Shown: positions 1-64,000 of the stretch, piece after piece
How positions within the stretch are numbered: the first letter of the stretch is position 1
Layout of the letters: each line of letters begins with the position of its first letter
IMG/VR virus record: IMGVR_UViG_3300045391_000045
Coordinates: 1 to 64,000 of that record
DNA: 64,000 nucleotides
From: a virus
Strand: one strand, 5' to 3'
Program-made: the position numbers and the translations under genes
Notes under the pieces: generated by a model
What the model was told of the DNA's origin: nothing
Databases searched by the model: none
Seen by the model: only the letters and a program-made list of their open reading frames with translations

Positions 1-4
1 ATAC

Positions 5-445
5 GTGCAGCAGGTTCCACACGGTGGGCAGAAGGTTCTATTTGGGTCTTCTCAAATTGTGAAGTTGACCTCAAGCAATACAGATGCAAAGCAGATTAAG
101 GGTATGGTTCAGCAGGGTGATAGGCTAGTGGAAAAGCCTATTGGTCGTAGAGTTGACCTAATTGTTGAAAAGAACAAGTTGGGTCCTCAGCATCGTCGTT
201 GTGCATACGATATGTATTACGATGGTCCCCAGGTCGGTGTAGACCTTGCTGGTGAGGTATTTGACCTTGCCGTTGATTTTGGTATCGTAAACAAGTCAGG
301 CGCATGGTTCAATTACAATGACAAGACTGTTTATACACAGGGTCGTCCAGCCTTCCTTGAGGAGATTAAGCGAGATGATGAATTGTACTCACAGTTGAAG
401 AAGGAGGTCAACATCGCCCTGAATGGTGGTGTGATTGACGAGTGA
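5..445 (+). CDS. RecA/UvsX-family recombinase, C-terminal fragment (5' end cut by window edge)
   Basis: ORF track; C-terminal motif GIVNKSGAWFNYNDKTVYTQGRPAFLEE resembles the RecA C-terminal domain. Confidence 0.55.
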   Translation: MQQVPHGGQKVLFGSSQIVKLTSSNTDAKQIKGMVQQGDRLVEKPIGRRVDLIVEKNKLGPQHRRCAYDMYYDGPQVGVDLAGEVFDLAVDFGIVNKSGAWFNYNDKTVYTQGRPAFLEEIKRDDELYSQLKKEVNIALNGGVIDE

Positions 446-633
446 AATTCGGAGACTTTGTTGCTCAAAGTCAAGAGGCTGACAAGCCAGAAGGAATGCC
501 TGTAGAAGGCGGATTCAGTTGCCAGACTTGCTATGAGCAGGTTGACGTTGCGGAGTATTTCCGCATTGAGAAAATTTTGAAGTGGAAGTGTTCGGAGGGA
601 CACATTTCCTATGTTGAGGAATTTGTTCTCTGA
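442..633 (+). CDS. hypothetical small Cys-containing protein
   Basis: ORF start overlaps upstream stop (ATGA), co-directional operon context. Confidence 0.4.
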   Translation: MKFGDFVAQSQEADKPEGMPVEGGFSCQTCYEQVDVAEYFRIEKILKWKCSEGHISYVEEFVL

Positions 634-745
634 GATTGTAGAGAACGTAAGTCTATTTCTCGGCGGTATGCTTTTGGGGGTGGCTTTGGGAATCATTGCC
701 ACCCTCATTGGCGTTACGGCTTATATGAATAAGGATAAAAATTAA

Positions 746-973
746 ATGTGGTGGTCATGGATTTTGACCGCTGTCGGTGTGACAGGTCTGTATTTTGCAG
801 GCAAGAACAATAAGATTGGTTGGGCCATCGGCATCTTTGCTCAGACCTTGTGGACAGCCTACGCTCTGACGACAGAGCAGTATGGATTCCTGGTCTCAGC
901 TTTTGCCTACGGCTGGGTTTATGTGAAGAACTACCTTGCATGGAGGAAAATTGAGCGAAGCGGAAGAGATTAA
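746..973 (+). CDS. small membrane protein (2 TM)
   Basis: hydrophobic 75 aa ORF, RBS-like AAGGATAAAAAT upstream. Confidence 0.4.
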   Translation: MWWSWILTAVGVTGLYFAGKNNKIGWAIGIFAQTLWTAYALTTEQYGFLVSAFAYGWVYVKNYLAWRKIERSGRD

Positions 974-1259
974 GCGAGACGGTGCCACGCCAGTTAAGAA
1001 TTCTGGGCGGGGTATGCACAAGGGTGATGCAATTCTTGAGCCGTTTCTGGTAGACTATAAGGAATACAGCAAGTCCTTTGGCGTGACTCAGGAGATGTGG
1101 GCAAAGATTTCTACAGATTCCATTAAGAATGGACGTAGGCAGCCTGCACTAAAGTTGGTCATCGGTAAGGAAGGCGAGGTTCGTACCCGTCTTTGGGTTA
1201 TCGGTGACAAGATGTTCCATGAGATGCTAGAGGCATGGAAGGAAAAGTATGACGTGTGA
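936..1259 (+). CDS. hypothetical protein
   Basis: 107 aa ORF in operon; true start may be the internal ATG near 1014. Confidence 0.4.
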   Translation: MHGGKLSEAEEIKRDGATPVKNSGRGMHKGDAILEPFLVDYKEYSKSFGVTQEMWAKISTDSIKNGRRQPALKLVIGKEGEVRTRLWVIGDKMFHEMLEAWKEKYDV

Positions 1260-1452
1260 ATATGAAGATGGCTGCTGTGACACATGCGACGGAAAGGGAA
1301 CATCGAATGATGCCCAAACGAGTGGCAAGTGTTGGGATTGCAGAGGGACAGGTCACGTTCATGTAATCGTGGAGGTCAGAGGAGTAATTACAGCAGACCA
1401 AATCAATCGTGAGATTGGTAGAATGATTCAACAGAGTTCGAGGTTTAGGTGA
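1249..1452 (+). CDS. DnaJ-type CxxCxGxG zinc-finger protein
   Basis: repeated CxxC-GxG motifs (CDTCDGKG, CWDCRGTG). Confidence 0.5.
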   Translation: MTCEYEDGCCDTCDGKGTSNDAQTSGKCWDCRGTGHVHVIVEVRGVITADQINREIGRMIQQSSRFR

Positions 1453-1778
1453 CAGACGAGAATCCACTAGAGACTGTCTCTGTTCTAACAGAGTTCAATG
1501 ATTTGACTGAGTTCATGCAGGACGAGCAACTAGACCGTGCTCTTGAACTTGCCATCAAATGTATCGCGCAACCAGATATTGCTGCGGTAAAGGCTCCACG
1601 ACTAATTGTTGAGCTTCAGGCAATTTCGTTCAAGTTCGCTGTGAAGGCTGTTGAGTACGCGACCATTAAGAAGGACCGGGCGGGTACAGATAACAACCAT
1701 CGCAAGAACGTTTATTACTCAACCAAGGAAGCACTAGACCGCTTGGTAGATGCATTGAAGTATGCCGCTAGGGCATAA
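1449..1778 (+). CDS. hypothetical protein
   Basis: 109 aa ORF, overlapping start/stop coupling. Confidence 0.45.
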   Translation: MTDENPLETVSVLTEFNDLTEFMQDEQLDRALELAIKCIAQPDIAAVKAPRLIVELQAISFKFAVKAVEYATIKKDRAGTDNNHRKNVYYSTKEALDRLVDALKYAARA

Positions 1779-1839
1779 ACTAGTCAACCAAGATTTCATG
1801 TGTTACAATGGTTACATAATAAACAATGATTGGAATTAA

Positions 1840-2622
1840 ATGAAGCGAGAGATTATTCAGGGTCTCAAGTTTCGTAAGCAGCCCGAGGGTTTCGATGCTA
1901 ATGAGCTTTCCGAAATCCTTGAGGCTGCTTATCTGAAGCAGCGACGCCCTAACAAGCATACACAGAAGAAGACATTTTCACCTAGCACTATCGGATATGG
2001 GCATGGCACATGCCCACGATATTGGTTCCTTGCCTTTACGGGCGGGATGTTTATTGACCAGGTAGATGCTCTAGGAATTGCCAACATGTCCAATGGTACT
2101 CAGGCTCACGAACGTATTGAGAAGTTGTTTGATGACTCTGGGATTCGCCTAGGAAATGAGATTGAAATTACGATGGACAGCCCGCCTATTCGCGGGTTTG
2201 CTGACGTAGAAATCAATTGGAAGGGTGAAGAGGTAATTGGTGAAATCAAGACAACACGTCAGGAATCGTTCCTTGTACGTCAGTCTACGATGAAGCCTAC
2301 AGCCAATCACCTATTCCAAATTCTCATTTATATGAAGGCTAGGAATCGAAAGATGGGCTTTCTGTTGTATGAGAATAAGAATTCACAGGAATTCCTCATT
2401 CTTCCTATTGAGATGAATGAACAGAACGAGAAGATTGTCAATAATGCACTTGAGTGGATGAGAGAGACATACAAGGCATATACAGAAGGCAATGTTCCAA
2501 ACAGACCACTACAGAAGCGCAGCAAGATTTGTAAGGGCTGCCCATTCTATGATTGGTGCTGGAGTGACGATTCTCCTGAGGGAAAGATTGATATTCCTGT
2601 AATGGAGGTTCCAAAGATTTGA
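1840..2622 (+). CDS. PD-(D/E)xK nuclease, Cas4/RecB-like exonuclease
   Basis: D...EIK nuclease motifs (GFADVE, GEIKTT), QxxxY motif, C-terminal Cys cluster CKGCPFYDWC typical of Cas4-like Fe-S nucleases. Confidence 0.7.
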   Translation: MKREIIQGLKFRKQPEGFDANELSEILEAAYLKQRRPNKHTQKKTFSPSTIGYGHGTCPRYWFLAFTGGMFIDQVDALGIANMSNGTQAHERIEKLFDDSGIRLGNEIEITMDSPPIRGFADVEINWKGEEVIGEIKTTRQESFLVRQSTMKPTANHLFQILIYMKARNRKMGFLLYENKNSQEFLILPIEMNEQNEKIVNNALEWMRETYKAYTEGNVPNRPLQKRSKICKGCPFYDWCWSDDSPEGKIDIPVMEVPKI

Positions 2623-2900
2623 TTACGTGTGCATACGCTGAGTGTGGTCGTTTGTTTGAGGCAAAGACGCATAATCAGCGTTATTGTTCAGACGAATGTT
2701 GCCGAAAGGCGACCAACGCTCGTTTGATGGAGCAATACTACGAAAAGAAGGCTCGTAGACAGGGCCACATTCGTGTATGCAAGAATGCTGACTGTAATAC
2801 AAGACTGTCCAGATACAATGACAGTAATGAATGTCAGCGTTGTGCTTCGGCCAAGGAAACTGAGCGCCGTAAGCAGTTGCTTAATCTAGTAGGAATTTAA
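2619..2900 (+). CDS. Cys-rich zinc-finger protein
   Basis: multiple CxxC pairs, basic. Confidence 0.45.
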   Translation: MITCAYAECGRLFEAKTHNQRYCSDECCRKATNARLMEQYYEKKARRQGHIRVCKNADCNTRLSRYNDSNECQRCASAKETERRKQLLNLVGI

Positions 2901-3487
2901 TGTCACTTGTAGACCTAAAGAAAACTAAGGCGAGTAGGGTCATGGGCATTGACTGCTCGACTCACTCGCTTGCTTTTACCATCTTCTTCAATAGACGTCC
3001 CATCAAGTGGGGCAAGATTAATTTCGAAGGCGCTGACGTTTTTGACAGGCTGGAGGATGCAGCAAATAAGCTGCGGGCAGTCAAGGACGAGTTTGATGTT
3101 GACTACATCGCTTTTGAGAGTGCCATCTTGGCTAGGACCAAGAACGCAGACGTGACAATCAAGTTGGCTATGGTGTATGGTGCTTGTATCGCAGAGCTTA
3201 TGCGTAAGGGTGTCAAGGTCGTAACAGTCAAGCCCTTGACATGGCAGTCGTACATCGGTAATCCTAACTTCAAGCCAGCAGAGAAGCTAGCTCTGAAGAA
3301 GGAGTTCCCAGACAAGTCAGCTTCGTGGTACTCTACAAAAATCAGAGAGCTTCGAAAGCAGAAGACGATGGACTACTTCAATAAGAAGTGGCCGCACATG
3401 GAGCTAACAGATAATGATGTTGGTGACAGCGCGGGAATTGCCTATTACGCCTACTACAGTCTAACGACTCGTGGTAAGGTGGACTAA
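2900..3487 (+). CDS. RuvC-like Holliday junction resolvase
   Basis: GIDCS, DYIAFES and DSAGIA motifs matching the RuvC catalytic D/E/D triad layout. Confidence 0.7.
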   Translation: MSLVDLKKTKASRVMGIDCSTHSLAFTIFFNRRPIKWGKINFEGADVFDRLEDAANKLRAVKDEFDVDYIAFESAILARTKNADVTIKLAMVYGACIAELMRKGVKVVTVKPLTWQSYIGNPNFKPAEKLALKKEFPDKSASWYSTKIRELRKQKTMDYFNKKWPHMELTDNDVGDSAGIAYYAYYSLTTRGKVD

Positions 3488-3731
3488 GGCGCAGGGCTTC
3501 GGCCCAAGCTTAGGAGGAGAAATGTCAGAATACATGGATTGTGATGCATGTGATTGGGTTGACATTGGGGTAGGAATGCAAATGGTTCGTCCTGACCATT
3601 TCTGCCGGGTTAAGAGTCATCGAATCGATGCTTATGCATACTATGATGAACTACGTGGTCAAGAACTTGTTGATGCAGTTGAGGAAAATTGGCCACCATT
3701 TTGGGACCCTGAGGCGGTGAGTGTAGATTGA
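3471..3731 (+). CDS. hypothetical protein
   Basis: 86 aa ORF preceded by hairpin-AAGCTT-AGGAGG. Confidence 0.45.
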   Translation: MVRWTKAQGFGPSLGGEMSEYMDCDACDWVDIGVGMQMVRPDHFCRVKSHRIDAYAYYDELRGQELVDAVEENWPPFWDPEAVSVD

Positions 3732-4216
3732 AGGTAGGAATTACTGGACATAGACCAGAGCGTCTTGAGGACCATGAAGATGCTGTTAAAGAGCTTATAT
3801 CAGAAGCACTTCAGCAATTGAATGCCACCCGTCTTTATCAGGGAATGGCTGCTGGTGTTGACCTTTGGTCTGCTAAAGAAGCATGGAAGCTAAAGATTCC
3901 TTATGCTGCCGTGAAGCCTTGGGCTGGACATAAGCCAAGAGTAGCAGACCGTATTGAGTATGCTAAGGTTCTTAAGCACGCTACCGCAATTATTGATGTT
4001 GACCCATCAATCGAATACCCAGGAGCTTGGGTATACAACAAGCGAAATGAATTTATTGTTGATGAGGTGGGCACGATGATTGCCGTTTGGGATGGAAAGC
4101 CATACGGAGGTACATACAACTGCATCGAATACGCGTGGAAGAAGGCAATCCCAGTTTTGAGGATTGACCCTGAAGAAAGGGTTATTGAATATGTCAGCGA
4201 AGAAGTACCTTTCTAA
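3728..4216 (+). CDS. SLOG/DUF1273-DUF2493-like protein (VGITGHRP motif)
   Basis: N-terminal KVGITGHRP motif typical of YpsA/SLOG-type phage proteins. Confidence 0.4.
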   Translation: MKVGITGHRPERLEDHEDAVKELISEALQQLNATRLYQGMAAGVDLWSAKEAWKLKIPYAAVKPWAGHKPRVADRIEYAKVLKHATAIIDVDPSIEYPGAWVYNKRNEFIVDEVGTMIAVWDGKPYGGTYNCIEYAWKKAIPVLRIDPEERVIEYVSEEVPF

Positions 4217-4276
4217 GGCTTGGCTTTATAGGCAATTTGTAGTCTTGAAAAGAGATGCTGATGCAATCGCAGAGGA

Positions 4277-4981
4277 ATGCGGGGTAAATCGAAGAACGAT
4301 TTATCGAAAACTAGAAGATTTTGGAATCGTAAAGAAAAGATGATTGACAGATACAAGTATACAATCTTTAGCGTAGATGATTCTAGAGCGCACTATATTG
4401 AAAAGATGCGCCCTGTGCTTTCAAGTTTTATGGATGAAGTAGAAACATATTGTGTTGATGGCAGAATTCCAGAAGAGCTAAAGAAAGCACAAGAAAAGCA
4501 TCCATATGAAGTGAAATATGATGCGAAGGTTGGACAGCTAGGAATCTGGTACACTGTGCTCAATGCGCTGGAGAATGCGCCAATCCTGACTCTAGAAGAT
4601 GATGCGCTGCTGCATGAAAACTTCCCAGATAGGTTCGGATGGAATATCAGAGAGTGGCAGCACGATACCGACTTCTTCTCTTTGTTCCTTCCACGAGATA
4701 GTGACCATCTTTATGACGAAAATAGAGATAGGATAGGCCACTACACTTGTCGAACGTATCAGAGATACGGCGGGGTATCTATGTATTACACAAAGCAGGG
4801 TGCTGAAAAGATTAAGGCTTTGCTTGAAAGAGATGGAATTACAGGACAGTACGATGATACATTGTACGCATACTCTAAGGCTGGTGAGCTTAACGGTTAT
4901 TGCTCAATCCCATCACTACCTGACCTAGTTTATATCACAGGTCTAGAAGACAGTATCGTTCAGGAGACGGAATACGCATGA
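4277..4981 (+). CDS. putative glycosyltransferase (GT25-like), start uncertain (possibly 4338)
   Basis: ORF track; weak resemblance to LPS glycosyltransferase family; adjacent to GT2-like gene. Confidence 0.4.
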   Translation: MRGKSKNDLSKTRRFWNRKEKMIDRYKYTIFSVDDSRAHYIEKMRPVLSSFMDEVETYCVDGRIPEELKKAQEKHPYEVKYDAKVGQLGIWYTVLNALENAPILTLEDDALLHENFPDRFGWNIREWQHDTDFFSLFLPRDSDHLYDENRDRIGHYTCRTYQRYGGVSMYYTKQGAEKIKALLERDGITGQYDDTLYAYSKAGELNGYCSIPSLPDLVYITGLEDSIVQETEYA

Positions 4982-5634
4982 GAATTTTGGTTATTGTGCC
5001 TACTCGCGGTAGGCCAGACAATATCGTTCGACTCGACAGGGCGATGCTTGACACACAGGTTGATGTTGAGGTAATGTACTGTGTTGACGAGGACGACCCA
5101 AGTCTTGCAGATTATGTGAGAACTGGAATCCCGCTGGTTATTGGAACACGAAAGAGGCTTGTTGGAACACTGAATGATGTTGCCAAAAGATTTGCTGACG
5201 ATTATGATATCATCGGTTTCCTTGGTGACGATGTTGTTCCTCGTACAATGAGGTGGGACAATGCTATCCGTGACAACTTCAAGCCAAATATGGTAGCCTA
5301 TGGAAATGATGGCCACCAGCGCGAGGGACTTCCAACCGGGGTGTTCCTTGACGCACGAATCGTAAGTGTGCTAGGGTACATGGTAGTTCCAACGCTGATT
5401 CACCTCTTCGCAGATAATTATTGGAAGACTCTTGGTGAAGCACTTGGTACGCTTACATACTTGCCAGATATTGACTTGGAGCACATGCATCCGTATGCTG
5501 GTAAGGCAGACCACGACCAAACTTATGCCGAAGCAAATTCAGGTCCCGTATGGGAACATGATGAAAAGGCATTCAGGTGGTACGTGGAAAACGAACTAGC
5601 ATTTGATGTGGAGATTCTAAGTCTAAATGAGTAA
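4978..5634 (+). CDS. glycosyltransferase family 2-like
   Basis: N-terminal RILVIVPTRGRPDN motif typical of GT-A fold glycosyltransferases; DDD acidic motif. Confidence 0.55.
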   Translation: MRILVIVPTRGRPDNIVRLDRAMLDTQVDVEVMYCVDEDDPSLADYVRTGIPLVIGTRKRLVGTLNDVAKRFADDYDIIGFLGDDVVPRTMRWDNAIRDNFKPNMVAYGNDGHQREGLPTGVFLDARIVSVLGYMVVPTLIHLFADNYWKTLGEALGTLTYLPDIDLEHMHPYAGKADHDQTYAEANSGPVWEHDEKAFRWYVENELAFDVEILSLNE

Positions 5635-6079
5635 TGTAGTTTATACTGGTGGAACATTTGATTTGTTCCATGAAGGTCACGTTGAATTGCTCCGGTCCTG
5701 CAAGAGAATTGCGGGGCCGGATGGTCTTGTCGTGGTATCACTGAACACTGATGAGTTCATTAAGCGATTCAAGATTAATCCTCCGGTTCAGACGTACCGA
5801 GAGCGTGAGGTGGTGTTGACTTCCTGCCGATACGTTGATATGGTAGTGCCGAACGTTGGAGAAGAAAATTCAAAGTTGACTATCGAGAAGTTCATGATTG
5901 ATAACAAGCGTGGCGTAGATATTGTTGCGATTGGCTCTGATTGGGCCGGACGTGACTACTATGGCCAAATGGGATTCACCAAGGCTTGGCTTGATAGTCT
6001 AGATATCACGCTTATCTATGTTGATAGGCGTACTGGAATGTCAACTACAAAGATTAAGGATAAGTTGAGAAATGGCTGA
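5627..6079 (+). CDS. cytidylyltransferase (glycerol-3-phosphate cytidylyltransferase-like)
   Basis: GGTFDLFHEGH (HxGH nucleotidyltransferase motif). Confidence 0.65.
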   Translation: MSNVVYTGGTFDLFHEGHVELLRSCKRIAGPDGLVVVSLNTDEFIKRFKINPPVQTYREREVVLTSCRYVDMVVPNVGEENSKLTIEKFMIDNKRGVDIVAIGSDWAGRDYYGQMGFTKAWLDSLDITLIYVDRRTGMSTTKIKDKLRNG

Positions 6080-6266
6080 TGGACAGCACTACTCCGCCTG
6101 GCCCGATGATGGTATGTATCGTGGAGTGAAGATTCCAGCACGTATCAAGGCTAATTGGAATAACGTTTCCGGCCGGTGGTGGAAGCAGGGTGTAGATGAT
6201 ACACTTGATGCTGTAGCAGAGACAGAGGTATCAGATATGCCTCAGTTTGGAAGGTTTTTCGGATGA
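6072..6266 (+). CDS. hypothetical protein
   Basis: 64 aa ORF, start overlaps upstream stop. Confidence 0.4.
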   Translation: MADGQHYSAWPDDGMYRGVKIPARIKANWNNVSGRWWKQGVDDTLDAVAETEVSDMPQFGRFFG

Positions 6267-6751
6267 AAGAACTTGTATTTGTTGATACTGAAACTACGGG
6301 CCTTGATGCATCGTCTGATTACCTAGTTGAGCTTTCATACGCTCGACTTGATGGCGATATCAAGACGCTGTATTTTGGTGTCAAGGAGGTTCCTGATTTC
6401 ATTGACAACCTCACGAAGTTTTACGAGCGGGGTGTCGATAAGATGCCAGAGGCGACAATGGATGAAATCAGAGAATTCCTGAATGTAATGGAAGGCAACA
6501 CAATGGTTGCTGCTAATCCTGCATTCGATAAGGCGTTTCTTGAAGCAGAGGCTCTTTGGAGCGCTCACTACAGGATGCTTGACATTGAGTCATACGCTAT
6601 GGCAAGGTTGGGTCTTGATGAGGTTCCTTCCATGTTCCAGATTGTAAAGGAACTTGAGAAGCGAGGCTATGTCTTGACACAGCCCGACCACTCGTCATAC
6701 AATGACGTAAAGGCCCTTCGAGAGGCATACAAGATTTTGAGGTATATGTAA
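6263..6751 (+). CDS. DEDD-family 3'-5' exonuclease
   Basis: FVDTETTGLD motif (Exo I) plus YNDVKAL (Exo III-like). Confidence 0.65.
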   Translation: MKELVFVDTETTGLDASSDYLVELSYARLDGDIKTLYFGVKEVPDFIDNLTKFYERGVDKMPEATMDEIREFLNVMEGNTMVAANPAFDKAFLEAEALWSAHYRMLDIESYAMARLGLDEVPSMFQIVKELEKRGYVLTQPDHSSYNDVKALREAYKILRYM

Positions 6752-7315
6752 ATGCAAATTGTCGGTTTGAGCGGTTACGCAAGAGTCGGCAAGGATACGG
6801 CAGCCGAGGCTCTTTCGAGCCTCGGCTTTGTCCGTATTTCCTTCGCTGATAAGTTGCGAGACTTCCTGTATGAATTCAATCCAATTATCGATGTTGAATA
6901 CGAAATTGGCGGGGGTGCTGGAGTAAGGCTCCGTAGCATCATTGATTCATATGGATGGGATGGGTATAAGGAAACAATCTATTACAATGAGATTAGAAGG
7001 AATCTTCAGGTTCTTGGAACAGAATGCGGTCGAAAGATTGTTAGCGACAACATTTGGGTAGATGCTTTGCTAGATGGTCTAAGTGATGGCAAGTACGTCA
7101 TTGCAGATGTTAGATTCCCAAATGAGGCTAATGGCATTCGTGACCGTGGTGGTAAGATTTACCGCATTGAACGTGATGGAATTGGCGCATTTAATGACCA
7201 TCCATCAGAGGTGTCACTTGACCATTATGAATTCGACGGGTTTATCCATAACGATGGAACCCCAGCAGAATTTAAGCATAGTGTAAGGAGAAAGATTCTT
7301 GAGGGTAGGATTTGA
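6752..7315 (+). CDS. deoxynucleoside monophosphate kinase
   Basis: GLSGYARVGKDT P-loop typical of phage dNMP kinases. Confidence 0.65.
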   Translation: MQIVGLSGYARVGKDTAAEALSSLGFVRISFADKLRDFLYEFNPIIDVEYEIGGGAGVRLRSIIDSYGWDGYKETIYYNEIRRNLQVLGTECGRKIVSDNIWVDALLDGLSDGKYVIADVRFPNEANGIRDRGGKIYRIERDGIGAFNDHPSEVSLDHYEFDGFIHNDGTPAEFKHSVRRKILEGRI

Positions 7316-7868
7316 TATCGATGGCGTAATGTACGATTTCGCTGAATCGCTTCGCCAATACATGAGGTACTTTGGTTATGACAAGAAGTATAAGATGTGT
7401 GAGGGTGAAGTCAGCGAATGGTACTTTTACCGTCATTGGGGCATGACAGACAGTGAGTTCGTAAACCACTGTCACAAGGGTGTGGACGCAGGGTTCGTCT
7501 TTGCCCACGGAGGCACCCGTGACAATTCTTCTGACGCTGTGAGATTTGTGAAGGACCTAGGTCACTCGGTTCATATCATCACGGACAGAAGTTTTGGTAG
7601 CACCCCTGAACGGTCCCACTTTGCCACTAGGCAGTGGCTCTATCTGAACGACATTCCGTATGATACGATTGACTTCTCTGCTGACAAGACGTGTCGAGAG
7701 ACTGACATGTTCATTGAGGACAAGTTGGAGAACTATGATGCACTTGTAGCGGCGGGTGTAGACTGCTACCTTGTAAACAGGCCATGGAACATGGTTCCTG
7801 GAGATGACAGGAAGCGTATCAAGAGTATCCAAGAGTATGCTACAATTATTGGAAATCTTAGTGTTTGA
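7299..7868 (+). CDS. HAD-family 5'(3')-deoxyribonucleotidase
   Basis: N-terminal GFDIDGV (DxDxV HAD motif I). Confidence 0.6.
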   Translation: MRVGFDIDGVMYDFAESLRQYMRYFGYDKKYKMCEGEVSEWYFYRHWGMTDSEFVNHCHKGVDAGFVFAHGGTRDNSSDAVRFVKDLGHSVHIITDRSFGSTPERSHFATRQWLYLNDIPYDTIDFSADKTCRETDMFIEDKLENYDALVAAGVDCYLVNRPWNMVPGDDRKRIKSIQEYATIIGNLSV

Positions 7869-7911
7869 CTTTTTGGTTGACTAAGATTACAATTGTTTTA
7901 GAAAGGATAAA

Positions 7912-8088
7912 ATGCCAATTTATACATACTGGTGTCAGTGTTGCGATAACGACCAGGAGAAGATGGCGAAGATTGATGAAAGAGACAATCAGCGCTGTGA
8001 CACATGTGGCAACCGACTTGTTCGAGCCATTGATAAGCCTGGTGCAGTTTGGGCACCAACGAGCACTAGTGGAGGTTTGAGGGTATAA
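7912..8088 (+). CDS. FmdB-family zinc-ribbon protein
   Basis: 58 aa MPIYTYWCQCCDN...CDTCGNRL, classic FmdB CxxC...CxxC; RBS AAAGGATAAA. Confidence 0.5.
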   Translation: MPIYTYWCQCCDNDQEKMAKIDERDNQRCDTCGNRLVRAIDKPGAVWAPTSTSGGLRV

Positions 8089-8396
8089 TGGCACCAAGAA
8101 CAAAGCAGGCGGCCAATCCAAATTCATGGTGGGAACATGCTTATGCAACTCACCCTGATATTGAGGCCACATACGAGTACGAGCACAATGGAGATATCAT
8201 GGTGCCCGGTACGAAGTTCAAGGTAAAATACAGTAGAGGTGAATTTAAGTTCCGTTGTCTAGCGACTAATAAGCGTACTGGTAAGGTATGGATTGACTGC
8301 ATTGAGGTTGGTTCTGCTTTTCGGTCGTTCTACCCAGAAGCAATTAAGGGTGTCGTAAAGCCTAAGATTCGCAGGCGACGAACAAAGAAAGCATGA
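8088..8396 (+). CDS. hypothetical protein
   Basis: 102 aa ORF, ATG overlaps upstream stop. Confidence 0.5.
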   Translation: MAPRTKQAANPNSWWEHAYATHPDIEATYEYEHNGDIMVPGTKFKVKYSRGEFKFRCLATNKRTGKVWIDCIEVGSAFRSFYPEAIKGVVKPKIRRRRTKKA

Positions 8397-8611
8397 GAAG
8401 ATTTAATCTTGTAAGGAATGAAGACGAGTCCGGTGTCTCTGGCACCGGTACCGTCGCACAGGGAATCCAGTTTGATGATGGAACTTGTGCGATGCGATGG
8501 CTTACGGCTAAGGCTAGTGTAGCATTCTATGACTCCATTGGAGACCTAGAGGAAATTCACGGCCATGGTGGTAAGACAGTTATTGAATGGATTGATACGG
8601 TAAATGTCTAA
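8393..8611 (+). CDS. hypothetical protein
   Basis: 72 aa ORF, coupled. Confidence 0.45.
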   Translation: MRRFNLVRNEDESGVSGTGTVAQGIQFDDGTCAMRWLTAKASVAFYDSIGDLEEIHGHGGKTVIEWIDTVNV

Positions 8612-9146
8612 CGAAGTTGAATTGCTCGACAGATATGAGCAAATCAATAAGGTTGCCCAACTATACATTAAGGGCACAACGAACCCAACTACTATTGCTA
8701 AGGAGTTGGGTATTAAGCGTGCCGAAGCAGTTGACCTCATTCAGGAGTGGCGAGAAATCGCACGGGGTAATGATGACATTAAGGAACAGGCTGCCGAAGC
8801 ATTGCAGGCTGGTATTCAGCATTACTCTTTGATTGTGGAACGCTTTTGGGAAACCGTCGAACAGGCAGATACCAACCAGGATTATAAGACAAAGAATGCC
8901 GTCCTAAAGAATATCGCTGATGTTGAAGCAAAGAAGATTGATATGCTTCAAAAGGCGGGTCTTTATGACGATGCTGCAATTGGTGACGAGCTTGCTGAAA
9001 TGGAAGAGAAGCAAGCTATCCTCATTAACATTCTGAAGGAAGTTACCAGTGATTGTGAACATTGTAAGTATGAAGTTGCACGTCGCCTAGCAAAGGTGAC
9101 AGGCAAGACCGAACCAGTTACTATTCCTGGGGAGGTGACAAGCTAA
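8604..9146 (+). CDS. putative terminase small subunit (HTH DNA-binding)
   Basis: HTH-like TTIAKELGIKRAEAVDLIQEW; lies immediately upstream of terminase large subunit. Confidence 0.5.
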   Translation: MSNEVELLDRYEQINKVAQLYIKGTTNPTTIAKELGIKRAEAVDLIQEWREIARGNDDIKEQAAEALQAGIQHYSLIVERFWETVEQADTNQDYKTKNAVLKNIADVEAKKIDMLQKAGLYDDAAIGDELAEMEEKQAILINILKEVTSDCEHCKYEVARRLAKVTGKTEPVTIPGEVTS

Positions 9147-9164
9147 TTACCCTGCCACCGAAAG

Positions 9165-11000
9165 GTGGCGGGGCTATTGGCGTTTCTAATGTCATTTGAT
9201 TTTAACGACCTACTAAATATCCTGGACGGTGAAGATTTTGAAGAGCGTCCAGTGACCATTGAAGAATTTGTGCAGTCTGAGGATTACCTGGGGCTACCTC
9301 CCCTGTCCAAGTATCAGTACACCCTTATCAAAGCATCCACGCAGATTTACAAGCGTGAGACGTTGCATAACCTGTACGGGTTTGAGGAGGGTGAGAAGCG
9401 TTGGGCGCAGACCTGTAACGAAGTCATCTTCCAGCTTGGCAAGGGAAGTGGTAAGGACTACACTTCCACCATTGCCTGTGCTTACATCGTGTACTTGCTG
9501 CTGTGTCTAAAGGACCCGGCCAAGTATTATGGCAAGCCACCAGGAGACACAATCGATATTCTGAACATCGCTATTAACGCACAGCAGGCTACGAACGTCT
9601 TCTTCAAGGGCTTCAAGAACCGCATCGAGCGTTCGCCATGGTTCACAGGAAAGTATGATATCAAGAATGGTCAGGTAACCTTTGACAAGAATGTGAACGT
9701 TTATTCAGGTCACTCCGAGCGTGAGGCTTGGGAGGGATATAACGTTCTTTATGTTGTTCTTGACGAGATTTCCGGATTTGCTCTTGAATCTACTTCAGGA
9801 AATGAGCAGGCAAAGACTGCTGAGGCTGTCTATAAGATGTATAGAGCTTCAGTTTCATCACGATTCCCAGACTTTGGTAAGCTTGTGTTGCTTTCGTTCC
9901 CACGTTTCCGCGATGACTTTATTCAGCAGCGTTACAAGGCTGTAATTGCGGAGAAGGAAACAATTATTCGCAAGCACACATTTAAGCTGGACCCTGATTT
10001 GCCTGAGGGTACTGAAGGAAATGAGTTCTCAATTGAGTGGGAAGAGGACAACATTATCTCATACAAGACACCTAGAGTCTATGCACTCAAGCGTCCTACA
10101 TGGGAGGTTAATCCAACAAAGTCTATTGATGATTTCACTCGTGATTTCTTTGATGACCCGATTGATAGTTTGTCCAGATTCGCATGTATGCCGCCTGACG
10201 CTATCGACGCGTTCTTCAAGGACAGGCAGAAGATTGAGAAGGCTTTTTCTGCACAGGACACGCTAAATCCAGACAACACGTTCCGCCCCAACTTTATTCC
10301 GAACCCTGAGAAAAGGTACTATGTCCACGTAGACCTTGCTCGTGTTCACGACCATGCGGCAGTTGCTCTTGCTCACGTAGAAAAGTGGGAGCAGCGTAAT
10401 ATTGGTGGTAAGATGACGGAACCGGCACCGGTGGTCATTGTTGACCAGGTTCGTTTCTGGACACCATCCAAGACGAAGAACGTAGATTTTACTGACATTC
10501 GAGAATATATCCTGAGTCTCAAGAGACGTGGGTTCAATATCCGTCTCGTTACATTTGACCGCTGGGAGTCTCACGACACCATGCAGTATCTTAACGAGCG
10601 CGGGTTGAAGTCAGAAAGGCTATCTGTGGCAAAGAAGCACTATGACGACTTTGCTATGGTTATTGCTGAAGAAAGAGTGGTTGGTCCAGTAAATGAACTT
10701 CTAATTGAAGAGCTTTTGCAGCTTCGTATTATGAAGAATGACAAGGTTGACCACCCTCGTAAGGGTTCTAAGGACCTTGCTGACGCGGTTTGTGGAGCAA
10801 TCTTCAACGCTATCGCATATACTCCAAAGGAGGAGAATGAGGTAGTTGAGGTAAAGACTCTTGAATCTGTGAGACAGGAAGTTAGAAGAAACACTATCGA
10901 TGAGTATGAGCAAATGAAGAGTGATGGTGTGATTCGTGCCCCGAAGCGGAAGATGCCGAAGGAGCTTGAGGAATATCTTGCCAGAATCTCTACAATCTAG
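9165..11000 (+). CDS. terL: terminase large subunit
   Basis: Walker A GKGSGKDYTS, Walker B VVLDEISGF, C-terminal RNaseH-like nuclease region; GTG start. Confidence 0.85.
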   Translation: MAGLLAFLMSFDFNDLLNILDGEDFEERPVTIEEFVQSEDYLGLPPLSKYQYTLIKASTQIYKRETLHNLYGFEEGEKRWAQTCNEVIFQLGKGSGKDYTSTIACAYIVYLLLCLKDPAKYYGKPPGDTIDILNIAINAQQATNVFFKGFKNRIERSPWFTGKYDIKNGQVTFDKNVNVYSGHSEREAWEGYNVLYVVLDEISGFALESTSGNEQAKTAEAVYKMYRASVSSRFPDFGKLVLLSFPRFRDDFIQQRYKAVIAEKETIIRKHTFKLDPDLPEGTEGNEFSIEWEEDNIISYKTPRVYALKRPTWEVNPTKSIDDFTRDFFDDPIDSLSRFACMPPDAIDAFFKDRQKIEKAFSAQDTLNPDNTFRPNFIPNPEKRYYVHVDLARVHDHAAVALAHVEKWEQRNIGGKMTEPAPVVIVDQVRFWTPSKTKNVDFTDIREYILSLKRRGFNIRLVTFDRWESHDTMQYLNERGLKSERLSVAKKHYDDFAMVIAEERVVGPVNELLIEELLQLRIMKNDKVDHPRKGSKDLADAVCGAIFNAIAYTPKEENEVVEVKTLESVRQEVRRNTIDEYEQMKSDGVIRAPKRKMPKELEEYLARISTI

Positions 11001-11003
11001 GGG

Positions 11004-11033
11004 TTGACAGGGTACAGACGGGAGGGTTAGACT
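11004..11033 (+). promoter_or_regulatory. promoter TTGACA-N18-TAGACT downstream of terminase
   Basis: GGGTTGACAGGGTACAGACGGGAGGGTTAGACT. Confidence 0.45.
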
Positions 11034-11065
11034 AGAAACTAATTAAAACAATTAGTAGCAAAGAG

Positions 11066-11305
11066 ATGAAGATTACTCTAGTTAATACTAATGAAGAATG
11101 TGCGTGCGTAGGGAAGCATATCCCAAAGCCTCACAAGCTCTATCAGGTTGACTATGACGGTGGGACAGTGTACGTTTGTCCTACTGCCTACTCCAACTTG
11201 GTAGCTCTTGAGGAAGAGTATGCAAAGTACGGCGGGCTTCCGCCCGGCTCTGTACGCAAGCACTATTCAGAGTTTACACATAACCTCTACCGCCTCTTGA
11301 CATGA
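11066..11305 (+). CDS. hypothetical protein
   Basis: 79 aa ORF downstream of promoter at 11004. Confidence 0.45.
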   Translation: MKITLVNTNEECACVGKHIPKPHKLYQVDYDGGTVYVCPTAYSNLVALEEEYAKYGGLPPGSVRKHYSEFTHNLYRLLT

Positions 11306-11355
11306 CGGCGGGTGAGGGCTTAAGCTTCTAACACATCGAACGAAGGGAAACGAAA

Positions 11356-11643
11356 GTGTCCACTGTTGAAGAGCGTTTTGAGCTTGCCAAGGGTGCTGTT
11401 GAGGCAGTCTCTCAGGTGACTAAGGACATGCACGCAATTGGTGTGTATGACGAGCCTGAGTACAAGGCTGCTGCGGTATTGCTTATCACCCTGACTCGTG
11501 CTATGGTTGTTCTTGACCCTGAGGCGACGAGGCAGTACAGTAAGGAGTCTCTTGAGGCTGCTAAGACGGACATTCTTGCGAATCGTCCTGACCTTGCAAG
11601 TCTTTTTGAGAGTTCTAACAAGGTTGCTGGTCCTTACCTCTGA
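11356..11643 (+). CDS. hypothetical protein
   Basis: 95 aa ORF. Confidence 0.45.
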   Translation: MSTVEERFELAKGAVEAVSQVTKDMHAIGVYDEPEYKAAAVLLITLTRAMVVLDPEATRQYSKESLEAAKTDILANRPDLASLFESSNKVAGPYL

Positions 11644-11741
11644 TTGCACAAATCGGCTGGTTATGGTAGACTGAAATTGCAGGTTGAGGCTAAGGCGTAT
11701 AGACTTGCTATCGAGTGAGGCCGCTCGTAACAACGGCCAAT

Positions 11742-11812
11742 GTGGATATAGTGAAGTGGTATAACGGGTGTTTTGGGAACATCTGACGTCGGTTCGATTC
11801 CGGCTATCCGCA
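11742..11812 (+). tRNA. tRNA-Pro (anticodon TGG)
   Basis: manual cloverleaf: acceptor GTGGATA/TATCCGC, anticodon stem GGTGT/ACATC, loop TTTGGGA, T-arm GTCGG-TTCGATT-CCGGC. Confidence 0.55.
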
Positions 11813-11997
11813 CGATGGGGAATGTGGAATCTCTCCAGGAGTATCAATCACCCCTATATTAATGGGGAGCGCATGAGAGGATACGAAAACGATACCTAGG
11901 GGACGCCCGGCGTAGTATTGTGTCGATTCCACAAGCTCATTCAATGTGCATTGAAGAACCTCGGTATAGGCACACCGGGCGAAAGAAGTGCCTGCTT

Positions 11998-12071
11998 CGG
12001 GATATGGCGCAGTTTGGTAGCGCGGCGCGTTTGGGGCGCGATGGACGGGGGTTCAAATCCCTCTATCCCGA
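11998..12071 (+). tRNA. tRNA-Pro (anticodon TGG), second copy
   Basis: acceptor CGGGATA/TATCCCG perfect, D-stem GCGC/GCGC, loop TTTGGGG, T-arm GGGGG-TTCAAAT-CCCTC. Confidence 0.6.
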
Positions 12072-12119
12072 CAACTGTTCAAGTCTGCAACATATATTTG
12101 AATGTGGTACAATTCTTAT

Positions 12120-12458
12120 ATGCAAACTGAAGCACAGAAGGCTGCCAAGGCAGCACATTATCAGGCAAATAAGGAAGCGTACAAAGCAAGATTTACAGCT
12201 CGTAAGCGATTGTTTTCTAGAATTGCGGTAGAGCTGAAAACGTTTAACCCGTGTATGGATTGTAAGAACTACTTCCATCCATGCGCAATGCAGTTTGACC
12301 ATCGTCCAGGAACAAATAAGCTTTTCCATGTCTCTGATTATGGAAAATTTAGTTCAGTAGTAAAGTTTCTGGAAGAGATTGATAAGTGTGACCTAGTATG
12401 TGCAAACTGTCATGCAGTTAGAACATATACTCGGCGGGTTGAAGAAGACTCTCAATAA
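12120..12458 (+). CDS. HNH endonuclease
   Basis: HNH motif FDHRPGTNKLFHV...CANCHAV. Confidence 0.6.
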   Translation: MQTEAQKAAKAAHYQANKEAYKARFTARKRLFSRIAVELKTFNPCMDCKNYFHPCAMQFDHRPGTNKLFHVSDYGKFSSVVKFLEEIDKCDLVCANCHAVRTYTRRVEEDSQ

Positions 12459-12480
12459 ATTGCCATGCGAGGAAAGAGAT

Positions 12481-13002
12481 ATGAATGACATAATGACACG
12501 CGAGGAGCTTATCCTTGCGATTGAGGCTAGAGACGGTTTAGACTGTTTCTTGTGTAAGAAGCCATTTTCTAAGGATGTAAATAGTGAATGGCATGAGGTA
12601 ACCATTGACCACTGGTACCCACAGTCTGTAGCATATGCAGAGGGATGGACCTATGAGCAGGTCAATGACCTTTCAAACCTTAGAAAGGCTCACAGACCTT
12701 GTAATACTCAAAAGAGTGACATTGTTCCTAATCCAGATGGTACGCTTCCTGAGCGTCCAAAGAAGGATAGAACAATTCGGGTCCCTCGTCCAGTGTCATG
12801 TGATACTTGCATGAATGGTAGAATTCTTCTTCTTGGAGAGCTTTGCCCAGATTGTAATTCTGGACCACAACCGGCTGCATTTCCTAAGACGCTTCAGAAG
12901 CGACCAAAGGAATGTGACCACAGTAAGTTTCACTGTTGGATGTGTGTCATCGGACACATACCACGTAAGAGCGCTATCCAAGCGATAATAATTGGAGATT
13001 AA
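12481..13002 (+). CDS. HNH endonuclease
   Basis: CFLCKK...HEVTIDHWYPQS...NLRKAHRPCN; RBS GAGGAAAGAGAT. Confidence 0.6.
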   Translation: MNDIMTREELILAIEARDGLDCFLCKKPFSKDVNSEWHEVTIDHWYPQSVAYAEGWTYEQVNDLSNLRKAHRPCNTQKSDIVPNPDGTLPERPKKDRTIRVPRPVSCDTCMNGRILLLGELCPDCNSGPQPAAFPKTLQKRPKECDHSKFHCWMCVIGHIPRKSAIQAIIIGD

Positions 13003-13361
13003 TGTCTGAGTGGGATTGGCCACTGGAGTCATTTAAGGATGAGCCTGACAAGATTGAGAAGCACTATGCTGAACGTTCGAAGTCAGGCTTTTCCACATTT
13101 GACTGGTGGAATTTTGATACATACATTGCTGGAGTTATCGGCCGGGCTGTGAGAGAATTTGCATACGGTCATGGTTACCACAGTGACTTCACCAATATGG
13201 AAGATTTTGCGGCTTTTTGCAAGACAATCTACGAACCCCTTGAGTTTTACGCAAGCAAGGAGTACGGTAGACTTAAGTTCGATGAACAGGCAGTCAAGTA
13301 TGAAGAGGCTGTTGAGGCAATGAAGAAGTTTTCCGAGCGTCTTGGCGCTTGGTGGGACTGA
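13002..13361 (+). CDS. hypothetical protein
   Basis: 119 aa ORF. Confidence 0.45.
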   Translation: MSEWDWPLESFKDEPDKIEKHYAERSKSGFSTFDWWNFDTYIAGVIGRAVREFAYGHGYHSDFTNMEDFAAFCKTIYEPLEFYASKEYGRLKFDEQAVKYEEAVEAMKKFSERLGAWWD

Positions 13362-13363
13362 CT

Positions 13364-13393
13364 TGACAACCCCAGTCGTCAAGTGGTAAGGTA
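13364..13393 (+). promoter_or_regulatory. sigma70-like promoter TTGACA-N18-TAAGGT upstream of tRNA cluster
   Basis: TTGACA at 13364, TAAGGT at 13388. Confidence 0.45.
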
Positions 13394-13464
13394 GTAACAC
13401 GTCCACAGGAACCGACGAATTTGTTCCTCGCAGTTACATCTCTGCGATAGCAAAAGATGGCAAT

Positions 13465-13536
13465 GCTCATTGGTGTAATCGGCAGCACACGGGTCTCTGG
13501 AACCTTTAGTCCGAGTTCGAATCTTGGGTGAGCAGC
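13465..13536 (+). tRNA. tRNA-Gln (anticodon CTG)
   Basis: U1-A72 acceptor TGCTCAT/GTGAGCA (typical of bacterial tRNA-Gln), loop CTCTGGA, T-arm CCGAG-TTCGAAT-CTTGG. Confidence 0.55.
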
Positions 13537-13549
13537 TTTGCAAAACATA

Positions 13550-13620
13550 TCTCAGAGCGTAGGTTGTGTCGGTCGGTCTCCAAAACCGACTCGTGAGAGT
13601 TCGAATCTCTCCTGGGGTGC
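13550..13620 (+). tRNA. tRNA-Trp (anticodon CCA), degenerate D-arm
   Basis: anticodon arm TCGGT-CTCCAAA-ACCGA matches tRNA-Trp, T-arm GAGAG-TTCGAAT-CTCTC, acceptor ATCTCAG/CTGGGGT. Confidence 0.5.
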
Positions 13621-13749
13621 TTGACTTCCAAGTCTTGGAGGTGCTAAGATGGTATATAGATTGAAGGCGCTGTTCTTCAAGTTCCGCCCGGTGGTTGACA
13701 AGCTACTGAGCAGATGGTACGTTAGAAGAACAAAGTAAGCAACAAGCTT

Positions 13750-13868
13750 TCGGGTCGGCTGGATGAGGGTTATCTAACCTAAACAATTATACAGTCAATG
13801 GTAATTCCTGGTGGATTCCAGGGAGTGTGGTGACTATAACACCTCTCCCTCGCCAATAACATATCCGA
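13750..13868 (+). ncRNA. Y RNA-like / YrlA-related repeat unit a (GGGTCGG...TTATCTAAC...ACATATCCG), precedes tRNA-Ile
   Basis: shares 5' GGGTCGG, internal GGTTATCTAAC and 3' ACATATCCG motifs with six other units; multiple hairpins; Ro60 gene nearby. Confidence 0.45.
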
Positions 13869-13874
13869 AAACAA

Positions 13875-13949
13875 TGGGGTATAGCTCGGTCTGGTTAGAG
13901 CATTCCGCTGATAACGGAACGGTCGTCGGTTCAAATCCGACTGCCCCAA
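13875..13949 (+). tRNA. tRNA-Ile (anticodon GAT)
   Basis: D-stem GCTC/GAGC, anticodon arm TTCCG-CTGATAA-CGGAA, T-arm GTCGG-TTCAAAT-CCGAC, acceptor TGGGGTA/TGCCCCA. Confidence 0.6.
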
Positions 13950-13953
13950 CTTT

Positions 13954-14089
13954 ATGGGTCGGATTCAGTAGTTTAACTTAAATCCAAACCGCGTGTCCTA
14001 GGTTCGAATCCTAGTCCCGGCTTTCTTGTCGGGGTAGCTCAGTGGCAGAGCAGTGGTCCTTAAAAAACACTATTGAAACAACATATCCA
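13954..14089 (+). ncRNA. Y RNA-like (YrlA-like) unit b with permuted tRNA-like module (T-arm + 3' acceptor, 5-nt loop, 5' acceptor + D-arm)
   Basis: 13988-14022 ACCGC-GTGTC-CTAGG-TTCGAAT-CCTAG-TCCCGGC followed at 14028 by GTCGGGG-TA-GCTC-AGTGGCA-GAGC-A-GTGGT; acceptor halves pair 7/7, GTGGT pairs ACCGC 5/5. Confidence 0.55.
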
Positions 14090-14107
14090 TTAAATAACTT
14101 AAAATTT

Positions 14108-14249
14108 GCGGGTCGGAAGAATTCAGTTATCTTTCTACCACAAACAATCAGAAAACCGCAGGTTCGACTCCTCGGAGGGATGAATGTGAGAGGTCACAGC
14201 TAGGCATGAAGCTTAGTGAATCCAGCTTCTGAATTCTATAATATATCCG
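14108..14249 (+). ncRNA. Y RNA-like repeat unit c (degenerate T-arm-like element GGTTCGACTCC)
   Basis: 5' GGGTCGG, 3' ATATATCCG, internal ACCGC-AGGTTCGACTCC. Confidence 0.35.
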
Positions 14250-14257
14250 CAAAAGCT

Positions 14258-14355
14258 TTGGGTCGGATGAAGACGTTTATCGTAAGTTCAACTCTTATCA
14301 TCCCCCCTCATGGGGATGGGGCGTGGTGCCCACTCGTTTTCTACAACATACCCAT
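14258..14355 (+). ncRNA. Y RNA-like repeat unit d, precedes tRNA-Ser
   Basis: 5' GGGTCGGATG, hairpins ATCCCC-CCTCAT-GGGGAT and GGGC-GTGGT-GCCC, 3' ACATACCC. Confidence 0.35.
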
Positions 14356-14358
14356 TAT

Positions 14359-14445
14359 GGAAGGTCAATCCGATTGGCGACGGAACTTGTCTTGAAAACA
14401 AGCGAGGTGTGAAAGCCCTTAGGAGTTCGACTCTCCTACCTTCCG
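14359..14445 (+). tRNA. tRNA-Ser (anticodon TGA)
   Basis: acceptor GGAAGGT/ACCTTCC perfect, anticodon arm CTTGT-CTTGAAA-ACAAG, long variable arm, T-arm AGGAG-TTCGACT-CTCCT. Confidence 0.6.
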
Positions 14446-14730
14446 CTTTACCCTAAGGAGTAAAATTGACTGAGACAGAGAATGTCGGTCCTACATCGTA
14501 TCAGCTAGCAATCATCCTTGCACTTCAGAGCAAGCATGTATACGCTAACACAGTTAGTTACGATGAGATTGCACGACGACGTAAGGCAAGCAAGCGAGCG
14601 CGGCTACAGCGCAGAACAAACAGAAGGCTTGACACGACACGTCGCTCGTGATAAGGTTTTATTAGATGGTCGGCAAGCAGGGAAGAGAAGGCTACAGGAG
14701 CTTGAGCAACAACACCTTCCACCATCACAT

Positions 14731-14803
14731 GCGTCGTTAGTTCAGCGGTCAGAGCACTGCCCTGTCAAGGCAGAAGTCGCGGGTTCGAATCCCGTACGGC
14801 GCG
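14731..14803 (+). tRNA. tRNA-Asp (anticodon GTC)
   Basis: acceptor GCGTCGT/ACGGCGC, anticodon arm CTGCC-CTGTCAA-GGCAG, T-arm GCGGG-TTCGAAT-CCCGT. Confidence 0.6.
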
Positions 14804-14833
14804 CTTTCGTAAAGGAATAAAGAGGGAGTTCTA

Positions 14834-15034
14834 ATGGCACGAGTTAAGAAGTTTGACCTTGTTGAGCTTGACAAGGAAGGCTGGTTCTCTGCTAAGGTAA
14901 GTGGAAAGTTCCGGGGTTTGGTCGAGAAGACTGGACGAAGCAACTACACTCTTCACCTTGGCAAGAACGATGTAACTAACTTCAAGACTAAGAAGGCTCT
15001 TGAGACTTGGCTCACCGAGAAGTGGGCATCATAA
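14834..15034 (+). CDS. hypothetical protein
   Basis: 66 aa ORF with RBS AAAGAGGGAG. Confidence 0.45.
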   Translation: MARVKKFDLVELDKEGWFSAKVSGKFRGLVEKTGRSNYTLHLGKNDVTNFKTKKALETWLTEKWAS

Positions 15035-15052
15035 TTAAATATTGATAAACGT

Positions 15053-15114
15053 TCGGGTCGGATGTAATTGCTTATCTATTATGGGAATAAAACGCGATTA
15101 CTCTAACATATCCG
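15053..15114 (+). ncRNA. Y RNA-like repeat unit e (short)
   Basis: GGGTCGGATG...TTATCTATT...ACATATCCG. Confidence 0.3.
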
Positions 15115-15139
15115 TTCTAAACTTCTAGCCCTAACAATT

Positions 15140-15263
15140 TCGGGTCGGAGTTTCTTGGTTACCTTACTATGCATGAGAAGTTGTCGGTTCGAATCCGGCC
15201 GGGTCCATTCATGGGCCTGTAGTTTAATTGGCAAAACTTACACCGAGGAACGTTTCATATCCG
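15140..15263 (+). ncRNA. Y RNA-like (YrlA-like) unit f with permuted tRNA-like module
   Basis: 15183-15207 GTCGG-TTCGAAT-CCGGC-CGGGTCC-A, loop TTCAT, then 15213 GGGCCTG-TA-GTTT-AATTGGCA-AAAC; acceptor halves pair 7/7 with wobbles; bounded by GGGTCGG and CATATCCG. Confidence 0.5.
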
Positions 15264-15306
15264 TCTTAATTGTTAGGGCTAAGCTTTTGTCTAGAAAAGG
15301 AGAGAC

Positions 15307-15493
15307 AATGCCTCGCTACGAGAAGAAGGTCAAGATTAACGCAAACCTCGTAAAGAAGTATGACGAGGAATACTACCGAGTCCTTGACGATGTGCAGATG
15401 CGTGAGCTAAAGTTCAAGGGACATGTCCGGCCGGAAGGTAAGGTTGTTGAAACCAGGACACACATCATCAGCTATTACATTGAGGTGGATTGA
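15307..15493 (+). CDS. hypothetical protein
   Basis: 62 aa, RBS AAAAGGAGAGACA. Confidence 0.45.
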
Positions 15494-15494
15494 T

Positions 15495-15860
15495 ATGCTT
15501 AACTGGCTTGGCCAGGACGTAAAGGTAGGCTCTGTGGTTTTTCGCGGGGCTCGGCAAGGTAACTCTTCCAGTCACAAGATTGGTGTGGTAGAGTCTCTTA
15601 ACGAGAAGACGCGAAAGGCACGGGTGGCCTGGAAGTACGAGCTTGGTGTAGAGTGGATTCGTCCAGTCCAAGGACAGTCTTACTACCTTGAGTGCCCACA
15701 CAAGTTGAGTGAACGTGCAAAGGGGAGTCCTGACGTTGGTCCGCTTGTAGTTGTGCCCCATGGTCTGCTAACCTCAGCAGAGAACATGATTAAGGGTGCA
15801 GAGATGGCTAAGGCACAGAATGTACCATCACATGAGGTTGACAACTTCATTCAGATTTGA
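15495..15860 (+). CDS. hypothetical protein
   Basis: 121 aa, ATG overlaps upstream stop (TGATATG). Confidence 0.45.
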   Translation: MLNWLGQDVKVGSVVFRGARQGNSSSHKIGVVESLNEKTRKARVAWKYELGVEWIRPVQGQSYYLECPHKLSERAKGSPDVGPLVVVPHGLLTSAENMIKGAEMAKAQNVPSHEVDNFIQI

Positions 15861-15933
15861 TAATTTCATAGCCGGTAATACCGGCAAGCTTCCATAAACA
15901 ATATGCCCAAAATGGGCCGAAAGGATTAGAAAA

Positions 15934-17550
15934 ATGTCTAATGCACTTGGTAAGTTTGCTGCTTCTCAGAAGCAGGAGCGCGTTGCTACGCCTCAGACAA
16001 AGCGTACCCCTGGTCGTACGGATGAGGTCAAGAACAACGCGGGCGGGTTTGTGTTCAAGGTAGACGACAAGTCTCGTCTTGAGCGCTTCCTGGTGTTGGG
16101 TACTGACAAGGGTACCTATTACGTTGGTGAGCAGAAGTTGACGGCTCAGAACATTTCCTTCCTGAAGGAGATGGTCCGTAAGGATGAGCGTCTGGTCGTG
16201 GACACTGCTGTTGACGTCTCTGTAAACGCTCGTGCGCTTAAGAATTCTCCTGCGCTGTTCGCTATGGCTCTGGTCATGACGGAGGGCAAGGACAAGGCTT
16301 ACGCTCGTGAGGCCGTACAGAAGGTTGCTCGTACGTCTACCCACCTTTTCGAGTACGCACAGTACATCGATGACCTGGGTGGTTGGGGTCGAGCAAAGCG
16401 TCGTTCTGTCGCTGAGTGGTACGAGAACAAGTCTATCGATGCGCTTGCGTATCAGGCTGTGAAGTACCGTCAGAGGAACGGTTGGACGCACCGTGACCTT
16501 TTCCGTCTTGCTCACCCTCAGGGTGTAGACCAGGGTGTTGGTAACTTCATCCTTGGCAAGGACGTTGAGGCTGAGGTGGAAATTCTTAAGGGCTTCGCTG
16601 CAATGCAGTCTGCGACTTCGGTCAAGGATGTTATTCGCACGCTGGAGACTTTCAAGAACCTTCCTTGGGAGACCATCCCTACTCAGTTCCTCAAGGATGT
16701 GAAGGTCTGGAAGACTCTGTTCTACAACGGTCAGCTTCGTGGCCAGGCTCTCATTCGCAACATTACTCGACTCGCTCGAATTGGTGCGTTTGATGACATG
16801 GTTTTCGCAACTGACTACGCGAACGCAATTGCTAACCAGGAAATGATTCAGAAGACTCGTCTTCACCCAATCAACTTCCTGAATGCGGTTGTTGTTCACG
16901 AGAGTGGACAGATTGACCGTAACGGTTACAGCATGTGGAGTGCCGGACGTAAGAAGGATTGGAAGTCTAACGGAAAGATTGTGGATGCTCTCAATGAGGG
17001 ATTCCACATGGCATTCAAGACTGTCGAGCCTTCTGGCAAGAGGACTCTGGTTGCGACTGACGTGTCTGGCTCAATGAGTCAGGCTGCCATCGGACTTGAC
17101 CTCTCTTGTGCTCAGGTTTCTGCGGCTGTTGCTATGACGGTTGCGCGTTCCGAGCCTTACAGTGACATTGTTGGCTTCTCTAGCAGCATTGTTGACTTGG
17201 GCATTACCGCTAAGAGTTCTTTTGCCGACGCAATGCGTAAGGTGAGTAACAGGAACTTTGGTGGTACGGATGCGGCTGCTGCAATTAAGTACGCTAACCA
17301 GAAGGGAATTCAGGTTGACACCTTCGTAGTTATCACTGATAACGAGACGTGGGGCGGAAGCCAGAAGCCTTTCCAGGCACTTAAGCAGTACCGTCAGAAG
17401 ACCGGAATTGATGCGCGTCTTGCGGTTCTCGGTGTGGCGTCTACGGACTTCACCATCGCTGACCCTACGGACCGTGGAATGATGGACTTCGTTGGTTTCG
17501 ATGCAAATGCGCCTAAGGCCCTCGCGGACTTCAGCGCTGGTCGTATCTGA
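15934..17550 (+). CDS. rsr: Ro60-like ribonucleoprotein (TROVE domain + C-terminal vWA/MIDAS)
   Basis: 538 aa; TROVE-like N-terminal region; MIDAS motif VATDVSGSM...TD; RBS AAAGGATTAGAAAAATG. Confidence 0.8.
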   Translation: MSNALGKFAASQKQERVATPQTKRTPGRTDEVKNNAGGFVFKVDDKSRLERFLVLGTDKGTYYVGEQKLTAQNISFLKEMVRKDERLVVDTAVDVSVNARALKNSPALFAMALVMTEGKDKAYAREAVQKVARTSTHLFEYAQYIDDLGGWGRAKRRSVAEWYENKSIDALAYQAVKYRQRNGWTHRDLFRLAHPQGVDQGVGNFILGKDVEAEVEILKGFAAMQSATSVKDVIRTLETFKNLPWETIPTQFLKDVKVWKTLFYNGQLRGQALIRNITRLARIGAFDDMVFATDYANAIANQEMIQKTRLHPINFLNAVVVHESGQIDRNGYSMWSAGRKKDWKSNGKIVDALNEGFHMAFKTVEPSGKRTLVATDVSGSMSQAAIGLDLSCAQVSAAVAMTVARSEPYSDIVGFSSSIVDLGITAKSSFADAMRKVSNRNFGGTDAAAAIKYANQKGIQVDTFVVITDNETWGGSQKPFQALKQYRQKTGIDARLAVLGVASTDFTIADPTDRGMMDFVGFDANAPKALADFSAGRI

Positions 17551-17602
17551 AACACTGCCCCCTCTTCGGAGGGGGCAAGCTTGTTAAAGGAGAACAGTTT
17601 GA

Positions 17603-18550
17603 ATGTTCATGTATAATGATGCGTATGTAACATACGAGCAAAGAGTAAATCACGAATATAAGGATGTTTATGCTGATGCATTTTCGCCACCATATCAGAT
17701 GCTTGGTAGCGCTAGCATTGTCCACATCCTGAACGTTCGTAGTCTGGATGTTGAAGTTACAGTGACCGCTGAGACTGGCTACGGTTTTTCTCAGGCTGTC
17801 GTAATGTCGTGCCTAGCTGCTGCCGTCAAAAATATTGACGATGGCTACCTTTACACTCTGGTCCGCAAGAGGATTGAGAATCAGATGGGGTTCGAGCTTG
17901 ACGATTTTATTCCGGCCGGGGTTGCTAATCCAACCGACGTAGACCATTCTATTGATGGAACACATTGGAGATTCAACGTAATTGCAAGTCTGAATCACAA
18001 GTATGTTCGGAGACCAAAGTTCGAGCTTATCAAGAATGAGCATCAGTTCGGAATGGTCGAGATGAGGTTGAATTACTATTCTGGAGTACATCCCGGTCAC
18101 ATTAGTCTTCTGATTGAAGAGGGTGTTATCGCAGAAAGCGATTGGAATTCAGTTGAACATGCTCAGATGATGCTTTGGTATAAGGCTTATGAAGAGATGC
18201 CAATGCTTGCACCAGACCTATCCTACATGAGGTATACAGAAGGATTGCTAAACGGAAGTAAGTATCACACGGGCGGGTATTATGTTGATGCCCCCAATAA
18301 GGCACCAAACTTCTCAGGACCACTTGCCAAGCCTGCTGTTTCAGGGTATGGTAAGGATAGTAGGGTCAATGAGTTGCCGGGTGTGAAGGAAATGGTTACA
18401 CATCCGCTAAGTAAGCAAAAGATGACTCTTGAACGTGCTATCATTAGTCTTAATGACCAGCACAAGTGGACAAGGGAACAAATCGCGGATTGGCTTGAAA
18501 CCCTTGACATTGACATTACATTTAAGGTGAATACAGATGAACAAGATTGA
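17603..18550 (+). CDS. hypothetical protein adjacent to Ro60
   Basis: 315 aa ORF after hairpin-CAAGCTT-AAAGGAG; no recognisable motif. Confidence 0.5.
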   Translation: MFMYNDAYVTYEQRVNHEYKDVYADAFSPPYQMLGSASIVHILNVRSLDVEVTVTAETGYGFSQAVVMSCLAAAVKNIDDGYLYTLVRKRIENQMGFELDDFIPAGVANPTDVDHSIDGTHWRFNVIASLNHKYVRRPKFELIKNEHQFGMVEMRLNYYSGVHPGHISLLIEEGVIAESDWNSVEHAQMMLWYKAYEEMPMLAPDLSYMRYTEGLLNGSKYHTGGYYVDAPNKAPNFSGPLAKPAVSGYGKDSRVNELPGVKEMVTHPLSKQKMTLERAIISLNDQHKWTREQIADWLETLDIDITFKVNTDEQD

Positions 18551-18743
18551 TGAGAAGGCAAAGGAACTTCAGGACACCATCAACGAGATTGGCATGAGCG
18601 TGCTTACGGGTTACACTCTTGCTGATGCAATTCGTGAGGGTTCCATGGTATCAAAGCAGGAGTATGGTTGGGGCGATGGGGCTACTGCATGTGCTCTTAC
18701 TGCTGCTGTGATTGGTGCCAAGTCTCGTGGCTACGTCGATTGA
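18537..18743 (+). CDS. hypothetical protein
   Basis: 68 aa. Confidence 0.4.
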   Translation: MNKIDEKAKELQDTINEIGMSVLTGYTLADAIREGSMVSKQEYGWGDGATACALTAAVIGAKSRGYVD

Positions 18744-18767
18744 CATTGCCCGAACTAAGTGTTAAGA
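18739..18767 (+). promoter_or_regulatory. promoter TTGACA-N17-TAAGAT
   Basis: exact -35 and 17-nt spacer ahead of tRNA pair. Confidence 0.5.
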
Positions 18768-18835
18768 TGTAATAAGTCAGGTAGCAGTGGTTACTGCTCA
18801 TAAGGAAGCGACGGTTGCTCGCCCGCCTGATTTAT

Positions 18836-18908
18836 GGTCCCGTAGCTCAGTGGATAGAGCAACGGCTTGCGGAGCCGTGTGTCGGAGGTTCGAATCCTCT
18901 CGGGACTA
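18836..18908 (+). tRNA. tRNA-Arg (anticodon read as GCG; unusual)
   Basis: acceptor GGTCCCG/CGGGACT, D-stem GCTC/GAGC, anticodon arm ACGGC-TTGCGGA-GCCGT, T-arm GGAGG-TTCGAAT-CCTCT. Confidence 0.5.
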
Positions 18909-18912
18909 CTTT

Positions 18913-18990
18913 GCCCCAGTATCGCCACTGGCTTCTAACCAGTCGTTAACAGCGTAATGGAGTATGCAGGTTCGAATCCTGTCTGGGGTA
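18913..18990 (+). tRNA. atypical tRNA-like gene (anticodon TCT, Arg) with 5-nt D region and 22-nt variable arm
   Basis: acceptor GCCCCAG/CTGGGGT, anticodon arm ACTGG-CTTCTAA-CCAGT, T-arm GCAGG-TTCGAAT-CCTGT; no D-arm can be folded. Confidence 0.4.
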
Positions 18991-19162
18991 CGTGAGTCGT
19001 AGAGAACTAATTGTGATGTATGATGGTCTGAGCAATGAGGAAGAAGATGCTCTATTTGAAGCCATCGAAAACGTAATTTGTCCCGACATTGAGGAGGAAG
19101 ACCATTCCGAATCGTGTCGGCTTTTCTGTATGTCAATCAAAACAGTAGAAGAAAGTAATTAA

Positions 19163-19327
19163 ATGGATTGGTTGAGAAAAGATGAGAGGGTAGAAGTCAT
19201 CGCAGGAGAATACGACGGTAAGCGAGGGAAGGTTACCAAAGTAATCTCAAATGACAGATATCTAGTCTCACTTAACGGAGGTTTTACAGTTGAACTTCCG
19301 CGTAGGTCATTGAAGCGACTGGACTAA
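19163..19327 (+). CDS. small KOW/SH3-like protein (paralog family)
   Basis: 54 aa MDWLRKDERVEVIAGEYDGKRGKVTKV; KOW-like GxxGKVxxV. Confidence 0.4.
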   Translation: MDWLRKDERVEVIAGEYDGKRGKVTKVISNDRYLVSLNGGFTVELPRRSLKRLD

Positions 19328-19370
19328 GAATAATATGGATGGTAGGATACTCCTAAGAAGGTTTAGGAGG

Positions 19371-19937
19371 ATGAAAATGCCTAAGAGAAAGTTTTTCTAT
19401 GATACCGAGTTTCACGAAGATGGTAAAACTATTGATTTGATTTCAATTGCTATGGTTCGTGGAGACGGTAAGGAATATTATGCTGTATCATCTGATGCGG
19501 ATTACAAGCGGGTTTTTGAGAACAGTTGGTTGATGAATCATGTTATGAATACAATCGACCATGTTGTTGTTGAAGACCATCACGGTGGCGGATATACAAT
19601 TATCCCAAAGGGTCCTTTCGTAAGAACCAGAGAACAAATCCGTGATGAAATCCTTGAATTCGTAATGGAAAGTCAGGATGAATTTAACGACCCTCATGGT
19701 GAGGCAAAGGCTGAGTTGTGGGCATGGTATGCTGACTATGACCACGTAGCACTTTGTCAACTGTTTGGTAAGATGATTGACCTTCCAACAGGTTTCCCTA
19801 TGTTTACTAGAGATTTGAGGCAGCATTGGGAGTATAAGGGATATCCTGAGCTTCCAAGACAAGACGATGGTGAACACAACGCACTTGACGATGCACGTCA
19901 CAACCTGGTAATGTATAACTACATGGAAGGTCTGTGA
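19371..19937 (+). CDS. DEDDh 3'-5' exonuclease (RNase T / oligoribonuclease-like)
   Basis: FFYDTEF (Exo I), HNALDDARHN (Exo III with His); RBS AGGAGG. Confidence 0.6.
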   Translation: MKMPKRKFFYDTEFHEDGKTIDLISIAMVRGDGKEYYAVSSDADYKRVFENSWLMNHVMNTIDHVVVEDHHGGGYTIIPKGPFVRTREQIRDEILEFVMESQDEFNDPHGEAKAELWAWYADYDHVALCQLFGKMIDLPTGFPMFTRDLRQHWEYKGYPELPRQDDGEHNALDDARHNLVMYNYMEGL

Positions 19938-19942
19938 GAAGC

Positions 19943-20101
19943 ATGGAAGAGTATACTCTGACTTTGCAGTTGACTGTGAAGATTGAGGCACCAGACGCAG
20001 GTGACGCATTGGACGTAGCACTCGACACTTTTGGCAAGGGTTGCGCTGGTGGCGTGGATGTGGTAGAGTATGAGGTGTTGAAGATTGCTGAACCTAAGTG
20101 A
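19943..20101 (+). CDS. hypothetical small protein
   Basis: 52 aa ORF, coupled to upstream gene. Confidence 0.3.
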   Translation: MEEYTLTLQLTVKIEAPDAGDALDVALDTFGKGCAGGVDVVEYEVLKIAEPK

Positions 20102-20288
20102 ACTTGAAAAGGCCGGGGTTACGGTCAAGAAGTTCTGTGGCCTAGATATGAATGATATGGGTTGCACAGGAGAGGCAGTTGGTGATATCATCGCAGAGAT
20201 GGAAGACGGAGTACAGATTCCAATTCCTGTATGCCAGCAACACCTTGACGTAATTCAGTCACAATATGATGTTGAAAGTCTAGGTTGA
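20085..20288 (+). CDS. hypothetical protein
   Basis: 67 aa. Confidence 0.4.
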   Translation: MLNLSELEKAGVTVKKFCGLDMNDMGCTGEAVGDIIAEMEDGVQIPIPVCQQHLDVIQSQYDVESLG

Positions 20289-20313
20289 CACACACACGGA
20301 CTCTTGCTATGAT
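20285..20313 (+). promoter_or_regulatory. promoter TTGACA-N17-TATGAT
   Basis: precedes tRNA-Ala. Confidence 0.5.
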
Positions 20314-20325
20314 AGAAGAGTCAAT

Positions 20326-20398
20326 GGGGGCTTAGCTCATCTGGTAGAGCATCTGCCTTGCAAGCAGAAGGTGACCGGTTCAAGTCCGGTAGTCTCCA
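20326..20398 (+). tRNA. tRNA-Ala (anticodon TGC)
   Basis: acceptor GGGGGCT/AGTCTCC, D GCTC/GAGC, loop CTTGCAA, T-arm ACCGG-TTCAAGT-CCGGT. Confidence 0.6.
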
Positions 20399-20660
20399 CT
20401 GGTCATATTTGACCTACAAGGAGGTATGCACTATGTTGTATACACTACTAGTAATCTTGGTAATCGTCATTATCTTGATGCTGATTTTCTAAGGAGGTTA
20501 GCATGAGAGGTAGCGACGTAGTATGGACCATCGCAGGAGTTCTTATCTGTATTGCTCTCATCGTATGGCTTGCAGATAACGTAAGCTTCTGATAGAGTAA
20601 AGCTCACGAACCTAGGTCGCCTCTGATGCAAGCTGCCTATCAAGTTGTAGTGCACTGCGC

Positions 20661-20690
20661 TTGACACCCCAGTCCTGGGTCGGGTAATAT
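20661..20690 (+). promoter_or_regulatory. promoter TTGACA-N18-TAATAT
   Basis: precedes tRNA-Lys. Confidence 0.45.
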
Positions 20691-20698
20691 GGACACAT

Positions 20699-20771
20699 GC
20701 TCCGGTAGCTCAGTTGGCAGAGCAGGCGGCTCTTAACCGTCGTGTCGGGAGTTCAAGTCTCCCTCGGAGTA
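20699..20771 (+). tRNA. tRNA-Lys (anticodon CTT)
   Basis: acceptor GCTCCGG/TCGGAGT, loop CTCTTAA, T-arm GGGAG-TTCAAGT-CTCCC. Confidence 0.6.
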
Positions 20772-20796
20772 CGTAATATTGTAAAGTAAATTAAAT

Positions 20797-20825
20797 CCCC
20801 GTTAGAATAATCTGGCGGGGATTTC
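20797..20825 (+). terminator. hairpin ATCCCCG-N14-CGGGGAT + TTCC after tRNA-Lys
   Basis: 7-bp GC stem; near-identical hairpin recurs at 43686 after tRNA-Gly. Confidence 0.4.
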
Positions 20826-20850
20826 CTATTAAACAAACAAGGAGAAAACA

Positions 20851-21654
20851 ATGTTCGGTCGTCGTAAGGCTGCTTTCGTTCCCGATACCACCAAGCGTGT
20901 TCTTAAGACTGTCAAGGTTGTTAAGCGAGACCCTTCTACGGCTGCTGCGCCTGTTGACCTGATTAAGAAGGTTGGTGTTTCTTTCGAAAAGAAGGTTGAG
21001 TCTGCTGTTAATCTGAACAAGAATGTCAGTGGCCCTTCTCGCGGTGTTGTCTGGAATGTTATCGGTCTGCTTGATGAGTCGTACTCTATGGCTCCGTTCT
21101 TCAGTGATGGCACTGTTCAGGAGATTGTTGACCGTGTGCTTGCTTGGTCTGCCTCGGTTGATGCTGATGGCCTGGTGCCTTTCGGCGGATTTGCTGACAG
21201 CCACGTTTGGCACGGTGACGTTGACCTGACTAACGTTAATAACGTCGTTGCTACAAACGGCTGGTCGCCTTGGGGTGGTACCAACCTTGCTGACTCTCTT
21301 CAGGCTATCCTTGACATGGTTCGGGACATGGGAGATGCTTGGCAGGAGAACCCCATCCTTCTGTTCATTGTGACAGACGGTATGCCGTTCAATCGGGACC
21401 TTGTAAAGCAGCTTATTCAGGAACTTTCTCAGTACCCTGTCTTTATCAAGATTCTGCGGGTTGGCAATGACCCTGGTGCTAAGGCTTTCGTTGAGGACCT
21501 TGACAACATGGTTGGTGGTCGTCTGGTGGATAATGTTGAGGCTCCGGATGATGGTCTCCGTAAGGGAATGTCTGACGACAAGTTCAATGCAGCGATGATT
21601 CACGACATGGACAAGTATGTCAACGATGCAACTGCGGTTGGCCTGCTTAGTTGA
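20851..21654 (+). CDS. vWA (von Willebrand factor A) domain protein
   Basis: MIDAS-like DESYSM, TNLADSL and FIVTDG motifs. Confidence 0.6.
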   Translation: MFGRRKAAFVPDTTKRVLKTVKVVKRDPSTAAAPVDLIKKVGVSFEKKVESAVNLNKNVSGPSRGVVWNVIGLLDESYSMAPFFSDGTVQEIVDRVLAWSASVDADGLVPFGGFADSHVWHGDVDLTNVNNVVATNGWSPWGGTNLADSLQAILDMVRDMGDAWQENPILLFIVTDGMPFNRDLVKQLIQELSQYPVFIKILRVGNDPGAKAFVEDLDNMVGGRLVDNVEAPDDGLRKGMSDDKFNAAMIHDMDKYVNDATAVGLLS

Positions 21655-21679
21655 CAAGCCCTTGCTAGTCATGTAAGAT
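21651..21679 (+). promoter_or_regulatory. promoter TTGACA-N17-TAAGAT
   Basis: precedes three-tRNA cluster. Confidence 0.5.
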
Positions 21680-21707
21680 ATAAGAACAAGGCGTCGAAAG
21701 ACGCTAT

Positions 21708-21781
21708 GGCGGTATAGCTCAGTTGGTTAGAGCGTTCCCCTCATAAGGGAAAGGCCACTGGTTCGAGTCCAGTTGCCGCTA
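21708..21781 (+). tRNA. tRNA-Met (anticodon CAT), elongator-like
   Basis: acceptor GGCGGTA/TGCCGCT, anticodon arm TTCCC-CTCATAA-GGGAA, T-arm ACTGG-TTCGAGT-CCAGT. Confidence 0.6.
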
Positions 21782-21782
21782 C

Positions 21783-21855
21783 TGCGCGGTAGTGAAGGTA
21801 GGTATCACGCGGGGCTCATAATCCCGAATCAGGAGTTCAAATCTCCTCTGCGCCA
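21783..21855 (+). tRNA. tRNA with CAT anticodon and unpaired 1-72 (initiator-like or Ile2)
   Basis: acceptor TGCGCGG/CTGCGCC with 1-72 mismatch, anticodon stem CGGGG/TCCCG (three G-C pairs), loop CTCATAA, T-arm AGGAG-TTCAAAT-CTCCT. Confidence 0.5.
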
Positions 21856-21856
21856 C

Positions 21857-21932
21857 GGTCCTTTAGCTGAGATGGATTAGCGCGTGTCTGAAGAACACGA
21901 GAGGTATTAGGGTTCGATTCCCACAGGGACCA
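21857..21932 (+). tRNA. tRNA-Phe (anticodon GAA)
   Basis: acceptor GGTCCTT/AGGGACC, anticodon arm CGTGT-CTGAAGA-ACACG, weak 3-bp T-stem. Confidence 0.5.
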
Positions 21933-21933
21933 C

Positions 21934-22083
21934 ATGGTTAATATCAAGAAGAAGCCATTGTATAAGGCTCAGTCCAAGATGGAAGCTGATTCTTGGATTG
22001 ACAGCACCGGCAAGCGTATGTATCCTGGTCAAAAGCTAATCGTTCACCGGCAGGGTGACGAGTGGCACGTCTATAAGGGGTAA
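21934..22083 (+). CDS. small KOW/SH3-like protein starting 2 nt after tRNA-Phe 3' end
   Basis: 49 aa ...GKRMYPGQKLIVHRQGDEWHVYKG; junction ACCACATGG. Confidence 0.4.
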   Translation: MVNIKKKPLYKAQSKMEADSWIDSTGKRMYPGQKLIVHRQGDEWHVYKG

Positions 22084-22085
22084 AA

Positions 22086-22238
22086 ATGGCACTATTTAAG
22101 AAGGATTCTAAGCCTGCAAAGACAGGCGATGATTCTACACCGGAAGAGAAGGCAGAGCAAGCCTTGAAGTTCCACACTGCATCTGCTAGGTTTGGTAAGG
22201 TCGGAAAGAGAGACAAGACATGGGAGCAGAGCAAGTAA
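22086..22238 (+). CDS. hypothetical small protein
   Basis: 50 aa ORF. Confidence 0.35.
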   Translation: MALFKKDSKPAKTGDDSTPEEKAEQALKFHTASARFGKVGKRDKTWEQSK

Positions 22239-22411
22239 CAGTCTACGATGAAACAATCGCTCGAATGGCAGTCCGGTTGGGCTTGACAGTCGAAGAGGTT
22301 GATGCCATCATGGATATGTATACAGAAGAGTCCAAGCAAGTTCACATTGAGCGAGGCCACTTTAGGCCAAAGCCAAGGGTTGCATCAACTAACCGCACTG
22401 TGCTAGACTAA
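22220..22411 (+). CDS. hypothetical protein
   Basis: 63 aa. Confidence 0.4.
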   Translation: MGAEQVTVYDETIARMAVRLGLTVEEVDAIMDMYTEESKQVHIERGHFRPKPRVASTNRTVLD

Positions 22412-22421
22412 GGAGAACAAA

Positions 22422-22610
22422 ATGGGATGCTGGGATATCGAGCCTAAGACTGAAGAGGAAATTCAGGAACAGGCAAAGAAGATGCTCAATCACCCACTTT
22501 ACATCAAGTTTTTCAAGATTCCACAGGACGAAAGTTTTCAGGAAATCTCTGAAAAGATGATGGAAAATCCATCAACACGAGTTGATTATCTCAGATTGAT
22601 GGGAAAGTAA
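22422..22610 (+). CDS. hypothetical protein
   Basis: 62 aa, RBS AAGGAGAACAAAATG. Confidence 0.45.
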   Translation: MGCWDIEPKTEEEIQEQAKKMLNHPLYIKFFKIPQDESFQEISEKMMENPSTRVDYLRLMGK

Positions 22611-22632
22611 GTAAGACGCCCGAAAGGGCAAT

Positions 22633-22718
22633 GGATGTGTAACACGTAATTGGTAGCGTCGCGGCCTGTAAAGCCGTTGTCCGAAAGGGCTCTGGGGGTT
22701 CAAGTCCCTCCGCATCCA
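22633..22718 (+). tRNA. tRNA-Tyr (anticodon GTA)
   Basis: acceptor GGATGTG/CGCATCC, loop CTGTAAA, long variable arm, T-arm GGGGG-TTCAAGT-CCCTC. Confidence 0.6.
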
Positions 22719-22720
22719 CT

Positions 22721-22792
22721 GTGTCGGTAGCTTAATGGTAGAGCGTTGCGTTGTGGTCGCAATGGTTGCGGGTTCAAATCCCGTCCGACACC
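22721..22792 (+). tRNA. tRNA-His (anticodon GTG)
   Basis: acceptor GTGTCGG/CCGACAC perfect, discriminator C, loop TTGTGGT. Confidence 0.6.
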
Positions 22793-22794
22793 CC

Positions 22795-22866
22795 GGTCCT
22801 TTGTTGCGAGTGGCTAGCAATCGGTCTGCAAAACCGAATACGTGGGTTCGAATCCCACAAGGGCCT
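22795..22866 (+). tRNA. tRNA-Cys (anticodon GCA)
   Basis: acceptor GGTCCTT/AAGGGCC, anticodon arm TCGGT-CTGCAAA-ACCGA, T-arm GTGGG-TTCGAAT-CCCAC. Confidence 0.55.
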
Positions 22867-23230
22867 CTATACATTCTCCGCCTGAATGTAGAAGGTAACC
22901 GCAAGTGTAAAACGCCTTGAAAGCGTGCCTGTGAAAGCGGAACGGGACTCCTCTAGCAGGGAGATTGAAACCATAGGGAATAGCCCGTATAGACCTATGG
23001 CACCACGGACTACGATGTGCTAGCATTGGTGGTGGTTCCGGAGAAGAGGCTAGTCACCTCCAACTGGGTATTATGGTAAGATGAGTTTCGGATGTTGGCT
23101 CTTGAAATACTAAGCATTCAGCGGGTAATGTGAGTTAGGCGGGGGAGCCTGCAAACCTCACAGAATGGCCAGGACTGATACATCCTCCCGTGAAACGTAT
23201 TCAGAGCGTAAGCTGCTACTTACGCATCAT

Positions 23231-23306
23231 TCCCCTATAGCATAATCGGCAGTGCACCGGACTGTTAATCCGCAAAGTTCTGGTTCGAATCCAGATGGGG
23301 GAGCCA
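23231..23306 (+). tRNA. tRNA-Asn (anticodon GTT), CCA encoded
   Basis: acceptor TCCCCTA/TGGGGGA, D GCAT/GTGC, loop CTGTTAA, T-arm TCTGG-TTCGAAT-CCAGA, followed by GCCA. Confidence 0.55.
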
Positions 23307-23557
23307 CACGCACAGAATTGGGAAAAGAACGGATTTGGAAACCACGCAATAACCATGGTAAAGGTGGTGAAAGATGAAGGGGAGATACTGAAGAGCGGTG
23401 CGCCAAGACTATTATCTTGGTAAGGCACCCGCGTGGGACCAAGCTTAGTGGCATCGGTCGAGTGCCCATCTAGAACAATTCGTTTATCCTGGTATACGCG
23501 CTTTCGCGGCGGATTGTTTGAAGATAAAGGGGTCACGCCCATTCGGCCTTTTTTAAT

Positions 23558-23630
23558 GCCTCCGTAGTGAAATGGACAATCACGCTAGTCTTCGGAACTA
23601 GAATTACGGGTTCGAATCCTGTCGGGGGTA
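23558..23630 (+). tRNA. tRNA-Arg (anticodon TCG)
   Basis: acceptor GCCTCCG/CGGGGGT, D GTGA/TCAC, anticodon arm CTAGT-CTTCGGA-ACTAG, T-arm ACGGG-TTCGAAT-CCTGT. Confidence 0.6.
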
Positions 23631-23807
23631 CATGGCAAAGGAAGCAAAGGTAGGCTCCATCGTTTTGATTCTTACAGGAGAGGGCGAAGGAGATACTGCA
23701 ACCGTAGATAGAGTTGACAGAAGTGGCAATATTCGGGCCAAGATGAATAGAGGTCCGAAGTCTGGCCAGTCTGTCTTGTCTCGAAAGGGAAATTACAGGG
23801 TGATTTC

Positions 23808-23981
23808 ATGATTAAGAAGAATGATAAGGTACGCATCTTATACGGAAACCGGGCGGGTGTAATGGCCAAGGTGCTCCGTGTGTATGACACCAATAACATC
23901 AAGGCTAGGGTAATTACTGACGGACCCTTCAAGGGCGAAATCCTTGAGGTAGTCAGAGAAGGTCACTACGCCAAGGCTTGA
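23808..23981 (+). CDS. small KOW/SH3-like protein (paralog family)
   Basis: 57 aa MIKKNDKVRILYGNRAGVMAKVLRV. Confidence 0.45.
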   Translation: MIKKNDKVRILYGNRAGVMAKVLRVYDTNNIKARVITDGPFKGEILEVVREGHYAKA

Positions 23982-24006
23982 CAGTACGAAGCACAGACTG
24001 TAAGGT
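23978..24006 (+). promoter_or_regulatory. promoter TTGACA-N17-TAAGGT
   Basis: overlaps end of KOW gene, precedes tRNA-Arg. Confidence 0.45.
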
Positions 24007-24014
24007 CTGTGTAT

Positions 24015-24086
24015 GCCCTTGAAGTTCAAAGGATGAACAACTCCCTCCTAAGGAGCAGGCTGCTGGTTCGAATCCAGTCAGGGGCA
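24015..24086 (+). tRNA. tRNA-Arg (anticodon CCT)
   Basis: acceptor GCCCTTG/CAGGGGC, D GTTC/GAAC, loop CTCCTAA, T-arm GCTGG-TTCGAAT-CCAGT. Confidence 0.6.
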
Positions 24087-24191
24087 CAAGAAAAAATATA
24101 CAAGGCACAGGGGTTTGGCCCGTCCCCGAATCATGAGCCTTGGGTTCTCGTCCATAGAGAATTTAAGTCAACGGGCCTGCCAAGGAGTGAT

Positions 24192-24386
24192 ATGGCTAAG
24201 ACAAGGAAAATGATTGGCGTCTACTTCGGCAATGATAAGAAAAAGAACTGGATTGGTTCTGCTCATAACAAAGCCATGGTAGAGTTGCTTATTGAAGCAC
24301 ATATGGGCGCTACTGGAAGAAAGCGCAATGAGTACAAAACGTTCAACTATACTGATGACCCTGAAAAATTGGGGCCACCAGACTAA
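24192..24386 (+). CDS. hypothetical protein
   Basis: 64 aa; RBS CAAGGAGTGATATG; the longer track ORF 24009-24386 overlaps tRNA-Arg. Confidence 0.45.
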   Translation: MAKTRKMIGVYFGNDKKKNWIGSAHNKAMVELLIEAHMGATGRKRNEYKTFNYTDDPEKLGPPD

Positions 24387-24665
24387 GGGGTAGCTTGGTT
24401 TCGACTTTGCTGGACGGGATATAAACGCAACCCTTCTTGGTCAAAGAAGTAAAACGGGCCAACCAAATAAATGCAAACTCTATGAATGCATCTGCTTTCG
24501 CTCTAGCAGCGTAAAAGCCGGGTTTGTCGGGAACCTAGGAACAGAATCCCGACTAGTACAAAATGTGTAGATAATGTGTAAGACCCTTCAGTGTGATTGA
24601 CAATGGTTGTAGAACGGTTATATGCTAGATAGTAAAGGACGCGGGTTCGACTCCCGCCTACTCCA
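24387..24665 (+). ncRNA. ssrA: tmRNA (ssrA), tag ANSMNASAFALAA
   Basis: 5' GGGGTAGCTTGGTTTCGAC...GGACGGGAT like tmRNA 5' end; in-frame tag GCA AAC TCT ATG AAT GCA TCT GCT TTC GCT CTA GCA GCG TAA (24473-24514); 3' T-arm GCGGG-TTCGACT-CCCGC + acceptor CTACTCC pairing GGGGTAG. Confidence 0.8.
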
Positions 24666-24676
24666 CACAGAAAGAT

Positions 24677-24856
24677 ATGGTAATGAGAGTAACAAATCTC
24701 TACATCTATGGTACTGTCGAGTACCTGCGTAGGCTTGAGGAAGACTACGTGTTCATGGGTAGACAAGTGAGACTTGAAGATGATAGGCTCATCGTGTTCG
24801 CGCTTCCCAGGAAGAAGCGAAAGAAGTCTCCCAGTAAGCAGCGCCGTAGGCGTTGA
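24677..24856 (+). CDS. hypothetical basic small protein
   Basis: 59 aa ORF with Lys/Arg-rich tail. Confidence 0.3.
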   Translation: MVMRVTNLYIYGTVEYLRRLEEDYVFMGRQVRLEDDRLIVFALPRKKRKKSPSKQRRRR

Positions 24857-25447
24857 CAGACAGGGTTGGAACCTGTTAAGGTATAAGTAGAAGGTCAGGC
24901 AGTCGGACAAGGCTTAGGCGAGTGAGAGTAGTTCAAGCGGTGGTAACTTAAATGCCCACTTAATGATGCTCAACAAATCGGTGGGATGCGAGTGGACTAG
25001 TCCTGACCTTTTAAGCTTCAATCTGTGGATAACGAAAGGGGTCCGGCGTTCTGTGAACTGGCAGTCGGGTAGCCTGGCATGATACAATAAACCTCTAGCG
25101 GGGTTAGTCACCCAAGAGTAAAGTTCATTGAGGGTGAGCAGATTGAAAACTAGGTTGCGAGAGGGACAACGGGTGTGCTAAGGTTAGGTACCGAATCAAG
25201 GCACCAAGGTAGATAAGGGGAGAACAGCAAAGGGTCTCCGTGTATCGCAACCAAGCTTTGCAGCAAGCAGGCCAAACGCTATAGACAGGGATACAAGGTT
25301 CTGAAAAGATAACGCCCATTTGGCAGGGTAGAAAGTTATCACCTGATGCTATCCACGCTGCAACTATGGAGATGACCGGAAACTTCTCCATAAGCTTCCT
25401 TCGTACAAAGCTGTAGGAATAAAAACAAACACGAAGGGTATTAAAAT

Positions 25448-26332
25448 ATGTGGTACATTGGTTTCGCCAGTCTCTTTATTCTCGTCGGTCTGGTCGCTTT
25501 CGTAGTCGGTTTCATGACTAAGAATGACCCGAGCGTTCGAAAGGGGGCCTATGGTGTAACTGCCGCAATGGTTCTTCTGCTTGTGGTTGTCACTGCGTTT
25601 AATTCTGTGACTAAGGTTGATGCTCGTAACGTCGGTATTCAGACTGCTTTTGGTCGGTACCAGGGACAGCTTGACAATGGTCTTCAGATTATCGCACCTT
25701 GGTCTGAGCACGAGGATTTCTCGACGCAGATTCAGTACCTTGACCTTGATGGCGACAAGTGGGCTGATGGCGCTCCGGTCACGTTTTCTGGTGGTGGTCG
25801 TGGTGTTGTTTACGCTACTCCGCGTTGGTACATCAACAAGGAGGATGCTGGTCAGCTCTGGAAGAAGTACAAGACTCTTGACAACGTGAGTGACCGTCTT
25901 GTAAGGTCTTCTGTGAAGGACTCGTTCCGAGCCGTCATGACGGAGTACACCCCGAATGACGCTCGTACCAACGTTCGTGAGATTACTCAGAAGGTCGAAG
26001 ATGACCTTGCCCGTACGCTTGGTGATGATGGTATTAAGATTGACTCCATCAGCATCCGTGATATTCAGCTTGACGACCGTACTCAGGCTTCTCTCGACAA
26101 GATTGTTCAGGCGAACAACGACATTGAGCGAGCCAAGGCGGAGCAGCAGCGTGCTAAGATTGACGCTGAGACGCTGAAGATTAAGCAGAAGGGCGGTAAC
26201 CTTACCGAGGGTGGTCTTACTGACAAGTGTCTCACGGTGATGGACAAGTGGGACGTCAAGAAGAATGGTAACCTTCCTGCGGGATTCTCCTGCAATGGTG
26301 TGGGTACTCCGTTCACTGTCACCAACAAGTGA
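25448..26332 (+). CDS. SPFH/band-7 (stomatin/prohibitin-like) membrane protein
   Basis: N-terminal TM then SPFH-like core, C-terminal coiled coil. Confidence 0.65.
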   Translation: MWYIGFASLFILVGLVAFVVGFMTKNDPSVRKGAYGVTAAMVLLLVVVTAFNSVTKVDARNVGIQTAFGRYQGQLDNGLQIIAPWSEHEDFSTQIQYLDLDGDKWADGAPVTFSGGGRGVVYATPRWYINKEDAGQLWKKYKTLDNVSDRLVRSSVKDSFRAVMTEYTPNDARTNVREITQKVEDDLARTLGDDGIKIDSISIRDIQLDDRTQASLDKIVQANNDIERAKAEQQRAKIDAETLKIKQKGGNLTEGGLTDKCLTVMDKWDVKKNGNLPAGFSCNGVGTPFTVTNK

Positions 26333-26388
26333 CAATCGCGGCCCTTCGGGGCCGCAAGCTTACCTGACAATTTACCTAAGGAGTTGAA

Positions 26389-26691
26389 ATGGCTACCGGC
26401 AAGGAGCGCGGCTACAAGGATTGGAAGCTCTCCAAGGAATTCAAGCGCAGTGCTCGAAACTACACTGAGACCGATGTTATGCCCGCTCGTAAGGTTCGAC
26501 CCAAGAACGCCAAGAAGTGGTGCAAGAAGAAGATTGGTCGTGAGCACAAGTTTGAGAAGACCGGAATGACTTTCTTCTGGGCGGGTTACTTTCCTTGGCA
26601 GATTCGTGACGAATGGCGCACTAGCTACAAGTGTACTGACTGTGGTGCTACCAAGACCGAAAGCGTTTTTCGAGACGTTCCGGTTGACTGA
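26389..26691 (+). CDS. hypothetical protein with C-terminal zinc ribbon
   Basis: 100 aa; hairpin-CAAGCTT upstream; CTDCG. Confidence 0.5.
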   Translation: MATGKERGYKDWKLSKEFKRSARNYTETDVMPARKVRPKNAKKWCKKKIGREHKFEKTGMTFFWAGYFPWQIRDEWRTSYKCTDCGATKTESVFRDVPVD

Positions 26692-26725
26692 TTGGACACT
26701 CAATCTCTCACTGGTATAATGGAGA

Positions 26726-27172
26726 ATGAATCCATCAAGTTGGGAGGAAATTATGAGCGATACATTCCTAGAACAAATGGGATTTAAGTTCATTGCCGAC
26801 CTTTTGACGGAAATCCGAAATGGCCAGTTGAGATTGGAGGAAATCATGGCAGACCTACAGACAGAAGTTGCAGAGCTTCGTGATGCAGTTTCAGGCGTAT
26901 CAGCACGTGTTGATGCACTCGTTGGACCACTTACGGATGCCGTACGAGAGGCACAGGATGCTCTAGCAGCAGAGCGTGAGGCAGCGGCTAATCTAGCAGC
27001 AGCAGAAGACGCTGAGGACGTTGAGCAGAATCGTCAGCTAGATGAGGCTAAGGCAGCTACAGACGCAGCCCTAGCAAACGCTCAGCAGGCATCAGATGAA
27101 ATTAGTGCGGAAACAGACCGTCTAAATTCAATTGCACAGCCAACCACAACTCCAGAAGAGCCACAGGCTTGA
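26726..27172 (+). CDS. coiled-coil protein
   Basis: Ala/Glu-rich heptad-like region. Confidence 0.45.
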   Translation: MNPSSWEEIMSDTFLEQMGFKFIADLLTEIRNGQLRLEEIMADLQTEVAELRDAVSGVSARVDALVGPLTDAVREAQDALAAEREAAANLAAAEDAEDVEQNRQLDEAKAATDAALANAQQASDEISAETDRLNSIAQPTTTPEEPQA

Positions 27173-27195
27173 TAATTAAATAACTTTCAGAACCC

Positions 27196-27226
27196 CGCTT
27201 CGGCGGGGTTTCTGTTTTTGGAGGAT
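27196..27226 (+). terminator. rho-independent terminator
   Basis: AACCCCGC-TTCG-GCGGGGTT then TCTGTTTTT. Confidence 0.7.
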
Positions 27227-27228
27227 AA

Positions 27229-27411
27229 ATGAGAAAGTTCTACGCTATTGGATATGATGAAGCATCAGCACTAAAGGCATGTGTGAATGGCTGGTACACA
27301 AACCAACCTTTCTGGCCTGAGTATGATACACTCCTTCCATATCTTGAGCAAGCAAAGAAGATTGTTCCTGAGATTCCATTGAGGATTTACACAATCAAGG
27401 TTGGTGGATAG
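27229..27411 (+). CDS. hypothetical protein
   Basis: 60 aa, RBS GGAGGATAAATG. Confidence 0.45.
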   Translation: MRKFYAIGYDEASALKACVNGWYTNQPFWPEYDTLLPYLEQAKKIVPEIPLRIYTIKVGG

Positions 27412-27673
27412 AATGTCAAAGAGCCGGAAGAAGTTTCTTTGCCTGGACTGTGGAGTTGATACGGGCCGGATTGGCGAACACTACATGCTCATTGATGAGA
27501 CGTGGCACTTGACAGGGCTTCGCAAGTATGGAATGCTCTGTATTGAGCACGTAGAGAAGCGCATCGGTCGTGAGCTTACGGCCAGTGACTTCAACGACTC
27601 GTACCTGAACAACGCTCGTACAGGTATCGTAAGCCAAAGACTTGCAGAGCGTATGGGTCTTATGGTAAGGTAG
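27401..27673 (+). CDS. zinc-finger protein
   Basis: CLDCG...C..H. Confidence 0.45.
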   Translation: MVDRMSKSRKKFLCLDCGVDTGRIGEHYMLIDETWHLTGLRKYGMLCIEHVEKRIGRELTASDFNDSYLNNARTGIVSQRLAERMGLMVR

Positions 27674-27695
27674 ATTTATCGCCCTTCGGGGCAAT

Positions 27696-27778
27696 GCACA
27701 TATGGCGGAATGGCAGACGCGCTAGCTTGAGGTGCTAGTCTCAGAAATGGGGTGGGAGTTCGACTCTCCCTATGTGCA
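27696..27778 (+). tRNA. tRNA-Leu (anticodon GAG)
   Basis: acceptor GCACATA/TATGTGC perfect, anticodon arm CTAGC-TTGAGGT-GCTAG, long variable arm, T-arm GGGAG-TTCGACT-CTCCC. Confidence 0.6.
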
Positions 27779-27784
27779 CGTCCT

Positions 27785-27934
27785 TGTAGCTTAAAAGGAA
27801 GAGCGCCGTAAAAACGGAGACGGGTCATAATAGGAAAGGTTGCGGATGCACCGAATGGCTCTAGTAGGGTCTGTAGGGAAGCGCGTTTTCCAAGCCTATT
27901 TACAGTGGTGTGAGTTCGAATCTCACCAGGGACA
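27785..27934 (+). ncRNA. interrupted tRNA-like gene: tRNA 5' half and 3' half separated by ~95-nt insertion
   Basis: 5' GTCCTTG-TA-GCTT-AAAAGGAA-GAGC pairs with 3' ...GTGAG-TTCGAAT-CTCAC-CAGGGAC-A; no anticodon arm can be folded between them. Confidence 0.4.
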
Positions 27935-27935
27935 C

Positions 27936-28109
27936 ATGGCTTATCTAAGAGTAGGTGCACAGGTTACAATTTGTGAGAACTTCAATAAGAAGGGTCGAAA
28001 TTGGAAGAACGTAACTGGCTATATTCTTATGATGACTCGCAAGGAAGTGACAGTGCAAACAGAGTATGGTCAAATTATCGTACCTAGGAAAAAGGTGGTG
28101 GCTAATTGA
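27936..28109 (+). CDS. small KOW/SH3-like protein starting 2 nt after tRNA-like 3' end
   Basis: 57 aa MAYLRVGAQVTICENF...; junction CAGGGACACATGG. Confidence 0.4.
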   Translation: MAYLRVGAQVTICENFNKKGRNWKNVTGYILMMTRKEVTVQTEYGQIIVPRKKVVAN

Positions 28110-28381
28110 GCTACATTGTCTGGCGCGACCTTCTTGATATGGATGAGAATGACCCACTTTTCGAGCGGGTTAGCGGTCTTGATGACATTATCACTCAGAA
28201 ATACCAGCAGGGTTGGGTAGAAGATGAATTCGGAATTGGCTGGACCATTGAACAGGCTGAGGAATACATGAAGGAAAAGGGTTATCCATGTATCTTTCCA
28301 GAGCCTAGTTGCTACAATACTCTACTTATCCTGGCATACATGATTAAGAATGGAGAAATTGACCTCAATGGGAATCTTTAA
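28106..28381 (+). CDS. hypothetical protein
   Basis: 91 aa. Confidence 0.45.
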   Translation: MSYIVWRDLLDMDENDPLFERVSGLDDIITQKYQQGWVEDEFGIGWTIEQAEEYMKEKGYPCIFPEPSCYNTLLILAYMIKNGEIDLNGNL

Positions 28382-28538
28382 TCGAGACGGATTCAAGAAC
28401 GGTCAGAAGGTTTATATCCCTAAGATGGCTCAGTATGGTACCGTAAAGATGAAGCGTGGTGGTCTCATCAAGGTTAAGCCGTACAAGAGTAGTGATGAAA
28501 TTTGGGTTCACCCTCATGAGATTGAGGATGGACGCTGA
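28350..28538 (+). CDS. small KOW/SH3-like protein (paralog family)
   Basis: GQKVYIPKMAQYGTVKMKRGGLIKV. Confidence 0.45.
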   Translation: MEKLTSMGIFNRDGFKNGQKVYIPKMAQYGTVKMKRGGLIKVKPYKSSDEIWVHPHEIEDGR

Positions 28539-28552
28539 GCCCGAAAGGGCAT

Positions 28553-28642
28553 GGAAGTGTGGCTGAGTCCGGTTTAAGGCGCTTCACTGCTAATGAAGTG
28601 GTTTCGTAAAGAGGCCCGCAGGTTCGAATCCTGTCACTTCCG
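28553..28642 (+). tRNA. tRNA-Ser (anticodon GCT)
   Basis: acceptor GGAAGTG/CACTTCC perfect, anticodon arm TTCAC-TGCTAAT-GAAGT, long variable arm, T-arm GCAGG-TTCGAAT-CCTGT. Confidence 0.6.
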
Positions 28643-28656
28643 CTGGAGTTGATAAC

Positions 28657-28815
28657 ATGAAACTCTTCAAGAGAAAGTTTCCTTTTAAGAAAAAGGATTG
28701 TCCACACATGCATGTTCGTAATATCTACGGTGATGAAATCATTGCTGCTGGATGGCGTAGAAGTCAGTGTATGGACTGTAGTACATTCTTTAAGAGCCTA
28801 AACGGAAAGGCATAG
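28657..28815 (+). CDS. small zinc-ribbon protein
   Basis: 52 aa CPHMH...CMDC. Confidence 0.35.
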   Translation: MKLFKRKFPFKKKDCPHMHVRNIYGDEIIAAGWRRSQCMDCSTFFKSLNGKA

Positions 28816-28817
28816 AA

Positions 28818-29885
28818 ATGGTACACGTTTCGAAGATTTTCTCGCTCGATGCGTTGCAGAAGGATATCGATGCGGGATTGGTACGTTCACAGGTAAATGA
28901 GGATGGGACGCTCCGCATTTACAATTACACCGAAGAGGTTCAGTACAAGCGAATGTGGAATGACGTTACGCTGAATTGTCGTGGCCTTATTCTCGACAAT
29001 TACATGCACGTTGTTGCTCGTCCATGGAAGAAGTTCTTCAATTTCGGTGAGCGTCCTCTTCTATTCAGCACTGACACTCCGGTTGAGGTGACTGACAAGA
29101 AGGATGGTTCATTGGGTATTCTTTATCGTCACCCAATGACCGGGGATTACCGAATTGCAACTCGTGGCTCTTTCTTGTCTGACCAGGCTATTCACGCTAC
29201 AAAGGTCTGGGACAACAAGTACAGCCACATCGCACAGCCTTGGGATGGAGTTACATTCCTGTTTGAGATTGTGTACCCTGACAATCGCATTGTGCTGGAT
29301 TACGGTGAGCTTGATGACCTAATCTTGCTGGGTGCCGTTCACAATCAGTATGGATGGTACTACGGTCCGAACGAGGCTGCTGGGATGCTCAACTGGACTG
29401 GTCCTGTCACTGAGGTCTTTGAGTACCGGACCACGAACGACTGCTTCAAGGTGCACCGTTCAAATGCTGAGGGTCTGGTAATTCGGGCCGGTAGCGAGAT
29501 GGTCAAGTTGAAGCAGGAGGACTACGTGGCTTTGCACAAGCTAGTCACAGGTCTGAACGAGCGTGCTGTATGGGAGCGCTTGAAGGCAGGCGAGACACGT
29601 GATAGTATCTGTGCATCGCTTCCCGATGAGTTCCACGGATTTGTTGACAAGGTTGCGGATGAGCTAGAGACAAAGTTCAACGAGATTTACCACAGTTCCC
29701 ACGTGGATTACTGTAAGGTGTTGAACATAATGCCTGGCAAATCAAGCATGAGTAAGGCAGACTGGCGTAAGATGTTCGCATCGCACGCTGTTAAGATGCC
29801 TAACTACGACTTGATTTTCAACTACCTTGACAACCGTCCGGTACAGGAGTCTATTTGGAAAATGATTCGTCCTAAGGGCGAGTAA
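28818..29885 (+). CDS. ATP-dependent RNA ligase, Rnl1-like
   Basis: nucleotidyltransferase motif I VTDKKDGSLG (KxDG), 355 aa. Confidence 0.65.
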   Translation: MVHVSKIFSLDALQKDIDAGLVRSQVNEDGTLRIYNYTEEVQYKRMWNDVTLNCRGLILDNYMHVVARPWKKFFNFGERPLLFSTDTPVEVTDKKDGSLGILYRHPMTGDYRIATRGSFLSDQAIHATKVWDNKYSHIAQPWDGVTFLFEIVYPDNRIVLDYGELDDLILLGAVHNQYGWYYGPNEAAGMLNWTGPVTEVFEYRTTNDCFKVHRSNAEGLVIRAGSEMVKLKQEDYVALHKLVTGLNERAVWERLKAGETRDSICASLPDEFHGFVDKVADELETKFNEIYHSSHVDYCKVLNIMPGKSSMSKADWRKMFASHAVKMPNYDLIFNYLDNRPVQESIWKMIRPKGE

Positions 29886-29924
29886 TTTTTCGGCGGGGTT
29901 CGCCCCGCCAAGCTTGGAGGAGAA

Positions 29925-30203
29925 ATGAAAAATCTGGATTATGAAAAAGTCATTGATGGATATAACGACCTTCGTGAAACATGCCTTGTAATTGCTAAGC
30001 TTAACGATGAGCTGATGGGTCCTGACAGATGGCTGAAGTTTGCCATCCAAGACTCGGATATCACGTTGATGTTTACAGAGCGAGGCATCGTGTGCTATGG
30101 TAGTGCTTACACGACACAGACGATGGACAACGAACACTTCAGTTTCATGATTCCGTTTGAATATCTAGAGGAGTTTGAGGCAAATGCTAGAACTGGTGAT
30201 TAA
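29925..30203 (+). CDS. hypothetical protein
   Basis: hairpin-CAAGCTT-GGAGGAGAAATG upstream. Confidence 0.5.
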   Translation: MKNLDYEKVIDGYNDLRETCLVIAKLNDELMGPDRWLKFAIQDSDITLMFTERGIVCYGSAYTTQTMDNEHFSFMIPFEYLEEFEANARTGD

Positions 30204-30603
30204 CCGGGGGATTCCTGGTAGTGGAAAGTCAACATATGCTCGTGAGTGGGTATTGAAGCCAGGAACCAGACGTGCTAGGGTTAATCGTGATGACATTCGA
30301 ATGCAGCTCTATGGAGTTGAATTCGGTGTCCCGATTGAGGAGACTGTAGTAACGGCGGTTGAAGACCAGATGATTAACACCTTGCTTTCTGAGGGTGTCT
30401 CAGTCATCATTGATGACTGTAACATCAGTCAGCGATACATCAACAGGTTTACAAAGATGGGCGAGAAGCATGGCGCAGAGGTGAGAGTTAATCTCATCAA
30501 CGTTGACCTTGCGACTGCTCTGGACCGGAATAGCAAGCGTGACCGTTTCGTTCCAACCCATGTAATTCAGGATATGTATAAGAGACTTCAGGAGTCGCTG
30601 TAA
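30175..30603 (+). CDS. polynucleotide 5'-kinase (P-loop, T4 Pnk kinase-domain-like)
   Basis: Walker A GIPGSGKST, RxxxR; adjacent to RNA ligase. Confidence 0.6.
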   Translation: MRQMLELVINRGIPGSGKSTYAREWVLKPGTRRARVNRDDIRMQLYGVEFGVPIEETVVTAVEDQMINTLLSEGVSVIIDDCNISQRYINRFTKMGEKHGAEVRVNLINVDLATALDRNSKRDRFVPTHVIQDMYKRLQESL

Positions 30604-30797
30604 TGTTTCTAGGAATTCTGGGCGGACTGCTAGTGACCTGGTTTCTCGCCGGGTTTTTCCTTGCAGGTGCTTGGGCCGGTATAGGAGGAGATAGATGGTA
30701 TGACAGACTGTTTGGATGGTCTGTCAGCATTGTTTGTTTCCTTCTATGGTATTGGATTGTAGGCACCCACATCAATTGGGGAGGTTTGATTAAGTGA
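30603..30797 (+). CDS. membrane protein
   Basis: two hydrophobic segments. Confidence 0.4.
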   Translation: MFLGILGGLLVTWFLAGFFLAGAWAGIGGDRWYDRLFGWSVSIVCFLLWYWIVGTHINWGGLIK

Positions 30798-31015
30798 ACA
30801 TTCCTGAGGCGGATTACTTTGATAACATTGAGGTAATGCCGCATGAAGAAGACTTCACTATGTGGAAGGTTGTTGGTGTCAGGGTTGACATTGACAATAT
30901 CAAGATGACCACTCTTAAGGAGTACATCGCTAACAAGCCTCTTGCGGAAGCGTTCGTAAGATGGTACACTGATAAGTATTGGTCGGACATGCTCGATGGT
31001 GCACAAGACTGTTGA
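30794..31015 (+). CDS. hypothetical protein
   Basis: 73 aa. Confidence 0.45.
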   Translation: MNIPEADYFDNIEVMPHEEDFTMWKVVGVRVDIDNIKMTTLKEYIANKPLAEAFVRWYTDKYWSDMLDGAQDC

Positions 31016-31039
31016 GCAACTGCGGCTTCGGCCGCAAGC

Positions 31040-31068
31040 TTGACAACCACATCGGTTGTCTGTTAAGA
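31040..31068 (+). promoter_or_regulatory. promoter AAGCTTGACA-N17-TTAAGAT
   Basis: hairpin GCGGCTTCGGCCGC then AAGCTTGACA; precedes tRNA-Leu. Confidence 0.5.
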
Positions 31069-31085
31069 TAGAATACATAACGCAA

Positions 31086-31170
31086 GCGGGTGTGGCGGAA
31101 CTAGGCAGACGCGATAGGTTTAGGTCCTATTGTCCTTGTGGCGTGCAGGTTCGATTCCTGTCACCCGTAC
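31086..31170 (+). tRNA. tRNA-Leu (anticodon TAG)
   Basis: acceptor GCGGGTG/CACCCGT, anticodon arm ATAGG-TTTAGGT-CCTAT, long variable arm, T-arm GCAGG-TTCGATT-CCTGT. Confidence 0.6.
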
Positions 31171-31201
31171 TTCAATCGTTGATACGAGGGAGTTAAATAT
31201 A

Positions 31202-31375
31202 ATGCAGTTTAAGCGTGGAGATAAGGTTATGACTGGTGATGGCCATGAGGGTAAGGTCATTGCTACAGACGCACGTCGTGGCCTGGTTGCTGTGAAGGTC
31301 GAGAAGCCTGGTACAGTTGGTCGTAACAAGGGTGACGAGATTAGTTATCGAGAGTCCGAGTTGCGAAAGCGCTAA
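31202..31375 (+). CDS. small KOW/SH3-like protein
   Basis: KRGDKVMTGDGHEGKVIAT. Confidence 0.45.
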   Translation: MQFKRGDKVMTGDGHEGKVIATDARRGLVAVKVEKPGTVGRNKGDEISYRESELRKR

Positions 31376-31415
31376 AAAACAGGTGGGGTTCGCCCCACCA
31401 AGCTTAGGAGGTAAA

Positions 31416-31616
31416 ATGGCTAGGAAGGTCAAAAACGGTACTCCCGTAAGAGTGCATGACCCAAGAAACTTGAACGCCTCTTATAGGAACCAGCTTGGAA
31501 TTATCAAGGATAGCACGAAACTAATTGGCGGGGTTTGGTCATATAAGGTCAAGCTAAACAGTGGTCGTGAAGCCTGGTTTGATGAGGGAGAGCTAAGAGT
31601 TCTAAAGAATACATGA
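31416..31616 (+). CDS. small KOW/SH3-like protein
   Basis: hairpin-CAAGCTT-AGGAGG upstream. Confidence 0.45.
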   Translation: MARKVKNGTPVRVHDPRNLNASYRNQLGIIKDSTKLIGGVWSYKVKLNSGREAWFDEGELRVLKNT

Positions 31617-31801
31617 AACTACCACATTACATTAGTAGATTGTCATGGCACCAGGGAGACCGGGTTATCGTGGCAGTTGGACAGTTCAAGGGCAAGCATG
31701 GTACAGTAACCATGAGAGCTGAAAAGGGAAACTATCTAGTCCTTCTCGATGGAGAGAAGCGACCAAGGAAGTTCCTCAAGGGAGCACTTGACCCAGAGTA
31801 G
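31613..31801 (+). CDS. small KOW/SH3-like protein
   Basis: GDRVIVAVGQFKGKHGTV. Confidence 0.45.
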   Translation: MKLPHYISRLSWHQGDRVIVAVGQFKGKHGTVTMRAEKGNYLVLLDGEKRPRKFLKGALDPE

Positions 31802-31815
31802 AAAGATGGTATAAG

Positions 31816-31980
31816 ATGCCTAGAGAAGATTTGGCAGCCCCAGGGATGCCACCTAAGGCACTACATCCTGTAGACTGTGAAAAGGGTGGAAAGCATAGGC
31901 CAACCACCAGAGAAATGAAGCAGGAAAACGGACAACACTTGAAGTACAATTACTGTACTAAGTGTCGTAAGATTCCGTGA
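31816..31980 (+). CDS. hypothetical small Cys-containing protein
   Basis: 54 aa. Confidence 0.3.
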   Translation: MPREDLAAPGMPPKALHPVDCEKGGKHRPTTREMKQENGQHLKYNYCTKCRKIP

Positions 31981-32005
31981 AATACCGCCCCGTAAGGGGC
32001 ATCAA

Positions 32006-32077
32006 GCCGGTGTAGCTCAGTGGGAGAGCGTCTGCCTTACAAGCAGAGGGTCGGGAGTTCAATTCTCTTCGCCGGTA
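32006..32077 (+). tRNA. tRNA-Val (anticodon TAC)
   Basis: acceptor GCCGGTG/CGCCGGT, D GCTC/GAGC, loop CTTACAA, T-arm GGGAG-TTCAATT-CTCTT. Confidence 0.55.
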
Positions 32078-32194
32078 CGTTCAGAGGAATGACAGCGCTG
32101 GATTTCCTCAGCTTTGAAATTCTGGATGCATACAGAACGATAGGTGAATCGCAGAGGACGATTGGGGGCTGCGTTAAAAAACATCCCAAGGCTT

Positions 32195-32268
32195 GGCCGC
32201 GTAGCCCAATGGCAGGAGGCGACTCTCTCAAAAAGAGTACAGTGTGGGTTCGAATCCCACCGTGGCTA
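32195..32268 (+). tRNA. tRNA with CAA anticodon (Leu by codon) and short variable arm
   Basis: acceptor GGCCGCG/CGTGGCT, anticodon arm ACTCT-CTCAAAA-AGAGT perfect, T-arm GTGGG-TTCGAAT-CCCAC. Confidence 0.5.
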
Positions 32269-32294
32269 CTTCCCGAAACAAAAAGGAGAAAATA

Positions 32295-32507
32295 ATGCAG
32301 TTTACCCAGGTTGATGAAGACGCTTACAATGTTCTCGTGAATCTTAACACGATTTCTCGAATCGGTGAAGCGTTCGATGCTCTTGTTGCTTCTGGCAATG
32401 CTGACGAGCGGGATGAGGCTCTTCGTAACTCCTTCAATGGTGCTTATGCGAAGTTGTCTGAGCCTGAGACTGATGTGGTTGACGAGTCCGATTCCGGACT
32501 TGAGTGA
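32295..32507 (+). CDS. hypothetical acidic protein
   Basis: RBS AAAAGGAGAAAATAATG. Confidence 0.5.
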   Translation: MQFTQVDEDAYNVLVNLNTISRIGEAFDALVASGNADERDEALRNSFNGAYAKLSEPETDVVDESDSGLE

Positions 32508-32508
32508 C

Positions 32509-32540
32509 CGTGCGGCCCTTCGGGGCCGCTAGCTTTTTGA
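32509..32540 (+). terminator. rho-independent terminator
   Basis: GCGGCCC-TTCG-GGGCCGC then TAGCTTTTT. Confidence 0.65.
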
Positions 32541-32554
32541 GAGAGGGTAGGATA

Positions 32555-32782
32555 ATGTCCAAATGGATTCAGCCTGGTAACAGGATTATGGACAAGGCGT
32601 ATTTGCGCCATGGTCGCGTGACATACACAGGTGAGCAGCTTGTACTTGCATTGCTGCTACACACGAAGGGTAAGACCCGAAGAGGTCAGAATGAGCTAGA
32701 GCAGGTTGCTAAGATGCTTGATGACCCTAATATTAATAGAAATCGAAAGAGAACACCCCGTAGGAAGCCTAAGGCAGCCTGA
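32555..32782 (+). CDS. hypothetical basic protein
   Basis: RBS GAGAGGGTAGGATAATG. Confidence 0.45.
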   Translation: MSKWIQPGNRIMDKAYLRHGRVTYTGEQLVLALLLHTKGKTRRGQNELEQVAKMLDDPNINRNRKRTPRRKPKAA

Positions 32783-32810
32783 CGGGGTTTTCCCGTTTAA
32801 GGAGATAAAC

Positions 32811-33164
32811 GTGGCACAAATCATTATCAATCGCTCTGAATCCCGTTGTGGTAGTTGTGGACAAGGAGCTTTCATGGAAGAAACGGGACATTATACAATT
32901 GCAGGATACAAGAACAATGGCCTACCTGGTTGCGGTGAGGCTTGGGATGGTGTAAGCTCTGACTATCTCAACATCCCCGCGATGCTTGCGGCTGGTAGTG
33001 AAGGCTACTGGTTCGCTGAGAATTTGCGTGGGCTTCCTGTTTATGATGCAGCACATGCAGAGCCGATTGGAGTTTATGGTGGCCCGTCAAGAAAGAATGC
33101 GGAAGTGTCAGCGTTGCGGCGTCAGGCGGATATCTCCGTTTCTCAAGACAACGACGTGCGGTAA
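32811..33164 (+). CDS. hypothetical protein (GTG start)
   Basis: RBS AAGGAGATAAAC then GTG. Confidence 0.4.
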   Translation: MAQIIINRSESRCGSCGQGAFMEETGHYTIAGYKNNGLPGCGEAWDGVSSDYLNIPAMLAAGSEGYWFAENLRGLPVYDAAHAEPIGVYGGPSRKNAEVSALRRQADISVSQDNDVR

Positions 33165-33184
33165 CTGTCAAGCACTAGAAATTA

Positions 33185-33367
33185 TTGAAGGGATTCGTAA
33201 TGGCGGATTGGTACAAGGACCACAATGTGAGTCCGGACGCAGTGAGTGAAGAAGAGTATCGTGATTGGCTTGCTGTGAACGTGGGGGTTGAAGAGGCAGA
33301 CCGTTTCTGGTATGGTATTGACGATGCAGAGTTCCTAGGGGATGATGATTATGGCCGGGCTTCCTAA
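33185..33367 (+). CDS. hypothetical acidic protein
   Basis: 60 aa. Confidence 0.4.
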   Translation: MKGFVMADWYKDHNVSPDAVSEEEYRDWLAVNVGVEEADRFWYGIDDAEFLGDDDYGRAS

Positions 33368-33584
33368 GAAGATGTACTATGTGCTTATCAAGCCTGGTGG
33401 TAAGCCTCTAAGATATGGTAGAAAGGGTGGTGGCTCATACACCCTTGAGAATAACGCTCGTGGTCAGTATGAACACTTGAAGTCTCAGGGTTGCAAGGTT
33501 GAGCTTTACACTACCGAAGTTGAGTGGAACATGCTAGAGTCCAATGTAAACGAACCAATTGAAGGGCAGGAGCCTCTATGGTAA
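33342..33584 (+). CDS. hypothetical protein
   Basis: 80 aa. Confidence 0.4.
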   Translation: MMIMAGLPKKMYYVLIKPGGKPLRYGRKGGGSYTLENNARGQYEHLKSQGCKVELYTTEVEWNMLESNVNEPIEGQEPLW

Positions 33585-34054
33585 CGTATGTCAAGGGTGA
33601 TGCAACTAAGCCTCAGGGTGATGGCAGGAAGATTATCGCCCATGTTTGTAATGACGAAGGTGGTTGGGGCGCGGGATTTGTCCTTGCTGTGGACAAGTTG
33701 TCTTCGCAGCCACGAATCAGTTATCGAATGGCTTATGACCACTGGACTAAGGAAGAGGGGTTGACTTTCATCCCACTTGGATGGACTCAGCTTGATTATG
33801 TTGGCAATAACATTTACGTTGCCAATATGGTTGCTCAGCATCGTACAATCCGTAGTGTTGAGAAGCCAATTTGTTACAAGAGCCTTGAGGTATGCCTGGA
33901 AAAGGTTGCTAAGAGTGCAATTGCTCTTGATGCTACAGTACACATGCCTCGCATCGGATGTGGACTTGCAGGTGGCGACTGGAATGTGGTAGAGTCAATC
34001 ATCAACCGAACCCTAACGCTGAGGGATGTTCATGTCACAGTCTACGACCTTTGA
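33578..34054 (+). CDS. macro domain (ADP-ribose binding/processing) protein
   Basis: IIAHVCNDEGGWGAGFVLAV and GCGLAGGDW resemble macro domain Gly-rich ADP-ribose pocket motifs. Confidence 0.6.
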   Translation: MVTYVKGDATKPQGDGRKIIAHVCNDEGGWGAGFVLAVDKLSSQPRISYRMAYDHWTKEEGLTFIPLGWTQLDYVGNNIYVANMVAQHRTIRSVEKPICYKSLEVCLEKVAKSAIALDATVHMPRIGCGLAGGDWNVVESIINRTLTLRDVHVTVYDL

Positions 34055-34265
34055 GCAGATTCCATTGTTTGACGTTGACGAAATTCCATGGGGATATTGC
34101 TATGACTGCTATCTCAAGGTGGAATTTGACATCAACCACAGACTTCCATGGTGTTCAAATTGCAGCAAGGAAGTTCATTCATATGATTGGACAACGACTG
34201 CAAAGTTCAAGCCAATTCGTATCTCACCATCACAAGTGTTGAAGTCTAACACTGTACCCTGGTAA
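34026..34265 (+). CDS. zinc-binding protein
   Basis: CYDCY...CSNCS. Confidence 0.45.
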   Translation: MFMSQSTTFEQIPLFDVDEIPWGYCYDCYLKVEFDINHRLPWCSNCSKEVHSYDWTTTAKFKPIRISPSQVLKSNTVPW

Positions 34266-34330
34266 TCAGGGCGGGGTTCATAAAGAGCCCCGCAAGCTTC
34301 ATTGGTTCGAAAACAAAGGAGATATAACCA

Positions 34331-36256
34331 ATGCGACCTAATGCAAATGTGGCTGAACGCAAGGGTGACCTTGGTGGCCAGAAGATTGCAATGACGTTCG
34401 ACCAGAATAGTCTTGCACATCTTATGTCGGTTATGACTGACCTGTATTCTGACCCTGAGCTTGCGGTAATTCGTGAGTACAGCACAAATGCGTGGGATTC
34501 CCACAAGGCTGCTGGGGTTACTCGTCCTATTGAGGTTACGCTCCCTAATGGTCTTTCTCCTTACTTCAAGGTCAAGGATTACGGCCTTGGTATGGATATT
34601 GACGACATTGAGAATATCTATTCTCAGTATGGTGCGTCAACGAAGCGTGACACTGATGACCAGGTTGGTATGCTTGGTCTTGGTTGTAAGTCTGCGCTGT
34701 CTTATACTTCCCAATTCACGCTTATTGCTGTGAAGGATGGAATGAAGTATAATGTAGCTATTAGCCGTACAGAGAATGGCTCCGGAGTCATGGAGGTTGT
34801 TCTTGCAACCGAGACTGACGAAGAGAATGGCGTTGAAATTGTCATTCCGGCTAAGCGTGGTAACAACTTTGCACACAAGGCAAATGAATTCTACCAGTTC
34901 TGGGAGAAGGGCAGTGTGCTTATTGATGGTGAAGAGCCTAAGTACATTTCTGGCCGGGAGGTCAAGAATGGAATTATGATGGTCTCTGACCTTTCCAAGG
35001 ATTATCTTATCATGGGTAACGTCGGTTATCCTCTTGATGAGCGTCACCAGATTGGTGAGCGCAATTACTATTCCCGCTATGGCGTAGTGGCGCGGGTTGA
35101 CATTGGAGACGTGAACTTTACGCCTTCTCGTGAATCCCTGCATTACACTAAGCGTACTGAGGACACAATCAATCGAATTCGGACTGAATTCAAGGCGGGT
35201 CTCGATGGTATTGTTGAGCGAGACGTTACGGCATGTGCAACTCAGGAAGAGGCTCTTACGACTTACCTTGAGTGGTACAATCTTCTTGGTGGTGGTTACA
35301 GCCGTTACAAGTTCCCTGAGGTTGAGTACCGGGGTAAGAAGGTTCCGATGAACATTCAGCACCCGTTCCTCTCCTACAAGGTGAACCACACGCGGTATGC
35401 AGTTGATTCACACAACTGGATTGATATTAAGACTGCTCGTGATACCCCCATCATTTATGGGTTCGCTGGTGAAAAGATTAGCGGCCATCAGCGTGAGAAG
35501 ATGCGTACTTGGCGCACGCTCAATGGATTCACTTCTAGCAACATCCTGATTTGTGATGAACTGCCGGATGTTCTTGAAGAGGATTGGATTCCTGAGAGCA
35601 AGGTATATTCTTGGGAGGATGTTAAGACTGCTAAGGTTCCGGGACAGAAGTCTGGTCGTCCTGCTGCTGTTTACGATGTTTACCTTCCTGGTTCTACTCG
35701 TATCAAGCAGGTAAAGGCTGACGAATTCCCTGACGACGTTGAGATTGCCCTTGTGGCTCCGCGAGATGTTCCTAATTTCCGGACCGTTAAGGCTTTCCTT
35801 GAGGAGAAGACGGATGTTATGATTGTTCGACTTCAGCAGTACCGATGGGAAAAGTTCCGCAGGACATATCCTGACGCTAAGGACCTTACGTCATTCTTCA
35901 AGGAGATGTACGAGAGCGCAGTAAAGGGCCTTACCGATGAGGACAAGTTCAACCTTGGCCTTGACTATCGTGTCCGCAATCTGCTACAGTCTCTTAATGA
36001 GACGGAGATTGAAGACCCGGAACTTGTAAAGGCTATCATTGCTGCAAAGCAGGTCAAGCCTAGTGATACTCTCAAGCGATATGAGGAAATGAAGGAAACC
36101 TATGGTACCTTTAACTTCGCTCGATATGGTCAGGCTGAAATTGACCGGGTTAACCCGCTTGAGCAGTACGTTCTTCTGAAGTACCATTACTACGACATGG
36201 ATGTTACGCACGCTACGGTTTATATCAATGCAGCGTACCACGCTTTCGTAAAGTGA
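34331..36256 (+). CDS. GHKL-family ATPase, Hsp90/HtpG-like
   Basis: N-box VIREYSTNAWDS, G1 box VKDYGLGMD, G2 box GMLGLGCKSALSY; 641 aa. Confidence 0.6.
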   Translation: MRPNANVAERKGDLGGQKIAMTFDQNSLAHLMSVMTDLYSDPELAVIREYSTNAWDSHKAAGVTRPIEVTLPNGLSPYFKVKDYGLGMDIDDIENIYSQYGASTKRDTDDQVGMLGLGCKSALSYTSQFTLIAVKDGMKYNVAISRTENGSGVMEVVLATETDEENGVEIVIPAKRGNNFAHKANEFYQFWEKGSVLIDGEEPKYISGREVKNGIMMVSDLSKDYLIMGNVGYPLDERHQIGERNYYSRYGVVARVDIGDVNFTPSRESLHYTKRTEDTINRIRTEFKAGLDGIVERDVTACATQEEALTTYLEWYNLLGGGYSRYKFPEVEYRGKKVPMNIQHPFLSYKVNHTRYAVDSHNWIDIKTARDTPIIYGFAGEKISGHQREKMRTWRTLNGFTSSNILICDELPDVLEEDWIPESKVYSWEDVKTAKVPGQKSGRPAAVYDVYLPGSTRIKQVKADEFPDDVEIALVAPRDVPNFRTVKAFLEEKTDVMIVRLQQYRWEKFRRTYPDAKDLTSFFKEMYESAVKGLTDEDKFNLGLDYRVRNLLQSLNETEIEDPELVKAIIAAKQVKPSDTLKRYEEMKETYGTFNFARYGQAEIDRVNPLEQYVLLKYHYYDMDVTHATVYINAAYHAFVK

Positions 36257-36316
36257 TTGGTCGGCCCCGAAAGGGGCCAAGCTCCGGAAATGTCTAATAT
36301 TAGGAGATAAAACAAA

Positions 36317-37324
36317 ATGAAGTATAATCTCGTTCAGGTTGAAGATGGCGGAGAGGCAAACCTTACCGTTGTCCACGATGGAGAGATGTATGTGGCCACT
36401 GACACTCACCCTAATTTCGAGCGAATTGTCGCGGGTGTTGTCGCCGGAGATGAAAGTGTAGTTGAACTGTTTGATGTTCAGAAGACTGCACAGAAGCGAT
36501 TCGACAGGCTTTCCGAGCGTGTCACTGTTTCAAATGGTAAGGTCTACCTTGATGGTGAAGAGGTTGACAATGCACTTACCCAGCAGGTTATCAACTTTGT
36601 GAATAACGGAGTTGAGGACTTTAAGCCTCTCGTTGCTTTCTTCGAGAAGGTTGAGACTAACCCGAATTCTCACAGCCGAGTTCAGCTTTACGCTTGGCTT
36701 CGTGACCGTAACATTACCCTTACTGAGGATGGAAACTTCATCGCTTACAAGGGTGTGAAGGTCGAGAATGGCGAGTATTTCAGCATTTCCACTGGAAAGG
36801 CAATTTCCAATGGTGTTGAGTACAATGGTGCAATTCCTAACCCGCTCGGTGCGATTGTTGAGATGCCTCGCTCTGAGGTTCAGCACGACCCTAGCGTTGG
36901 GTGCCACACCGGTCTCCATGCTGGTACGTGGAATTACGCCAGTGGTTTTGCGCGGGGTGCGGTTCTGACCGTAGAGATTAATCCGCGTGACGTTGTTTCC
37001 GTTCCTACGGACTGTGATGCGCAGAAGTTGCGTGTCTGTCGCTACGTGGTTAAGGACGTGACTGAGACTGAGCTTGACACTCCGGTCTACAGCACTTACC
37101 CTGACCTTGATGGTTACGAGGATGAGGAGTACGACGACTACGGCTACGATTATGACGAGCCGGATGTTGACACAGACGAGCCTGTTGAGGTAGAGTCTGA
37201 GGACAAGGAAGGAACCGAGTCCACCGGTGTTGTAACTGCGGATGTTTCTAGCGCAATTACGTGGCGTCCTGTGGAGTCCACTTGGGCTCCGGAAGACCCC
37301 GATGCACCTTGGAACCGAGTCTAA
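36317..37324 (+). CDS. hypothetical protein with acidic Tyr/Asp/Glu-rich tail
   Basis: 335 aa. Confidence 0.55.
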   Translation: MKYNLVQVEDGGEANLTVVHDGEMYVATDTHPNFERIVAGVVAGDESVVELFDVQKTAQKRFDRLSERVTVSNGKVYLDGEEVDNALTQQVINFVNNGVEDFKPLVAFFEKVETNPNSHSRVQLYAWLRDRNITLTEDGNFIAYKGVKVENGEYFSISTGKAISNGVEYNGAIPNPLGAIVEMPRSEVQHDPSVGCHTGLHAGTWNYASGFARGAVLTVEINPRDVVSVPTDCDAQKLRVCRYVVKDVTETELDTPVYSTYPDLDGYEDEEYDDYGYDYDEPDVDTDEPVEVESEDKEGTESTGVVTADVSSAITWRPVESTWAPEDPDAPWNRV

Positions 37325-37331
37325 TCGGTTC

Positions 37332-37352
37332 GCCCCTTCGGGGGCAAGCTTA
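37332..37352 (+). promoter_or_regulatory. conserved intergenic element: GC hairpin + CAAGCTT (representative copy)
   Basis: GCCCCTTCGGGGGC then AAGCTT, 13 nt before AAGGAGG RBS. Confidence 0.5.
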
Positions 37353-37365
37353 CTAAGGAGGAACA

Positions 37366-37524
37366 ATGACGGTAGCGGAATTGATTGCGAAGTTGCAGAC
37401 GTATCAGAACCAGGATGCTATGGTTAAGGTCTTGGTTGACGACGGATGTGGTTGTTGTTCGAGTGGGGGAACTTACGAGGACATTGATGTTGATGTAGTT
37501 GATGGAGAAATCCGAATCTCGTGA
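37366..37524 (+). CDS. hypothetical small protein
   Basis: 52 aa, strong RBS TAAGGAGGAACAATG. Confidence 0.45.
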   Translation: MTVAELIAKLQTYQNQDAMVKVLVDDGCGCCSSGGTYEDIDVDVVDGEIRIS

Positions 37525-37571
37525 TACACTAGCCTCTCCGGAGGCAAGCTTCCTAACGAAAGGAGATATTA

Positions 37572-38348
37572 ATGTCCAAGATTATGATTCTGGGCGACGT
37601 TCACGGTGAGACAAAGTGGCTGGTGAACATGATTAACAAGGCCAGTCGAATGGGCGTCAAGAAGATTCTCCAGGTTGGAGATTTCGGAATCTGGACTCAT
37701 GAGGCTGAGGGACACCGGTTCCTTGACCGCGCAAATGAGGAGCTTCGTAAGCATGGCATTAAGCTCTATTTCGTTGGCGGCAATCATGAGAACTGGGACC
37801 ACCTGAATTGGCACGAGAAGAATGGTGCTAAGGACTGGAATGGTCACACATTTATTCGGTCTCACATTCTTTACACTGGTCGGGTGAATCGCTGGACCTG
37901 GGGTGAGAAGGGTGAGGAGAAGGTCTTTCAGGCTGTTGGTGGTGCCTTTTCAATTGACCGGCGTCGGCGGGTTGTTGGAAAGACTCTCTGGCTTGATGAG
38001 GAGATTCCTGACCGGGTTGTTTATGGTCTGGAGAAGGCTGGTCGGAAGTGTGATTACCTTTTCACGCATGATGGTCCTAGCTGTCTTCCATTCGCAAATC
38101 TGAAGCCTGATATCGACTCTGATATGCACCGGCAGAAGATGGACCGAATTGGGCGGGCTACTCGGCCTAATCTTTGGTTCCACGGTCACTATCACAAGTG
38201 GATGGAGTACAGCTTTATGCACCAGGAGGGTTATTCCTTCGTGTATGGGCTTGACCGGGACTATCAGTTCTACTCTTACGCCATTCTTGATACTGCATCT
38301 GGTGACGTTGAGACTGCAACTGGTAAGATTATCGAGCACGGAAACTGA
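37572..38348 (+). CDS. calcineurin-like metallophosphoesterase (Ser/Thr phosphatase-like or 2',3'-phosphoesterase)
   Basis: GDVHG, GDFG, GNHE motifs. Confidence 0.65.
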   Translation: MSKIMILGDVHGETKWLVNMINKASRMGVKKILQVGDFGIWTHEAEGHRFLDRANEELRKHGIKLYFVGGNHENWDHLNWHEKNGAKDWNGHTFIRSHILYTGRVNRWTWGEKGEEKVFQAVGGAFSIDRRRRVVGKTLWLDEEIPDRVVYGLEKAGRKCDYLFTHDGPSCLPFANLKPDIDSDMHRQKMDRIGRATRPNLWFHGHYHKWMEYSFMHQEGYSFVYGLDRDYQFYSYAILDTASGDVETATGKIIEHGN

Positions 38349-38434
38349 GATTTGCCATTTGAATAGTTATCCAATACAATGAAATGTATGGAGGTTAGTC
38401 CTCCGATAGATTTTTGAGGAGGTGTACTATTCAA

Positions 38435-38869
38435 ATGGCAAATGAAGAGAAGAACGAGTCACGCATTCTTTCAGCCGATGAGCGCGCTGCTGCTCTGAAG
38501 GAGTCTGACGCTAAGGCTGCAAAGGCAGACTACAAGCCTGTTACGGCTGTTGACGCTGTTGAGCCACACGGCCCACACGGTGTTGAGGAGGCTGCCGCTA
38601 AGCGTGCGAAGGACGCTGGTGTGACTGACCCTGCATTCGTTAATTACGCAGAGGCTCTAGAAAACTACCAGGCTCGTCCAGACGTTGAGCCACTAGACGA
38701 GCGTCGCGCTCGTGAGGGTGGACGTGATTTCCAGGCTGCATCTTTCCGCCGTGAAATTGGTGGAACGGACAACTCTGGAGTTACGACTTCTGAGGATGTA
38801 TCAACCGATTCAGGTGATGACAAGACAGCTAACAAGACTGCTGCTGTCCGTAAGCCTGCTGGTAAGTAA
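38435..38869 (+). CDS. hypothetical Ala/Glu-rich protein
   Basis: RBS GAGGAGGTG. Confidence 0.5.
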   Translation: MANEEKNESRILSADERAAALKESDAKAAKADYKPVTAVDAVEPHGPHGVEEAAAKRAKDAGVTDPAFVNYAEALENYQARPDVEPLDERRAREGGRDFQAASFRREIGGTDNSGVTTSEDVSTDSGDDKTANKTAAVRKPAGK

Positions 38870-38889
38870 GGTTTATTCTTTGTGGCGAA

Positions 38890-38927
38890 ACCCGGTGTTG
38901 ACAAAGCACCGGGTTTTTGCTTATACT
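38890..38927 (+). terminator. terminator hairpin AACCCGGTG...CACCGGGTTTTT overlapping a TTGACA-N18-TATACT promoter
   Basis: stem 9 bp + T5; TTGACA sits in the loop. Confidence 0.55.
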
Positions 38928-38938
38928 ATAACAACAAC

Positions 38939-39011
38939 GATTCCTTAGCTCAGTTGGTAGAGCAGCGGACTTTTAATCCGAAGCGCGTCAGTTCGAGTCT
39001 GACAGGAATCA
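38939..39011 (+). tRNA. tRNA-Lys (anticodon TTT)
   Basis: acceptor GATTCCT/AGGAATC perfect, D GCTC/GAGC, loop CTTTTAA, T-arm GTCAG-TTCGAGT-CTGAC. Confidence 0.6.
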
Positions 39012-39014
39012 CTA

Positions 39015-39044
39015 TTGACACTCAGTTGTCAATCATGTTAAGAT
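39015..39044 (+). promoter_or_regulatory. promoter TTGACA-N18-TAAGAT
   Basis: palindromic TTGACACTCAGTTGTCAA. Confidence 0.45.
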
Positions 39045-39081
39045 GTTTGTATAATGCAACTTAAGCGAAAGGTAAGGACTA

Positions 39082-39315
39082 ATGCCTAATCTCGATTACA
39101 AGGCAGCGCACCGATTTGTGCGGGAGCAGCGTCGGAATGGAAATGACGTTCGTTGGGAAGGCTGGGATATGGTATTCTGGAAGCCTACTCGACATGGATT
39201 CACCAGCATTAACGGAGCGTTCAAGAACGGCCGTTGGGGTGTTGAGTCTCGAATTTCCGTCAATTCTGACGGGGTGTGGATGGTCCCGAATAAGAATGTC
39301 AAGTCTACTCGATGA
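39082..39315 (+). CDS. hypothetical protein
   Basis: 77 aa. Confidence 0.4.
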   Translation: MPNLDYKAAHRFVREQRRNGNDVRWEGWDMVFWKPTRHGFTSINGAFKNGRWGVESRISVNSDGVWMVPNKNVKSTR

Positions 39316-39604
39316 ACTAGGACTAGACCCCGAAGATTTCCAGTGGCAAGACTTGGCTCTGTGCTCCAATATGCCAACATCTTTCTTCTATGATTCGTAT
39401 GAGTCAGACCAAGAAACGGCAAAGGCAACAGACCAAGTCTGCCTTCATTGTCCAGTAATAAAGCAATGCTTTTTTGCCGGGTCAGATGGAGAACACGGAG
39501 TTTGGGGTGGGGTTTACTGGAATGGTGCAGGTAAGCCCGATAAGAACAGAAATGCACATAAAACTGAACAGGTTTGGGTTGAAATCAGGAGCAAGGTCGA
39601 ATGA
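39296..39604 (+). CDS. whiB: WhiB-like [4Fe-4S] transcription factor
   Basis: four Cys (C..C..HC..C) plus GVWGG turn and basic tail. Confidence 0.6.
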   Translation: MSSLLDELGLDPEDFQWQDLALCSNMPTSFFYDSYESDQETAKATDQVCLHCPVIKQCFFAGSDGEHGVWGGVYWNGAGKPDKNRNAHKTEQVWVEIRSKVE

Positions 39605-39861
39605 GTCTATATACGAATAACGTACAGAAAATCTTTAAGACCATGAAGGCTCCGTATCCAAATTTCGTCGTGGATATTGTAGAATATCATGACTACCTTG
39701 CACTGAGAGTTTACAAGGATAATATCGAATCGTTCAGCGACAATCATAAGATTGCACTCGCTGAATATCTCTATCAACTTAGAGATGCAATTAGGTCCGA
39801 ATGTAAATGCCACATTGAAGGAGTCGAAAATGCACCACCGTCTAGAGGAAGACCGCAATAG
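39601..39861 (+). CDS. hypothetical protein
   Basis: 86 aa. Confidence 0.45.
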   Translation: MSLYTNNVQKIFKTMKAPYPNFVVDIVEYHDYLALRVYKDNIESFSDNHKIALAEYLYQLRDAIRSECKCHIEGVENAPPSRGRPQ

Positions 39862-40027
39862 TTATCCTCTTATTTACATCATTGAAGAGCGAGTGTGGGG
39901 GTTTCTCGTCCAAGAGAATGCCTACTTTTCCGAAGTGAAGTATAGCATTGGCGGTATTGAATATAATACTTGTCTGGAGAATGATGAATTCTTTATTCCA
40001 GACCAGATTGGATATGAGAAGGGTTAA
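39830..40027 (+). CDS. hypothetical protein
   Basis: RBS GAAGGAGTCGAAAATG. Confidence 0.4.
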   Translation: MHHRLEEDRNSYPLIYIIEERVWGFLVQENAYFSEVKYSIGGIEYNTCLENDEFFIPDQIGYEKG

Positions 40028-40266
40028 TGAGCCAAGCGGAATGCAGTTCATGCGGGAAGCAGCACAATGACCTGAGAGCATATAAGTCGAAGTTGCTACT
40101 AGGTACAACTTTTCTTATGTGTCCACATTGCCGAGCCGGAAAGATGGAGCCGAGATTTGCCATCATTCTTGCTGGCAGGGCTCAGGGTGTTGATTCCGTA
40201 GTTGAGTATGTCAAGAATAGACGCTATTGCGGCAATGAGATTCTTGCCAAGGAATTGATGGTTTAA
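40027..40266 (+). CDS. zinc-ribbon protein
   Basis: CSSCG...CPHC. Confidence 0.45.
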   Translation: MSQAECSSCGKQHNDLRAYKSKLLLGTTFLMCPHCRAGKMEPRFAIILAGRAQGVDSVVEYVKNRRYCGNEILAKELMV

Positions 40267-40297
40267 CAACTAAAAACGGGCGGGTTTAGACCCGCTA

Positions 40298-40370
40298 CCC
40301 CTGGTTAGCTAATAGGTAAAGCAGCCGATTTATAGTCGGATATATATGGGTTCGAATCCCGTACCGGGGA
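40298..40370 (+). tRNA. tRNA with TAT anticodon (Ile AUA reader?)
   Basis: acceptor CCCTGGT/ACCGGGG, anticodon arm GCCGA-TTTATAG-TCGGA, T-arm ATGGG-TTCGAAT-CCCGT. Confidence 0.45.
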
Positions 40371-40373
40371 CTT

Positions 40374-40402
40374 TTGACATTTAAGTATACGGAAGTTATA
40401 CT
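40374..40402 (+). promoter_or_regulatory. promoter TTGACA-N17-TATACT
   Basis: directly after tRNA. Confidence 0.45.
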
Positions 40403-40837
40403 TTGATTATGTCCAGACTAGTGAACCTAGCTAAGGCTGTGTCAGAAAAGCCTACAGAGGCAATCGAGTACATCATTTCGATGGCAGTGTTCTTTGTAGG
40501 AATCTGGTTCCTAAGTCCTTTCTATAAGCCGTCTACGTCAGTTCAGTCACAGATTTGGGAAAGTACCCACATTCCTCAATATACTGGTGCTGTTCAGGCA
40601 TTTCTAGCCGCGCTTCTATTCATTGCACTGGTCAGAAAGAATTGGGTGAGGAGGCAAGCGGTCCGTCGGCAGACAACGTTTGCCATTTTTGTTCTTTACC
40701 TGTTTTATGGATTCTCTTCTACAATCATCCTTGGGATGGGGAGGGTTTCTTGGGTATCCACATTCGCAATTGCGCTAATCTCAGGTGTGGTGAACCTAAG
40801 GTTGAAGTGGGAGGAGGGTAATCATGCCGGAAATTAG
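40403..40837 (+). CDS. membrane protein (4 TM)
   Basis: hydrophobic profile. Confidence 0.5.
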   Translation: MIMSRLVNLAKAVSEKPTEAIEYIISMAVFFVGIWFLSPFYKPSTSVQSQIWESTHIPQYTGAVQAFLAALLFIALVRKNWVRRQAVRRQTTFAIFVLYLFYGFSSTIILGMGRVSWVSTFAIALISGVVNLRLKWEEGNHAGN

Positions 40838-41123
40838 CCAGGCGTGGCTTGCCCTTATCGGGGCTGTTCTTGGTGGTTCAGGACTTAAGATTATCGAATA
40901 TTGGCTAAACCGCTCGAAAGTGAGGGAAGATGCTGCTACGCAAATGCGTACTGAGCTTAGAGATGAAATCAAGTCTCTTCGTGAGGAATTGCGTACAGTT
41001 GAAGACGAACTAGACAAGTGGCGTGGCAAGTATTATGAACTAATGGATGAGTTCATGAAGGCCAAGGGCGACCTTGCAGAAGCCTTGCGTAAAGCACAAA
41101 GCAAGCCTAGTGAAGACTCTTGA
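40824..41123 (+). CDS. membrane-anchored coiled-coil protein
   Basis: N-terminal TM + charged coiled coil. Confidence 0.45.
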   Translation: MPEISQAWLALIGAVLGGSGLKIIEYWLNRSKVREDAATQMRTELRDEIKSLREELRTVEDELDKWRGKYYELMDEFMKAKGDLAEALRKAQSKPSEDS

Positions 41124-41206
41124 CCTAAGCTGCGAGCGAGCGGAGCGCTATATCTCCGCATTTTCTTTCTAAACGATTATGTAGTAGAATAGTTACTGAT
41201 AAGGAG

Positions 41207-41497
41207 GTGCTAATTTTGGCATTTTACCAGGTAACATCATTCTATTATGATGAGACGACAGGAAACATTTTCATCCAGCTTGCAAAGGATGTAGACGTTT
41301 CATATACCCACCTACCAGAGGAGCAGCCACAGGACATTTTTGAAGCTCAGATTTTCCTAGATGGCGGAACAACCCTAGTTGGAAAGTATCGTCCATCAAG
41401 TGAAGATGGTACAGTTACAGGTGGTCACTACGGTCGTCAGGCGGGTGCATCACCAGACTCAGCAGTCGTTGCCCCACTTGAAGACGCTCCAGAGTGA
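41207..41497 (+). CDS. hypothetical protein
   Basis: 96 aa. Confidence 0.45.
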   Translation: MLILAFYQVTSFYYDETTGNIFIQLAKDVDVSYTHLPEEQPQDIFEAQIFLDGGTTLVGKYRPSSEDGTVTGGHYGRQAGASPDSAVVAPLEDAPE

Positions 41498-41499
41498 GC

Positions 41500-41529
41500 T
41501 TGACAGACTCCTTGAAGGTCTGATAAGGT
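41500..41529 (+). promoter_or_regulatory. promoter TTGACA-N18-TAAGGT
   Basis: precedes tRNA-Glu. Confidence 0.45.
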
Positions 41530-41571
41530 ATTAAGTACAAGGTAAGGCAACCGCCAAAGAGTTGCCAACAT

Positions 41572-41647
41572 GCTCCGGTGGTCTAGTTCGGTCTAGGATA
41601 CTGCACTCTCAATGCAGAGGTCACGGGTTCAAATCCCGTTCGGAGTA
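41572..41647 (+). tRNA. tRNA-Glu (anticodon CTC)
   Basis: Glu-type D region GTCTAG-TTCGGTC-TAGGAT, anticodon arm CTGCA-CTCTCAA-TGCAG, T-arm ACGGG-TTCAAAT-CCCGT. Confidence 0.55.
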
Positions 41648-41654
41648 CAAGCAT

Positions 41655-41682
41655 TGACAATCTAGTGTACTAGCGCTAGTAT
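41655..41682 (+). promoter_or_regulatory. promoter TTGACA-N16-TAGTAT
   Basis: -35 exact, 16-nt spacer. Confidence 0.35.
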
Positions 41683-41808
41683 ATAAAGAGAATCACGAAG
41701 TTGTCAGTGAATAGGTTGAGTAGCTACCATTACGAACGCTCAATAACCGCAGCGGATTTTCGGCCTTCAAATCCCGAGTTTACCGCTATAGAAAAGAAAC
41801 CGGGACAT

Positions 41809-41883
41809 GCCCCGTTAGTCTAGCGGCCTAGGATTCCGGATTTTCACTCCGCGAGAACATCGGTTCGAATCCGATACGGGGTA
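41809..41883 (+). tRNA. tRNA-Glu (anticodon TTC)
   Basis: acceptor GCCCCGT/ACGGGGT, D region GTCTAGCGGCCTAGGAT, loop TTTTCAC, T-arm ATCGG-TTCGAAT-CCGAT. Confidence 0.55.
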
Positions 41884-41884
41884 C

Positions 41885-42079
41885 ATGGGACAAAAGGGAA
41901 AGACACCAAAGTATCACAGAGGTCAGAGAGTATATTCAAAGACCTGGGGGTGCAATGCTACGGTAGTTGCATCTGATAACACCAGGTCTTTCCAAACTGT
42001 TTTTTACATCATCAGACTTGATGGTGCTAAGCAAGACAGTTACAATATTCCGGAGCACCTACTTGCTCCACCAAGATAA
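41885..42079 (+). CDS. small KOW/SH3-like protein starting 2 nt after tRNA-Glu 3' end
   Basis: junction ACGGGGTACATGG. Confidence 0.45.
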   Translation: MGQKGKTPKYHRGQRVYSKTWGCNATVVASDNTRSFQTVFYIIRLDGAKQDSYNIPEHLLAPPR

Positions 42080-42101
42080 AAACTATGGGCTTCGGCCCTA
42101 T

Positions 42102-42175
42102 TCCGGTGTAGTCCAATGGTAGGACACCACTTTGCCAAAGTGGTAGCGCGAGTTCGATTCTCGTCACCGGGACCA
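42102..42175 (+). tRNA. tRNA-Gly (anticodon GCC), CCA encoded
   Basis: acceptor TCCGGTG/CACCGGG, D GTCC/GGAC, anticodon arm CCACT-TTGCCAA-AGTGG perfect, T-arm GCGAG-TTCGATT-CTCGT, then ACCA. Confidence 0.6.
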
Positions 42176-42179
42176 TGAA

Positions 42180-42218
42180 CAGGCACACCAGGTAATGCTG
42201 CACTGCCTGTCTCTTTTT
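42180..42218 (+). terminator. rho-independent terminator
   Basis: ACAGGCA...TGCCTGT then CTCTTTTT. Confidence 0.6.
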
Positions 42219-42245
42219 GTCCGATTAACATAGTTAGGATTACAA

Positions 42246-42764
42246 ATGATTCAGCCTGGTATTCGTGTTCGAGTCCGTGACAACTACGCTGGCGGACTTG
42301 ACAACGTAGTGGGTCGTACTGGTAAGGTTCTTCGTGTCAGTCAGGATGGTCTTTACCTGCTTGACATTAAGGGTCGTCGTAAGGCTTCTTGGGGTGACTA
42401 CACCTATGACCGTGAGGTTATTGTCAACGAGTCTGAAATTGAGACTGTAGACTTTGACCTGAAGGATGCCAAGGGTCGTAAGATTGAGCTTGGCGATGAG
42501 GTTGCCTATGGTCCTCTCGGTGGTGGTGTTATCATTGGAACGGTCGTTGACATTGACGAGCGTGAGGGTCGGTATGGTCGAAAGACTGTGAAGTTCCGTC
42601 TTGAAACTAAGACGAAGGAGTTTTACACTGATGGTGGTGACCGTACGATTAGTGGTGCTAACGTTACTAGCTATCGCTGGTATGAGCACTCTGGTCGTTG
42701 TGTTGTCATCAGTAAGAATCCGATTAATGACAACGTATTTACAATTAAGGTTCCTACTTTCTGA
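42246..42764 (+). CDS. tandem KOW/SH3-like repeat protein
   Basis: two repeats of the small-protein family. Confidence 0.5.
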   Translation: MIQPGIRVRVRDNYAGGLDNVVGRTGKVLRVSQDGLYLLDIKGRRKASWGDYTYDREVIVNESEIETVDFDLKDAKGRKIELGDEVAYGPLGGGVIIGTVVDIDEREGRYGRKTVKFRLETKTKEFYTDGGDRTISGANVTSYRWYEHSGRCVVISKNPINDNVFTIKVPTF

Positions 42765-42955
42765 TGGCTAAGAAGAAGCCGAAGCCAATTGGCTCAGGCA
42801 ATTACACTGTTTGTAGAAAGTGCAGAGGCACTGGTCAGACATTCGATATCAAGAAGGCAAACAATCCAAAGGGTCAAGCGATTCTGTGGATTCCCTGCCC
42901 TGATTGTAAGGATGGTACCGGCCAGTCTAGAGGTTGGGTTGACGCAGAGCGTTGA
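42764..42955 (+). CDS. zinc-ribbon protein
   Basis: CRKCRGTG...CPDC. Confidence 0.45.
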   Translation: MAKKKPKPIGSGNYTVCRKCRGTGQTFDIKKANNPKGQAILWIPCPDCKDGTGQSRGWVDAER

Positions 42956-42988
42956 CATGTGTTAAGATAGATACATCGGGTCGGACGG

Positions 42989-43017
42989 TTGACAAATAAT
43001 CCGACCTAACATACACT
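42989..43017 (+). promoter_or_regulatory. promoter TTGACA-N17-TACACT
   Basis: within GGGTCGGACGG...TCCGAC hairpin region. Confidence 0.4.
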
Positions 43018-43023
43018 TAGAGT

Positions 43024-43473
43024 ATGAAAACGTGCTCTAAGTGTAAGCTTGAAAAGCCTCTTGAGGATTTTCCAAAGAAGGGTTTCGTAAAGGGTAAGCA
43101 AGTTTATCGTTCGGACTGTAAAGATTGTAAGTCCGAATTGGATAAGAAGGTTTATGCCAATACAGACCTAGAAAGACGAAGAATTCTACAGGCCGAAGCC
43201 ACTAAGCGAAGGCTTGCTAATAACAGGAAATTGGTGTATGACTACCTGAAGAACCATCCATGTGTAGATTGTGGACAGGACAACATCATTGTGCTAGAGT
43301 TTGACCACGTAAGAGGTGAGAAGACGCAAAGCATTTCAACAATGGTTGCTAGACATAGACCAGAGTCAGAAATCCTAGAGGAAATTGAGAAGTGCGATGT
43401 TCGATGTGCAAATTGCCATCGTATCGTAACGGCTCAACGTGGTGGTTGGAATGTACTTGACCACCTAGACTGA
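43024..43473 (+). CDS. HNH endonuclease
   Basis: N-terminal Cys cluster, EFDHV...N...CANCH. Confidence 0.6.
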   Translation: MKTCSKCKLEKPLEDFPKKGFVKGKQVYRSDCKDCKSELDKKVYANTDLERRRILQAEATKRRLANNRKLVYDYLKNHPCVDCGQDNIIVLEFDHVRGEKTQSISTMVARHRPESEILEEIEKCDVRCANCHRIVTAQRGGWNVLDHLD

Positions 43474-43493
43474 ATGTGTTAAACTTGAATATA

Positions 43494-43595
43494 TCGGGTC
43501 GATTGGATAGGGTTATCTAACAATCAATTGGTGATGAGCCTTCGGGCAACCCTGCGGCGGGTATAGCCGCATCTCCCTTCCTCAACATATCCGAT
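43494..43595 (+). ncRNA. Y RNA-like repeat unit g (GGGTCG...GGGTTATCTAACAATCAATTGG...ACATATCCG), precedes tRNA-Gly
   Basis: same terminal motifs as units a-f; internal UUAUCU-AA-UCAAUUG resembles the loop of vertebrate Y RNAs. Confidence 0.4.
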
Positions 43596-43602
43596 GTATT
43601 TG

Positions 43603-43674
43603 CGGGTGTAACTCAATTGGCAGAGTGCTAGCCTTCCAAGCTAGATGTTGCCGGTTCGACCCCGGTCACCCGCT
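43603..43674 (+). tRNA. tRNA-Gly (anticodon TCC)
   Basis: acceptor GCGGGTG/CACCCGC perfect, anticodon arm CTAGC-CTTCCAA-GCTAG perfect, T-arm GCCGG-TTCGACC-CCGGT. Confidence 0.6.
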
Positions 43675-43682
43675 CGAAACAA

Positions 43683-43716
43683 ATGCCCCGCTGGTAAATA
43701 ACTGGCGGGGATTTGT
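43683..43716 (+). terminator. hairpin CCCCG-N14-CGGGGATTTG (copy of 20797 element) after tRNA-Gly
   Basis: GCCCCGCTGGTAAATAACTGGCGGGGATTTGTTGTTTC. Confidence 0.45.
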
Positions 43717-43739
43717 TGTTTCTATGGTAAGATGGAGTC

Positions 43740-43937
43740 ATGGAAGAAATCGTATCCTACAGTTTTGCTGTAGACATTTACAAGAATGAGTCTGGAACGT
43801 ACACTTATGGTGTGTTCCAAGAGATTGAATCTGATGAAGAGGACGAACTACAGTTGCTTGAGTCTGGTGAGACTGATACACTAGCTGAAGCGGCAGAGGT
43901 TGCGGGCCGAAGCATCAAGACACTGTTCACTGTTTGA
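43740..43937 (+). CDS. hypothetical acidic protein
   Basis: 65 aa. Confidence 0.4.
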   Translation: MEEIVSYSFAVDIYKNESGTYTYGVFQEIESDEEDELQLLESGETDTLAEAAEVAGRSIKTLFTV

Positions 43938-43957
43938 CTATGGCCCGAAAGGGTCAA

Positions 43958-44029
43958 TCCCCCTTAGTGTAATTGGCAGCACAACGGATTTTGGTTCCGT
44001 TAGTTCGAGTTCGAGTCTCGCCGGGGGAG
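43958..44029 (+). tRNA. tRNA-Gln (anticodon TTG)
   Basis: U1-A72 acceptor TCCCCCT/CGGGGGA, D GTGT/GCAC, anticodon arm ACGGA-TTTTGGT-TCCGT. Confidence 0.5.
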
Positions 44030-44050
44030 CTTCCATCGTAAAAAGGAGAA

Positions 44051-44290
44051 ATGATGGTTATTGCAGCAACTGTTATTTGGATTGTCGGATTTCTCTTCCT
44101 CCTGATTTTCGGAGGTGTGGTGATTGTTGATTCAGAGATTCATCATGAAGAGCCTTTCGAACAGTATTATGAGTCATGGGGTGGAGTCAGATTCTACTCC
44201 GTTGTATTCCTTGCGCTGCTCATTGCAACGTCTGTCTGGCCTATCACTCTGCTCACTATCTACATCGTAGCTCTTATTAGGAAGTGGTAA
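44051..44290 (+). CDS. membrane protein
   Basis: hydrophobic 79 aa. Confidence 0.45.
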   Translation: MMVIAATVIWIVGFLFLLIFGGVVIVDSEIHHEEPFEQYYESWGGVRFYSVVFLALLIATSVWPITLLTIYIVALIRKW

Positions 44291-44291
44291 G

Positions 44292-44507
44292 ATGATTTTC
44301 CTGTGGATTTATTTGGCCGGGTTGACTGTCTGCATCATTGGTGGTACGGTTACAGCACTGTACGAGAAGCGCAAGTTCGGTGAAGACAAGGTATCAGCTA
44401 CCGCATGGGGTTCTATCGTCCTGTATTCTTTTTGGTGGCCATTCATCATGCTTCTCAATCTTATCTGCCTCCCCTTCGACATTCTTGAGAAGAGGCGGGG
44501 TCAGTAA
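44292..44507 (+). CDS. membrane protein
   Basis: hydrophobic 71 aa. Confidence 0.45.
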   Translation: MIFLWIYLAGLTVCIIGGTVTALYEKRKFGEDKVSATAWGSIVLYSFWWPFIMLLNLICLPFDILEKRRGQ

Positions 44508-44554
44508 GATATCGGGGGTTCGCCCCCAAGCTTCCATTACAAAAGGAGAAGATA

Positions 44555-45010
44555 ATGGATATTCTGTTCTGGATTTGGGTAGTACCGGCCGGATTCTTCA
44601 CTACAATTTTCCTGCTGGTTGCACTATTCGCTTCGTTGATTAACATTCAGACAGGCGCTGTTCTTGGCGGATTGGCAATTGGAATCTTTGGTCCGCCTGT
44701 TGCTGTCGCTCTTGGTGCTCTCTGGCCTGTTACTTGGCCTCTGTTTTCACTTCTTGGTAAGCTGGATGAAAAGCGAACCGAAAAGCGCAATCAGGAATAT
44801 GAGAAGCAGCTTGCTAAGGGAAAGAACTATGGCAAGTTGATGAAGATTACCGAGAGCTATCCTCACCTTCCCGATGAGTACCTTGGTGCTATCGTAAAGG
44901 TCATTCAGTGGCATGAGCCTGGCAAGCACAATGCTTACGTTGAGTTTATTGACCAGAAGATTCGCCCTGGTCGATTCTATTGGCGACACTCCATGATGGA
45001 GGAAGTCTGA
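44555..45010 (+). CDS. membrane protein with soluble C-terminal domain
   Basis: hairpin-CAAGCTT-AAAAGGAG upstream. Confidence 0.5.
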   Translation: MDILFWIWVVPAGFFTTIFLLVALFASLINIQTGAVLGGLAIGIFGPPVAVALGALWPVTWPLFSLLGKLDEKRTEKRNQEYEKQLAKGKNYGKLMKITESYPHLPDEYLGAIVKVIQWHEPGKHNAYVEFIDQKIRPGRFYWRHSMMEEV

Positions 45011-45053
45011 TAGAATGGGACTTCGGTCCCAAGCTTCCCGAAAGGAGATTGTT

Positions 45054-45353
45054 ATGGGATGGGTGTTGGTCGTTGCTATCCTGGCTGCGCTATGGTACCG
45101 TAGCAATTACAAGGGTGCCATGAAGATGTACGAGCATGAGCGTGAACTGAGTAAGCTTGCTAGTGGCGAAAACTACCGTCGTCTGGTAAGGTTCACTCAT
45201 AACAACAGGAAGTACGAGGCTCGTATTCGTAGGTGGGATGTTCCTGAGTCAGACGAGAATGTTGCTGAACTTTGGTGCGTTGAAGGTTCCAATCCTGACG
45301 GATGGACACAGTTCTTTCTTTGGGATAAGGATGAACTGAAGTTCGTTGATTGA
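45054..45353 (+). CDS. hypothetical protein (N-terminal TM)
   Basis: RBS AAAGGAGATTGTTATG. Confidence 0.45.
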   Translation: MGWVLVVAILAALWYRSNYKGAMKMYEHERELSKLASGENYRRLVRFTHNNRKYEARIRRWDVPESDENVAELWCVEGSNPDGWTQFFLWDKDELKFVD

Positions 45354-45403
45354 GAATCCGCCCGGTTTCGTAAACGGGCAAGCTTTAGTAATAAGGAGGA
45401 AGT

Positions 45404-45652
45404 ATGACCGCTTGGATTATGGGAATCTATTTCGTTGGTTTCGGCCTCTGTTTCCTGTTTCTGCTTGTTATGGCGGGAGTTGGCAATAGTCCTGGCCTTG
45501 GCAGTTCACTTGGTTCTGAGGTAGTAACGTTCGTAATGCTCGGTTCCTTTCTGTGGCCTGTGCTTCTTGTAATTTCAATTATGGCTGGTGGCTGGTATGC
45601 CGTCAGGCGACTGCTTGGAAAGGAAAAGAATGGACTTCGTAACACTGCATGA
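45404..45652 (+). CDS. membrane protein
   Basis: RBS AAGGAGGAAGTATG. Confidence 0.45.
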   Translation: MTAWIMGIYFVGFGLCFLFLLVMAGVGNSPGLGSSLGSEVVTFVMLGSFLWPVLLVISIMAGGWYAVRRLLGKEKNGLRNTA

Positions 45653-46244
45653 AATGATTCCTCGGGCAACCGGAGATAAACTTCATGTGATGGAAATGAA
45701 GCCATATCCTAACATTACCCTCGCTATGCCGGGAAGGCATCAGAATGATACCGACCCTGTTGGCGGGGATTTTGTTGTTATGGTAGATGATGTAAATATG
45801 GGTTGGGTAAAGCATCAGTTTACTCATGGCGACCTTTGGGATGACCTTGAGAGCAAGTTGATTGCCGACCCTATGAGTGCTAAGATGCTCATGCGTGATT
45901 ACGCGATGGTCGTTCGTGGTGCTGCGCCTGAAGACACAGCATGGGACTTTGAGAACGGTTTGGTTCCTGAGGACCTAGATGAGCCTTGGGACAATACGCT
46001 GTTGCCTCAAACGTTTCTGTACGCCGTTCAGTGCCTAGCTGTGGCTGAGCATCGACGCTACTGGAAGCACGAACGAGACGGAGGCGGAAGGTACTTGCCA
46101 GCACGCTTCTCCATGGGTATCATAGAAGGCAGATGGAAGGCAGAAGACGCCAAGGCTTATCAGTATCGTGGTCGTCAAGGGCTTGAGAATCTGATTAAGG
46201 AGAAGGGCCGTCCGACTTCTCTGAAGAAGTTTGCTGAACAGTAA
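45630..46244 (+). CDS. hypothetical protein
   Basis: 204 aa. Confidence 0.5.
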   Translation: MDFVTLHEMIPRATGDKLHVMEMKPYPNITLAMPGRHQNDTDPVGGDFVVMVDDVNMGWVKHQFTHGDLWDDLESKLIADPMSAKMLMRDYAMVVRGAAPEDTAWDFENGLVPEDLDEPWDNTLLPQTFLYAVQCLAVAEHRRYWKHERDGGGRYLPARFSMGIIEGRWKAEDAKAYQYRGRQGLENLIKEKGRPTSLKKFAEQ

Positions 46245-46290
46245 ATTTCGTGGGGTTTCGTAAAGAAGCCCCAAGCTGTATACTAGACAC

Positions 46291-46560
46291 ATGGATGAAA
46301 TTTGTGAGGAACTAGCGCACTGGTTTCTAGTGCATGATTACAAGTGGAAGTTTGATTACGGCCATGGCAATCCCGATGAAAAGGATATTGCAGCAGTAAT
46401 CAAAAAGGCAATGCAACTGCTTAGTGTTGAAGAAACAGATACCAGACTTGAGGTTGGTAGGCTAATCTTCATGAAGAATGCTGAGCTTGGTCTAGTAGAC
46501 ATTTATGTTCACGCTGGGACTATTGAGGAGAATTCACTAAATGAGGACAGCAACGTTTGA
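46291..46560 (+). CDS. hypothetical protein
   Basis: 89 aa. Confidence 0.45.
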   Translation: MDEICEELAHWFLVHDYKWKFDYGHGNPDEKDIAAVIKKAMQLLSVEETDTRLEVGRLIFMKNAELGLVDIYVHAGTIEENSLNEDSNV

Positions 46561-46963
46561 CTACACTGAGATGGCCGTAGTTGACAGCAGCTTTATCGAC
46601 GCTGTTTACTACAACGACAAGAGCAGTGAGCTTGCCGTTTCAATGCTGAATGGCGACACGCATTTCTATGCGGATGTGCCTGCACGCGTTTTCTACAGCA
46701 TGGTTGACGGTTCTTCCGCTGGTGCTGCCTATAACCGAGAGGTTAAGGACCAGTACACAAACATTGCGGGCGGACCTGTTCATGAGGTACAGTTTGTTGA
46801 GCACGAGGTTGGTGTAACCAAGCGCTTCAACGTAAAGGCTGTGGTAGTATTTCAGCAGTGGTTTGACGCTGAATCTGCTGCGGACGCTGCCAAGCAGATG
46901 GAGAAGTACATGGCTCCGAACTATGGCAACGTATCAATCACGGAGGTTAAGGAAGTTGGGTGA
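46541..46963 (+). CDS. hypothetical protein
   Basis: 140 aa. Confidence 0.45.
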   Translation: MRTATFDYTEMAVVDSSFIDAVYYNDKSSELAVSMLNGDTHFYADVPARVFYSMVDGSSAGAAYNREVKDQYTNIAGGPVHEVQFVEHEVGVTKRFNVKAVVVFQQWFDAESAADAAKQMEKYMAPNYGNVSITEVKEVG

Positions 46964-47267
46964 GGTTCGTAAGGTCCGTACACTAACGGAACTTCACGAA
47001 ATTATGAACGACAATGATAAGGTCGTTCTTGACTTGGCTGCACCGTCATGGTGTGTTCCTTGTCAGAGGCTTGAGCCTCATTTTAAGAAGGCTGCTGAAA
47101 AGTCGGAGGCTGCGTTCGTTCAGGTAGATATTGAGGATGCCGAACAGGATATTCTCAACACCTATCCGACACAAAGTGTTCCAACGGTTCTTCTCTTGCA
47201 GAAGGGTGAGCCAACTGCTACGCTTAAGGGACGTACTTCGGTAGCACTTCTTAAGGAGATTGGGTAA
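46956..47267 (+). CDS. thioredoxin (TTG start inferred)
   Basis: WCVPC active site ~30 aa from inferred start; GGAGG 8 nt upstream of TTG. Confidence 0.55.
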   Translation: MGEVRKVRTLTELHEIMNDNDKVVLDLAAPSWCVPCQRLEPHFKKAAEKSEAAFVQVDIEDAEQDILNTYPTQSVPTVLLLQKGEPTATLKGRTSVALLKEIG

Positions 47268-47318
47268 ATCTCGCGGGGGTTTCGTAAAGAGACCCCCAAG
47301 CTTCTCAACAAAGGAGAA

Positions 47319-47576
47319 ATGATGCTGAGCGATATTGACCTTCCTGAACTTCCTTCTGGATATCGATGGAAGTTTTATAGGAGCAAGGCAAGTGGGAGCG
47401 ATATCTTGGCTATCCAGAAGCGCTGGCTTGGTGTTTGGTATAGCGAAGAAATCTCATTCCCTAGTATTTATAAGTCATATGGTGATAGTAATGAGAAGGC
47501 TATTAAGAAGGCTGCACAGTCAGCTTTCAGACGATTCAATCAGGACTTCTCTCGATACTATGGTACTAAGCCGTAA
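47319..47576 (+). CDS. hypothetical protein
   Basis: hairpin-CAAGCTT-AAAGGAG upstream. Confidence 0.45.
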   Translation: MMLSDIDLPELPSGYRWKFYRSKASGSDILAIQKRWLGVWYSEEISFPSIYKSYGDSNEKAIKKAAQSAFRRFNQDFSRYYGTKP

Positions 47577-47595
47577 TTCTATAAAGGAGACATAG

Positions 47596-47760
47596 TGGCT
47601 AACATTGGTGGTGCTTCCCCTAAGAATCTGATTATGCGGGCAGAGTTGATGATTGATAGCCTGCCTGACTATAATGCAGACCTTAAGGCTGAAAAGGCTG
47701 AGTTGCTTCTTCGTCTTGCTGAGGCTAAGATGGAGTTCCTGAAGCAACCCGAGGAGTAAC
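47596..47760 (+). CDS. hypothetical small protein (GTG start)
   Basis: RBS ATAAAGGAGACATA then GTG. Confidence 0.35.
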
Positions 47761-47818
47761 ACAATGGGCCGAAAGGCCCAAGCTTTCCTACTAACATACA
47801 CAGAAAAGGAATAGGAAA

Positions 47819-48055
47819 ATGACTAACATTACCCCTGAGCAGGAGCAGCAGAGCCGCGATTTCGTTAAGGTTGCTGCGCTTGCAGCGGTTCACATTCAGG
47901 CAGTGAATGAGGCCGTGAAGTTGGGTGACATGGACCTTCTTCAGGGAAGCCTTGACTTCGGTAACGAGGTTTCCACCACGATTCTTTCTCAGATTCCTGA
48001 GGAGATTCGTATGGAGGTTCTGCTTGAGCTGCTTGGTTCCGCTCTGAGCATCTGA
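47819..48055 (+). CDS. hypothetical protein
   Basis: 78 aa. Confidence 0.45.
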   Translation: MTNITPEQEQQSRDFVKVAALAAVHIQAVNEAVKLGDMDLLQGSLDFGNEVSTTILSQIPEEIRMEVLLELLGSALSI

Positions 48056-48072
48056 TATTGCAGTACAATTGG

Positions 48073-48100
48073 GCTAGGGGAGAAATCCCCTAGCCTTTTT
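48073..48100 (+). terminator. rho-independent terminator
   Basis: CTAGGGG-AGAAA-TCCCCTAG then CCTTTTT. Confidence 0.65.
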
Positions 48101-48118
48101 GTATTGGAGGAAGCTTGT

Positions 48119-48343
48119 ATGTCCATTGAGAGATGGGAAAATGAAGGAGGATTTATCCAGATGACTCATTCATATTTTGACAGAATGGGTTTTGAGGAAA
48201 CACACGAAGGCAGTCAGACAGACTGTCCAACCAAGCAGTGTCGTAAGGAACGCGCCTACTACCGCAGGATTCCAGCGATGGACCCGTGGCCTGATGGTTC
48301 CGGGCCATACGGCACCGACCCATGGATGCAGGAGGGTATCTAA
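48119..48343 (+). CDS. hypothetical protein
   Basis: RBS TGGAGGAAGCTTGTATG. Confidence 0.4.
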   Translation: MSIERWENEGGFIQMTHSYFDRMGFEETHEGSQTDCPTKQCRKERAYYRRIPAMDPWPDGSGPYGTDPWMQEGI

Positions 48344-48347
48344 ACAA

Positions 48348-48842
48348 ATGCACGTCGTACCAAAATTTGAAGGTGACCACTTCTTCCTGTCTAACTTTTA
48401 CGAGGCTCCCATACGTTTTGTGATGGGTGATGAGATGGTGGTCATGGCTACTGGGGAGCACGCTTTCCAGGCTGCCAAGGGCAACGCCATCCTTGACAAG
48501 GCAGAGAAGATGAGATACGTTCTTTCTGTTGCCGATGCCCCAACACCTGCCAAGGCAAAGTACCTTGGTCGTTCAGTCAAGATAGACCTTGACTGGTGGG
48601 AACGCATCAAGGTAGACTGTATGCGCGAAATTGTATTCCAGAAGTTTTTGCAGAACCCTGAGCTGAGAGTTAAGCTCTTGAATACAGGTGATGCTATGCT
48701 TGTGGAAGGAAATACCTGGGATGATAAATTCTGGGGGCGAGTAGATGGCAAGGGCTATAATAAGCTTGGTGTCATTTTGATGGAAGTGCGCGGATACTGG
48801 TATTGGCAGACACGTAGAAACAATCCGGAGATGGGGTCATGA
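48348..48842 (+). CDS. NADAR (DUF1768, YbiA-like) domain protein
   Basis: FLSNFYEAPIRF, GEHAFQAAK, WDDKFWG motifs typical of NADAR N-glycosidase-like domain. Confidence 0.6.
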   Translation: MHVVPKFEGDHFFLSNFYEAPIRFVMGDEMVVMATGEHAFQAAKGNAILDKAEKMRYVLSVADAPTPAKAKYLGRSVKIDLDWWERIKVDCMREIVFQKFLQNPELRVKLLNTGDAMLVEGNTWDDKFWGRVDGKGYNKLGVILMEVRGYWYWQTRRNNPEMGS

Positions 48843-49000
48843 GCGATAGACAGCCCAATTTTGCCGTGCGAGATGAAGTGGTGTATCTAGGAATGCTGGG
48901 TATCGTAAAGCGAGTTCTTCCTGGCAGGGGTATAAGGTATGTCGTGGAATTCGAGCATGGTAGGCAGACAATTCCCGAAGGAAAGTTGAAGAGAGCGTGA
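48839..49000 (+). CDS. small KOW/SH3-like protein
   Basis: VRDEVVYLGMLGIVKRV. Confidence 0.4.
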   Translation: MSDRQPNFAVRDEVVYLGMLGIVKRVLPGRGIRYVVEFEHGRQTIPEGKLKRA

Positions 49001-49164
49001 GTCAAAAGTATCGTAAGGCTCAGCGTCTTATTGCGTCCCGCCGTTATTTTCGGCGGGTTCGTAATAGATGGCGCAAATACGGTTGTTCGTGCGGAAAGCA
49101 CAACATGAGAGGCGACAGATAGTCGCTAGGGTTAGGGAAATAGCCCTGAAAGGAAAATAAAATA

Positions 49165-49329
49165 ATGGAAAAGAAGCCTAAGTACAAGGTTGGACAAAGA
49201 GTGAAGTTCAATGGAGACACTGGTACCATTACGAAGGTCTGGACTACAGACAAGAATATGCCAAAGTACACTGTTGATTTCATCTTCCACACCCATGTAC
49301 TAAGGGAAGACCAGATTAGAAAGGCGTAA
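49165..49329 (+). CDS. small KOW/SH3-like protein
   Basis: KVGQRVKFNGDTGTITKV. Confidence 0.45.
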   Translation: MEKKPKYKVGQRVKFNGDTGTITKVWTTDKNMPKYTVDFIFHTHVLREDQIRKA

Positions 49330-49330
49330 A

Positions 49331-49606
49331 ATGTGTAACTGTCAGTGCCAATGCAATCAGACTAAGAAGGTTTTTGCAGTTGGCGATGTTATTCATGGAT
49401 TCTGTGGTGGACATTTCGGGCGGGATTCCTATTCGTGCAAGAAGGTGGAATACATTGGTCCTGATTACATCGTATTCCGCATCCTAAATGATTGGGGCGC
49501 TGGTGGTGTTACCATTTATTCTGGTACGCAAGAGGCGATTTATAGCGACCTGTCTGAGTATATGGAAAAGCCAGACTCCGAATACTACGAGACTTGCGAC
49601 TGCTAA
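49331..49606 (+). CDS. Cys-rich protein
   Basis: 91 aa. Confidence 0.45.
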   Translation: MCNCQCQCNQTKKVFAVGDVIHGFCGGHFGRDSYSCKKVEYIGPDYIVFRILNDWGAGGVTIYSGTQEAIYSDLSEYMEKPDSEYYETCDC

Positions 49607-49714
49607 AAATCTTGGAGGGTAGCTCTTGACAAGCTACCCTCAAGCTAGTTAAACTAGAAAAAGAATAAAACAAGTTATAGCAAAGAGAAGAATATAGAAT
49701 AGGTTAATATAATT

Positions 49715-49903
49715 ATGACTATTTCAGTTATGTTGGTTCTCGGTGCACTTGTTGCAATGTTCATCATCAAGGATGGACTTAACAAGTTCCAGGCCATTGT
49801 CCTCATTCTCTTTGGTATCTACCTTGGTGATACTGCTTTTGGTGGAAACCTGCATGAATGGACGGACAACTTTTTCCACATGATTTCTCAGATGAATTTC
49901 TGA
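49715..49903 (+). CDS. small membrane protein
   Basis: 62 aa. Confidence 0.4.
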   Translation: MTISVMLVLGALVAMFIIKDGLNKFQAIVLILFGIYLGDTAFGGNLHEWTDNFFHMISQMNF

Positions 49904-49962
49904 GGTATCGTAAAGGGGCTTTCGTAAAGAAGGCCCCTTAAGCTTCCTAAAGGAGAGGTGAT

Positions 49963-50613
49963 ATGAGAGAGTATTCAAAGACCGATAACCTTTACAAGCG
50001 TAACCCTAAGAAGAAGTCTGAGCTTATCGTCGGAGATTACACCCGGCCGGAATTCGCTCATATCGTTTCTTGGTGGGTTACCGAGAAGGTTGATGGTACT
50101 AACGTTCGTCTTTGGTTCGACAAGGACGAGAACAGTGAATATCGTGGGCGTACAGACAATGCACATTTCAGCCCGGTGCAGCATGAATTCATGAACAACC
50201 TTCGTGATTCAATTAAGGAAGATGCAGTAAGCCTTATCCATCGTTTTGGGCTTGATGAGCTGCTTATCTTTGGTGAGCTTTATGGACCGAAGATTCTTTC
50301 TGGTGGCAACTACTCTGACAGTCTGGAGTTCCGAGCGTTTGACATGATGGTTAACGATAAGGTATGGTTGCGACCTGACGCAGTTGAGGAGAACGCAGCA
50401 GACCTTGGGCTGACCATGGTTCCGAACCTTGGCATGATGACTACGGCTCAAATCTTTTTCATGGTAGCTGGCGGATTCAAGTCCACCTTTGCCAAGAACA
50501 AGGATTTCGATGCTGAGGGTGTTATTGCACAGCCTGCGGTAAACCTGTATGACCAGCGTGGAGAGCGTGTTAAGTTCAAGTTGAAGCACAACGATTTGAA
50601 GCATGTAAGTTGA
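49963..50613 (+). CDS. Rnl2-family RNA ligase (minimal adenylyltransferase domain)
   Basis: motif I TEKVDGTN (KxDG), LIFGELYG, KFKLK; 216 aa. Confidence 0.6.
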   Translation: MREYSKTDNLYKRNPKKKSELIVGDYTRPEFAHIVSWWVTEKVDGTNVRLWFDKDENSEYRGRTDNAHFSPVQHEFMNNLRDSIKEDAVSLIHRFGLDELLIFGELYGPKILSGGNYSDSLEFRAFDMMVNDKVWLRPDAVEENAADLGLTMVPNLGMMTTAQIFFMVAGGFKSTFAKNKDFDAEGVIAQPAVNLYDQRGERVKFKLKHNDLKHVS

Positions 50614-50644
50614 AGTGTGTGATATTTCATGCTATGATTAATGC

Positions 50645-51121
50645 ATGATTACATTCACAGATAAGCACTGGAATAAAATTGCGATTACCGGTCCAAATGA
50701 TTGCTGGATTTGGACCGGTTCTTGCGATTCTAGAGGATATGGACAAATTAGAGTATCTAAAAATTACGCACCAAGGGTTACAAGAGTAATGTTGGCATGG
50801 GTTGATGGAATTGAAATTCCAGACAAAAATACGTTCGTTTTGCATTCATGTGATACACCCTCATGCGTCAATCCAATGCATCTGAGATGGGGTTCTCACA
50901 AAGAGAATGTTAAGGATGCAGTAGGAAGAAAAAGATACAAGAATAATTTCAATATGCAGGGCGAGACGCATTGGCGTGCTAAGCTGGCAGAAAATGACGT
51001 TATTGAAATTCGTAATCGTCATGACAATGGAGAAAAGAAGCGGGCTCTGTCTACTGAGTATGGAGTCAGTTTTCAAACAATTAGTCATATTGTAAATAGG
51101 GTCACATGGACCCATATCTAA
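50645..51121 (+). CDS. HNH endonuclease (HNH_3/AP2-like)
   Basis: CWIWTGSCDSRGYGQI...VLHSCDTPSCVNPMHL. Confidence 0.6.
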   Translation: MITFTDKHWNKIAITGPNDCWIWTGSCDSRGYGQIRVSKNYAPRVTRVMLAWVDGIEIPDKNTFVLHSCDTPSCVNPMHLRWGSHKENVKDAVGRKRYKNNFNMQGETHWRAKLAENDVIEIRNRHDNGEKKRALSTEYGVSFQTISHIVNRVTWTHI

Positions 51122-51132
51122 GGAGAAATAAA

Positions 51133-51339
51133 ATGGCTCAGATGCCTGAAGAGATGAAGAACCTTGGTGCCCTTATCGCAGTTTCCAAGATTATTGAGGT
51201 TTTTGGTAACCTCTGTGATGCTGCGGAGAAGGCCACTCCTGAGGTTAAGGCTTTCGTAAAGCCTTTCCAAGATGAGGTTGAGAAGTCAGCAGAGGCTCTT
51301 GAGGCTCTGTTTGGCAAGGGTTTTATGGACACTAAGTGA
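51133..51339 (+). CDS. hypothetical protein
   Basis: RBS CTAAGGAGAAATAAAATG. Confidence 0.45.
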   Translation: MAQMPEEMKNLGALIAVSKIIEVFGNLCDAAEKATPEVKAFVKPFQDEVEKSAEALEALFGKGFMDTK

Positions 51340-51383
51340 AATTGGGCGGGTTGTTCGTTGACCCGCCAAGCTTTGGAGGAAAC

Positions 51384-51581
51384 ATGGCTATTTACAAGTA
51401 TGAGATTACTGTGGTAGAGTCAGAGCGTGGTTGGGGCAGAGACTCATGGACTGAAGAATTTGACACCCCAGAAAAGGCTCAGGAACGAATTAACGAAATC
51501 AATTCAAAGAACAAGCCCGGTCCTGCACCAGACTATTACATGCAGGCGTACGACGAAATCCGTGCCGTTCGTAAGGATTGA
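51384..51581 (+). CDS. hypothetical protein
   Basis: hairpin-CAAGCTT-TGGAGGAAACATG. Confidence 0.45.
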   Translation: MAIYKYEITVVESERGWGRDSWTEEFDTPEKAQERINEINSKNKPGPAPDYYMQAYDEIRAVRKD

Positions 51582-51604
51582 CACAGCCACGACTAGGAGG
51601 TAGG

Positions 51605-51748
51605 ATGGCTGCAAAGTTGCCCGGACACAAGTGGCAAGTCACTGGTTCGGATAAGAAGAAGTCTGCTTTTGTGTATACCTGTCGCAAGTGCAAGTGTGTT
51701 ACACTTAGTGGTGAGCCGCTACCGGCTCCGTATGATAAGACATGCTAG
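51605..51748 (+). CDS. small Cys protein
   Basis: RBS CTAGGAGGTAGGATG. Confidence 0.4.
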   Translation: MAAKLPGHKWQVTGSDKKKSAFVYTCRKCKCVTLSGEPLPAPYDKTC

Positions 51749-51749
51749 C

Positions 51750-51779
51750 TTGACAACCAACAAGGAAGGTTGGTAGTAT
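51750..51779 (+). promoter_or_regulatory. promoter TTGACA-N18-TAGTAT, followed 8 nt later by ATG (leaderless transcript candidate)
   Basis: TAGTAT at 51774, ATG at 51787. Confidence 0.4.
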
Positions 51780-51786
51780 CTGAGAC

Positions 51787-51966
51787 ATGAGATACGAAGT
51801 GAGACCGGAAGAAACCAAAGACGGTCGGAAGGTGATAAAGCAATGGGTTATTTGGGATAACGTCGAGAACAAGGTTTTCGCGCGGTTCAGTAATCCAGAG
51901 CAGCCTACTGACATTGTTAACAAGTATCACGCTGCGCAAATGGCAGCCGAAGCAAGAGCGGAGTAA
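51787..51966 (+). CDS. hypothetical small protein, candidate leaderless mRNA
   Basis: 59 aa, no RBS. Confidence 0.35.
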   Translation: MRYEVRPEETKDGRKVIKQWVIWDNVENKVFARFSNPEQPTDIVNKYHAAQMAAEARAE

Positions 51967-51968
51967 AC

Positions 51969-52349
51969 ATGATTGAGTATAACACCACCTGTATTGTCGG
52001 TGGAAGTGAGATGCTTTGTGACCTTAAGTATGATGTTGATAGTCCTGCTGAGGTCAGCTTTACATTCCATACCCCCGACAAGTCTCCTGAGTGGGTTTTC
52101 TCAAGGGAGCTTCTTAAGGAAGCAATGTCTGACCGTGGAATGTCTGGAGAAGGTGACGTTCTTTTCTATGACCATGGTGATGCAGTCAGTATGCTTCTAA
52201 AGTCTCCGGAGGGAACTGGACTCGCCATTTTCCAGCGGGGTGTTATCAAGGAATTCGTTGAAGAAATCTACCATGAGGTAGAAGAGGACGACGACAAGTA
52301 TTTCCTTCCAGACCAGGAACTTAAGGAATGGCTGGAAGGTTTGGTTTAA
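51969..52349 (+). CDS. SsgA-like protein (SsgB-like)
   Basis: FHTPDKSPEWVFSRELLKEA...GEGDV matches conserved FHT/WVFxRxLL/GDV pattern of SsgA-like proteins. Confidence 0.5.
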   Translation: MIEYNTTCIVGGSEMLCDLKYDVDSPAEVSFTFHTPDKSPEWVFSRELLKEAMSDRGMSGEGDVLFYDHGDAVSMLLKSPEGTGLAIFQRGVIKEFVEEIYHEVEEDDDKYFLPDQELKEWLEGLV

Positions 52350-52367
52350 TAAGCTCTTGGGGGTACA

Positions 52368-52553
52368 ATGGACTCAGGAGGCAATATGAATCTGGATTTC
52401 AGCATGAACCCTGGCTTGGAAGTATGGCTAGGAATTCTTCCACCACAATGGGATGACGATGACTTTGATGATTGGGAAGAGGAAGACATGAGGGTTCAGC
52501 AAAAGAGACGAATCATTAAGATTCGCAAGTCAGATTTCAAGAGGAGTTCGTAA
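52368..52553 (+). CDS. hypothetical protein
   Basis: 61 aa. Confidence 0.4.
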   Translation: MDSGGNMNLDFSMNPGLEVWLGILPPQWDDDDFDDWEEEDMRVQQKRRIIKIRKSDFKRSS

Positions 52554-52590
52554 AGGACTCGCCCCACGAAAGTGGGGCAAGCTTCAGGGG

Positions 52591-52620
52591 TTGACAAGGG
52601 GTCCCCCTCTCATCTAAGGT
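52591..52620 (+). promoter_or_regulatory. promoter TTGACA-N18-TAAGGT
   Basis: after hairpin GCCCCAC-GAAAGT-GGGGC-AAGCTT. Confidence 0.45.
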
Positions 52621-52831
52621 GGTTCACATGCAGGTCGGAGGAATTTACAGGTTCCAGGGTGCATCTACCACGGTTCGTGTGGTAGGCTTTGAGCGTGTCG
52701 GATGGTTTCGCCGGTACGTCAAGTTCGTAACGCTGCATAATGGTCAGGTTTGTGGTCCGACACGTGAAGTTCTCGTAAGCTACGCAAAGAACAACTGGGA
52801 ACCGGTTGACGTAGACCACTCGGTAGTGTAA
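52619..52831 (+). CDS. small KOW/SH3-like protein
   Basis: 70 aa. Confidence 0.45.
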   Translation: MVHMQVGGIYRFQGASTTVRVVGFERVGWFRRYVKFVTLHNGQVCGPTREVLVSYAKNNWEPVDVDHSVV

Positions 52832-52869
52832 GGTAGTCATCATAACGACAAGCCAAGGAGGCTAACACA

Positions 52870-53220
52870 ATGAAGGTTTCGACTCGTGTCTCTCGCAAGG
52901 GCGGTATCTCCATCAAGAAGCTGGGGCGTCAGTCTCAGTCTCACAAGGCTGGCACGGTTGTCATGCGTAAGGTTCGCTTCAACGGCTCCATCCTGGGTGA
53001 CCTGGTTGAGGAGTCTCAGAACCGCTACGTGCCTCGTGTGAAGTCTTCTGTCACCTTCACGTCCGATGGTGAGCTGAACATCGTTCAGGGTATCATGGAC
53101 TGGGGTCAGGCTCGTTACATCAAGTCTCTTGGTGGTTACTACAACATCAAGAACGGTCAGCGTGTTGAGTCTGCGGAGTACGTCTACATCGTTGGTGACA
53201 AGATTTTCTACACCAACTGA
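52870..53220 (+). CDS. hypothetical protein
   Basis: RBS CAAGGAGGCTAACACAATG. Confidence 0.5.
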   Translation: MKVSTRVSRKGGISIKKLGRQSQSHKAGTVVMRKVRFNGSILGDLVEESQNRYVPRVKSSVTFTSDGELNIVQGIMDWGQARYIKSLGGYYNIKNGQRVESAEYVYIVGDKIFYTN

Positions 53221-53279
53221 TTGACACGCACCACCCAAGTCCTGTAAGGTATGACTACCGACAACGAAGGAGAAGGAAA

Positions 53280-53855
53280 ATGGCAACTGAGCGTGAGTAC
53301 CTGGTAACCCTTGGTCTGGCCAAGGCTGGTCGTGGCCGATTTTCGGCGGAAGCTAAGGCGGCCCTGGCAAAGGCTAAGTCTGAGGGAATGACGTTCGACA
53401 TGACTGCTGCTGAGGTTGCGAAGGCAGAGCGTCAGAACAAGCCTCAGAAGGTTCGTAAGACTGTCCAGGCTGTGAAGGAGGTTCGCCCCTCTCAGGATGC
53501 CTACGACGCCAAGTCTGTGCGTTCCTGGGGTGAGCAGGTGGGTATGATTGAGCGTGGCAAGCGTGGTAAGCTTCCTACGGCTCTCATCAACGCTTACCTT
53601 GCAGCGAACAAGACTGAGAAGAAGGTGACCGTTCGTCGGTCCGTTGGTAAGATTGACAAGGTTCGTGACGTTGCAGTAGGCTTCACTTACGCTCGTCGTG
53701 GTCCGAAGGACCCTGCCTTTATCTCTGAGCCGCTGGTGGCTGTTCAGTCTTGCGGTTCCTGCTCTAAGGGTGTAGCGTACTGCAAGTGCCAGAGTGGTCC
53801 CGTCGCCCCGAAGTACCTTGGTGGTGAGGTTCTGCTTCTGACTCGTCCGGAGTAA
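53280..53855 (+). CDS. lsr2: Lsr2-like nucleoid-associated DNA-binding protein
   Basis: C-terminal SVRSWGEQVGMIERGKRGKLPTALINAYLAA resembles Lsr2 DNA-binding domain (RGR AT-hook-like). Confidence 0.55.
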   Translation: MATEREYLVTLGLAKAGRGRFSAEAKAALAKAKSEGMTFDMTAAEVAKAERQNKPQKVRKTVQAVKEVRPSQDAYDAKSVRSWGEQVGMIERGKRGKLPTALINAYLAANKTEKKVTVRRSVGKIDKVRDVAVGFTYARRGPKDPAFISEPLVAVQSCGSCSKGVAYCKCQSGPVAPKYLGGEVLLLTRPE

Positions 53856-53950
53856 AAGTTCCCCGGCTGGGGAGTTGACACAAGACTCCCCAGCCTGATA
53901 GTCTTAGTACATCAAGGCAAGACAAACAAACTCTAAGGAGAATACAGAAA

Positions 53951-54973
53951 ATGCCCGCTGGTATCGAGACCTACAAGGAAATGGCCGCGTTCGCTTCTCT
54001 CCGTCAGCCTGCCTGGCACGACCTGGGAACCGTTTTCGATAAGCCTGTCTCTACCGCTGAGATGCTTGAGCTTGCTCACATGGCCGGATGGAACCTCCGC
54101 TTTGAGGACGCTTCCGACTGGATGCCCGGATTCACTTTCGTGGATGAGACGCTTCACGTGGTCCGCGATAACCCGTTCATTCCTGGTCAGAAGGATGTTC
54201 TCGGAACTGTTGGTGGTCGGTATAACATCTTCTCGAATGAGCAGATTTTCGACTTTGCCGACACTCTGACGGATGGTCGTCGTCGGTGGGAAACGGCCGG
54301 TAGCATTAAGAACGGCCAGAAGGTTTTCGCAACGCTTGTTGCAACCGATGACCTGGTTCTTGACCCGAATGGCTCTGGTGATGTTATTCGCCGGTACATC
54401 ATGCTGGTTTCGTCTCACGACGGTTCCACCACCATGATTGTTAAGATGGTGAATACGCGAGTGGTTTGCCAGAACACGCTCAACATCGCTCTTGGCGAGA
54501 AGGGTGCAGAATTCAAGATTCGCCACACTCAGGGAATGGAAACCAAGATTCAGGATGCAAAGAAGGCTCTTGGACTTGCTACCATCTACGATGAGGTTTT
54601 TGAAAAGGAAATGCAGGCGCTCTTTGAGGCTGAGATGACTCTCACTCAGTTTGAGAAGATTGTCATGGATGTTTTCCCTGAGCCGGAAGAGGACGTTCGC
54701 GGAAGTCAGAAGAAGTGGGATGACAAGATGGACACCATTCTGAACATGTGGCAGAATTCCACTGGTTCGGTTGAGAATCTTCCGAACAACGCTTACAAGG
54801 GCCTTCAGGTCCTTACCGAGCACAACCAGTGGTTCCGTGGAATTCGTAAGGACAAGACTGGTAACCCGAACACTGAGAACTTCCTCGCTGCGGGTGGCGG
54901 TTTCGACCTTAAGACGAATGAGTTCCGGACTGACATGTTCCTTCGAATGAAGGAATTCGCTCTCTCCGCGTAA
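53951..54973 (+). CDS. conserved phage protein (DUF932-like?)
   Basis: 340 aa, RBS CTAAGGAGAATACAGAAAATG. Confidence 0.55.
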   Translation: MPAGIETYKEMAAFASLRQPAWHDLGTVFDKPVSTAEMLELAHMAGWNLRFEDASDWMPGFTFVDETLHVVRDNPFIPGQKDVLGTVGGRYNIFSNEQIFDFADTLTDGRRRWETAGSIKNGQKVFATLVATDDLVLDPNGSGDVIRRYIMLVSSHDGSTTMIVKMVNTRVVCQNTLNIALGEKGAEFKIRHTQGMETKIQDAKKALGLATIYDEVFEKEMQALFEAEMTLTQFEKIVMDVFPEPEEDVRGSQKKWDDKMDTILNMWQNSTGSVENLPNNAYKGLQVLTEHNQWFRGIRKDKTGNPNTENFLAAGGGFDLKTNEFRTDMFLRMKEFALSA

Positions 54974-54979
54974 TACCTA

Positions 54980-55005
54980 GCGGCCCCTTCGGGGGCCGCA
55001 AGCTT
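54980..55005 (+). promoter_or_regulatory. conserved intergenic element: GC hairpin + CAAGCTT (representative copy)
   Basis: GCGGCCCCTTCGGGGGCCGC-AAGCTT. Confidence 0.5.
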
Positions 55006-55026
55006 TTTCCTAGGAAGGGAAAATAA

Positions 55027-55224
55027 ATGAATGAATTCGGCTGGTCGCTTATCGGTTCTGCTGTAGTTGGTGGCGGAATTACTATGGTTGCCAACGGTCA
55101 TTTTGGTCAGCACTGGAATTTTCTGATTGTATCTGCTATAGTATTTGTTATCTACTGGCTGGTGCGTCTTGGTTTCGGTGATGATATAGACTTTGACCTT
55201 AGTGACGTTAACCCGTTTGATTAA
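55027..55224 (+). CDS. small membrane protein
   Basis: 65 aa. Confidence 0.4.
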   Translation: MNEFGWSLIGSAVVGGGITMVANGHFGQHWNFLIVSAIVFVIYWLVRLGFGDDIDFDLSDVNPFD

Positions 55225-55264
55225 GAAAGACCGGGGTTTCGGCCCCAAGCTGCAAGGAGGAAAT

Positions 55265-55603
55265 ATGGAAATGCTAAACGTATCCAAAACATTGGGTACG
55301 AAGGTGGTAGATGGTCGAGTATATTTCGACCTAGAACAATTGCTGTCCATTATGTATGATTCATGTAATGAGATGGCTGTCCTTGCTACCGAAACAAGGG
55401 ACCCTGTACTGGGGACCATGAACCTAGGCGTAGCGAACATGTGCAAGGCTCTGGACGCCGTTCTAAGCCTCAAGAAGGAGGCTCACGGTATCTGGGATGA
55501 CCCTCGCCCCTGTGGCTCGTCTAAGCCTCATACAGAGCATCTACGCTCGGTAGGAAGCAAGATGGTTCGGTGTCCTGGGGTTGCTAAGCCAGAGGAAACC
55601 TGA
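55265..55603 (+). CDS. hypothetical protein
   Basis: hairpin-CAAGCTG-CAAGGAGGAAATATG. Confidence 0.45.
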   Translation: MEMLNVSKTLGTKVVDGRVYFDLEQLLSIMYDSCNEMAVLATETRDPVLGTMNLGVANMCKALDAVLSLKKEAHGIWDDPRPCGSSKPHTEHLRSVGSKMVRCPGVAKPEET

Positions 55604-55883
55604 TAAACTAAATACATGTTCGTTAGGTGATAGGACACCTTTTCTCTCAAAGGATTCCGGTACCTCTATCAGTCTAGTCAGGCGAGAGGCTAAGTAACAA
55701 GTCGGCTGTTATGCCGGAATCCATTCACTTTGGTATATGGTAATGTAAACTACTATGAATGGAGAAGAAAGATGCCCAACGTTTTTGATTACGATGACGA
55801 GTCCAACGACGTTCGCATTGAGGCGGATTCTCCGGAGGACAGCATTTACATTCGTGATGGACTTATCGATTTCTAGGAGTTAA

Positions 55884-56144
55884 TTGATGACCGGACTTGA
55901 GAATACCAGTGATGCCGTAATTATTCAGCTTATTAGTAATCTTAAGTCCGGCATCCTTAAGGTTGCAGAAATGGGAGATGAGGCTTACAAGTCTCGTGGA
56001 CCCAAGGAAAACCCCCCGATTTCAGCAGTTGAAGTTAACATGAGTTTGATTGGCGCGTTTGAGCCTGAGTGCAAGAGGCGTGGAATTGATGTTGATGCAA
56101 TTGAGCCTGATATCCGGGAGATTAGTATTGTATGGACTTACTAA
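55884..56144 (+). CDS. hypothetical protein
   Basis: 86 aa. Confidence 0.45.
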   Translation: MMTGLENTSDAVIIQLISNLKSGILKVAEMGDEAYKSRGPKENPPISAVEVNMSLIGAFEPECKRRGIDVDAIEPDIREISIVWTY

Positions 56145-56159
56145 GAAAAGGAAAAAACA

Positions 56160-56369
56160 TTGGCAATTGTACGTATCAGCACTATTCTGAAGAATGCTCC
56201 GTCTGTTGGTATCCAGTCTTGTATCTATGGTGTCGAGTGTGAAACCATTGAGGCTAATGACCCGGCCGGAATTGTCTTTGAACTAATGGGAAGCCGAGAG
56301 AAGATTGCCAACGTTGTTGGCCGCACTGGTTCCCGCATTCTTAGTGTTGCTGAGCCTGTAGGTAAGTGA
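56160..56369 (+). CDS. hypothetical protein (TTG start)
   Basis: 69 aa. Confidence 0.35.
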   Translation: MAIVRISTILKNAPSVGIQSCIYGVECETIEANDPAGIVFELMGSREKIANVVGRTGSRILSVAEPVGK

Positions 56370-56371
56370 GA

Positions 56372-56402
56372 CTGCCCCGTCAGAAATGGCGGGGTTTTCT
56401 TG
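56372..56402 (+). terminator. rho-independent terminator
   Basis: GCCCCGTCAGAAATGGCGGGG then TTTTCTT. Confidence 0.65.
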
Positions 56403-56415
56403 TCTCACTGGTAGG

Positions 56416-56445
56416 TTGACAGACCTACCAAGCTTGCTGTAGAGT
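56416..56445 (+). promoter_or_regulatory. promoter TTGACA-N18-TAGAGT (contains CAAGCTT)
   Basis: TTGACAGACCTACCAAGCTTGCTGTAGAGT. Confidence 0.45.
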
Positions 56446-56472
56446 TCTTCTCAGAACGAAGGGAGACATAGA

Positions 56473-57153
56473 GTGTCCAAGGCAACGTATCCTCTGGGTA
56501 AGCTGATGAAGCGTGACAAGGGTGTCTGCTGGCTTTGTAGGAAGCTTGTAGACCGTGACCATGCTACGCGTGACCACGTGATTCCGTACTCGCATGGCGG
56601 ACCGAATCATGAGGCCAACCTTAAGCTTGCTCATCGTAAGTGCAACGAGAAGCGTGAGAACAAGGTCTTGATTTCTAAGGCTGAAAAGCTTACAATTCTC
56701 CTGAAGGTACAGAGCCACATGTGCTTTAGGTGTGTAAAGCCTTTGCACAGTGATGATGCAATGATTTCTCAGGACTGCCCGCGTGGCTCTCTTCGTGAAA
56801 TCAAGATTGCAATTTGTAAGTCGGGATGCGAAAAGAACTATGGCATTCCCTTCCAGCAGCGTCGGAAGTTGAATGAGGTTCGCATCGCTAAGCGAATTGA
56901 GTCGAGAAAGAATAGGATTCCAATGGAAATGGTTGTTGCTGATTCTCTTTCTGCTGACCAGCTTGAGTCTGGCGATTACGTCAGGTTTTTCGCTGAGAAT
57001 GCTCTTCGGTTCGGAATTGTCCGGGATGTAGTGGACAATGACGAATTCTTTACCATCACCCTTGAAGATGACGTTGAGGGAGATGTTGAAGAGTACGCGG
57101 TTGACCCTGAAACCGTGTTTTCTCTTCTTGTTCATGAGGCTGTTGCAGTCTAA
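56473..57153 (+). CDS. HNH endonuclease (GTG start)
   Basis: CWLCRK...DHVIPYSHGGPNHEANLKLAHRKCN. Confidence 0.6.
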   Translation: MSKATYPLGKLMKRDKGVCWLCRKLVDRDHATRDHVIPYSHGGPNHEANLKLAHRKCNEKRENKVLISKAEKLTILLKVQSHMCFRCVKPLHSDDAMISQDCPRGSLREIKIAICKSGCEKNYGIPFQQRRKLNEVRIAKRIESRKNRIPMEMVVADSLSADQLESGDYVRFFAENALRFGIVRDVVDNDEFFTITLEDDVEGDVEEYAVDPETVFSLLVHEAVAV

Positions 57154-57166
57154 TTGAACGGGCGGG

Positions 57167-57196
57167 TTGACAAAACTCGCCCAAGCTTGCTAGTCT
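57167..57196 (+). promoter_or_regulatory. promoter TTGACA-N18-TAGTCT (contains CAAGCTT)
   Basis: GGGTTGACAAAACTCGCCCAAGCTTGCTAGTCT. Confidence 0.45.
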
Positions 57197-57239
57197 TCTT
57201 ACATAAGCCCAATGAAGGGAGAATTGTAAGGAGAAGACT

Positions 57240-57626
57240 ATGCGTAAGAATTGGATTATAGGTGGCTCACTAGCCATCCTAACAGCACTAGCCGTGCTGA
57301 TGGTACTATTGCTGAGTGGCGACAGTCACCACAGTAAGTTTGACAATTACGAAAGGTATGCAAAGCAGGTAAACGTTGTTGATTGGTCAATCAGCGAAGA
57401 TACTGCTAAGCAGTTTGCTGAGGCCAATTGCGATAAGCTCGCAGTAGGCGAAATGCCAGCAATTAAGTTTAGAAGCACTGACCATGTAAAGTCTAGTGCT
57501 GCTGTTCTAGCAGCCTATTGCCCAAACTCGCTTGACAATTTTGAGGCGGGTATTATTATGAAGTATCCAGAATACAAGAGTACAGCTCTCTACCTAAACG
57601 AAAGGCTTAAGGTTGATTCTCATTGA
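57240..57626 (+). CDS. secreted/membrane-anchored protein
   Basis: N-terminal signal/TM segment. Confidence 0.45.
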   Translation: MRKNWIIGGSLAILTALAVLMVLLLSGDSHHSKFDNYERYAKQVNVVDWSISEDTAKQFAEANCDKLAVGEMPAIKFRSTDHVKSSAAVLAAYCPNSLDNFEAGIIMKYPEYKSTALYLNERLKVDSH

Positions 57627-57882
57627 GACTCTTGTCAAGGCAGTCTGTTACGGACTTGCGGCGGCTGCTGGTGTTGTGGTAGGGTTCTACCTGTTCATGT
57701 TTATGGCAACTCACGGATGGCTGGGATGAAGAAGAATAAGATAAAGGACCCTTGGGAAGAATTCTTTGAAGAACTAGTAGGTCCATTCGTAATTGGTGGT
57801 GCCCTAGCTGCTCTTGCAATCTTTGTTCTTCCTCTGATAGGAATTGGAATCGGTATTGGCTACTGGATTTGGGGATAAGAGA

Positions 57883-58098
57883 ATGACTGACTATCGTGTT
57901 ACCGAAAGTCGTCACATGACTGCTCGTGTGGTCATTGGCTGCATTACTGCTATGCTCGTTCTGGTTGCGCTGATTGGTGGCATCACGTACACTGCTCATC
58001 AGAACAACGAGAAGGCGCAGAAGTTTGGCGTAGAGTGTATGAAGCATGGCGGAGAGTGGCGAGAGCGCAACAATGGTGAAGCGTACTGCGATAACTGA
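57883..58098 (+). CDS. membrane protein
   Basis: RBS GGGGATAAGAGAATG. Confidence 0.4.
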   Translation: MTDYRVTESRHMTARVVIGCITAMLVLVALIGGITYTAHQNNEKAQKFGVECMKHGGEWRERNNGEAYCDN

Positions 58099-58162
58099 GC
58101 AGTACGAGGGGGGTTGACTCTGACCCCCAAGCTTTGGTAAGGTTGTCCCACAACGAAGGGAG

Positions 58163-58579
58163 ATGGACATGGAGTCCACGGAAGGTTACAAGCTAGCTCT
58201 GTCTAAGCACGCAAGGGAACAGCTCATTAAGAAGACTGGTACCATGGGTATCACGCGTGCTGAGCAGGCATTTGAGACCCCGGATAAGATTTATCCGAAC
58301 AAGAAGTATCAGGGTCAGTTCCGGATTGTTGGTAAGGGTCTTTGCCTTATCGGACGTCCTACTGCAAATGGTCTTTTCAGGGTCTTTACGGTTTATGAGG
58401 ATGGGGTTATGACTCCGCCGCGCCCCGACCAGCTTGGCACTCCTGAGGGAGACGCTTATGCTGAGCTTTATCGTAAGGCTCAGCAGACCGGAAAGGTTGC
58501 GCGAAACAACGAGTATTACCCTCGCGCTAAGAAGCGGCGTCAGGCTCCCCGTGACGTACGTCACACTTACATTCGATAA
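58163..58579 (+). CDS. hypothetical protein
   Basis: RBS GAAGGGAGATGGACATG. Confidence 0.5.
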   Translation: MDMESTEGYKLALSKHAREQLIKKTGTMGITRAEQAFETPDKIYPNKKYQGQFRIVGKGLCLIGRPTANGLFRVFTVYEDGVMTPPRPDQLGTPEGDAYAELYRKAQQTGKVARNNEYYPRAKKRRQAPRDVRHTYIR

Positions 58580-58657
58580 TTGAATATGTGATACCCTAGT
58601 GAAATCCGCCGCCCTCAATTCCGGGGGCGGCGCGTAATAAACTTAGGAGATTTAAAT

Positions 58658-59125
58658 ATGTATAAGAAGACTGCGGTAATCGGAACGCTTCTTGCTTCAT
58701 CTATTGTAATGGCTATTCCGGCAAATGCCGAAGCTGCTACGATTCAGGATAAGGCAGCAAGTGTAGCTAAGGCCCAAATTGGTGACCCTTACAAGTGGGG
58801 AGCCAAGGGACCGAATGCATTCGATTGCTCCGGACTTGCCTGGTACTCATTCTATAAGGCTGGAAAGAATTGGAGTTACAAGCCTACAAATAGCATGAGG
58901 AAGTATCAGACGAATGACATTACGGTAAGTCAGCGAAAGGTTGGAGACCTTATCTTCTTCCGTCGTAAGGGTTCGTCTGATTGGAGCCATGTTGGAATCT
59001 ACGTTGGTAGTGGATACATGGTTAATGCGGTAAATGGTAACACGTACAAGGGTGTTCGCAAGGGTAAGGTAGTTGATGGATACTGGAACAAGTATTACGT
59101 CGCTGACTACCGCCGCGTAAAGTAA
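58658..59125 (+). CDS. NlpC/P60-family cell-wall peptidase with signal peptide
   Basis: signal peptide, catalytic DCSGL...H...H pattern. Confidence 0.6.
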   Translation: MYKKTAVIGTLLASSIVMAIPANAEAATIQDKAASVAKAQIGDPYKWGAKGPNAFDCSGLAWYSFYKAGKNWSYKPTNSMRKYQTNDITVSQRKVGDLIFFRRKGSSDWSHVGIYVGSGYMVNAVNGNTYKGVRKGKVVDGYWNKYYVADYRRVK

Positions 59126-59198
59126 GACCTGAAAATCAGAAATACGCGGGGTGTTTTCCCTTGACACCCCGCAAGCTTGTAACACAAAAAGGAGAAGC

Positions 59199-59348
59199 AT
59201 GACTTTCACTGGTATTGTTTTCTTTGTGCTGGCATTCATCTGTGGTCTCTTCTCTATGGAGACTGAATGGCTAGCTAATGTTGCAGTGTTTTTCTTCGGT
59301 TGGTCTGTCGCGTTCATCATGCTTGGCATGGTACCCAAGAGGGGTTGA
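59199..59348 (+). CDS. small membrane protein
   Basis: RBS AAAAAGGAGAAGCATG. Confidence 0.4.
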   Translation: MTFTGIVFFVLAFICGLFSMETEWLANVAVFFFGWSVAFIMLGMVPKRG

Positions 59349-59373
59349 CACAGACCTCAGAGCAAGGTAAGTT
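59345..59373 (+). promoter_or_regulatory. promoter TTGACA-N17-TAAGTT
   Basis: GGGGTTGACACAGACCTCAGAGCAAGGTAAGTT. Confidence 0.4.
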
Positions 59374-59425
59374 AGTTCCTGTCAGAGCGGGTCACCCGCA
59401 TCGAACATAGAAGGAGAAACAACAA

Positions 59426-59737
59426 ATGCCCAAGCTCCGTGCGAAGAACGACCGTAGCGGTATCGCTGACCTTGGTGCTCACCACTCGTACAAGGCTCCG
59501 CGCATTCCCAACCCTCGCGTTTCCACTGAGGACTTCTGCGCTGACCACCACAGGCTTCAGGTGGCTCTTAGCCACAACCAGGTCACCGTGCGTCTTGCAG
59601 GAAAGGCCCTTGTTCGTCGTCAGAACACTGAGAACATCGAAAAGCTGAAGGCTGCTAAGGCGAACGTGCAGGTAACGAAGGAAATGATTTTCGAGCACAT
59701 CACGAATTGTGGTCAGTGTTCTTCGATTTCCGTCTGA
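59426..59737 (+). CDS. hypothetical protein
   Basis: RBS GAAGGAGAAACAACAAATG. Confidence 0.5.
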   Translation: MPKLRAKNDRSGIADLGAHHSYKAPRIPNPRVSTEDFCADHHRLQVALSHNQVTVRLAGKALVRRQNTENIEKLKAAKANVQVTKEMIFEHITNCGQCSSISV

Positions 59738-59785
59738 GAAACCAGGCCCGAAAGGGCCAAGCTTCCACAACAAAAGGAGATTGCA

Positions 59786-59974
59786 ATGGATGACGACGGC
59801 TTCCTCATTATCTTTTTCACCATGGTTTTTGCCGTGTTCATCATAATAATGGTAGCCTTTGCTGTCCATTCAGATGATAGTGGTGACCAGAAGCGTGAGG
59901 ATAAGCGATACGAAAAGTGTATCGACAAGGGAATGCAGTGGGTTGACGGAAACTGCATTGGTTCTGCAAAGTAA
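59786..59974 (+). CDS. small membrane protein
   Basis: hairpin-CAAGCTT-AAAAGGAG upstream. Confidence 0.4.
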   Translation: MDDDGFLIIFFTMVFAVFIIIMVAFAVHSDDSGDQKREDKRYEKCIDKGMQWVDGNCIGSAK

Positions 59975-60029
59975 TACCGGGCGGGACTTTGGTCCCGCTA
60001 AGCTTCCCATAAATCTAAGGAGAGATAAA

Positions 60030-60320
60030 ATGGGCGTTCGAAAGCAGTTCAGGAATTGGGCGTATGATGGTCGATATGGCCGTGACCCCAATCACAAGGT
60101 TTGGGGTGGATGGTCGAATCTCGTATCTGATGACCAACTCCTTCCTGGTGCTGAAATTCGAGTGGTTGATGAGACAATGTCCGTTGCATTCGAAGATGAG
60201 AATGGCGGCGGGACTTACGGAAACAATCAAGACCGTGAGAGGCTGATTCAAAGCTTTATCCGACACCTTGATTCTGGTCTGGAATTCACAGTAACCGTCA
60301 AGCGATATGAGGAGAGCTAA
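60030..60320 (+). CDS. hypothetical protein
   Basis: hairpin-TAAGCTT-CTAAGGAGAGATAAAATG. Confidence 0.5.
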   Translation: MGVRKQFRNWAYDGRYGRDPNHKVWGGWSNLVSDDQLLPGAEIRVVDETMSVAFEDENGGGTYGNNQDRERLIQSFIRHLDSGLEFTVTVKRYEES

Positions 60321-60598
60321 TGAGCATTCATGGCGGGGTTAGTCGGCAAATGACTCTTCTATCCTTTGAATGGAAGAAGAACATTGATGAATACGATGGA
60401 ACGCTTGATGAGACATGGCACCTTACCATTACGCTTGGATGGTGGGATATCACGATTGAGCGAATTCCAAATCGTAAGCACTTCAGCCTGAAGTATGGTG
60501 TCTGTGGTTTCGGATACTGGCTTAATGTTAATAGGAATTACGAGACAATTGAAAAGCACACATTCGGAGACGCAAGCGAAAGGTTGCTGAAGAAGTGA
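60320..60598 (+). CDS. hypothetical protein
   Basis: 92 aa. Confidence 0.45.
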   Translation: MSIHGGVSRQMTLLSFEWKKNIDEYDGTLDETWHLTITLGWWDITIERIPNRKHFSLKYGVCGFGYWLNVNRNYETIEKHTFGDASERLLKK

Positions 60599-60856
60599 GA
60601 TATACAAGGGTCATTGTTCACTTTACGAATGACAAGTCTGCTGAATTCAATCATGTGATTGAGCAGCAGAGTACAGATGGTGAGTATCGATTTGAAGGAC
60701 AGCATTATCATACTCGATACGCAGTAATGAAGAGGAACGTCAATTACATTGAGAGGATTAAGTAATGGGCGATGACATGCACCCTGCATCATGCCTTCTG
60801 TGGCTGATTGCAATTGGATTGGTTATCTGGCTTATCGTGGATACGGTGAAGAGCTA

Positions 60857-61036
60857 ATGACAAACGGTGAATTGATTGAGTATCTGAAGAAGTTTCCAAG
60901 GGATGCTCAAGTTGATGGACTTCTGGTTACTGAGCATGGTAAGATGTTCCCTGTGCTTGAGAGCAGCACCCTAGATTCTCAGGATGGAGAGATTTCCTGG
61001 GAGCTTTACACTGGTGAGGAATACGACTGTTCGTAA
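60857..61036 (+). CDS. hypothetical protein
   Basis: 59 aa. Confidence 0.4.
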   Translation: MTNGELIEYLKKFPRDAQVDGLLVTEHGKMFPVLESSTLDSQDGEISWELYTGEEYDCS

Positions 61037-61110
61037 TCCAAACCCGCCCGGATTTCCGGGCAAGCTTTCTTCCTATAATATAAATTGATTATGTTCAATA
61101 GGAGGATGAA

Positions 61111-61263
61111 ATGAAGATATGGATTATCAAGACTGAGTGCGCTTGTGGATGGTACTCTGGAGAAGAAATCGCTGGAGCCTACACCACTGAAGAAAAGGCA
61201 GAGGAAGCCTTGGAGGAATTCGACGGAGAGTTCTATTACATCAGTGAGTTGGAGGTAAAGTGA
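61111..61263 (+). CDS. hypothetical small protein (paralog of next ORF)
   Basis: RBS AATAGGAGGATGAAATG. Confidence 0.4.
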   Translation: MKIWIIKTECACGWYSGEEIAGAYTTEEKAEEALEEFDGEFYYISELEVK

Positions 61264-61408
61264 GAGTCTGGTTTGTAAGTGAAGGTAATTGTGATTGCTG
61301 TATGTACGTAGCTGCGGTCTTCTCTACCGAAGAGAAGGCCAATGCTTACAAGACAGATAGCAAGTATGTAGAAATTAATTGGCATATCGTAGACGAAGAG
61401 GATTAAAA

Positions 61409-61978
61409 ATGGCAACGTTTTTCACGAGTGACACGCATTTCGGTCATCAGCGAATTATCGAGCTGTGCGAGCGGCCTTTCGATTCTGTTGATGAAATGAA
61501 TGAGGCAATGATTGAGCGCTGGAATGAGACTGTAAAGCCTGAGGACATTGTTTTTCACCTTGGTGATGTGGCACTCGGTAAGATTGCTGAGTCCCTTCCA
61601 CTTATTGGTCGTCTGAATGGCAGCATTTTCCTTGTTCCTGGTAATCACGACCGCATTTTCTCTGGTGAAAAGGAGAAGCAGCGCGTTCGATTCCTGCCTG
61701 AGTACAAGAAGGTCTTTACTGGCATCATGGCTGAGAGCCTGCGTATGGTCCTAGGAGGCTCTGAGGTTATGGTGAGCCACTTCCCCTACGTTGGGGACTC
61801 CCATGGGGCAGACAGGCACGCTGACAAGCGTCCTAAGGATGAGGGTCTGCCTATCATTCACGGCCACGTGCATGATGAGTGGGCAGAAAACGGCCGGATG
61901 TTCAATGCAGGCGTGGACGTTCGAGACTTTCGGCCCGTTCATGAGGACGTGGTAGTTGACTGGCTCAAGAGCCTGTAG
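61409..61978 (+). CDS. metallophosphoesterase (YfcE/MJ0936-like)
   Basis: SDTHFGH, GDV, GNHD, GH motifs. Confidence 0.6.
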   Translation: MATFFTSDTHFGHQRIIELCERPFDSVDEMNEAMIERWNETVKPEDIVFHLGDVALGKIAESLPLIGRLNGSIFLVPGNHDRIFSGEKEKQRVRFLPEYKKVFTGIMAESLRMVLGGSEVMVSHFPYVGDSHGADRHADKRPKDEGLPIIHGHVHDEWAENGRMFNAGVDVRDFRPVHEDVVVDWLKSL

Positions 61979-62035
61979 TAGAGTGGGGGTTGTTCGAGAG
62001 GGACAGCCCCCAAGCTTCCCGGATAAGGAGATAGT

Positions 62036-62227
62036 ATGTGTGCTAAGTGTGGTATTGATGATACGAAGGTCACTAAGCTGGACTTCGTACTTGAAGTTGC
62101 TTGGATGATTGCAGCTATTTACCTGGGACTCACCACTGAGAGTTATGTGATTGCTTACATTGACGCAATCTTCTTCGTGGTACTTCTTAGCTCTGTTTGC
62201 GACAAGGCCAAGGCCGTTTTTGCATAA
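62036..62227 (+). CDS. small membrane protein
   Basis: hairpin-CAAGCTT-GGATAAGGAG upstream. Confidence 0.4.
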   Translation: MCAKCGIDDTKVTKLDFVLEVAWMIAAIYLGLTTESYVIAYIDAIFFVVLLSSVCDKAKAVFA

Positions 62228-62235
62228 TTCAATAT

Positions 62236-62253
62236 GCCCGAAAGGGCAAGCTT
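62236..62253 (+). promoter_or_regulatory. conserved intergenic element: GC hairpin + CAAGCTT (representative copy)
   Basis: GCCCGAAAGGGC-AAGCTT. Confidence 0.5.
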
Positions 62254-62276
62254 CCTCCCTAACCCTAAGGAGAATC

Positions 62277-62732
62277 ATGGACCTGTTTAACGCAGAACGT
62301 CACGCAAAGCTGCTCATGGCTGCATATGGGCTTACTGAAAAGGGTTGGCGTTTCGAATGGGACAATGCCGCCCGGCGATTTGGTCAGTGTCGCTATTCCA
62401 CAAAGACAATTTCAATGTCTCGTCAGCTCACTAAGCAGCGTTCCGAGGCTTCTGTCAGGAATACGATGCTTCACGAAATTGCTCACGCTCTTACGCCTGG
62501 TGCTGGTCACGGCCCGGTTTGGCGTGCAAAGGCTATCTCTATCGGATGCGATGGAAACCGTTGTTCTGATGACCAGGTTGAGGTAGATTACAAGTACGTT
62601 GCTAAGTGCCCCAATGGACACGTGGCAAAGAAGTACCTTCGTAAGCCTCGTGCAACTGCTAGGTCTCGTTCTTGCGGAAAGTGCAGTCCCGTTTACAATG
62701 CTAAGTACGCAATCAAGGTATACGCACTCTAG
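62277..62732 (+). CDS. SprT-like zinc metalloprotease domain protein
   Basis: HEIAHAL (HExxH) + downstream Cys zinc ribbon. Confidence 0.5.
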   Translation: MDLFNAERHAKLLMAAYGLTEKGWRFEWDNAARRFGQCRYSTKTISMSRQLTKQRSEASVRNTMLHEIAHALTPGAGHGPVWRAKAISIGCDGNRCSDDQVEVDYKYVAKCPNGHVAKKYLRKPRATARSRSCGKCSPVYNAKYAIKVYAL

Positions 62733-62807
62733 AATGGACTGGTTCCCCATTCTGTGAATAGGCGGGGGTTTTAAATAACCCCCGCCAAGCTTGTTTTAGG
62801 AGGTTAC

Positions 62808-62984
62808 ATGAAGGACACAGTTCCATTCAATATATACAAGGAACATGTCAAGATGGGTCACGAATGGAATGACCACACTGATGATTTGGAGAGATTCAAT
62901 ATCGATACGGTAAGTAAGAGAATCTATCGCTGTTCATGTGGCTGGATGGGATGGTTCAGAAGTGAAGATTTGGCTGGACGATGA
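62808..62984 (+). CDS. hypothetical small protein
   Basis: RBS TTTTAGGAGGTTACATG. Confidence 0.35.
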   Translation: MKDTVPFNIYKEHVKMGHEWNDHTDDLERFNIDTVSKRIYRCSCGWMGWFRSEDLAGR

Positions 62985-63273
62985 GCGTAATCCAAATGAT
63001 TGGGTAGAAAACCCAAAGTCTTGGTTTTGGGTTAAGAATAGCTATGATGCTATTGAATTGCTCGATGACATTCGTCGTAAGGGTAACACAGTTGACGTCA
63101 TGTCGTTTGACCATGACCTAGGGGGTAGCGATACCTCACGTCGTGTGGTACTGTGGTGCTGTGAGCAAGAGTGGTGGCCCAATGAGTGTCGAGTCCACTC
63201 TGCGAACCCTGTAGGATATGAGTGGTTGTCTGGTATGATTAACCGATACGCACCCGAAGGGACGTTGAAGTGA
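62938..63273 (+). CDS. hypothetical protein
   Basis: 111 aa. Confidence 0.4.
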   Translation: MAGWDGSEVKIWLDDERNPNDWVENPKSWFWVKNSYDAIELLDDIRRKGNTVDVMSFDHDLGGSDTSRRVVLWCCEQEWWPNECRVHSANPVGYEWLSGMINRYAPEGTLK

Positions 63274-63719
63274 AGGCTTACATGGTGTACCATCGTGACG
63301 CAGACTCATGGAATTCCAGCAACGAGCTTCCCAAGGCAGTGTTTCTTGACAGGGATGCGGCTGAAGGGTATGCTTCTAAGCAGCCTGGTTACGGGCTTAA
63401 TGTAGACTGGTTTGTCAAGGACGTTCCCCTGAATCCGGAGGTTAATATGAGCGAGTGGGCCGATGATGTTGTCAAGGAACTGGATGAGCAGTACAATGTT
63501 CCTGCGAATGTTGAGGGAAACATCGTAAAGAAGGTTGAAATTGACCTTCCTGGCAAGCACTACCTTGACATTACGAATCACAGCCTTTACGGTTTCATTG
63601 TCACACTGACAATTTGTGACGAGACTGGCGGGGTTATCGCTGAGAAGGAACTGCTTATTGGTGTTAAGCGGGAAGACCTTGCTAGTGATGTGGCAGGTAT
63701 TTACAATTCCTACGAATGA
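63270..63719 (+). CDS. hypothetical protein
   Basis: 149 aa. Confidence 0.5.
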   Translation: MKAYMVYHRDADSWNSSNELPKAVFLDRDAAEGYASKQPGYGLNVDWFVKDVPLNPEVNMSEWADDVVKELDEQYNVPANVEGNIVKKVEIDLPGKHYLDITNHSLYGFIVTLTICDETGGVIAEKELLIGVKREDLASDVAGIYNSYE

Positions 63720-63725
63720 GGGGTA

Positions 63726-63917
63726 ATGGGAATTAGAAAGTGGACGGACCTTACTCCATCTGAAAAGATGCAGTGGTTCGATAACTCAATACGAATGCAT
63801 GAAAACCTTCCTATCCAGAAGAAGCGCAAGATTTGGGCGCGGATTGAGAAGGAACGCAAGAAGGCTGAACAGAGAGCCAAAAGGCGTAAGCCTAAGTGGT
63901 GGCAGCGTAAGAAGTAG
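63726..63917 (+). CDS. hypothetical basic protein
   Basis: 63 aa. Confidence 0.4.
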   Translation: MGIRKWTDLTPSEKMQWFDNSIRMHENLPIQKKRKIWARIEKERKKAEQRAKRRKPKWWQRKK

Positions 63918-63931
63918 CCACATGGGAGGGG

Positions 63932-63960
63932 TTGACAGCCTCTCCCAAGCTTGCTAGACT
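63932..63960 (+). promoter_or_regulatory. promoter TTGACA-N17-TAGACT (contains CAAGCTT)
   Basis: GGGTTGACAGCCTCTCCCAAGCTTGCTAGACT. Confidence 0.45.
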
Positions 63961-64000
63961 TCACTCACAACGAAGGGAAGAGCATGAAGCCTAAGCCAAA

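What the first reader, a model, noticed from the sequence alone, without database searches (positions are those of the whole stretch)
22867..23230. Long ORF-free, hairpin-rich regions inside the tRNA island (22867-23230, 23307-23557, 24857-25447) - candidate structured ncRNAs
Three stretches of 250-590 nt between RNA genes have no credible ORF on either strand, although ORF density elsewhere is more than 90%. They contain numerous stable stem-loops (for example CACAGAC-TGTAAG-GTCTGTG and CGCGCTTTCGCG). They do not match tRNA, tmRNA or obvious RNase P cores by eye. They may encode novel sRNAs, leaders, or ribozyme-like elements.
Basis: seen in the sequence. Interest (0 to 1): 0.55.

Follow-up and report, generated by a model that had tools for sequence, protein, structure and literature searches.

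The report
New structured RNAs in phage tRNA island
The three "empty" gaps between tRNA genes of this Streptomyces phage hold at least five conserved, intricately folded non-coding RNAs that match no described RNA family, adding a new set to the small group of mysterious large RNAs that phages keep next to their tRNA genes.

Summary
The window is a Streptomyces phage of the family Stanwilliamsviridae (about 130 kb, 32 tRNAs plus a tmRNA). The three ORF-free gaps are real and are also left unannotated in the curated relatives that were fetched.

Single-sequence folding energy is not above shuffles (z -0.7 to -1.0). The case rests on comparison with relatives.

- **Region 1 (22868-23230)** is one RNA of about 363 nt. 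41 of 74 pairs show compensatory changes, and 96.9% of cells are paired against 38-45% in slid controls.
- **Its 148-nt core (22927-23074)** occurs once per genome, always between two tRNA genes. It is found in more than 100 phages of two subfamilies and in 13 soil metagenome contigs. It has two covariation-supported pseudoknots and an invariant pair of complementary loops.
- **Region 2** holds two modules, 2a and 2b. Module 2b contains an H-type pseudoknot.
- **Region 3** holds a promoter-like site, a very conserved sRNA of about 125 nt (3b), two further modules (3c, 3d) and the leader of the downstream gene.

No ORF is conserved. Rfam gives no match even at E<=10, including GOLLD, ROOL, RNase P and group I introns.

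The most likely reading is stable ncRNAs. Some would be released from the tRNA precursor by tRNA-processing enzymes, and 3b would be made from its own promoter. Their function is unknown.

The parts
22868..23230 (+). Region-1 RNA (R1), about 363 nt. It fills exactly the gap between tRNA-Cys and tRNA-Asn.
   Evidence: The gap length is conserved at 363-380 nt (up to 444) in 15 phages of 3 genera. 41 of 74 pairs show changes on both sides. 96.9% of cells are paired against 38-45% when slid.
22871..22889 (+). 5' hairpin of R1 (ACAUUC/GAAUGU) with a conserved C-rich loop.
   Evidence: 5 of 7 pairs covary, for example to GUAUCC/GGAUAC and GUACUC/GGGUAC.
22927..23074 (+). R1 core motif, 148 nt: four hairpins plus an inner hairpin. 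This is the part shared by both phage subfamilies.
   Evidence: Covariance model R1 scores 79-158 bits in 31 loci, with one copy each. On alignment A12, 93.5% of cells are paired against 31-41% when slid. 29 of 43 pairs show changes on both sides, and 0/500 shuffles reach that.
22942..22988 (+). Pseudoknot PK1: ACGGG (22942-22946) pairs with CCCGU (22984-22988), which lies in the loop of the CCAUAGG/CCUAUGG hairpin.
   Evidence: 99% of cells are paired. CGGG/CCCG becomes CGGA/UCCG in Coruscant and two metagenome contigs. A-U becomes G-U in 8 sequences.
22953..23023 (+). Complementary loops: CUAGCA (22953-22958, a hairpin loop) and UGCUAG (23018-23023, the 6-nt loop of the inner hairpin). This is a candidate kissing interaction.
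   Evidence: Both hexamers are invariant in all 29 distinct sequences, so there is no covariation. The inner hairpin that presents UGCUAG is 100% paired, and its closing pair takes the forms CG, AU, GU and UA. The pairing itself is inferred.
23008..23055 (+). Pseudoknot PK3: GACUA (23008-23012) pairs with UAGUC (23051-23055), which lies in the 7-nt loop CUAGUCA.
   Evidence: Three of five positions covary in separate lineages: UACCA/UGGUA, GACCA/UGGUC and GAUUA/UAAUC.
23075..23230 (+). 3' domain of R1, present in the Loccivirinae-type phages only. It ends in the hairpin 23206-23225, just before tRNA-Asn.
   Evidence: Helices 10-15 of alignment A1 are 93-100% paired, and 20 of their 30 pairs covary. 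The domain is absent or replaced in Karimac, EGole, Bmoc and Tomas.
23307..23446 (+). Module 2a, about 140 nt. It has a closing stem, a hairpin with the invariant loop UAAUAACCAUGGUAAA, and a long covarying hairpin. It ends in AAGCUU.
   Evidence: 97.1% of cells are paired against 30-47% when slid, and 12 of 28 pairs covary. It is present or absent independently of 2b among relatives. In Genie2, Sushi23 and Enygma it lies between tRNA-Gln and tRNA-Trp.
23447..23557 (+). Module 2b, about 110 nt. The loop GGUCGA of hairpin 23450-23466 pairs with UCGGCC at 23543-23548 to form an H-type pseudoknot. The module also has a long stem (23474-23518) and the CGCG-CUUU-CGCG hairpin.
   Evidence: 99.2% of cells are paired against 32-45% when slid, and 11 of 32 pairs covary. 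Most of the changes separate just two lineages.
24853..24882 (+). Promoter-like site for 3b: TTGACA, an 18-nt spacer, then TAAGGT.
   Evidence: A TTGACA box sits 44-53 nt upstream of the 3b core in 15 of 16 loci from Loccivirinae, Boydwoodruffvirinae and Byblos, although the sequence around it differs. The site is a consensus match only and was not tested.
24886..25018 (+). Module 3b: a rod-like sRNA of about 125 nt with a very conserved interior. Its closing stem GGUCAGG/CCUGACC is followed by UUUUAAGCUU.
   Evidence: The element is 92-99% identical in phages whose flanks are only about 80% identical, and it is present in other genera. 98.1% of cells are paired against 30-57% when slid, and 11 of 29 pairs covary.
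25017..25258 (+). Module 3c, about 240 nt in two domains. It is found in Gilsonvirus-type phages, and one piece of it in LuckySocke.
   Evidence: The consensus fold is -68 kcal/mol, but only 6 of 71 pairs covary because the sequences are 81-91% identical. This is the weakest of the modules.
25256..25397 (+). Module 3d, about 140 nt. It has a closing stem UUGCAGC/GCUGCAA and a terminal hairpin with the invariant loop ACCGGAAA. It ends in AAGCUU.
   Evidence: 97.7% of cells are paired against 29-48% when slid, and 11 of 24 pairs covary. It is deleted in Francob and MeganTheeKilla while the downstream gene stays in place.
25398..25447 (+). Leader and RBS (GAAGGG at 25433-25438) of the band-7-like membrane protein gene.
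   Evidence: The ORF runs 25448-26332. The homologous genes are annotated as band-7-like.

Best explanation
The gaps encode a set of phage non-coding RNAs with conserved, pseudoknotted folds.

R1 and the 2a/2b unit have no promoter of their own and abut tRNA genes on both sides. They are therefore most likely made as part of the polycistronic tRNA transcript. RNase P cutting at the 5' end of the downstream tRNA, and 3'-end processing of the upstream tRNA, would then release them as discrete stable RNAs.

Module 3b looks like an independent sRNA gene, with a conserved -35 box at a fixed distance, a rod-like fold and a U-rich tail. Modules 3c and 3d follow it and end, as 2a and 3b do, in a stem followed by AAGCUU. 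That same punctuation follows GC-rich hairpins between genes across the whole window.

Once released, the RNAs most likely act in trans during infection as folded particles that bind a protein, the translation or tRNA machinery, or each other. The invariant loops would serve as the contact or tertiary-fold surfaces.

**Shown:** conservation, fold, strand, copy number, tRNA context, and absence from Rfam.
**Inferred:** transcription, processing by tRNA enzymes, and action in trans.
**Unknown:** the target.
For: **Fold and covariation**
- R1 whole: 96.9% of cells paired, 41 of 74 pairs covary.
- R1 core: 93.5% paired, 29 of 43 pairs covary, and PK1 and PK3 also covary. The inner hairpin is supported.
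- Modules 2a, 2b, 3b and 3d are supported.

**Strand:** G-U 62 against A-C 15 in the core.

**Not coding:** no ORF is conserved in position or frame.

**Context**
- One copy per genome.
- Wherever both flanks are held, the core lies between two same-strand tRNA genes. These are Cys-Asn in Loccivirinae, Ala(ggc)- or Ile-Lys(ctt) in Boydwoodruffvirinae, and Cys-Arg in Byblos.

**Transcription signals**
- sigma-70-like sites precede tRNA clusters. No + strand terminator-like site lies in 22.3-27.2 kb except at 27190.
- The TTGACA box upstream of 3b is conserved.

**Distribution**
- 100 phage records match the Karimac copy, and none has an annotation there.
- 13 soil metagenome contigs carry the core.
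- One pattern scan of 185,579 bacterial and archaeal genomes returned a single hit, in a Psychroserpens genome, and the covariance model did not match it.

**Precedent**
- GOLLD and ROOL are encoded in phages, often near tRNA islands (10.1101/2024.12.08.627333; PMC5737381).
Against: - No expression data were available, so neither transcription nor the RNA ends are shown.
- Single-sequence folding energies are not better than shuffles.
- Modules 2a, 2b, 3c and 3d are missing from some close relatives, so each is dispensable for growth in the laboratory.
- The sequences are related, so shuffle controls overstate significance. Several of the 'double changes' in 2b and 3d trace to two or three lineages only.
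- The loop-loop contact CUAGCA/UGCUAG has no covariation.
- Nothing points to a specific target.
Confidence: 0.75

Rival explanations
1. The folds are cis-acting spacers. They keep neighbouring tRNAs from misfolding together, or they guide and order processing of the long tRNA precursor, and they are degraded afterwards. On this view there is no trans-acting RNA.
For: R1 and 2a/2b abut tRNA genes directly. The terminal hairpin 23206-23225 sits 5 nt before tRNA-Asn and covaries. The modules are dispensable in some relatives.
Against: A spacer role would not explain several features. Invariant loops and two or three tertiary pairings are kept across two subfamilies. The same core is kept when the flanking tRNAs differ, as with Cys-Asn against Ala-Lys. 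Many tRNAs in the same island are packed 0-12 nt apart with no spacer at all. Module 3b has its own promoter-like site.
Confidence: 0.12
2. The modules are selfish or decaying mobile DNA. Examples would be miniature elements, or the remains of intron or homing-endonuclease cassettes that spread among inter-tRNA spacers. On this view the structure serves mobility, or is a relic.
For: - Presence and absence vary between close relatives.
- The same module sits in different tRNA gaps in different subfamilies.
- Inserted and deleted blocks are bounded by AAGCTT.
- LAGLIDADG, HNH and endonuclease VII genes sit in the same gaps in Forrest, Bmoc and TunaTartare.
- The GACUA/UAGUC pairing and the preceding GAAGAGG recall the R and S elements of group I introns. 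This resemblance comes from my own knowledge.
Against: - There is a single copy per genome.
- Strong purifying selection with compensatory changes argues against decay.
- The flanking tRNAs are complete, so there is no interrupted host gene.
- Rfam's group I intron model gives nothing at E<=10.
- The helix order does not fit the order of group I intron helices. The partner of CACCAC lies inside the would-be P7-P7' segment, and CCCGU lies in a hairpin loop.
- AAGCTT boundaries are explained by a genome-wide punctuation motif.
Confidence: 0.07
3. Modules 3c, 3d and the leader are a long regulatory 5' UTR of the downstream band-7-like membrane protein gene, acting as a riboswitch or thermosensor-like element. 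They would not be separate RNAs.
For: They lie directly upstream of the gene on the same strand, with no terminator-like site between them and it. Module 3d precedes an RBS in all phages that have it.
Against: - 3d is deleted in Francob and MeganTheeKilla, which keep the gene.
- Beuffert and Annadreamy keep 3d but have no band-7-like gene annotated there, and a different CDS follows it.
- 3c is absent from Faust, Sham and TunaTartare, which have the gene.
- Each module ends in the stem-AAGCUU punctuation.
- No riboswitch family matches.
Confidence: 0.1
4. The gaps encode very small proteins that annotation missed. This would fit the surrounding island, which is full of 50-60 aa genes.
For: Neighbouring genes are tiny. 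Gilson gene 130 and Annadreamy gene 119 are annotated over part of module 2a.
Against: No ORF of 25 or more codons is kept in position and frame across relatives. The two annotated CDSs start inside tRNA-Asn. The substitutions are paired across helices, not at third codon positions. Gap lengths differ by amounts that are not multiples of three.
Confidence: 0.02

Closest known systems
GOLLD RNA (Rfam RF01998) and ROOL RNA (RF03087)
   Same: Both are large RNAs with many pseudoknots and unknown function. They are encoded by phages and prophages, often in or beside tRNA islands, and tRNAs sometimes lie inside the GOLLD linker (10.1101/2024.12.08.627333; PMC5737381). Here too the RNAs are ornate, sit between tRNA genes on the tRNA strand, and carry invariant self-complementary loops.
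   Different: There is no sequence or structure match to either model, even at E<=10. The units here are smaller, at 110-363 nt against about 580 and 800 nt. There are several different units side by side. They are confined, as far as was searched, to one family of Streptomyces phages. Oligomerisation was not tested.
Bacteriophage T4 RNAC and RNAD (small stable RNAs of the tRNA gene cluster)
   Same: They are small RNAs transcribed from the phage tRNA region, and their roles are still unknown (PMC3014915). From my own knowledge, they are cut out of the tRNA precursor. That is the maturation route proposed here for R1 and 2a/2b.
   Different: The host and the phage lineage are unrelated, and no sequence comparison with RNAC or RNAD was made. 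The T4 RNAs are not known to carry comparable pseudoknotted cores.
Group I intron catalytic core (Rfam RF00028)
   Same: A GACUA/UAGUC pairing preceded by a purine-rich GAAGAGG strand resembles the R and S elements that form P7. The elements lie in a tRNA context and near homing endonuclease genes in relatives.
   Different: There is no match to the model. The order of helices does not fit group I introns. No gene is interrupted, because both flanking tRNAs are intact. The RNA does not end in G at the tRNA-Asn junction (it ends ...GCAUCAU), whereas group I introns end in a conserved G.
Bacterial Y RNA-like YrlA (RF02553) and other tRNA mimics
   Same: These are ncRNAs associated with tRNA-like modules. 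Two sub-threshold YrlA hits occur elsewhere in this same island.
   Different: There is no YrlA or tRNA hit inside the three regions, and the folds here are not cloverleaf-like.

Membership tests
GOLLD RNA (RF01998) | A match to the family covariance model, which captures the conserved 3' half with its pseudoknots. | tested here: not met
   cmscan with permissive filters at E<=10 over 22800-25500 and over 11000-45000 gave no GOLLD hit.
GOLLD RNA (RF01998) | Location in a phage or prophage, near or interleaved with tRNA genes. | tested here: met
   All modules lie in the tRNA island. R1 and 2a/2b lie directly between tRNA genes.
ROOL RNA (RF03087) | A match to the family covariance model (about 580 nt, six multistem junctions, three pseudoknots). 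| tested here: not met
   No ROOL hit at E<=10.
GOLLD / ROOL | Homo-oligomeric assembly into a cage. | not testable with these tools
   The only leads are the self-complementary invariant loops: UGCUAGCA in R1, and CCAUGG in 2a, which changes to CCUAGG in Gilson.
Group I intron (RF00028) | A match to the model, with the P3-P9 core in canonical order. | tested here: not met
   No hit at E<=10. The helix order from covariation is incompatible with the canonical order.
Group I intron (RF00028) | The intron interrupts a host gene, and the exons join to restore it. | tested here: not met
   Complete tRNA-Cys and tRNA-Asn flank R1, scoring 51.7 and 62 bits against the tRNA model.
Bacterial RNase P RNA (RF00010 / RF00011) | A match to the model, with conserved regions CR-I to CR-V and the P4 helix. 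| tested here: not met
   No RNase P hit at E<=10. GAAUGGCC and GGAACGGGA resemble CR-V and CR-I only superficially, and ACGGG pairs elsewhere, in PK1.
tRNA / tmRNA / YrlA clan | A cloverleaf or tRNA-like domain detectable by ARAGORN or Infernal. | tested here: not met
   No tRNA, tmRNA or YrlA call falls inside 22868-23230, 23307-23557 or 24857-25447.
T4-type tRNA-cluster small RNAs (RNAC, RNAD) | A stable RNA excised from the phage tRNA precursor. | not testable with these tools
   The genomic arrangement fits. Transcripts and their ends were not observable here.
Small protein-coding genes | An ORF conserved in frame and position among relatives. | tested here: not met
   No ORF is conserved among the 8-15 sequences of each module alignment.

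The most novel reading that the evidence does not exclude
R1, and perhaps 2a, would be a new class of self-assembling or catalytic phage RNA.

Every hairpin loop of the 148-nt core is either engaged in a tertiary pairing or invariant. Two loops carry self-complementary sequences: UGCUAGCA in R1, and CCAUGG in 2a, which changes to CCUAGG and so stays palindromic. These could mediate homo-oligomerisation like that seen for ROOL, GOLLD and OLE.

Alternatively, the compact double-pseudoknot core is a ribozyme or a tRNA-binding RNA that acts on the neighbouring tRNAs or protects them from host tRNA-targeting defences.
Probability: 0.15. Interest if true: 0.85.

Novelty: new variant of a known kind. 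Interest (0 to 1): 0.62.

Why it matters
Large, highly structured bacterial and phage RNAs of unknown function are rare, and they have repeatedly led to new biochemistry. The only described classes tied to phage tRNA islands are GOLLD and ROOL, plus the old, unexplained T4 RNAC and RNAD.

Here at least five further, unrelated folds sit within 2.6 kb. They are conserved in more than 100 cultured phages, many of them SEA-PHAGES isolates. From my own knowledge, such isolates come with archived lysates and hosts, and engineering methods exist for this kind of phage. That makes the open question of why phages keep ornate RNAs beside their tRNAs directly testable in a tractable system.

It also shows that curated actinophage annotations systematically miss RNA genes. 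The stem-AAGCUU punctuation and the modular gain and loss at it give a handle on how the tRNA islands are transcribed, processed and reshuffled.

Tried and rejected
**Known RNA families.**
- Rfam at gathering thresholds and at E<=10, on the region and on the whole island, gave only tRNAs, the tmRNA and chance-level hits.
- Group I intron: I considered it because of the R/S-like GACUA...GAAGAGGCUAGUC. I rejected it on the model, the helix order and the intact flanking tRNAs.
- RNase P RNA: I considered it because of GGAACGGGA, UAGCCCGUA and ACAGAAUGGCC. I rejected it because the model does not match, the order is not colinear with E. coli or B. subtilis RNase P as I recall them, and ACGGG pairs with CCCGU instead.
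- SRP RNA-like for 3b (GGUCAGG...GGACAAGG): there is no model hit.

**Statistics and coding.**
- Single-sequence folding significance is not significant.
- Small-ORF reading: rejected.

**Database scans.**
- The first pattern scans of viral contigs returned several chance matches. L016-L020, L023 and L024 were not matched by the region-1 profile. L030-L032 and L035 were not matched by the profile and looked unrelated on inspection.
- The genome scan returned a single hit, in a Psychroserpens genome, and the covariance model did not match it.

**Alignment.** MAFFT alone mis-registered the CACCAC/GUGGUG helix between subfamilies (68% paired). Realignment to the covariance model fixed this (96%), with the caveat that such an alignment leans towards the nested helices. 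The pseudoknot pairs were not in the model, so their counts are unbiased.

**Not attempted.** I did not search for antisense targets of the invariant loops.

Full report
**What the window is.** ARAGORN and Rfam find 32-33 tRNA genes and one tmRNA (tag ANSMNASAFALAA), all on the + strand between 11.7 and 44 kb. Megablast of 22600-25500 hits only Streptomyces phages. The best hit is Francob, at 88% identity over 91% of the query, followed by Gilson, Moab and Patelgo. These phages belong to Stanwilliamsviridae, subfamily Loccivirinae, genus Gilsonvirus, and are about 130 kb long. The window is therefore a new relative from that lineage.

**Checking the observation.**
- The same gaps are left without any feature in curated relatives. 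Cys-Asn is 363-380 nt in most (up to 444). Asn-Arg is about 250 nt where both modules are present. The gap in front of the band-7-like gene is 370-770 nt.
- No ORF of 25 or more codons is kept in frame and position among relatives.
- Two CDSs annotated over module 2a, Gilson 130 and Annadreamy 119, start inside tRNA-Asn.
- On the single sequence, the regions do not fold better than dinucleotide shuffles (z -0.68, -1.03 and -0.97). 'Hairpin-rich' alone is therefore not evidence.
- One cited hairpin, at 23992-24011, lies outside the regions.

**Region 1 is one large structured RNA.** An alignment of the Cys-Asn gap from 15 phages of three genera shows blocks of invariant sequence separated by helices that change on both strands. 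Examples are ACAUUC/GAAUGU to GUAUCC/GGAUAC, CCAUAGG/CCUAUGG to CCUCAG/CUGAGG, CACCAC/GUGGUG to GCCAG/CUGGC, and GCGUAAG/CUUACGC to GCGUGAG/CUCACGC.

RNAalifold predicts 74 pairs, and 41 of them have compensatory changes. With the same structure, 96.9% of cells are paired against 38-45% when the 3' partners are slid by 1-3 columns. No shuffle out of 500 reaches the observed covariation.

**The core motif and its spread.**
- A 148-nt core (22927-23074) is also found in the other subfamily, Boydwoodruffvirinae. There it sits between tRNA-Ala(ggc) or tRNA-Ile and tRNA-Lys(ctt), in gaps as short as 170 nt (Karimac, Wofford, EGole, Bmoc, Tomas, Coruscant).
- In the unclassified phage Byblos the core lies between tRNA-Cys and tRNA-Arg.
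- Blastn with the Karimac copy finds 100 phage records, none annotated at that place.
- A pattern scan of metagenomes gave 17 contigs. The covariance model confirms 13 of them, and every one lies in a tRNA island on the tRNA strand.
- One scan of 185,579 bacterial and archaeal genomes gave only one hit, which the model did not match.
- The model finds exactly one copy per locus.

On the 31-sequence alignment, 93.5% of cells are paired against 31-41% when slid, and 29 of 43 pairs show changes on both sides. G-U cells outnumber A-C cells 62 to 15, so the RNA is read from the tRNA strand.

**Tertiary pairings in the core.** Three pairs of invariant, complementary segments stood out.
- **PK1** pairs ACGGG with CCCGU in the loop of the third hairpin. 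It becomes CGGA/UCCG in Coruscant and two metagenome contigs.
- **PK3** pairs GACUA, in the internal loop of the fourth helix, with UAGUC in the 7-nt loop CUAGUCA. It covaries at three of five positions in separate lineages: UACCA/UGGUA, GACCA/UGGUC and GAUUA/UAAUC. These pairs were not part of the covariance model, so the alignment is not biased towards them.
- **The third pairing**, CUAGCA with UGCUAG, never varies in 29 distinct sequences. UGCUAG is the 6-nt loop of an inner hairpin whose closing pair takes four forms: CG 17, AU 7, GU 4 and UA 1. This is therefore a loop-loop contact, either within the molecule or between molecules, because UGCUAGCA is a palindrome. The contact is inferred, not shown.

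The 3' 155 nt of R1 is specific to the Loccivirinae type and is itself well supported (helices 10-15).

**Region 2 is two modules.** Relatives carry 2a only (Blueeyedbeauty), 2b only (Comrade, Phredrick, Forrest), both, or neither (Beuffert).
- **2a** (23307-23446) has 97.1% of cells paired against 30-47% when slid, and 12 of 28 pairs covary. Its hairpin loop UAAUAACCAUGGUAAA is invariant, except that CCAUGG becomes CCUAGG in Gilson, MeganTheeKilla and Kenrey, and so stays palindromic.
- **2b** (23447-23557) has 99.2% of cells paired against 32-45% when slid, and 11 of 32 pairs covary. This includes an H-type pseudoknot in which the loop GGUCGA of the first hairpin pairs with UCGGCC near the 3' end, becoming GGUUGA/UCAACC in the Gilson group.
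- In Genie2 and Enygma, a 2a-like and a 2b-like unit together lie between tRNA-Gln and tRNA-Trp. Sushi23 has a 2a-like unit there. In this window those two tRNA genes are 12 nt apart.

**Region 3 is a mosaic.**
- **Promoter-like site.** It starts with TTGACA-18 nt-TAAGGT (24853-24882). A TTGACA box sits 44-53 nt upstream of the next element in 15 of 16 loci, even where the upstream neighbour is a tRNA instead of a small gene.
- **Module 3b** (24886-25018) is a rod-like RNA. Its interior is 92-99% identical in phages whose flanks are about 80% identical, and it is present in other genera. 98.1% of cells are paired and 11 of 29 pairs covary. A U-rich tail follows the closing stem.
- **Module 3c** (25017-25258) folds well, but it has too little diversity for a test: only 6 of 71 pairs covary.
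- **Module 3d** (25256-25397) is supported, with 97.7% of cells paired and 11 of 24 pairs covarying.
- **The last ~50 nt** are the leader and RBS of the band-7-like gene.
- **3d is not a dedicated regulator of that gene.** It is lost where the gene stays (Francob, MeganTheeKilla). It is kept where no band-7-like gene is annotated and a different CDS follows (Beuffert, Annadreamy).

**Punctuation.** Modules 2a, 3b, 3c and 3d each end in AAGCUU, and blocks gained or lost in relatives are bounded by it. AAGCTT is the most frequent 6-nt palindrome in the window, with 52 copies. 30 of the 52 directly follow a GC-rich hairpin, against 5.8% of random positions. An RBS often lies a few bases further on, and five copies sit between a TTGACA and a -10-like hexamer. 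It looks like a genome-wide end-of-unit signal for termination or processing, and a likely site of modular recombination. I did not resolve which.

**How it most likely works.** sigma-70-like sites precede the tRNA clusters at 18740, 20285, 20661 and 21651. No + strand terminator-like site is found between 22.3 and 27.2 kb except at 27190. R1 and 2a/2b have no promoter of their own and touch tRNA genes on both sides.

The simplest route is co-transcription with the tRNAs, then release by RNase P at the 5' end of the next tRNA and by 3' processing of the previous one. Module 3b would be made from its own promoter.

This is inference from anatomy, and no expression data were available. Their action after release is unknown. 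The conservation of loops and tertiary contacts argues for a folded particle that binds something, not for a simple antisense RNA.

**Comparison with known families.** The closest in kind are GOLLD and ROOL: ornate RNAs of unknown function, encoded in phages often near tRNA islands, and now known to form homo-oligomeric cages (10.1101/2024.12.08.627333; PMC5737381). Also close are RNAC and RNAD of T4, transcribed from its tRNA region with unknown roles (PMC3014915).

Membership in GOLLD, ROOL, group I introns, RNase P RNA and the tRNA/YrlA clan was tested with Rfam 15 at E<=10 and not met. For group I the helix order and the intact flanking tRNAs also speak against it. Literature searches for Stanwilliamsviridae and for Streptomyces phage ncRNAs found no description of these elements.

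**Verdict.** There are at least five distinct conserved structured RNAs (R1, 2a, 2b, 3b, 3d), one probable one (3c), a promoter and a leader. The RNA families are new, but the kind is known: ornate phage RNAs in tRNA islands. The main gaps are the absence of expression data and of any functional lead.

Noticed in passing
whole window, e.g. 3506, 29910, 31400, 37346, 44528, 45031, 59759, 62248; also 56430, 57183, 58129, 59173, 63947: AAGCTT is the most frequent 6-nt palindrome in the window, with 52 copies. 30 of them directly follow a GC-rich tetraloop hairpin, against 5.8% of random positions, and an RBS often lies 5-15 nt further on. Five copies sit between TTGACA and a -10-like hexamer. This looks like a genome-wide terminator, processing or promoter punctuation motif, and like the boundary at which modules are exchanged.
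   Followed up: partly
window 13965-14079 and 15178-15238 (+): Sub-threshold Rfam hits to YrlA, the Y RNA-like tRNA mimic (29.0 and 28.5 bits against a gathering score of 69; E 0.02-0.03). They lie in other ORF-poor gaps of the same tRNA island and may be degenerate tRNA-like elements or further ncRNAs.
   Followed up: no
window 12131-12459, 13621-13874, 13951-14215, 31802-32005, 41885-42101, 42966-43233, 43676-43899: These are further stretches of the tRNA island with no tRNA and no + strand ORF of 38 or more codons with an RBS, by a rough script. They could hold more RNA modules of the same sort.
   Followed up: no
window 18913-18990 (+): Rfam calls an additional tRNA (34.2 bits) directly after tRNA-Arg(gcg). 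ARAGORN does not report it.
   Followed up: no
It is not in any of the three regions.
   Followed up: partly
L008 1723-2172 (Forrest), L011 3952-4461 and 5086-5583 (TunaTartare), L038 3350-3715 (Bmoc): LAGLIDADG, endonuclease VII and HNH endonuclease genes are inserted in the same inter-tRNA gaps in relatives. In TunaTartare the tRNA-Arg(tcg) gene (and the tmRNA) is missing where the endonuclease genes sit, and in Bmoc the insertion separates 3b from its promoter-like box.
   Followed up: partly
L002 2144-2275 (Gilson gene 130); L013 3117-3308 (Annadreamy gene 119): These annotated 'hypothetical protein' CDSs start inside tRNA-Asn and run into RNA module 2a. They are probably mis-annotations.
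   Followed up: partly
window 23353-23358 (module 2a loop) and 23018-23025 (R1): These are self-complementary loop sequences. CCAUGG is invariant in 2a, except that it is CCUAGG in Gilson, MeganTheeKilla and Kenrey, so it stays a palindrome. UGCUAGCA is invariant in R1. Both are possible homodimer kissing sites.
   Followed up: partly
L010 (Sham) 1445-3335: The deposited Sham annotation names the tRNAs by the wrong amino acid for the anticodon given, for example 'tRNA-Val(gta)', 'tRNA-Ala(gca)' and 'tRNA-Pro(cct)'.
   Followed up: no

Follow-up and report, generated by a model that had tools for sequence, protein, structure and literature searches.

Gene content of the locus

The window, by which we mean the whole stretch of 64,000 nt of viral DNA analysed here, contains a gene that ARAGORN called as a tmRNA, with the tag peptide ANSMNASAFALAA* encoded at gene positions 87-128 (Table 1). 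When the whole window was searched with Rfam, model RF00023 (gathering score, 47) matched 24387..24668 end to end (model positions 1-374), with 84.4 bits and an E value of 2.8e-31. These were the searches proposed with the original prediction of a phage-borne tmRNA bearing this tag, which they bore out together with the covariation test described below. The particulars behind that prediction were recovered as well: the 5' end GGGGTAGCTTGGTTTCGAC...GGACGGGAT, an internal in-frame tag with an ALAA-stop (resume codon GCA at 24473, tag frame ending in GCTCTAGCAGCGTAA), and a T-arm, GCGGGTTCGACTCCCGC, with a 3' strand, CTACTCC, complementary to the 5' GGGGTAG. Its coordinates were right, because the end that it gave, 24665, is the discriminator A.

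According to both programs, the gene is one-piece and unpermuted, with the standard gene order. The Rfam model of permuted two-piece tmRNAs (RF04321) yielded 38.8 and 23.8 bits, below the threshold of 47, and no riboswitch or other Rfam element was matched within the tmRNA gene; a phage ssrA carrying a glutamine riboswitch has been described previously. The CCA end is not encoded, the DNA continuing as ...CTCCA-CAC, and the 31 tRNAs and the tmRNA all end in the discriminator plus C without an encoded CCA. Maturation probably leaves the discriminator A at 24665 followed by a CCA added post-transcriptionally.

As also predicted, the gene stands in the company of tRNAs (31, all on the same strand), a Ro60 homologue and two RNA ligases; that these point to extensive reprogramming of host translation is an interpretation of gene content. 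The tmRNA is flanked by two small ORFs. The upstream one (64 aa), which is context and lies outside the RNA, is 87.5% identical to gp132 of Streptomyces phage Francob and had no family match in Pfam or PHROG. The downstream ORF (57 aa) likewise had no Pfam or PHROG match, and a model of its product reached a pLDDT of 83 with no significant fold match. It lies 10-17 nt 3' of the tmRNA in all Loccivirinae relatives, and divergent homologues of the protein are encoded on either side of a tmRNA, at distances of 99-780 nt, suggesting that this basic protein may be a tmRNA partner. In two loci (L411 and L412), alike in their tmRNA and gene order, a ClpP gene neighbours the tmRNA and the small basic protein.

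Table 1. Features of the tmRNA gene and its surroundings, in window coordinates.
Feature	Position	Strand	Remarks
tmRNA gene, 280 nt	24387..24666	+	ARAGORN; Rfam RF00023; homologues in 35 Streptomyces phage records
Acceptor stem, 5' strand GGGGUAG	24387..24393	+	pairs with 24658-24664 (CUACUCC); 7 pairs, 100% paired
D-loop analogue CUUGGUUUCGA, without D stem	24394..24404	+	GG.UUCGAC invariant in 12 homologues
Helix 2, 5' strands	24405..24432	+	2a 24405-24412, 2b 24416-24427, 2d 24428-24432
Helix 2, 3' partners	2a 24630-24637, 2b 24615-24626, 2d 24605-24609	+	covariation
PK1	24433..24461	+	stem a 24433-24437 with 24445-24449; stem b 24438-24442 with 24457-24461
Tag frame	24473..24514	+	resume codon GCA, 13 codons (ANSMNASAFALAA), stop UAA
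Helix 5 hairpin	24494..24518	+	holds end of tag frame and stop codon
PK2-position pseudoknot	24520..24553	+	S1, S2 and loop L3
S1	GGGU 24520-24523 with ACCU 24533-24536	+	4-bp covarying stem
S2	GUCGGGA 24526-24532 with UCCCGAC 24547-24553	+	distinct complementary versions
Loop L3 AGGAACAGAA	24537-24546	+	invariant except first base
3' linker (site of PK3/PK4 in bacterial tmRNAs)	24554..24604	+	51 nt
T-arm GCGGG-UUCGACU-CCCGC	24641..24657	+	100% paired; 2 pairs changed on both sides
Small ORF, 64 aa	24192..24386	+	stop codon abuts first base of tmRNA
Small ORF, 57 aa (59 aa from alternative start 24677)	24683..24856	+	conserved; beta-alpha-beta-beta core, basic tail RKKRKKSPSKQRRRR
ORF, 135 aa, TTG start	24503..24910	-	not conserved
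Ro60 homologue	15934-17550	same as tRNAs	TROVE + vWA_Ro60
RNA ligase, Rnl1-type	28818-29885	same as tRNAs	domain match
Kinase	30175-30603	same as tRNAs	domain match
Second RNA ligase	49963-50613	same as tRNAs	domain match

Conserved helices of the tRNA-like and mRNA-like domains

Folding of the single sequence was uninformative (z-score of only -1.14), and the structure was examined by covariation in an alignment of 12 homologues from two phage subfamilies, covering 56 pairs. The S2 hairpin, whose 3' strand was split by a gap in the MAFFT alignment, was left out of this formal count and analysed by anchoring on its loop. Overall, 90.2% of the alignment cells were paired, as compared with 40-50% when the partners were slid by 1-3 columns, and 22 base pairs had changed on both sides, a count reached by none of 500 shuffles. 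The acceptor stem, T-arm, helix 2, PK1 and helix 5 thus covary strongly across the two subfamilies.

Three acceptor pairs have changed on both sides, as in the GGGCCUG/CAGGUCC of Francob, and a G-U occupies position 3 in 12/12 sequences, corresponding to the G3-U70 alanine identity pair (24389 with 24662). The string GGUUUCGAC is invariant among the 12 homologues, and the GG.UUCGAC of the D-loop analogue agrees with the Rfam consensus, GGaUUCGAC. The T-arm stem occurs also as AGGGG/CCCCU and GGGGG/CCCCC. In helices 2a, 2b and 2d, 95.8%, 78.3% and 100% of cells are paired, respectively, and 12 of the 25 pairs have changed on both sides; in phage Wakanda, helix 2b is a perfect 12-bp duplex. PK1 lies shortly before the resume codon; it is paired in 93% (stem a) and 88% (stem b) of cells and occurs in compensatory versions in phages Faust (AGUC/GACU, GAGU/ACUC) and Wofford.

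The AUAAAU that precedes the resume codon places U at -5 and A at -4, and U82, A83, A85 and U86 are invariant in the homologues. The tags of relatives (ANSNFALAA, ANSRNAFALAA, ANSKNASAYALAA and ANSNVASAYALAA) always end in (F/Y)ALAA-stop; the five tag variants differ by whole codons, the frame being kept through length differences of 2 and 4 codons. The last six residues of the phage tag, AFALAA, are also the end of the tag of the host, whose last ten residues in S. coelicolor are SSQQAFALAA (PMC2635970). Helix 5 is paired in 81% of cells and has changed on both sides at two pairs, CGCU/AGCG being replaced by CGCC/GGCG.

A single pseudoknot at the PK2 position

Downstream of helix 5, the RNA departs from the bacterial model. 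In the Rfam alignment, 87 model positions across PK2-PK4 have no counterpart, with low posterior probabilities, and we found in their place one pseudoknot at the PK2 position, followed by the 3' linker. Its first stem, S1, is paired in 98.1% of cells (5-56% after sliding), and both partners have changed in 11 cells, where 1.1 would be expected (0/500 shuffles). The S1 variants GAGA/UCUU, GAGC/GCUU, GAGU/ACUC, GGGC/GCCU and GUGC/GCAU, the last in phage TunaTartare, come from tmRNAs scoring above the Rfam threshold. The second stem, S2, occurs in 24-39 distinct complementary versions. A cross-pairing control, with short stems and free offsets, separated these weakly (means of 4.8 bp for own and 3.9 bp for crossed strands), so that the support for S2 comes from the diversity of its complementary versions. 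Some module-bearing sequences have 4-7 extra loop bases, and complements that could give the loop AGGAACAGAA an intramolecular partner were scattered and about as frequent as expected by chance.

The minimum free energy fold of the single sequence had offered a nested pairing of GGGUUU (24520-24525) with AGACCC (24581-24586). We rejected it as the conserved structure, because it is missing from the Annadreamy group and TunaTartare, in contrast to GGGU/ACCU, which compensatory changes maintain; Wofford and some IMG/VR sequences are able to form both pairings.

The 3' linker showed no helix conserved between genera, although it contains a conserved single-stranded UGAUUGAC (24594-24601), and other genera have an extra hairpin there. 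Consequently, the pseudoknots expected by the original prediction are present in part: covariation supports PK1 and the PK2-position pseudoknot, whereas PK3 and PK4 have neither support nor, in 51 nt, much room. PK2-PK4 are typical of bacterial tmRNA, yet variable or replaceable. The gene therefore encodes a reduced tmRNA variant that still belongs to the family. As a natural minimal tmRNA, with PK1 and one other pseudoknot, it offers a system in which to ask which parts a Gram-positive, high-G+C ribosome needs.

The comparison with canonical tmRNA (RF00023; SsrA of E. coli and S. coelicolor) brings out the same division. Both have a tRNA-like domain with G3-U70, a T-arm, helix 2 and PK1, and in both the resume codon is preceded by U(-5) and A(-4), the tag ends in ALAA and the stop codon falls within helix 5. 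Canonical tmRNA, however, has about 360 nt, with three pseudoknots after the tag instead of one, and differs at the PK2 position from the phage RNA, in which the upstream GGGU pairs with the start of the hairpin loop and the loop is near-invariant. Also unlike canonical bacterial tmRNA, this gene is borne by a virus, and one without annotated SmpB (as judged from the annotation of Francob).

Relatives among phages

The region at 20000-30000 of the window is 86% identical to Francob over 91% of its length. Homologues of the tmRNA were found in Francob and 34 other records, all of them Streptomyces phages and nearly all with an annotated tmRNA; blastn detected no similarity outside Streptomyces phages. 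Identity of the tmRNA is 94.9% to Francob, which has the identical tag, and 91.5% to the Comrade group, falling to only 77-79% across genera, and no record in the phage collection is identical to it. Compensatory changes at three pairs set its acceptor stem apart from that of Francob. Synteny is also as in Francob, in the order tRNA-Arg(cct), small ORF, tmRNA, small ORF and Band-7, within collinear Streptomyces phage genomes of about 125-133 kb. The tmRNAs of cluster BE/Stanwilliamsviridae (Francob, Comrade, Gilson, Annadreamy, Faust and Wakanda, and Wofford from the other subfamily) share the architecture and the PK2 module of the window's tmRNA, and fall in the same length class (268-298 nt). 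In TunaTartare, an insertion of about 510 nt with an endonuclease ORF lies inside the tmRNA gene, at the 3' linker region.

The presence of one tmRNA per BE genome has already been published, in announcements that counted it by ARAGORN only and did not treat its structure or function (PMC5764925). Since close relatives are already annotated with a tmRNA, the finding is correct but ordinary, and one more tmRNA in a phage group with routine one-per-genome annotation changes little. In one survey, ssrA was present in 402 of 18,146 phage genomes (PMC9004378; PMC4131195). The mycobacteriophage Bxz1 group, Bacillus phage G and the pelagiphages and OM43 phages are likewise large, tRNA-rich phages carrying ssrA; the tmRNAs of the last two are two-piece, unlike the unpermuted one-piece molecule described here.

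Distribution of the PK2 module

The PK2 module recurs in other viral tmRNAs from IMG/VR, about 18-40 nt past the tag stop, as C-GGGU, a linker, a variable stem and A-CCU-A-GGAACAGAA. In these tmRNAs, both stems covary as in the window's tmRNA. Their surroundings are tRNA arrays, and the viral contigs that carry them reach 413 kb. They differ from the window's tmRNA in being mostly 360-420 nt long, with very different and often long tags (for instance, DEMSTMTFEDLMAFVGADYAVAA); a few are permuted and two-piece. Three module-bearing representatives (L014, L027 and L013) and locus L413 had no blastn match among isolated phages, and L411 had short, weak matches only. The module is not a feature of viral tmRNAs at large, being carried by only three of 73 distinct tmRNAs in a sample drawn by T-arm pattern.

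Because about 60% of the matches to the 14-mer search key alone were due to chance, matches were filtered with ARAGORN. In a scan of 185,579 cellular species genomes, which covered the commonest exact form of the module only, that form occurred in a tmRNA-like setting in at most five, in every case on a MAG contig of 3.4-22 kb. The motif string AGGAACAGAA was not found in the literature searched.

From this distribution, we tentatively suggest, with rather less than even confidence, that the window's tmRNA represents a lineage confined to viruses, or is one of several tmRNAs with a mobile PK2 module in common. If so, a distinct form of the ribosome-rescue RNA would have evolved in phages and perhaps been exchanged among them; its loop would make a specific contact with the ribosome or a protein and, in the actinophage branch, a small basic protein dedicated to the RNA would also accompany it. 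Near-invariant in very different viral tmRNAs and almost absent from cellular ones, the loop provides a mutable handle and bears on why phages carry their own tmRNA, a question for which the small basic protein and the ClpP neighbour are further handles.

Function of the RNA and alternative explanations

As read from the sequence, all the sequence and structure elements needed for trans-translation are present, and the locus is very probably a genuine and, by its looks, functional tmRNA (ssrA) gene. It belongs to a virulent Streptomyces phage of about 129 kb, from Stanwilliamsviridae (SEA-PHAGES cluster BE). The 5' end of the tmRNA would probably be cut by host RNase P from a long transcript, and the 3' end trimmed. 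We infer excision from a long transcript because the tRNAs and small ORFs around the gene form an array on its own strand and because a scan for promoters and terminators at 21000-27000 gave counts equal to the shuffle expectation, with no signal above chance. Since CCA is unencoded, the host CCA-adding enzyme would be needed to complete the 3' end, as for the 31 tRNAs of the phage. Neither SmpB nor a CCA-adding enzyme figures in the annotation of Francob, the closest annotated relative, and the nucleotidyltransferase of the window is cytidylyltransferase-like. Charged by host AlaRS, the RNA would act with host EF-Tu and with host SmpB, on which it should rely because none is annotated in Francob. 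Ribosomes stalled on broken or stop-less mRNAs would thereby be released during infection and their products tagged. Because AFALAA matches the end of the host tag, these products should be degraded by ClpXP-type proteases of the host. The phage would probably profit from a ribosome pool that stays usable. Genes for RNA repair and RNA quality control (Ro60, the two RNA ligases and the kinase) are found in this region as well. The phage genome has a G+C content of 47%, as compared with about 72% in the host, and the tagging of its own slowly translated proteins could be harmful to a codon-mismatched phage. The host already has a tmRNA, making the phage gene a second copy.

A more specific explanation accepts that trans-translation works and places its selective value in counter-defence: the tmRNA would belong to an RNA-damage-response island, with the tRNAs, the Rnl1-type ligase and kinase, and Ro60, that neutralises host anticodon nucleases and the mRNA-cleaving toxins or defences that stall ribosomes on cut RNAs. 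We consider this less likely than not. In its favour counts the precedent of T4, whose Pnk and Rnl1 mend tRNA that PrrC has cut, as does the presence of the Rnl1-type ligase, the kinase, the second ligase and Ro60 in the same-strand region with the tRNAs and the tmRNA. Hughes et al. have also suggested that the tRNA set may counter tRNA-degrading defences (PMC5764925). However, the argument is one of gene neighbourhood, the genes being scattered across some 35 kb of collinear sequence instead of forming a tight operon, and no such defence system has been tied to these phages.

It is improbable that the RNA is mainly a decoy that binds host SmpB, and perhaps AlaRS or EF-Tu, shutting down or outcompeting host trans-translation. 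Mycobacteriophage DS6A has a TLD-only molecule that has been proposed to act in this way and, according to Hudson et al., could titrate SmpB (PMC4131195); the RNA is also shortened here and, in a phage without annotated SmpB (Francob), must compete for this protein with the host tmRNA. Unlike the DS6A molecule, however, the window's tmRNA keeps the full mRNA-like domain, PK1 and helix 5, and its PK1, U(-5)/A(-4), resume codon, in-frame tag, ALAA end and helix 5 stop are conserved, although a decoy would need none of them.

A further alternative is that a host ssrA was captured, or an attachment site left over, and has since been carried along as a functionless relic. tmRNA genes are common integration sites of prophages, fragments of ssrA turn up in prophages (PMC9004378), and the RNA lacks PK3, PK4 and an encoded CCA. 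Nevertheless, the gene is full length, from the 5' to the 3' strand of the acceptor stem, and its helices covary across genera that share only 77-79% identity in this gene; moreover, no integrase is annotated in Francob and the group is described as lytic. The near absence of the PK2 module, in its commonest exact form, from the 185,579 cellular species genomes further argues against recent copying from a host. Altogether, we regard a relic as very improbable.

Finally, a protein-coding role for the region, through the 135-codon frame that is open on the minus strand, can for practical purposes be discounted, since this frame has a TTG start and no Pfam match, is closed in Francob and other relatives and runs antisense to the conserved plus-strand ORF and the tmRNA, whereas the annotated genes of Francob are all on the plus strand from about 5.5 kb to the end of the genome. 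Having no Pfam match and not being kept open even in Francob, this ORF is spurious, as was originally predicted for long ORFs on both strands. The prediction did not hold for the plus strand, where only ORFs of 33-36 aa overlap the tmRNA and a 125-aa ORF (24009..24386) stops just before the gene.

A phage tmRNA gene with a conserved core

ARAGORN and tmRNA models had been named as checks for the phage-encoded tmRNA put forward in the original prediction, and two independent programs, ARAGORN and the Rfam one-piece tmRNA family RF00023, both call a tmRNA in the window. The RF00023 covariance model matched over its whole length (24387..24668; 84.4 bits, E 2.8e-31 in the 64-kb window; curated threshold 47 bits). 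The elements first noticed by eye, namely the 5' end, the tag frame, the T-arm and a 3' strand pairing with the 5' end, are all present, and the predicted coordinates, 24387-24665, are correct because both programs and these elements agree, with the discriminator A at 24665. CCA is not encoded, since the DNA goes on as CAC.

Features of the window and of the related loci compared
Feature	Position	Strand	Detail
tmRNA gene	24387..24666	+	ARAGORN; tag ANSMNASAFALAA, then stop, at gene positions 87-128
tmRNA 5' end			GGGGTAGCTTGGTTTCGAC; sequence read
Tag frame			GCA AAC TCT ATG AAT GCA TCT GCT TTC GCT CTA GCA GCG TAA; sequence read
Element after tag	24519-24553		C-GGGU-UU-GUCGGGA-ACCU-AGGAACAGAA-UCCCGAC
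T-arm			GCGGG-TTCGACT-CCCGC; sequence read
Acceptor stem			3' strand CTACTCC with 5' GGGGTAG, then discriminator A; sequence read
64-aa ORF	24192-24386		stop TAA (24384-24386)
57-aa ORF just after tmRNA	24683-24856	+	kept in all Loccivirinae relatives, 53-93% identity
Minus-strand ORF	24503..24910	-	135 aa, TTG start; overlaps 3' 164 nt of tmRNA gene
tRNA	14359-14446	+	Rfam tRNA-Sec at threshold (47.1 vs 47); ARAGORN tRNA-Ser(UGA)
Ro60 (TROVE and Ro60 vWA)	15934-17550	+	
tRNA-like gene	18913-18990	+	Rfam tRNA 34.2 bits, threshold 29
T4 Rnl1-type RNA ligase	28818-29885	+	
P-loop kinase	30175-30603	+	annotated polynucleotide kinase in Francob
Second RNA ligase (PF09414)	49963-50613	+	
TunaTartare tmRNA (L002)	1491-2269		NC_070784.1, about 80158-80936
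Divergent small protein, L068	2280-2468		
Divergent small protein, L411/L412	3001-3204		
Divergent small protein, L413	3001-3162		
Divergent small protein, L414	2665-2895		
ClpP (PF00574), L411	1760-2506		just upstream of small protein and tmRNA
ClpP (PF00574), L412	2149-2895		just upstream of small protein and tmRNA

Eleven homologues, drawn from five genera, were aligned with the window gene; we then set the tmRNA structure in gene coordinates and counted pairs. Standard pairing occurred in 90.2% of cells over 56 pairs, compared with 40-50% when the 3' partners were slid by 1-3 columns, and 22 pairs changed on both sides (10.5 expected; reached by 0 of 500 shuffles). The acceptor stem (three covarying pairs, with G3-U70 in 12/12 sequences) and the T-arm (two covarying pairs) were 100% paired, and compensatory changes also occurred in three segments of helix 2, both stems of PK1 and helix 5. 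The resume codon is preceded by U(-5) and A(-4), both invariant in this 12-sequence alignment; they occupy the positions that fix the reading frame in E. coli tmRNA.

The tags found were ANSMNASAFALAA, ANSKNASAYALAA, ANSNFALAA, ANSRNAFALAA, ANSNVASAYALAA and, in TunaTartare, ANYKNASAYALAA. The differences between them are of whole codons, and each closes with (F/Y)ALAA and a stop codon that lies in helix 5; selection clearly acts on the tag as a translated frame. The phage tag has the same C-terminal AFALAA as that of its Streptomyces host, the stretch recognised by Clp proteases in other bacteria; in S. coelicolor and S. lividans, the tag finishes with the ten residues SSQQAFALAA (PMC2635970). 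The tag codons (GCA, AAC, UCU, AUG, AAU, GCU, UUC, CUA and GCG) are A/U-rich in third position, and ARAGORN finds a window-encoded tRNA species for each (Ala-UGC, Asn-GUU, Ser-UGA, Met-CAU, Phe-GAA and Leu-UAG), which fits a phage of 47% G+C in a host of reported G+C content near 72%.

Long ORFs on both strands had been dismissed as spurious, and this holds for the minus-strand ORF, which has no Pfam match and whose frame is interrupted by stop codons in the corresponding sequence of Francob, the closest annotated relative, and of the other relatives. On the plus strand there was no long ORF over the gene to dismiss: those overlapping it have only 33-36 aa, and a 125-aa ORF, whose longest form runs through a tRNA-Arg, ends at 24386.

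Relation to known phage tmRNAs

The gene matched 35 records of the phage collection, all from Streptomyces phages, 28 of them covering at least 80% of the query. Francob was the top match (94.9% identity, identical annotated tag), and positions 20000-30000 of the window share its gene order, with 86% identity over 91% of their length. The relatives belong to the Stanwilliamsviridae, SEA-PHAGES cluster BE, including Gilsonvirus, Annadreamyvirus, Faustvirus and Wakandavirus in the Loccivirinae, and Wofford in the Boydwoodruffvirinae. A protein encoded beside the tmRNA gene has a 100% identical counterpart on a JGI contig of 129,142 bp, which is probably the same phage.

The tmRNA finding is correct and well supported, and the feature is routinely annotated in these phages. 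BE1 phages each carry one tmRNA and 43-48 tRNAs (PMC5764925), later genome announcements give the same one-tmRNA count for cluster BE, and phage tmRNAs are documented for the Bxz1 group and for Bacillus phage G (PMC4131195), with one survey counting them in 402 of 18,146 phage genomes (PMC9004378). Both the phenomenon and the gene family in cluster BE are therefore already known, and the window holds a new sequence variant. Perhaps less expected by a specialist are the two-pseudoknot form, an apparently virus-restricted loop module and a putatively linked small protein, each supported by comparative data. The GenBank records of Gilson, Moab and Wakanda give their tmRNA features the product name 'Hypothetical Protein', a label that hides them from any search on product names; our hit table shows it for Limpid and Muntaha too.

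A shortened tmRNA with two pseudoknots

At 280 nt (268 to 298 nt in relatives), the tmRNA is short relative to the 374 positions of the Rfam model. The 5' and 3' thirds align with high confidence, and between helix 5 and helix 2, where posterior probabilities are low, 87 model positions are deleted. One well-defined element follows helix 5, and then 51 nt in which the 12-sequence alignment revealed no helix kept between genera, ending in a conserved single-stranded UGAUUGAC that leads to helix 2. In other genera this stretch holds an additional small hairpin, GCUC-UUCG-GAGC in Beuffert and its compensatory counterpart GAGC-UUCG-GCUC in Annadreamy. Hence, of the pseudoknots expected for a tmRNA, PK1 and one further pseudoknot are borne out, and canonical PK3 and PK4 are unsupported.

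This further element, at the PK2 position, comprises a stem S2 recoded among relatives, from GUCGGGA/UCCCGAC to GUCGUUG/CAACGAC, GUGGGG/CCCCAC, GCAACU/AGUUGC or, in TunaTartare, ACCAGUU/AACUGGU. Its loop, CCUAGGAACAGAA, was invariant in 9 of 12 sequences, the other three differing only at the A after CCU. The GGGU preceding S2 can pair with ACCU at the start of the loop, forming stem S1 of an H-type pseudoknot. We collected modules with GGGU/ACCU left free, searching for AGGAACAGAA and a T-arm at a set distance. Besides the majority GGGU/ACCU, we found GGGU/ACCC, GAGU/ACUC, GGGC/GCCU, GAGC/GCUU, GAGA/UCUU and GUGC or GUGU/GCAU, each represented in tmRNAs above the Rfam threshold and lying among tRNA genes. 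Over 39 distinct modules, S1 was 98.1% paired, against 5-56% when slid, and contained 11 double-change cells (1.1 expected; 0 of 500 shuffles reached 11), with one pair occurring as G-C, A-U and U-A and another as U-A, C-G and A-U. A nested pairing of GGGU with a downstream ACCC, favoured in the single-sequence MFE fold, is lost in several genera, and we consequently prefer the S1 pseudoknot. No consistent complement of the ten-base loop was found elsewhere in the module-bearing RNAs.

The PK2 module in viral and cellular genomes

An IMG/VR search with the 14-mer ACCTAGGAACAGAA returned at least 120 loci. Among the matches listed, it lay inside an ARAGORN tmRNA in 49 of 120, in each case some 18-40 nt downstream of the tag stop codon and with the upstream CGGGU and a variable flanking stem; these tmRNAs, of 334-451 nt, have unrelated tags, and two are permuted two-piece forms. 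The module is not universal among viral tmRNAs, its loop occurring in only 3 of 73 distinct viral-contig tmRNAs sampled by an unrelated T-arm pattern.

We scanned 185,579 species genomes for the exact commonest form, CGGGT-N(4-20)-CCTAGGAACAGAA, and obtained only 51 matches. In three of these a tmRNA T-arm follows downstream, and another two resemble them; all five are on MAG contigs (3.4, 5.0, 7.4, 21.5 and 22.1 kb), one MAG being labelled as an archaeon, and the simplest explanation is that phage DNA was placed in the wrong bins. To our knowledge, archaea have no tmRNA. The remaining matches had no tmRNA features and, by a rough estimate, were no more numerous than expected by chance. From this exact-form scan, the commonest form appears to be essentially absent from cellular tmRNAs, including those of Streptomyces. 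The loop motif string did not occur in the literature searched.

A small basic protein encoded near the tmRNA

The 57-aa product is predicted to consist of a beta-alpha-beta-beta core (pLDDT above 90) and a basic tail that is disordered, and showed no Pfam, PHROG or significant fold match; its family comprises only 53 clusters in 5.8 billion proteins. Divergent members (30-44% identity) lie near a tmRNA in 5 of 5 loci checked, in other orders and spacings. L412, L411 and L068 have it 99-249 nt upstream of the tmRNA, and in L413 and L414 it lies some 780 nt downstream. Tags vary among these loci and two of the tmRNAs have no PK2 module, with the protein within 10-780 nt of the tmRNA, on either side, in every locus examined. 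This recurrent proximity suggests a functional link, and the product may be a phage tmRNA-associated protein, although these phages may all be distantly related and inherited gene order may also explain it.

The metagenomic loci L411 and L412, which share their tmRNA and gene order, place the tagging RNA beside a ClpP gene, a protease type that degrades tagged proteins. No ClpP was found in the tmRNA region of the window or Francob.

Genomic neighbourhood and proposed function

The gene is part of an array of 31 tRNAs and small ORFs, all on one strand, that extends over 32 kb. The first base of the gene comes directly after the stop codon of the 64-aa ORF, and its end lies 10-16 nt before the next ORF. 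If RNase P cut at the 5' end of the tmRNA, the upstream mRNA would finish exactly with its stop codon; the same abutment occurs in Gilson, and gaps of 3-4 nt in MeganTheeKilla and Moab. Promoter-like and terminator-like sites in 21000-27000 were no commoner than in shuffled sequence. The tRNAs (genes between 11742 and 44030) end in the discriminator and a single C, and the tmRNA ends likewise (CUCCA-C-AC); as CCA is not encoded, all of these RNAs must rely on a CCA-adding enzyme. The annotation of Francob includes no SmpB, CCA-adding enzyme or integrase, and the small nucleotidyltransferase of the window is cytidylyltransferase-like.

We propose that host RNase P and 3' trimming would free the tmRNA from a long transcript, a host enzyme adding CCA and host AlaRS charging it through G3-U70. 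Host SmpB and EF-Tu would then bring it to stalled ribosomes, where translation would resume at GCA and add ANSMNASAFALAA, the product being degraded by host Clp-type proteases. The benefit is probably the upkeep of free ribosomes during infection.

The context of tRNAs, Ro60 and RNA ligases noted at the outset was confirmed, with 31 tRNAs by ARAGORN and Ro60 and two ligases in the window; together with the kinase, this RNA repair and quality-control set shares its strand with the tRNA array. A counter-defence role, with the tmRNA acting alongside the Rnl1-type ligase, kinase, second ligase and Ro60, is plausible, its one line of evidence being gene neighbourhood. That the tmRNA is a pure decoy for SmpB is unlikely because its whole mRNA-like part is conserved, and a relic is unlikely given the covarying helices and a PK2 module that is not of the cellular kind.

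An interrupted tmRNA gene, a tRNA-like gene and a probable tRNA-Ser

In TunaTartare, the tmRNA gene is split by an insertion of about 510 nt holding an ORF annotated as HNH endonuclease / endonuclease VII, closely following the PK2 module, at the site of a small hairpin in Faust. The two halves and the tag remain intact (Rfam 50.5 bits), and the gene was missed by ARAGORN and by the GenBank record. Group I intron models did not match the insertion at E <= 0.01; it could be an intron, an intervening sequence yielding a split tmRNA, or a tolerated insertion.

The tRNA-like gene at 18913-18990, missed by ARAGORN and unannotated in Francob, shows acceptor, anticodon and T arms together with a long variable region, about 4 nt replacing the D-arm. 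Its anticodon loop, CUUCUAA, would make it the window's only tRNA-Arg(UCU). It is 100% identical in Francob, and diverged copies in Comrade and TunaTartare show compensatory acceptor-stem changes. The Ro60 gene lies about 1.4 kb upstream, which allows an alternative reading as a Y-RNA-like partner. The gene at 14359-14446 is most likely an ordinary long-arm tRNA-Ser.
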